Assembly: GCA_030141605.1 (NCBI GenBank)
Contig: JAQGDQ010001815.1
Location: 1-24,444, forward strand
Direction: 5' to 3'
DNA from: Tubiluchus corallicola
Taxonomy: Eukaryota > Animalia > Priapulida
Length of the DNA: 24,444 nt
Shown here: positions 1 through 24,444 of the stretch, piece after piece
Layout: each line of letters opens with the position of its first letter
Numbering within the stretch: position 1 is the stretch's first letter
Made by a program: the position numbers and the translations under genes
Notes under the pieces: model-generated
What the model was told of the DNA's origin: nothing
What the model saw: only the letters and a program-made list of their open reading frames with translations
Database searches by the model: none

Positions 1-243
1 TGTTAGAATTAATTTTTTTCATATATTTTTATGCATTTTGTGATTTTTTATGCAAAATTCATCAAATCTATACATTACTGTACAATACGTACTACGCATG
101 TGCAAAAATACTTTAGACGGAGTACCGCAAAAACCCGCGAAACAGCGAAAATACCACGATAAATATTTTACGTTAATATTTTTGAAAACCCGCGAAACAG
201 CGAGTCCACGATAAACAAACTGCAAAGTAGCAAGGGAGCACTG
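1..243. mobile_element. Right end of a pogo/Tigger-like non-autonomous DNA transposon (truncated by window edge)
   Basis: Ends ...agcaagggagcactg|TA (reverse complement TA|CAGTGCTCCCTTGCT, a CAGT-type terminus). Duplicated subterminal motif aaaacccgcgaaacagcga...ccacgataaa near 130 and 186. Partner TIR not in window. Confidence 0.45.
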
Positions 244-1178
244 TACTTATGTACATTAAAACCATATACAAAACACCTGGTCAGAGACGCTTTTGTCTTG
301 TATGATAAAAATGAGTATGTAATATATGACATAAATTACACTAGTAATTAATTTATTGTGTCAAACTCAGCAGATAAATGAAAATTAAGTGAAACTGAGG
401 TATTTAATTGAAATATGAACTAAACGATCGTTGTTGAAATAGGCAAAAACTGGGAGGAATTAAAAATCGACATGGCTGTGAAAAAGATCGTTTCACTTTG
501 AATAAAGAACAGTTATTATAATATCTGATATTACCACTATTCGCACCTCTGATGATCATTAATCAAAAGTGGCACAGTCACGGGTGTTTCTCAAAGTGAC
601 TCATTTTTTCAAGATTTTTAGAGATAAATGTTGACATTGAGGACGACCATTACGCTATGCAGTTATGTGATATTACTAAAGCATTTGGCAACGCTCAGCA
701 CAATCTTCGCATACATCAGGATGTACTCTGGACTTATTTTCCACCAAATTTACCGAGTGTTTAACCTCACAGGTCTAACAGCTGACCGTCACATATCTGA
801 CCACTGCTTTGTTGCAGCCACACTTTCACTGTAAAAACCGCCACTAGTCAGGAAGGTTTTACAATAAAAATCGCTTGCGATTCTCCGGATCAAAGAATAC
901 AGCACAAAGGTCAGCAGCATCAGCTTAAAAATTTTAACTGTAATGCGGACTCTGTTATTATGTGCCGTACAATACTGTTCTAGCTAACGGCACAATACAA
1001 ATTGTAATAATAATAATAATAAAGAGTGATAAGAGTTAGGGAAAAGAAATTAAATAAGGAATTATATTATCATTAAAATATGAAAAAATTGTTTATGTAA
1101 GTCTAGTGGTCAGTTATTGCTTCGCACCCTCTACTGTGGTGTAGCGTATAATTAACTACCAACGTGTTTTTATTTCAG

Positions 1179-1358
1179 AGGGATGCCACCGTGGCGAAGT
1201 TGCTCTTTTCGTCTCTCTTTACGGGCATCATAGAAAAGATCAACGACTTGCGTACAGAGCGGGAAGCAAACGCACTCGTAGCCGACATCAGCACTGCTTT
1301 TAACGACATGCTTTCTCAATCAACGGCTTACTTTCCATCGTTTATAAGCTGTTTATTG
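1179..1358 (+). CDS. PRKDC: DNA-PKcs exon 1 (in window), RDATVAKLLFSSLF...YFPSFISCLL
   Basis: tttcAG acceptor, GTaaat donor at 1359. Matches recalled human RDPIIAKQLFSSLF...FFPPFVSCI. Phase 0/0. Confidence 0.92.
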
Positions 1359-1698
1359 GTAAATTTTACATGCTTTCTCAATCAACGGCTTACTTTCCAT
1401 CGTTTATAAGCTGTTTATTGGTAAATTTTACATGCTTTCTCAATCAATTTTACATGCTTTCTCAATCAACGGCATACTTTCCATCGTTTATAAGCTGTTT
1501 ATTGGTAAATTTGACATACTTTCTCAATCAACGGCTTACTTTCCATCGTTTATAAGCTGTTTATTGGTAAATTTGACATGCTTTCTCAATCAACGGCTTA
1601 CTTTCCATCGTTTATAAGCTGTTTATTGGTAAATTTGACATACTTTCTCAATCAACGGCTTACTTTCCATCGTTTATAAGCTGTTTATTGGTAAATTT
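1305..1698 (+). repeat. 62-bp minisatellite (6 full + 1 partial copy) spanning exon 1 end and splice donor
   Basis: Unit acatgctttctcaatcaacggcttactttccatcgtttataagctgtttattggtaaatttt starts at 1306, 1368, 1430 (22-bp partial), 1452, 1514, 1576, 1638. Confidence 0.97.
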
Positions 1699-1924
1699 CT
1701 GTCACTTGTTTACGACTTATATGGAATTTTCATGTGCATTTACAATGCTTACACATTCGTCGTTGATGCACATTGGGTTGGTTATAGCCTGAGGTTTGAA
1801 AAACTGTCATCACTGAGGTAGGCAAGATCTAATAACCGGCAGTGAAGAAAGAAGTAATTAATTTTTTACTAACGTGTACGATTAAGCATTTGTTTATTAG
1901 CATTCTGTTGTATTTTCTGTACAG

Positions 1925-2136
1925 AGCATCTGCTACCAGAATGCGAAGATCATCAAACTGGATCCCGCTGTCATAGCAACAGCTAGCCAAACTAGCATGC
2001 AACAGAACACCGGTATCGTTCTCTTGGAAGAGATGTTGCTAGGAGACACGGAGGCGGCTGCCAGGCCAAACAAGCGAGCCCGTACTAAGACCACTCAACC
2101 CAGTCCGGAAACTAATACGTGGTTGGAGTTGGCACG
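1925..2136 (+). CDS. PRKDC: DNA-PKcs exon 2, SICYQNAKIIKLDPAVIA...TWLELAR
   Basis: tacAG / GTaggt. Matches human LDPAAVS...QQPVGIRLLEE...WVELAK. Phase 0/2. Confidence 0.92.
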
Positions 2137-2190
2137 GTAGGTTGATATCATCTGAAGTTTGTTAATAGAGAAGATGAGAAGGAAAGAGCT

Positions 2191-2284
2191 GAGAGAGAGA
2201 GAAAGAGGGGGGAGGGAGGGAGGGAGCGAGAGAGAGAGAGAGGGAGAGAGAGAGAGAGAGAGGGGGGGAGGGAGGGCGAGAGAG
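2191..2284 (+). repeat. (GA)n/(GGGA)n polypurine microsatellite
   Basis: gagagagaga...gggagggaggg tract, directly visible. Confidence 0.95.
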
Positions 2285-2378
2285 ATGAAATTTCAAGGAG
2301 ACACAATAATACATGCTAAGATGGTGCATTATATTACATCATTATTCGAAACAATACCATTGCCTCGTGTTTTACTAG

Positions 2379-2517
2379 GTTGCACAAATCGCTCGGAGAT
2401 TTCGACTTCTTGCAAGGAATTTTCAGCGACAAGATCGGTACGCAGAAGATTACTCACGATGCTTTGCAGGCAGAGGCCCGAGGTGACTACAAGACGGCTT
2501 TGGCACTGTATGAGCAG
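2379..2517 (+). CDS. PRKDC: DNA-PKcs exon 3, LHKSLGDFDFLQGIF...AEARGDYKTALALYEQ (FAT)
   Basis: actAG / GTaggg. Matches human LYRSIGEYDVLRGIF...AEARSDY. Phase 2/0. Confidence 0.93.
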
Positions 2518-3821
2518 GTAGGGGGTCATGAATAAATTTTTAAACAATTTAGTGAGCTGTTTTTTAAGGATTCAATGATTCGGTGTTGTGTTTGATTTGT
2601 ACAACTTCTTTGCACAGTTCCAGGAGTTGTGTACTGTGGCAGGGCCGGCACGTGTCTCATTATCAAGGCCAACTTTCTTATATGAGACACTGAACCGGCC
2701 AAGGTATCTTAGCCACTTTCAGATGAATGCGAAGCATTGGGTTACTCACTTATTGAATTTTTCTGCCCAGCTGCACGGATATGCCGTTTAGAACACCATT
2801 TAGCTTTACCATAGAATTCATTTCGTGAATATGTTATTTTGAATGTCATTTAGCGTTGTCGTAGATCAGTTTTATCGTAAAAAATTAGAAGTCGAAGTTA
2901 CTTGTGCTCTGTTGTGACGTCACAATATAGAAATTGGCCAAAAGTTATTATATGAACAACAATAACAAAAACGAGACCTGCTTGTAAGGTTACGTCACAA
3001 GCGAGTAACACAAAAATAGCTGAAGAGCAGCAGAAAAATCTGCCCAGAGGCATTTCTTCTGCCAGTCACTTATCCTTTTACAAACCAGTTTCTGCACTGT
3101 TTAACTGTCATTGCCAAACTTGCTGTAATCACTTAGTGGATGAGAAATTACGGGTTTTGTCAGTGGAATTTGCTTAATTAGTGGAAAGCTATAATATAAT
3201 TACTTTATAATATATACTAATACAATACAGATAGTCGTCAACTTAGGACACAGTTTCGTTTCAGTTAAACGCAAGTCTGACTCGTATGTTCAACTCGTGT
3301 GCCCCGTCAGATGATGTGTGTGTACGCGCACTAAATATGATGACGCCTACAGATTACTTTATCAAAACAGATTGCAATTTAGAGTAGTTTGCTTAAAAAA
3401 TAGAAAAAATGTGATATATTATTAGTTTTGAATGATTAATTAATTTTAAGTTGTAGTTTGGTCATAAAGTTGAACATTCATAAGTTACATAGGTCATAAC
3501 TCGACAACTGCATGTAATAATAATAAATCTACTGGCTAATTCTATCACTCTATTTAAAAATCTATTAAAAAGTCTACTTTTTTTGTTGCTGGCCTTGATT
3601 CTACTGTTTGCTACTGTGCAATATTTCGTGCTGTTAATGTTACTAGATGAAAAAGTTATTTAATTTTTTTTGTTGCTTGCTAGGTGTGTAGTGAAAAACC
3701 AACTCACTGCTAATCTAACGACATCTGCTGGCCATGTAAACATAATCTCTACCTTTAAGCTTTGGTGATATTTGAGTTTCTGTGTAGTAAGTTTTACTGA
3801 AAATGTTATCTGCTTTTGTAG

Positions 3822-4010
3822 GCAACCAGTAAGGATTCTTGGCCAGATGGTGCACCTTCTCAAGCTGAACAAGATCTCTGGGATGTCTCTCTTTTAAAAT
3901 GTCTTGATAACTTGACTAGATGGGATGCATTGAAGGAAATGACAGTCCGCGGTTTTGATGATAGTGAATTACCAAACTTAGACAAAGTGTGGACGGACAC
4001 ATATTATCAG
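3822..4010 (+). CDS. PRKDC: DNA-PKcs exon 4, ATSKDSWPDGAP...LDKVWTDTYYQ
   Basis: tgtAG / GTaatt. Matches human DWVDGEP...LNKIWSEPFYQ. Phase 0/0. Confidence 0.93.
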
Positions 4011-4736
4011 GTAATTAGATACTTTCAACGTTCGTGTCTCATGGCAATGTGTGGAAAAACTTCCGGTTATTTTTTCAATTTAAGGCGTAAATTGTGATAC
4101 TTGTTCCCCGAAATAGCAACTGCTGCATCGTTGCTAGAACTGCCTTAATTTCTTTTTAAGTAATTTTCTTTCATATGCAAACTTTGCCAAACAAGGACTG
4201 TATAGCAGTTTTGAATGCCATGACTAAACTTCAGTATCTAAATTGCGTTGCTGTAATATATTTATTCAAGAGAAAATGAGTGAGCACTTTTCCAAATTTA
4301 TATATGATTATAATATCATTTATAAGAGAATGAACTATTTGTTTTCATTATTAAAGTAAATAAAGCTATTTAAAAGACTGCAAATTTAATCAATAAAATT
4401 ATAATTCATGAAACCTGGCATTAACGTTGTGGAAATAAAATAAACCAAAAAATGTTCACACCATTTATCATATCATCGTAATAATAACTAAAATCAAAAT
4501 GAGAACGTAAACTATGTTGTAGCTTACTTGCTGCTCAATTAATTCGCCTTTGTATTTACAAATTGCAAGTCAAATTTATGATACTAGCTTCATTCGTGGA
4601 TGAATTGAATCACCTAAAAGTGGCATCATGTGGTAGTATCTCCAATTTGTTTTTTTAACTATAATATACCAGAAAAGGAGCCAGTTGCAGATTTTGCAGA
4701 GTTGAGAATTTTCAAATCTCATCTCACTTTGTTTAG

Positions 4737-4961
4737 GAAAATTATCTCCCGTGTTTGTTACGATCTGGCGTTAAAGGGTTAATGGAACTGCCGAACGACC
4801 AATCACTGTTGACATTCGTCGACAAATCGCTGGGTAATCCGGACCGAAAAGCGCTGTTAGAAAGCTGGTACAGCGAGGAGCTGGCTATGCTGTATGTTAT
4901 ACAGAAGAATTACGATCGTGCTCGATACTACGCCACAAACTGCTTGCGCATTTTCCTGCAG
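4737..4961 (+). CDS. PRKDC: DNA-PKcs exon 5, ENYLPCLLRS...DQSLLTFVDK...DRARYY...IFLQ
   Basis: tttAG / GTgggt. Matches human ETYLPYMIRS...DQSLLTFIDK...DRAKYY. Phase 0/0. Confidence 0.94.
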
Positions 4962-6551
4962 GTGGGTTTATTCATTTCTCACATTTGTGTTACTCGTACT
5001 AACTTTCTTCATTTTTCTATTTATAATGAATTTCTTAGCTAGAACTGTTGCTTTCATAAAATTTTGTGCACAGTGGCGACTGGTAGCTAAAACTACTGGG
5101 GGTGCTGCTTCAGAAAATTTCCAGCTATTGTTTTGATGCTGTGTAAAACGTAACTAATTAATGTAATGTAAATGTTGTAGTTATGTTTGAAGATCTGGTG
5201 TTGAACGGTCTCTTTTCTTAACTGCAACTTTCTCATAGAGAGACAACTATGAAAAGTTGAGCTGTTGTAATTCACTTACAGTCAGAGAACTTGTTTCTTG
5301 GGGATGCAAGGCGTCCATTATTAAATCATTTATGTTTTAAGCACACACGCTAAGTTTACACTTTATCACATCAAGGATATGATGGTACACGGTAAGCACG
5401 TGGCAATTATTACTGTGATAAACACAGTACTTTTCTACCTAGCAGCAGACTGCAGCGTGTTATCTCAGATATGTGCGTATGGCCATTGAACACCATGTTC
5501 CTTGGGCTGTGAAGCAAACAGTACTACTCTCACGTGCTCCAGTTCCGCACAAGTATAACAAAAGGAGGACGAAAGAAAAAAGACATATTATATTGAATAT
5601 TATCTATAATAATGAGTGAGAAATAGTGGGTGCTGCAGTACCACAGTACCTATACACAAGCCACCACTCTTTATGCATATATGTTTTTGCAAATGCATTT
5701 GAAGCCAAAGCCTTTACCTGACAATACATGGCTTCCTTTTTATAGAACAATTTACCCGATGCCGTGAGCTCCTGTTATTCACATAATTCTACTTAATTGA
5801 TTGAAAGTTTTATTTATCTCTATGCGGGTACCACTATGTTTTAACTTTTTTAAAATTTTCTCTTATTTGCTGGTTTAATCATTTTTAGTTCTTAATATGA
5901 TAGGTGCTTAATCATATTTACAGTTAAAAATGCAATATATTTTTCCGTACGAACGGATGACGTAACATTATGAACTTTCCCAATTTTTTCTCATAAATGC
6001 TGAACTGCCTATCTGATCAACTTCAGTTATTTATATTTATACGACTTAATCAATTATAAAACTATAGTAGTAATGTTAACATCATTGAAAGCTTGAAGCG
6101 TACACTTGTAGATTGTGTATTTGTCATCATTAATTTATTATTGAACTTGGTGGAAGTTTTTAGTTTACGACTTCCACTTTAATGTACTATAATAATATTG
6201 CAATTTCGGTACTTCTTTTTTATAGTCACAGTCACTGAAGCGACATCTGGAGGATGAAATGCAAAGTTCTATGATTAATCATTTTTAGTTCTTAATATGA
6301 TAGACGTTTAATGAATGATGAAGTAATATTGCCGCTAATGCACCAAGGCTTGCTCGCTGTTTCCCTCGTCAAATTATTGATTATTCGTGAAATTGTTTGA
6401 ATACGAGATTTGAAGTTTTAATGAAAAAGTAACACTGTTTACACAAGCTTTTTATTGAAAGCAACATCATTATTAAAACTTTGCTTGTCCAATTATTTTA
6501 ATGCTCATTTGCTATATTTCGTATTGCTATATTTCGCTTGTATTTGTGTAG

Positions 6552-6660
6552 GACTGGGCAGCTATGGACACACTATTGGTGAACAATCGCTCGGCAAGAT
6601 TGCAAACTTTGCAGAAACTTACTGAACTGCAAGAGTTTCTCGATTTCATGGGCAAGAGCG
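6552..6660 (+). CDS. PRKDC: DNA-PKcs exon 6, DWAAMDTLL...LTELQEFLDFMGKS
   Basis: tgtAG / GTatat. Matches human SRLTKLQ...LTEIQEFISF. Phase 0/1. Confidence 0.92.
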
Positions 6661-7219
6661 GTATATTGTTTATTTTATTTGTATATTGTAATATTTGTGA
6701 TAGAGAGATAGGTGAAAATAGTTTAGTACTTTAGCAGCATTACTATGTTATTTATAATTTTTGTAAACTGTAACACTTCCTGTACATGTAACTCTTGCTC
6801 TTTTTGGGTGCTTTCTTTAGAACGTGAGCAAAATTTGGAGGAAAAGAACTTTCTGATCCTCTTGATTAAGACTAATAATGTTTAATTATTAGATAAATAT
6901 TAATATTATTATTTAATTATTAGCACCTCTAAAAGATGTATGTTTACTATACTCGAAAAGTTTCTAGGTTTGCATGTTTTTTGTGGCATAGCAGATTAGA
7001 GGTTTATTTTCATTTATAGATATCATGTTGAACAAACTTGCCAGAGGTGCTTGTGAAAATGATTATAACGATTGTGCTTTACTTCAATTCAATTACGCAG
7101 CTTAAGAGGAACAGAATTAATCAAGAAAGATTTGTTCAGCTAAACTTTTCTAAAGTCTGTTGGCTAGAACAGCTTGATATTTTGCTAATTAATCTTATTT
7201 ATATTATGTTTGCTTCTAG

Positions 7220-7331
7220 ACGATCACACATCTCTGTCGTCGGCTCAGTGTCTAGTCAACAAATGGGTGAACTGTTACCCGGACGCTGCCACAGATCCTG
7301 TTTCGGTTTGGGATGATGTTGTTGGTAACAG
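7220..7331 (+). CDS. PRKDC: DNA-PKcs exon 7, ...WVNCYPDAATDPVSVWDDVVGNR
   Basis: tctAG / GTatgt. Matches human [23 protein letters not shown]. Phase 1/2. Confidence 0.92.
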
Positions 7332-7380
7332 GTATGTAAGATGTAATAATGTGTTATGTGTTATAGTGTAATGTATCGTA

Positions 7381-8281
7381 CAGTGGTCGCCGCTTAATAG
7401 ACTCACTTTGGGACCGACGTGTTTTGACCAAATTAAACGAGTGAACCTATTAACCGATGGGTGTAGTATTACTGATATAGAAGTATCAGTCATCTGCTTA
7501 CTATGCACTGCAAATGTTTTAATGAGTTTTAGAAACGAAGTAATACCTAAATTTCTCTGTGCAGTTAAAAATTAGAAAAAATATTTTAAATTTTAATTTA
7601 GATAAGTGAATTAGCAATAAATTAAAAAGTATACTTTTCTAAGTCTGTTTATTTTCTCGCGAAGAAGTTGGCCCACAAAGTTCTCGTAATTATAAAAATC
7701 TGTTGTTGTGCATGACTAAAACAGTTCTGAATCGTCTGCTCACTTACATTGCTCTTATTTGCTGTACGATGTTTTATTCTTGTAAGTGACAAGGAATACC
7801 AGCTGATTACTGTACCTGCATCTTTGACTGTTAACGCATTATGCCCGAAAGCGTGATTTGCAACTAGAGCATCAAAAGGAAACCGCTAGTCAAGTGATTA
7901 GATGTTTAGCTTCCAGAAATTCTTTGGGTAACAGTGGGCGAGCGGGTATAAACCAGATTTGAAGCAAAACCGCTACGCTAGCGTATTAGCGCATGATAAA
8001 CGTACCTGCTTACAAACAAAACGATACTTAACATGATTGTTTCTGCATACATAGTGCACAAATAAAGAAATAAGGGAAGTAAAGATGACGTAAAAGTAGG
8101 AAAGGCTCTTTGGGCACCTACAAATGTCTTATTTTAAGTAGGTGAAGGAAAAATATTGAGTCAATTAAGCGAAGTTATTTGAGTCAATTACCGATAGTTT
8201 TTATATATATTTGAATACAAGCACCGTTCCAGACGTTTTTGAGTCAGTTAAGCGATTGAGTCTATTAAGCGGCGACTACTG
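7381..8281. mobile_element. pogo/Tigger-like MITE, 901 bp
   Basis: 25-bp TIRs with one mismatch (cagtggtcgccgcttaatagactca / tgagtctattaagcggcgactactg). TA on both flanks (7379-80, 8282-83). Subterminal tgagtcaatta-like repeats at about 8157-8255. Confidence 0.9.
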
Positions 8282-8826
8282 TATATTAAATTTAGCACAT
8301 AATTTAGTTTACTGTTTCATGCTTGGCCACCCAAGTTCCAAAATGTATAATAAATAAATGTCTTCACTCATTAGGTTCAATTAGTGCTTCGTTGTCAGAC
8401 TGCTACTAAACAGTGGTAATTTCTTAGTTTGTGCTGCAACACATTTGCAATTTTCATTTCTTTTTAAATTTTGTAAAGTGTAAAAAATTTAGCTTTAGTT
8501 TAAAAATTATATTTCATATTTAATTGTGTATTTTTGGGTTACTCGCTTGCAAAGTAACTCTACAAAGATGTCTGTTTCACCGAGATGGTGGTTCTCGTTC
8601 TCATTCTCATTGTTTACGTCATGAGTTTTGTCAGTTTTTATTAATTTGGCTTTACAATACATTTACTCTGGATTGTAAATTTTTATGAAAAAGTGGATTC
8701 CATGACAACAGTAAATAGTGTTTGAGTAACCCAATTCTTAGCATTCTGGACTAGTTTAAAAATATTAGTACTTACCAGCATTTTGTCAATTCCGGATTTA
8801 TAGTTTCAATTGTTTGCTGTAAACAG

Positions 8827-8989
8827 GTGTTTGTATCTGGATCATCTTGCACAACATTTAACCGGGAGAGATCCCGAATCCCAGCTATTTTTGAGGGAGA
8901 AGTTCCAGTTGTTCTCTGCTTACCGGAAAAGTGCCACAAGGCAGGGCAACTTTCCCGTAGCACTTAAGTACCTGAAGATTTCTAAACAG
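8827..8989 (+). CDS. PRKDC: DNA-PKcs exon 8, CLYLDHL...SATRQGNFPVALKYLKISKQ
   Basis: aacAG / GTaggt. Matches human CFFLSKI...SARKQNNFSLAMKLLK. Phase 2/0. Confidence 0.9.
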
Positions 8990-9650
8990 GTAGGTAGTTC
9001 GTTTGTACGACATGTTGTACTTGGAAAGTGTTGGGGAAGTATGCAGTAATTAATAGTTTGAACTAAGTACTGGGTGTCCCAAAAAATCTACTTTTAATCT
9101 TCTTTCGACTGTGGCATATTTGTCAAGTTATGAATTTCATGTAAGATTTGGCATTTGAACGTTTCTTTACATTTCATGATTAACTGTATAATGCTAATAA
9201 ATAAAATCTAGCTATTGAATCCCTCGTGTAGGAAAGCATCAGTAAGCATCGTGTCAGCTGGTGCCGTCAAATGCGTGCCGACATTCCTATGTAATACATT
9301 CCTAATAAGGACAGTTGAAGATTTCTTGACTTAGTCATAGACCAATGAAAAGAAAACGGCATTTGGGAAACAATGTAAATCTGTCCATCATTCAATTTAC
9401 CAAGCAAAAACTGAAGAAATACATTGTTGCTGATAAAAAATGAAATGAAGTACAAGAGCTTTGAAAATGCCAAAACATTTTTTACAAATTGTTTTTCACT
9501 AGTAGTGTATAAAAAATCAATAGTGAAATTATTTTAGTGCGAATTGAAAAGACACTGGTATAATTTTACTATAAATAAGCTGTGTTACGTAATATTTACT
9601 GTTAAACTTGATCACTAACATTATCTCTATGATTGTCACATTTTTTACAG

Positions 9651-9792
9651 ATTCCGGCCAAACTTAAATCTAAAGAACTGGAGGTTAAATGGATCCACGG
9701 ATACGGCGACTATGTGCAACGGATGAGTAAGGATTTGACTAAGGATCCAATAAGCAAGATTAGTAGAATCATCGATACGTTCAGACAGTTTG
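9651..9792 (+). CDS. PRKDC: DNA-PKcs exon 9, IPAKLKSKELEVKWIHGY...DTFRQF
   Basis: ttttttacAG / GTattg. Open frame, phase 0/1 fits neighbours. VKWIHGY resembles human VSWVQSY. Confidence 0.85.
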
Positions 9793-10055
9793 GTATTGCA
9801 TTTTGTTACTAATAAATAATTTTTTATATATTATTAGCTACTTACTTTGACTATTTATTATTAATAATACTTGTTATTATGTTACTTATTTTTAGTCAGT
9901 TTTGACCCGTAGTGCAAACACATTTGGAAGCCAGGTATCGTAGTCATTGCATGGTGATTCAATCGAGTAAAGATGTCCATATTTTTGTTAAATTTAGTCA
10001 GGTATTTAGAGTTACATGGCGAAAACTGTGAGTTGTGTGTCTCAATCTCTTGTAG

Positions 10056-10249
10056 ATAAAGTTAAGGATTGTCTGATGTTGCTGGACAATGCTTCATTAA
10101 CAACAGATCATCATTTGCTGAGAAGCCGCTCCGTTGAGACGTTGGCTTCAATTCTGTTCACTGATGTAAAACTTTTGCAACAGCTTCCGGAGGAAACATT
10201 ACACCTGGTCATGAACATCGCCTGTGCAAACAGTGATCATACTCATCAG
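10056..10249 (+). CDS. PRKDC: DNA-PKcs exon 10, DKVKDCLMLLD...ANSDHTHQ
   Basis: tgtAG / GTatta. Open frame, phase 1/0 fits. Divergent FAT segment. Confidence 0.83.
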
Positions 10250-10708
10250 GTATTACAGTATATGTCGTATGGTTTGTAGTTTTTTCAAAGACTCTATGTA
10301 TGTGGTTGGCTGCTGGTATAAAAGTAATGAACAATGAAGACGCGATCTGGAAACATGGAAAAGAGAAGCACTGAAGTTTCCAAGCATTTTCTTATGTTAG
10401 ATATATAAGAAGCATTATTGCTTGCACTGCTTCCACTGTGCCTATGTCAGATGGCATTTTGCCTATGCATAATTTTTGAATACACTAGACTAATGTGTCA
10501 GCTTAGCTGCCGCTCTGATGAAATACATGCTGGAAATTGGCCAATTTCACACATAAATTTCGTCATGGTATTTTGAGACTGTGTGGCCTTGGGCAAAAAT
10601 ATATGTGTCTGTGTCTTCAAAACTTTTTTCTCATAAATGGATCTCATGAAAAATGCAATGCATTTGGCAAATTTAAAAAGTTATAAAGTTAATTTCTGTT
10701 TTTTACAG

Positions 10709-10862
10709 ATTATGAACGGTCTCGTACAAGCTGGGTACAGAGACGTCCAGAAAGCTTGTATTAGTAAAACGATGAATTCTGAATTTGTTGCTGCAAATTC
10801 ACCGGTTCATTTGGAACTGGCAAATTACTGCGATAAATTTCTCCGTGCCAAAGAAGATGAAG
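10709..10862 (+). CDS. PRKDC: DNA-PKcs exon 11, IMNGLVQAGY...LANYCDKFLRAKEDE
   Basis: ttttacAG / GTagta. Matches human LADFCDQQLRKEEE. Phase 0/1. Confidence 0.9.
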
Positions 10863-10879
10863 GTAGTACTGTTTAGTAG

Positions 10880-11396
10880 CAGGGATGAGAATTTTGCGCG
10901 GATACGCGGAATTCCGAGTTTGTGGAAGACCAGTAGTGCCATTTTTGTAAATCGCGTAAATTCGTTGAGAAAATTTTTACGAAGCCAGTACATTATTTCA
11001 CAAACTGACCGCTTGTTGGCAGACCGTCACTTTGTTTACAACACGTACGTCAGTGTAACCACGTGTATATCTCTATGTATAAAAATATAGAATCAATTGT
11101 GCGGAGTTATTTGAGTCAATTGCAGGCAGTTTTTATATACTTTTGCATAGGAGCGGCCAGTACTTAGGCGTTTTTGAGACAATTAGGTATCATGTATCTT
11201 TGATAGTTGGGTATTTTAAATTATGCATGAAACAAGGTAATTGATATTTTAAGTCCACTTAGAGGCTCTCTATGGTCACAAAATTGCAATTTGTTGCTGG
11301 TTCTAAGGGGGCTCCCTTGAACCCCATTGGGGGCCTATATAACCCCAAAACCCCCGGCCTGTTTCAGTTTTTTGCAGTTTGTCATTCTCATCCCTG
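10880..11396. mobile_element. Non-autonomous DNA transposon with CAGGG termini (hAT-like)
   Basis: 13-bp perfect TIR cagggatgagaat (10880-92) / attctcatccctg (11384-96). Direct repeat tagtag at 10874-79 and 11397-402. Confidence 0.75.
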
Positions 11397-11565
11397 TAGT
11401 AGGTTTAAGTACCTTTTAGTAACTTTAAGCTGTCTATTCTCATAATTGATATTTTTCACAATTTCTCGTATTGAAAGCAGCAAGCAAATTGTAATTATTT
11501 TGAGTTGAAATATTTTAAAATGGAAGTTGACCGTAAAGAATCATGAAGTACGTTTGACATTTCAG

Positions 11566-11729
11566 AGGCTGCGTACAGTTTTATGTTGCTGGATGGTTTT
11601 CCGGAAATCGTGATAAACTCCACTCTGCATTCCATGAAGCACAATTCAGCCGAAGCTCGTCAAAGATTTCCGCGCTTGCTGCAGCTGGCCGAGCTACATC
11701 CTAGTGTTTTTAGTAAATTTATTAGTAAA
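11566..11729 (+). CDS. PRKDC: DNA-PKcs exon 12, ...NSAEARQRFPRLLQL...FISK
   Basis: ttcAG / GTgagt. Matches human NSNEARLKFPRLLQI. Phase 1/0. Confidence 0.93.
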
Positions 11730-12471
11730 GTGAGTAATTTCAGATGGTAGCAAATTTGTTTTTTGTTAAAGCTCGTTATTTATTAATGAATGATTCCAGC
11801 TGTTATTTTTTCAGCCAGACACAATCACTGAAAATGACTCTGAAAATGTGAAGTTTTAAAATATGATAATAACTGCTGTGATTAATGGTGGAAGACCCGA
11901 TTAATCGATTATAAGCGATTTGGATTTTTATTTTCAAATATTGACAACTTTTTTATCCGCCGATGCAAATTGATTGCATTACCTAATGCCATTTGCACAT
12001 ATTTTTTCCAAAAAACCGGAGGAAAATCGCGCGATAAACAGCTATCATTGTGGCGAAATCAAGCAAGGTTGTATCATCTTTGTACAGTAACTTATTGTCC
12101 TGCTGAAGCTGCTTAGACACGAAGGTTTCTCATCAATATAACTATGTGGTTTTTGTAAACAAAAATAAGCAGGTATATGCACTCAACGATGACAACAGTT
12201 TCATTGGCTGTTTTTAAACTCCAAACTAATAAGATAAACTCATTTAGAGCTTCCTTTTTACGTTGTACTTTTTACTTTTCTAACTACATTGTGATTAAAA
12301 CAGCAGGACTAAGATTACAAACCTCTTGTACTCATTGTGTTTAAAAATTTCAAAATTATTTTTTTTACTCCTAAAAACTGTTTATATTATCGAATCCGAT
12401 TACTCTTTTATGAAAGTGAAACCGACGTCCCGCCAATAGTGATTAATTCATCTGTCTCGTATTTTCTGCAG

Positions 12472-12594
12472 GCTTCCGAGATTCCATGTTGGATGTTCAT
12501 CCAGTGGATTTCTCAAATGCTGGCTCTATTAGACAAGCCAGAATCAGCCATCGTTCAGGAAATCTTGTTAGAAATTGCTCATTCCTATCCTCAG
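12472..12594 (+). CDS. PRKDC: DNA-PKcs exon 13, ASEIPCWMFIQWISQMLALLDK...YPQ
   Basis: tgcAG / GTaaat. Matches human VPCWQFISWISHMVALLDK...YPQ. Phase 0/0. Confidence 0.95.
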
Positions 12595-13075
12595 GTAAAT
12601 CACTTATCATTGTAATTACCCGAAAGTTTTGTTTGTGAGCATTATAATCACACTGCATGATGGCTCAAGGTACAAACTGGATAAGCTCTTAAATATCACC
12701 TGTGTGACAGGTGTGCTGAAAAGCAATTACTATAGTGTATTCCTAAACAGAAGTGAAATTATTTATTTTATTTTATTTTATTTTAGTCAATACATAACCT
12801 TGCAGTATTTTCAGAAATTATGCGACTCATAACAAACAAAAGTTTCTTTTTCAATAAATAACAATTTCTGAGCTCGTATTAGCTTACTAAATTTTTTTTG
12901 CTAATTATTTTGGTACGTTTGAAGAACATTGGCATGTAGTCAGAGAAAATTGCAGCAGGATGGCGCCAAATACTAAGTTGTAGCCGGTAGATAATTTGTT
13001 TATTAATTAGTAAATTAACAAGTGCAAGGTCATGGAGTCACTAGTTATCGGTGTTTTTGGTTTTTGCTCCAAATG

Positions 13076-13134
13076 AAAGTAAAAGTAAAGTAAGGTAAAG
13101 TAAAGTAAGTAACGTAAAGTAAAGTAAAGTAAAA
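13076..13134 (+). repeat. (AAAGT)n microsatellite
   Basis: Imperfect aaagtaaaagtaaagtaaggtaaagtaaagt... run. Confidence 0.85.
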
Positions 13135-13235
13135 CTCTTATTAATAGCAACACTTTTGCGGCGTTGAGAAATGGTCAATGATATCTGCTATGTAGAGCAG
13201 TAACTGTTTCATATTGTTGATGCGTTTACATGCAG

Positions 13236-13412
13236 GCGCTGGTGTACCCGATGAAACTAAGCGTTGAAGGCTTAAGGTTCGATACCAGCACGCAAGGGAA
13301 GCAGCAGCGTGCGTTCGTCGAGAAATTACAGGCGATTTTGGACAAAGTGCCTCTTGTGATGAACTTCATCCACGCGTTGGAACAGCTCAGCGCCCCAGAA
13401 GCATTGTTTAAT
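13236..13412 (+). CDS. PRKDC: DNA-PKcs exon 14, ALVYPMKLS...FIHALEQLSAPEALFN
   Basis: tgcAG / GTatgt. Matches human AIVYPFIISS...FINALDQLSNPELLFK. Phase 0/0. Confidence 0.94.
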
Positions 13413-13658
13413 GTATGTACTTTGTGTTGCATTGTTTAATGTATGTACTTTGTGTTGCATTGTTTAATGTATGTACTTTGTGTTGCATTGTTTAATGTAT
13501 GTACTTTGTGTTGCATTGTTTAATGTATGTCTTTGTGTTGCATTGTTTAATGTATGTACATTGTGTTGCATTGTTTAATGTATGTACTTTGTGTTGCATT
13601 GTTTAATGTATGTACTTTGTGTTGCATTGTTTAATGTGTGTACTTTGTGTTGCATTGT
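13401..13658 (+). repeat. 28-bp minisatellite (9 copies + partial) spanning exon 14 end and splice donor
   Basis: Unit gcattgtttaatgtatgtactttgtgtt at 13401, 13429, 13457, 13485, 13513 (27 bp), 13540, 13568, 13596, 13624, partial 13652. Confidence 0.97.
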
Positions 13659-14132
13659 GTTGCTCGCCTTGAGCTTTTTTATAGACATGCATAACATCTT
13701 TGAAGTTTGCATTCATGTGAACGTTCTTGAATAAAGTTTGGTAAGTTTCTTTTGCATTGTGAAGTAAAAATATTGTGTTTTTAAATCACGGTAAGATGTT
13801 AGTAGTATGGAAGTGCTTTGTTTGTGTATCAATGGTGTTTCTATGTGACTTTCTTACTCTAAGGATACAGATGATGACAGAAAAATCAAGTCGACATTTT
13901 TTAGTGACATTCCTTGTGGTTGGACAAAATTATCCATGAATAAACATTTTCTAGCTTTTTAGCGCTGAACGATTTTTCATGAAGTTTAAGTTCACATGTT
14001 GATTTTGTAATGTTCATATTTGTTTTTCGAACTACGAAAGCCAGCCTTTCTTTTTCAGGTGATTTCACTTTTTGTCAATTAGTTTGATCTGGAATATTTT
14101 TTTTATTTTACGCTTGTTCAATGTTCTTGTAG

Positions 14133-14318
14133 GATTGGCTTGAGGAATTTGTGAGATTAATGCAAAAGAATGCAAAGAAAGATGCCTTAAAGAAATCGTA
14201 TCAGGCCATGTGTGCTGAACTTTTGCACATACGTGGTTCGAGTGAAACTGATACGATGGGAACACAGACGCCCCGGTCACAAGTTGAAATGGGTCAATAC
14301 AGAAAGCAATTTGCACAG
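14133..14318 (+). CDS. PRKDC: DNA-PKcs exon 15, DWLEEFVR...MGQYRKQFAQ (FRB-like)
   Basis: tgtAG / GTtagt. DW start and GQYRKQFAQ resemble human GAFRRKFIQ. Phase 0/0. Confidence 0.9.
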
Positions 14319-14491
14319 GTTAGTACATTCAGATACACTGTTCTCCCCGACATTTGGATTTAGATTTGTGTACGCGAGCAAAGCCATAATTTGCAATTTA
14401 TCTAATTAGTTTTAAGACAGTCAGTTTCGAATTTGATTACCTCGTACGTTTTACTAGTTTTCACTGTTTGCATTTTTGCTGTTATTTACAG

Positions 14492-14551
14492 AAATGTGGA
14501 AAGAAAATTGAAAGCGTCATTATTAAAGTTCTTGCCAAGCCAGTTACGCAG
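14492..14551 (+). CDS. PRKDC: DNA-PKcs exon 16 (60 nt), KCGKKIESVIIKVLAKPVTQ
   Basis: tttacAG / cag|GTattg. Open, phase 0/0. Fills the expected gap (human TFGKEFDKHF...). Confidence 0.8.
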
Positions 14552-14679
14552 GTATTGTACTTTTATTGATATTTCTTAGATGAATAATTTTCTAATTTTG
14601 TATTTAAATTTTCAACTAATCATGGTAATGTTTTTTCCTGAGTGCATAAGACATCACAAATGATGTTTATCACAAAGAA

Positions 14680-15285
14680 ATTGAAATTACCTCCTCATAT
14701 TCGTAATTCTAACTCTTTAAACATCTTTACATCTCGACTAAAGAATCACATGTATTTTAATAAGCGGCCTACTTACTTTTCAAGTGGTACTCGAAATTCA
14801 TCAGTACACCTTACTAGAATGAGAGTTGGTTTTTGTCAACTTAATTATGATTTATGTTATGTTGAGTAACTAATTAACATCTATGCCTGTTACAACACTT
14901 TGGTTTGGTGTTCTTTTAGGCAGTGCACCTTAACTTGTAATTGGAATGGCGCTGCTTTTTAAATTGGAATAAAGCCATAATTCCAATTATTTACTCTTTT
15001 ATTTATGGTTATAACGGGTCGCTGGTATCACCTAATTGTCAATGTGGTTCTACTTATCAAACAATCGGTCATTACTTAATTAGCTGCCCTCTTTACCGCC
15101 AGGCCAAACACGACTTATTTACAAATCTCTGCTTTTGTTAGCTTTTAACATCAATGTTTACAGTCTTGCATCAAATGAACTTGTACATTTGTTCCTGCAC
15201 GGGAACCATACCCTAGATAATTCTGTGAACACTCAAATTTTTGTTTTAGTGCTGTCTTTTATTTCACTCTATCACATAGAGGTCT
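14680..15285 (+). mobile_element. Decayed 3' end of a non-LTR retrotransposon ORF2 (CR1/L2-group-like)
   Basis: Broken frames read LPPHIRNSNSLNIFTSRLK...HLTRMRVGFCQLNYDL, SPNCQCGSTYQTIGHYLISCPLY (CxC-x8-H-x4-C zinc knuckle) and LFLHGNHTLDNSVNTQIF, typical post-RT LINE segments. Interrupted at about 14862-15005. Confidence 0.75.
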
Positions 15286-15422
15286 ATGTTACTCTTGTCA
15301 CATAGTAATGTTCATATTTATTGCAACTTTTTTGTACATTGTGGTCACCATTGTTCTGCATTTTTGCAGAATGTTCCTACATTGGTCACCATTGTTTGTT
15401 CATCAGCCTTTTTGTTTTCCAG

Positions 15423-15594
15423 GAATCTTTCTTGGATATACGTAAGCTGAAGCAGTCTATAGCAGTTGCGGTTAAGGAAGACTACAAGGAGTACAGGAAA
15501 CGAGGTGTATGTGGTCCCGGTACGCTGAAAGAGTACTGTACGTGGTTGACTGAGTTCCAGAGCTTGAAGTTTAGCAAAGAGTTGGAAATACCTG
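15423..15594 (+). CDS. PRKDC: DNA-PKcs exon 17, ESFLDIRKL...PGTLKEYCTWLTEF...ELEIP
   Basis: tccAG / GTatag. Matches human PGNLKECSPWMSDF...ELEIPG. Phase 0/1. Confidence 0.93.
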
Positions 15595-16050
15595 GTATAG
15601 TGTTTGCATTTTCTTCAGGGCTCCCCTGTAATGTGCAAATGAAAATTCACAAAAGTGAGAGGAAAGGTGTTTAGTACAAAAAGCATCTATTAATATCTTG
15701 TCCTGCGCCATACGTAACGCTGGTGATTACCTGTTGGTTGTTAGGCGATTCCAAATGAGACTGATTTCGTGACGCATTGCTTAAACAAGTTCGTCAATCT
15801 TTGATTTCTGGAGATAGAATGTGATAGGGATTATGAAAATATGGTAGCTTAAATAAGGAATAACATAATCGTCGAAATGTAAAAGCAAACTCATTAGTAA
15901 GTAGAAACATCAAGTCATTTGTCCGTCAGCTAAAAGTTTTCATTATTTAATCAGGCCTCCAAATAATAGCCGATTTTAGTTTTACTGTCATGTAGTTTGC
16001 CTAACTTAACCTCAAGATATTTCTTTTATTGGTGTTTTTTGTGTTTTTAG

Positions 16051-16118
16051 GTCAGTACACGGGGAATTCAAAACCGTTGCCGGAATACCATGCTAAGATA
16101 AAAGGCTTTGATGAAAAG
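16051..16118 (+). CDS. PRKDC: DNA-PKcs exon 18, [23 protein letters not shown]
   Basis: tttttAG / GTgtga. Matches human [23 protein letters not shown]. Phase 1/0. Confidence 0.95.
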
Positions 16119-16408
16119 GTGTGAACACACCTTAATGTTATAATAAAAAGGCTGGTTTATGAAAGTTTCAGCAGTTTCTAATAAACTTTCTACACTGTTA
16201 GATTAGATAAAAAAATTTATATAGGAGGGACTGTTTTGCTCCATTTCTTATTTGATAAATGATGCTGTTGATGACATCATCATCTAAGATGGTGGCTCCC
16301 ATGTTTTTCTGGCACTGTCCATGTCTTTTCAGTGCATAAATACACAAATAGGGCACAAAGTGGCAGCCCCATGCTGTACCAATTATGGTAATTATTTCCA
16401 CTTCTTAG

Positions 16409-16629
16409 GTAAAAGTTATGGACTCCCTACGGAAACCAAAACGAATCACCATCCGTGGCCATGATGAGAAGGAGTACCCCTTTCTGGTAAAGGGCGGAGA
16501 AGATTTGCGGCAGGACCAAAGGATAGAGCAGCTGTTCGAGATCATGAATGAAATCCTAGCAAGAGACCCGGCTTGTCTCAAGCGCGGATTAAGCTTACGC
16601 ACGTATCAAGTGATTCCGATGAATACCAG
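16409..16629 (+). CDS. PRKDC: DNA-PKcs exon 19, kinase N-lobe [43 protein letters not shown]...
   Basis: cttAG / GTattt. DNA-PKcs-type [13 protein letters not shown] motif with the ATP-binding Lys. Phase 0/2. Confidence 0.97.
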
Positions 16630-17104
16630 GTATTTTAAACGATTTTTTCTCACCAAATCGCTTAGTTTACACAAATCTTGACAGTATATTTCCTTCTGAT
16701 GCAGTAATAATTCAGAGGTAATTCTTAGTGATAAGAGTCTGAAAGATTAATAAAAAAATCCCGCAAAGGAGAAGACTCGATGTTTCCTTTATTTGTTGCT
16801 GAAGTATTTTCTTATTATTCATTGTGTGATAGCTTATTAATTACTTGCTACCTAATAATGATATTTAGTTAATGCCATCTGATTATGTGTGAAAAAGGTG
16901 AAAGAATTATTAACATATTAACATATGGTTCAGCAGTTTAAATCTTGCCTGGTTCACTTTTTTCCTGTGTTTATTCAACAGACATTTGCAATTCGTGATT
17001 GCCGCTTTTTTGTCGTATTGTTTTTTGTTTGTGTCAATGGATTGATTGGTATTTGTAAAACACAGAATGGACAGAAATAATTACATTGCAAAACATACAG
17101 TGTA

Positions 17105-17616
17105 CAGTCATACCTCGGTTTTCAAACGTCTCAGTACTCGTACAAATCGGTTTGCAGCCAGAAAAATCGAGTTGAAATTGTCTCCGTTCTCGACCAGAAT
17201 TTCGGTACTCGACCAATAGCCAAGCACGTGATGAATGCATGCGCGGCGAGTCGAGTAGAGCCGAGCTTAACCGACCGTGCCCGAGAGTAGTCACACACGT
17301 GTTTCTGATCTTGCTTACATATGCCATCACACTGCTACCAACACGTAAGGTTTTTTCATGCAGGAATAATTATGTTTTTCTTTCTAAGGAATTCTATTAT
17401 GTTTTTCTTATCAATAATATCACATCTACTGTTTGAATAAGCACTTTTGCATTATTATATTTCGTTTTAGTAATACTTTACAGTTCATTTGGTGCTTGAG
17501 AACGGATTATTTGCTTTTACATTATTTTTTATGGGAATAAATAATTCGGTACTCAAACAAATCGGTTTTCAAACATTTTTAGGAACGAATTATGGTCGAA
17601 AACCGAGGTATGACTG
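17105..17616. mobile_element. pogo/Tigger-like MITE, 512 bp
   Basis: 19-bp perfect TIR cagtcatacctcggttttc / gaaaaccgaggtatgactg. TA on both flanks (17103-04, 17617-18). Internal tc(a/g)gtactc..caaatcggttt subrepeats. Confidence 0.92.
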
Positions 17617-17673
17617 TATTTCTTCTAGAATAAAGCTGTATGCTTTTGTTCTACTTGATCATTTTCTTTCCAG

Positions 17674-17775
17674 GTTGGGGTTGCTTGAGTGGGTAGCTGA
17701 GACGTTTCCATTAAAGGAGTTAATTGCATCAGCAATGACCAAAGCTGAAGAAAGCTTTTACTACAAGTCTGACAG
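17674..17775 (+). CDS. PRKDC: DNA-PKcs exon 20, LGLLEWVAETFPLKELI...YKSDR
   Basis: tccAG / GTatgc. Kinase hinge, human LGLIEWLENT. Phase 2/2. Confidence 0.95.
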
Positions 17776-17888
17776 GTATGCATGCTTACTGAAATAAATT
17801 TTTGTTTTGAGTAGCGAAAATCTCTACTTATTAACCAATTCAATGCAATTCGGTGATTCGGTCTTAACTGGAACTACTTGTCTTACAG

Positions 17889-18053
17889 GAGACCTAGTGT
17901 ACTTCATACGGAGTGGGTGCAAAATTGTGCAAATAAGAAAGACCGTGATAATATAAAACTTGTCTATGGAAAGACGTACGAGATGCGATCAGCTAGTGAA
18001 ACCGTGCGGACTTTCAACCAAATCCAGGGCTCGGTGCCCTGGGATTTACTAAG
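17889..18053 (+). CDS. PRKDC: DNA-PKcs exon 21, RPSVLHTEWV...VPWDLLR
   Basis: tacAG / GTtcga. Matches human ETVTSF...VPADLLK. Phase 2/2. Confidence 0.92.
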
Positions 18054-18765
18054 GTTCGAGACTTAACCAACTTTCTGTTTTTTCCTAATGACTGCTGAAT
18101 GGCTATTAACTTTGATAGAAGCTTAAAATGCTTGAATGGAGGAATAATTGTTAAGGAAAGGCGAGGCAAATAGCTGTTGCATGCGTTTGGCAATTGAAGA
18201 CTTCAAGTTAAGTGTTGTTGTGCCTGATAAGTGAATGGAAGGATGACAATTGTGCTGAAACTCATTCTGGATGGTTTCATGGACCATACTGTTCACGAGT
18301 ACCTCTTGTTTACTTCGTTAATGGAATATGTACGTAAAACTAAACATTGGCAGGACAGTCCTGAATTGTCTTTCCGGTTTATTTATGTTTGATTGACTAA
18401 ATTGGAAGAGGTATTTTGGCCACACGCAGATGCATACATCTTGCCAGAAAGAACCCAGATGCAATTTTCTCATCAGTCACCCATTCACCTGCTTATCGCG
18501 CTTGCCATTGATTAACTTTAATTGAGGAGTACACGCTGTGGCCAAGAAGCCATTCCACTTGTCCTGTCACACTTGAAAATTTTGTTCACAATTTTGAGAC
18601 ATGCGGAAGGATAACTATAGCTGATAGTTACTACAGTGTTAACACTATTCACTAGAAAAACATGGAACTTAATAAATTAATTAATTAACATGGTTGGTTA
18701 ATTAAGTAAGTTTGCTTAATTTGCTTTTTTCTTTGAATGTTTGAATTTTTCATTTTCTTTATCAG

Positions 18766-18967
18766 ACGTGCTTTCCTGGGCCTCAGCGCATCCCCGGATG
18801 CTTTCCTGATGCTGCGAGCTCATTTCGTCAGGACGCACGCCGTGCTTTGCATCTGCCAGTACATCCTGGGAATCGGCGATCGACATTTGTCCAACTTCAT
18901 GGTCAGTCAGAAGGACGGAAGCATGATTGGAATCGATTTCGGCCACGCATTCGGTTCTGCCACTCAG
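18766..18967 (+). CDS. PRKDC: DNA-PKcs exon 22, catalytic loop and DFG: [14 protein letters not shown]...[14 protein letters not shown]
   Basis: atcAG / GTattc. Intact DRH..N and DFG motifs, near-identical to human. Phase 2/0. Confidence 0.98.
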
Positions 18968-19102
18968 GTATTCTATGGGTTTTTAGCACAGACTATAAAG
19001 ACTACAATTTTTGTGTTACTTTCTTTATTGTGCATTGGAGTTTTTCTTACCTTACATAAGTTTTGTCTTTGGTGTTTTTGGAGAGGTGAGCTAATCACCT
19101 GG

Positions 19103-19572
19103 CTCAGGGAAAATCCCTGAAAATACAGGCTATACTGGAAAGTCAGGAAAAAAGATAATTTGATAAAAAGTTAGGGAAAACGATGAAAATGGGGTAGAGT
19201 CAGGCAAATCGGATAGGGTTGCAAAAATAATCACTGCGAACTGATATTTTTCCAAACATATTTTTCAGGGATTTGTGTTCAAACAAAAATTCTTCTATGG
19301 CAGGCTCCCAGTTTCGATTTCTGTTCCAGAAATAATGATTGGATTAAGAAAGTTTATTTAATGTGTTTAGTGTAATTTCGTTAGCACTACTGCAACTGTG
19401 CCAACACATATATCAGTGAATGTCCATACACAAAAATGTTTGAATATGTATACTTGTAATGCAATTTCTACTTATCTTGGTCATGAAACATCAATGGAAA
19501 ATCAAAACTCTCAAATCAAAGTGCTCATTTGGTCAGGGAAAAGTCAGAGATTAAAATTTTGTGGGAACCCTT
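19103..19572. mobile_element. Degenerate MITE-like repeat with (g)tcagg(g)aa motifs
   Basis: Repeated tcagggaaa/gtcaggaaa/ttagggaaa motifs at 19104-19205 and 19532-19548. Ends gtgggaaccct, resembling a CAGGGTTCCCAC-type terminus. Left TIR not clean. Confidence 0.35.
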
Positions 19573-20351
19573 GTGCTGGCTGCATCCTGTTGGAATGAAG
19601 CGAAACCTGAAATTGCCCAACATCATTTCTCTCTGATGATTCTATTTATGTTCTCCTCGGCTAAATGTAGTTTTTTTATTCGAATCTCTTTTTCTTACTT
19701 TTATCTATTTTAAAATAATTTTATTTGACTTAGCATTTTGAAGTAAATACAATTTTTTTGAGTAAACACAAAAAAGAAATGGAAGGCAAAAAAATCGCTA
19801 AAAACTACTGTAAAACGAAAAAACGGGAGCAAAATTTTTGCGATTGTTGTAGGCAAAGTGACGTTTTTTGCAGCAGACCATTCTATGCGCCCATCATATT
19901 ACGTAAGTTTAAAGATTGATGGAAATTTGTGGCCTCTTATACAGAACAGACAAGAAACTAAAAGCTGCCACATATTTACAGGCACTTTTATTACTAGTTT
20001 GAAAGTATATGGCATCCGTGCCAAATTTTCATACATTTCCAACACATTTTTGTACTATTTTTTAAACTTTTTATACATCTATTCCGATAAAGGAAATAGA
20101 GAAGTTTTGTAATCATTTAATCACCAATTTAAATTAATTAACTAATCAGTTGTAATAAAATAATTAATTAACAGAGGGATTGCTACGTATTTGTTGTTTT
20201 TAGTCAAGTTTTTAGCCAAATTTCAAGAACGAGCGAGTGAATCACCGGATTTTTTTCTAAAACCCAAGCAGATGCTCAAGAATAACCTAATCACCAATTA
20301 TTATGCACAGAATGCACGGCATGCAAAAAAAAAACAAAAATTACAAAATAA

Positions 20352-20383
<32 letters not shown>
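20352..20383. repeat. (TA)n microsatellite
   Basis: atatatatatacatatatatatatatatatat. Confidence 0.9.
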
Positions 20384-20527
20384 CAGAACAGTGATAACAC
20401 AAAGTATCTGTCCATCATCGTGTTTTGTGTTTTTCTTTTCTTTAGTTTAGAATTCTTAGCTAATCGTTCCAATTTTTTGATCGCAGGAGTTACTTCCATG
20501 TTGTTTAATGCTTGTTGTACTTAACAG

Positions 20528-20716
20528 TTCCTCCCGGTACCCGAGTTGATGCCGTTCCGCCTGACGAGACAATTCCGGAATCTTCTCTTGCCTATGAAAG
20601 AAACTGGACTGTTACAGGCGACTATGATTCATACCCTGCGGGCGCTCAGACACGATCACGACATTCTGCTAAACACGATGGACGTCTTCATTAAAGAACC
20701 TCTAGTTGATTGGAAG
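20528..20716 (+). CDS. PRKDC: DNA-PKcs exon 23, [16 protein letters not shown]...[14 protein letters not shown]
   Basis: aacAG acceptor. Near-identical to human [16 protein letters not shown]...TMDVFVKEPSFDWK. Donor is non-canonical AAG|GCAAGG. Phase 0/0. Confidence 0.95.
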
Positions 20717-20893
20717 GCAAGGAATTTTTGTTTGTTTTAGCTGTGATTTGATTGTCGTGCGGAATGTAGGTGGCGTACAGGTCGTTGCAGAAGAAACAGT
20801 GCAGTAAAAACGTGCTGATATGCTGAAATACTCTTAACAAATCACAGTGAAATGCGACTGAGTGTTAATATGAGAATTGTGTTCTGATTTCAG

Positions 20894-20942
20894 CTCAACG
20901 CTATGAAGCAGATTGAAGCACAGGGTGGCAAAAATGACAAAG
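20894..20942 (+). CDS. PRKDC: DNA-PKcs exon 24, LNAMKQIEAQGGKNDK
   Basis: tttcAG / aag|GTatgg. Occupies the position of human NFEQKMLKKGGSW. Phase 0/1. Confidence 0.85.
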
Positions 20943-22115
20943 GTATGGTTTTTGCTTCAAAATACTGCCTCATTTTTTATATAGAAAAAACCCAAAACAA
21001 TGTCAATGCTAGAATATATCAGTATAAGTCATCAGAAGTAGAAATTCTTTCCACTAATTTGCTAGCGATGGGAGGTACCTGTTATTTATCTTCTTGAAAT
21101 CGGTGATGTGTTACTTGAGAAGGAAACAATTTTCTAGCAGACAATGTCAAAGATAAGAAGGCTGAGGGAAAAAACTGGACTTTTAAGTAGTGATTCTTCA
21201 TCTAACGACATTCGTGTTAAACTATTAGAAGCTGCGGGAAAAATTAGTACTGTGAGCGAGCTGCTAGCATTACGAACCAGTGCTGAGCGATTTTAAAACA
21301 TCTTCATTTGAAACACAAGAAAAAACTGTTCGTAAATAAAGTTTAAAAAGTTTGTCTTGAAATTTTATATCACTTGCATGTCGGATTATTACATACAAAC
21401 CGTTTCTTTAGGGTGAACTTTAAAGTTGCCTCTTTCCTCCCCTTTAAATTTGTAATAAAAGGCTTATTGTAGCAACTAAATAATCGAGCAGATTCAAAAT
21501 CAGATCCGATCCGGTAGAGAACATGATTTTGTAATGTATCGAATGGGTTAAGGTAATAAACTGAAGCACCAGTCCAGCTGTGACTGCAGTGATCTTTCGG
21601 GCAAGTATCGTGATTTGGTTCCATGTTAATCGCGTTATTGCACTGAACCAACTGTACCAGTAGAGGAATTATTTTGCTGCATTTTTGCCATGATTTAAAG
21701 TAAAACAAACAGATGTGCCGCTTTAATATCAGATCTTCTGAGGTTTTTGTTTGTTCTACTTAAGGTCGGCAGTCGCGGTTTTATTTCTGCTGACAATTAC
21801 AATTTGCTTAAAATACTTTTCAAGCGGTGCCATTGCATAGGAAAATTATCGGAAATGTGAAGAGACTTAATGAAACGTTGCCATCATCTCATCATATGTA
21901 ATTTTCTATTTTAAATTCTCACCAGAATGGCAAGTTCCGTCTTTAATGTCTGTGCCAAACACATAAGAATGTTCTGTATCTGTATAAATTATAATACCCA
22001 AATTTTAAATAGATTTAATTATTTTTATCATAAGTTTATTTGCAACTTTTACCTTTTTGATCTCAAAGAATGTTAGTGTTTGTCATTTAAGCGTTTATGT
22101 AAAATTTGTAACGTA

Positions 22116-22279
22116 TAAGTTAGTGTGTATTTAATGTAAGTTAATGTGTATTTAATGTAAGTTAGTGTGTATTTAATGTAAGTTAATGTGTATTTAATGT
22201 AAGTTAGTGTGTATTTAATGTAAGTTAATGTGTATTTAATGTAAGTTAATGTGTATTTAATCTAAGTTAATGTGTATTT
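22116..22279 (+). repeat. 21-bp satellite array, about 8 copies (left arm of inverted pair)
   Basis: Unit taagtta(a/g)tgtgtatttaatg from 22116, eighth unit starting at 22263. Confidence 0.97.
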
Positions 22280-22428
22280 TTATAAACACCCAGCACTTTT
22301 TCGTTAACTACTCTGAGACTAAGTACACGTCCACGTGTCAACGAATTTAAAGCTTCCAGTTTGCAACTGTGGTTTACGATTGTGCACATTGTGTAAGGTG
22401 AGAAAAACGAAAAAAACCCAAGGTTCTG

Positions 22429-22434
22429 TTTATT
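22429..22434 (-). promoter_or_regulatory. Candidate polyadenylation signal AATAAA for PRKDC
   Basis: tttatt on + is AATAAA on -, about 195 nt past the stop codon and inside the inverted block. Hexamer only; common in AT-rich DNA. Confidence 0.45.
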
Positions 22435-22628
22435 TGTGCTAAAACAATGCATTTTTGTCAGTGTGCAACACGTATATTTTGCTCTCGATTAACTGACTTA
22501 CTGTCCAAGCGCCGATTATATCGATTTATACGTGGTTGTAATCTCAATTAATTATTTTAATTGATTAATCGCCCATCACGAAATACGTATCATGCGCTAA
22601 TCAATACAGACTTGTGCACACGCAAGAA

Positions 22629-22833
22629 CTACATCCAACTCTCCCAGCCGACCCAAACTCGGCCGAGGACGTTTGGATCCGTGGCCTGATCCAGCAAGCA
22701 CGCAACCTGTGTCTCAACGCTTAGTCCGTCCTCGGGTTCCTGTGCACGGATGTTGCTATGGCGATCACCCATGCAAACGGAACACATCTGCTGGAAAGCA
22801 AAATGCCTCCTGTGCCCTAGGGAAAGTTCCGAC
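22629..22833 (-). CDS. PRKDC: DNA-PKcs terminal exon 26 (FATC domain + stop), on the opposite strand
   Basis: Reverse complement: tttttgcAG|g then [70 protein letters not shown]. Matches human [41 protein letters not shown]. Phase 2 start. Absent from the ORF track. Confidence 0.97.
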
Positions 22834-23626
22834 CTGCAAAAATGACCTTATTAAAAAGAACTTCAAAGTACTACAAACCACAATTAAAAATAAATTAAAA
22901 AGGTATATTTAACATCAATGTAGGAACAGGGTCTTAAAGAAGAATAGATAGCTAAAAAACAATAGCAAAGTGGTTTAGTGTGCACTTAGCAACTAGTTAA
23001 GCAGTGCTAAGTCTGGCTAGTAAATGAGTGGGTGACTGTTAAGAAAAGTGCTTTTGGCAGTTTCACTTTCTATACTGGTACAGCCATTACACCTCATTGG
23101 GAATCTTCATCTAGTCTCTATGTACATCTAACATGTTTGAGGCGCCTCTGCCGGTTCAGTATTTCAACCTAAATTTATTTTTGGTAATTATCTAGGTTTT
23201 GGTTCTGCCACAATCACATCTGCATCGAGTAACCCTTGCACCAAATGATGACTTCAGACTTATAAAGTGTCAAACTGTATTAAAAAAGGCAATGAATTCA
23301 ATTTTTATGTCCGATACATCATCGTTAACATTTTCGGCTCGCAACTAAAAGACAGTGATGCCAATTAATGATTATGGTACCTCAGTGAAAGAAGATTAGT
23401 TCTGTAAGTCCACAATAGGAATGAAGTGCCGTCATTAGATTCTACGAAGTAACATCATTTCTTTTGGTGATACAAAATTAAATGGGGGAGGAGACAAATT
23501 CTGAAGATGAGATGGAAAAGTAACCAAATGTTCTAGGAATGTAGCATGACAATTGAAATGTCTGTCAAAATGCCAAAGCACACGGCCTGACCACATAGAA
23601 TACTCTTCCAGGAAACAAACACCTAC

Positions 23627-23717
23627 TTAGTAATGTGAGCCGGATTTGCTCCCAACAGCTTCTTCTTTGCAACGGAAATCTTCTGTTTGGGGTACCAGTT
23701 CGTGTCTGCGTCATCTT
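23627..23717 (-). CDS. PRKDC: DNA-PKcs exon 25, on the opposite strand: (E)[29 protein letters not shown](K)
   Basis: Reverse complement: ctttcAG|aagatgac...attactaa|GTaggt. Matches human [24 protein letters not shown]. Phase 1 start fits exon 24; phase 2 end fits exon 26. Confidence 0.96.
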
Positions 23718-23925
23718 CTGAAAGAATGCAAATGAGTTATTGTGCGAAGTTAAGAACATGCAACAATGAAGTGACAATGGACATATTATTGACTAAAAAG
23801 TATGGCTGCCTATAATACCAATCAATCAATCATCTTGGACAAATGTCATCAATTTTTTTTTAAATTTAAAAGACACAAAGTCCCAGATAGGAGTGTACAA
23901 TAAGATGATACTCTTCCAGGGATTG

Positions 23926-24444
23926 ACACACATTAAATACACATTAACTTACATTAAATACACATTAACTTACGTTAAATACACATTAGCTTACATTAAA
24001 TACACATTAACTTACATTAAATACCCATTGACTTACGCTAAATACACATTGACTTATGCTAAATACACATAAACTTACATTAAATAAACATTAACTTACA
24101 TTAAATACACATTAGCTTACATTAAATACATAATAACTTACATTAAATACACATTAACTTACATTAAATACACACTAACTTACATTAAATACACACTAAC
24201 TTCCATTAAATACACATTAACTTACATTAAATACACACTAACTTACATTAAATACACATTAACTTAGATTAAATACACATTAACTTACATTAAATACACA
24301 CTAACTTACATTAAATACACACTAACTTAGATTAAATACACACTAACTTAGATTAAATACACATTAACTTACATTAAATACACACTAACTTACATTAAAT
24401 ACACATTAACTTAGATTAAATACACACTAACTTAGGTTAAATAC
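23926..24444 (-). repeat. 21-bp satellite array, 24+ copies, reverse complement of 22116-22279 (right arm, runs off window)
   Basis: Unit cattaaatacaca(t/c)taactta. More degenerate at about 23970-24140, more uniform distally. Confidence 0.97.

Follow-up and report, generated by a model that had tools for sequence, protein, structure and literature searches.

Reversed terminal exons of an animal DNA-PKcs gene beside inverted 21-bp arrays: probably a false join within a single intron array

The window, that is, the whole stretch of 24,444 nt that was analysed, contains the 3' third of an animal DNA-PKcs (PRKDC) gene, and its features are collected in Table 1. Starting from tblastn matches placed by hand, a splice-site search chained 24 coding exons on the plus strand without a stop over 1236 codons, ending in phase 1, which agrees with the sequence-only reading made earlier of this DNA. 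The donors of this chain are 23 GT sites and one GC site (after 20716). The exon positions, set by hand from tblastn and the sequence, are approximate, and the weakly conserved exons 8–11 have less sure boundaries. It should be noted that the GC-AG intron 3' of exon 23 (20716–20893) is required to keep the frame.

Table 1. Coordinates of the gene parts, arrays and repeats in the window
Feature	Position	Strand	Remark
24 coding exons, from the CC5/FAT region through the kinase domain	1179–20942	+	1236 aa
Exon 24, last plus-strand exon	20894–20942	+	phase 1 at end
Intron 3' of exon 24, 5' part	20943–22115	+	read-through gives 51 aa, then a stop
Left 21-bp array	22116–22279	+	7.8 units, two common unit variants only
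Suspect junction	22275–22279		TATTT (5 nt) common to array end and flank in public contigs
High-copy dispersed repeat, 3' flank/UTR	22361–22592		depth roughly 120–150x single copy (rough)
Terminal exon, FATC domain and stop codon	22629–22833	-	phase-2 acceptor
Penultimate exon	23627–23717	-	phase 1 in, phase 2 out
Dispersed repeat flank joined to satellite	23862–23929 (68 bp)		a diverged contig spans flank and satellite
Right 21-bp array	23930–24444	-	24.5 units, reaches the window's last base

The assignment to DNA-PKcs is supported at several levels. Pfam matches were obtained to DNAPKcs_CC5, PI3_PI4_kinase and FATC, with five of the six scanned peptides giving a match, and the families PF00454, PF19704 and PF02260, which together mark membership in DNA-PKcs, all scored above cut-off. 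The best PDB matches are DNA-PKcs structures, human chains included, far ahead of ATR, ATM and mTOR. The complete 26-exon model aligns with its homologues end to end at about 41–46% identity, and a tree of 27 proteins places it among the animals, within no named group. A search restricted to proteins of at most 2000 aa, a range that excludes full-length forms, returned no near-identical protein (seven matches, the best at 65%); in the same length range, one conserved exon used as the query gave 152 matches, at up to 80% among the 120 listed.

Exons 25 and 26, which complete the model, lie on the minus strand. They have AG acceptors, a GT donor and phases that fit the plus-strand chain, and they contribute the final 98 aa and the stop codon; the terminal exon corresponds to residues 4062–4128 of human DNA-PKcs (E 2e-22) and matches Pfam FATC at 46.7 bits, the cut-off being 25.3. 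The chained model, the splice sites and the FATC score thus bear out the earlier proposal that the final 98 aa are encoded by two exons of opposite orientation. The two reversed exons are intact, splice sites included. When the C-terminal 100 aa of seven homologues served as tblastn queries, minus-strand matches alone were obtained, and the window has no plus-strand relic of these exons. The T-A skew of the introns agrees with the minus strand of the block between the arrays as the sense strand (+0.106 vs +0.091), a result that does not discriminate between the rival explanations, and the skew along 20943–22115 added no information. The exon layout is seen directly, and the arrangement of exons and arrays in the assembled sequence is far beyond chance; the layout of the chromosome is a separate question. 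An Rfam scan of the 3' end had 0 matches at the gathering score, and a sigma-70 scan, of no relevance to animal DNA, stayed at chance level.

Two minor features accompany these exons. The high-copy repeat at 22361–22592 lies just past the stop codon and holds both candidate polyadenylation signals of the minus strand, ATTAAA (22561) and AATAAA (22434). A 13-nt direct repeat, ATACTCTTCCAGG, noticed by eye, flanks the penultimate exon at about 23600–23612 and about 23908–23920, probably by chance.

Four related loci were compared, of which two are informative. In L001 and L002, both of them metagenomic animal contigs, the two terminal exons share one strand; in L002, the kinase exon before them is present too, upstream in the same orientation and with the same exon ends. 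The others are L003, a homologue that is distant and GC-rich, and L004, where no exon matches. Judged by these sequences, the normal (ancestral) exon order is collinear. Reversing the block restores an ordinary gene, as had been suggested before, and L002 is collinear with the same exon layout.

The two arrays that bound the block are mutually inverted copies of the same 21-bp satellite, as the first reading had stated; they are up to 96% complementary over 164 nt, and their longest exact match is 63 nt. The right array has decayed units near its inner end and private changes in its inner half; the left array has only such unit variants as occur in the right array's outer half. A second reading of the visible right array as the origin of the left one was dismissed, since the best full-length register has 6 mismatches in 164. 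The right array is joined at its inner end to a dispersed repeat flank, whereas the same-side end of the left array has no copy of this flank (70 of 300 shuffles reach at least the same score, and there is no self-match), and its neighbour there, unlike the flank, is near-single-copy sequence. A short dispersed array on a conserved flank is also the point of likeness to tandem-repeat-carrying non-autonomous elements such as the oyster element Cg_HINE (PMC7492417); here there is one 68-bp flank only.

We compared the stretch 22245–23965 with contigs, not reads, of four public runs (X1–X4), three of them from sample S1 and one from sample S2; S1 is either the source animal of the window or another animal. 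Two further runs, X5 and X6, had a share of 0.00 and were left out of the comparison. In X1, the unique parts of the block form two haplotypes at a depth of about 80–96 each, and one S1 haplotype equals the window with 0 differences in six listed pieces (records 2, 5, 9, 12, 14 and 16). Since its unique parts make up two haplotypes, the block is unlikely to have a diverged second copy in S1, an argument that does not cover an identical one. Over the flank at 23862–23929, the depth is roughly 22 times that of single-copy sequence in X1 and 11 times in X2, depth not being equal to copy number. The same sample is very heterozygous: over 23194–23442 its two haplotypes (X1, X2) differ at 15 of 249 nt.

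At the two ends of the block, these contigs gave different results. The right junction is supported by X1 record 8, which lies on 23795–23959 and runs 30 nt into the array, a length equal to the overlap found at other forks of these contigs. At the left junction, X1 record 1 (567 nt, depth 82.4, the level of one haplotype) places its letters 431–567 on 22275–22411 with a single difference over 137 nt; the 430 nt before them are non-satellite and diverge from the left array. In X3, from a second sample and another study, a contig has a loose end of at least 255 letters before 22296; of the 30 visible, 14 of 21 agree with 22275–22295 (P 0.0003), against 1 of 9 with the satellite. The departure from the satellite is thus at the identical base in two haplotypes from two studies, and its absence at this junction is a direct observation in both, as is the 5-nt overlap TATTT, which would arise by chance with a probability of about 0.004 from the local composition. 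Graph cleaning may drop short links into repeats, and among the pieces listed for X1–X4 none spans the whole stretch. If the junction of the window were present in S1, at least 76 shared 31-mers and a mean depth of about 98–119 for record 1 would be predicted; because the observed depth is 82, the data suggest that the 22279/22280 junction is absent from S1.

On this basis, with a rough probability of 0.58, we consider that exons 25 and 26 appear reversed because of a false join at 22275–22280, either a chimeric or fold-back molecule or an assembly mis-join, that splits a single intron array. Most likely, then, the arrangement is not a feature of the animal's genome and the gene is an ordinary one. 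The animal would have exon 24 first, followed by an intron that carries a single 21-bp array (at least about 680 bp), then exons 25 and 26, and last the 3' flank. During copying, a strand that had reached a point inside the array would have switched to a site some 2–3 kb downstream (a distance that holds if there is one array), where 5 nt paired it with the 3' flank on the opposite strand; from there, exons 25 and 26 and the far half of the array would have been copied backwards, the record likely ending there. We infer the single array, the artefactual origin and the end of the record at 24444; the left array would be the 5' half of that one array.

Two properties of the arrays favour a single split array, namely the flank, present on the right array and missing from the left, and the unit variants, which in the left array are those of the right array's outer half. 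A false join is favoured because the left junction has no contig support while the right junction is supported. With a single array split by such a junction, the inverted repeat would be the result of the flip and not its template.

The form of the junction agrees with what has been described for amplification. Among chimeras of multiple displacement amplification, the main form according to PMC1855051 is an inverted join of segments less than 10 kb apart with an overlap of 2–21 nt, and the join seen here is inverted with a 5-nt overlap and, by the distance estimated above, lies within 10 kb. The likeness to these chimeras, also treated in 10.64898/2026.06.11.730069, where chimeric reads are given as a source of many misassemblies by standard long-read assemblers, consists in the inverted second segment, the spacing below 10 kb and the short overlap; it is a likeness in junction form, and a return to the left flank would lie beyond the window's end. 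Counter-evidence comes from PMC11660948, where chimeric contigs were almost absent: of two amplified HiFi assemblies, the first had a single suspect contig and the second had none. A false join is further weakened by three considerations: a short junction contig could stand outside the pieces listed, the X3 flank discussed below favours an insertion, and a real inversion would leave an identical junction.

This last point concerns the strongest rival, a rare germline or somatic inversion with breaks in the intron array and in the 3' flank and a 5-nt microhomology, giving a heterozygous DNA-PKcs null that lacks the final 98 aa. We regard it as possible but unlikely. Its junction signature would equal that of a false join, the species is very heterozygous (15 of 249 nt between two haplotypes), and null DNA-PKcs mice are viable and fertile (PMC6990542). 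The human inversions resolved in PMC7702065 had their origin in end-joining (8 of 13) or in microhomology-mediated replication (5 of 13), and the gene-disrupting ones resemble the present case in sharing few junction bases and in needing no long homology; those, however, are large human inversions verified in patients, whereas here there is one junction, known from assembled sequence, and its reciprocal would lie beyond 24444. We favour an artefact over a private null allele because the window stops inside the array, the exons are intact and the depth argument applies. In particular, the window halts in the array about 2.2 kb past the junction, as a dead-end chimera would if the record indeed ends there, exons 25 and 26 show no decay, and the depth of record 1 suggests that S1 does not have the junction, though one S1 haplotype equals the window in the six listed pieces. 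The mouse scid allele of DNA-PKcs loses about 83 aa. That allele is a nonsense point mutation, whereas the loss in the present case, if the inversion is real, would be of 98 aa and due to rearrangement.

The earlier reading had listed assembler mis-orientation and an inversion allele first among its options, and both remain the leading classes of explanation; the part that is not supported is a flip between two standing arrays. Against this mechanism stand the satellite missing at 22279/22280 in contigs of two samples and the left array having no copy of the flank of the right array. In its strict form, two real inverted arrays would exist, the downstream one polymorphic, and the block would have been reversed by the assembler or by one recombination event, which we consider improbable. 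In its favour, complementarity between the arms reaches 96% over 164 nt, the satellite belongs to a dispersed family, and, from the depths, the second S1 haplotype probably covers 22303–22360 with its left neighbour out of view. However, the downstream copy would need to be flankless, the haplotype nearest to the window has no satellite at this place, and a 164-bp array with a 1.65-kb block would be expected to fall within the span of long reads. With standing inverted repeats, both arms should occur in the non-inverted allele, and X1 record 1 and the X3 contig carry no satellite there, the second S1 haplotype being out of view.

The same observations bear on the proposal of a recurrently flipping ON/OFF cassette for DNA-PKcs, which we regard as hardly credible. 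The geometry of this one sequence is what speaks for it, but the left arm is absent from the other haplotypes and the arms share at most 63 exact nt, so that switching is unsupported. An exact match of 63 nt is short for homologous recombination in animals. No change-of-strand joint within the block was found among those listed, flips in the arrays being invisible in the compared stretch.

A result that goes against the false join comes from the X3 contig, whose nine visible flank letters match the left flank of the window at 5 of 9 in the TAT register (P 0.05); this register was chosen beforehand, among 14 printed. The triplet TAT occurs at each end of the left array (22114–22116 and 22275–22277). 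The left array might then be a polymorphic insertion, other animals too would have the block joined in this orientation to the left flank, the inversion would be shared or fixed, and full-length DNA-PKcs would be made by obligatory trans-splicing from an antisense transcript; trans-splicing, an option raised earlier, survives only if the left array is an unrelated insertion of this kind, and we think it quite doubtful. The intact exons 25 and 26 are in keeping with it. Nevertheless, about 5% of the window positions (1299 of 24,436, plus strand) reach at least 5 of 9 with these letters anyway, and record 1 starts at 22275 where a clean empty site would include the G at 22274, a weak, aligner-dependent point. 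The insertion would also require two occurrences of the satellite within 2 kb, one of them lacking the flank, together with a separate break.

A precedent for such splicing is Drosophila mod(mdg4), which trans-splices exons from opposite strands and has 3' exons opposite in strand to the common exons (PMC13490949). That locus is, by the same account, a fixed one with many alternative exons, separate promoters and intron motifs, whereas here there is a single constitutive tail in one sequence; the mod(mdg4) exon clusters have their own promoters and need special intron motifs. No report of a trans-spliced or inverted DNA-PKcs (PRKDC) was found in the open-access literature.

If the false join is the true explanation, the locus is a cautionary case in which inverted arrays are the product of a break inside one array and not its cause, and the annotation should join the 26 exons. 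A real private inversion would be a natural DNA-PKcs null allele of modest interest, and a shared one would make a core repair kinase dependent on cross-strand trans-splicing.

Other repeats were observed elsewhere in the gene. An intronic repeat of about 105 bp is present in two copies (8149–8250 and 11081–11185) with 77% identity. The DNA-PKcs gene also has two donor-site expansions, in exons 1 and 14. At 1306–1698, the 3' end of exon 1 and its splice donor are tandemly repeated into the intron, with a 62-bp unit in about 6 copies that creates several candidate donors. At 13401–13658, the 3' end of exon 14 and its donor lie in a tandem repeat of 9.2 copies of a 28-bp unit, which has TTTAATGTA in common with the 21-bp satellite.
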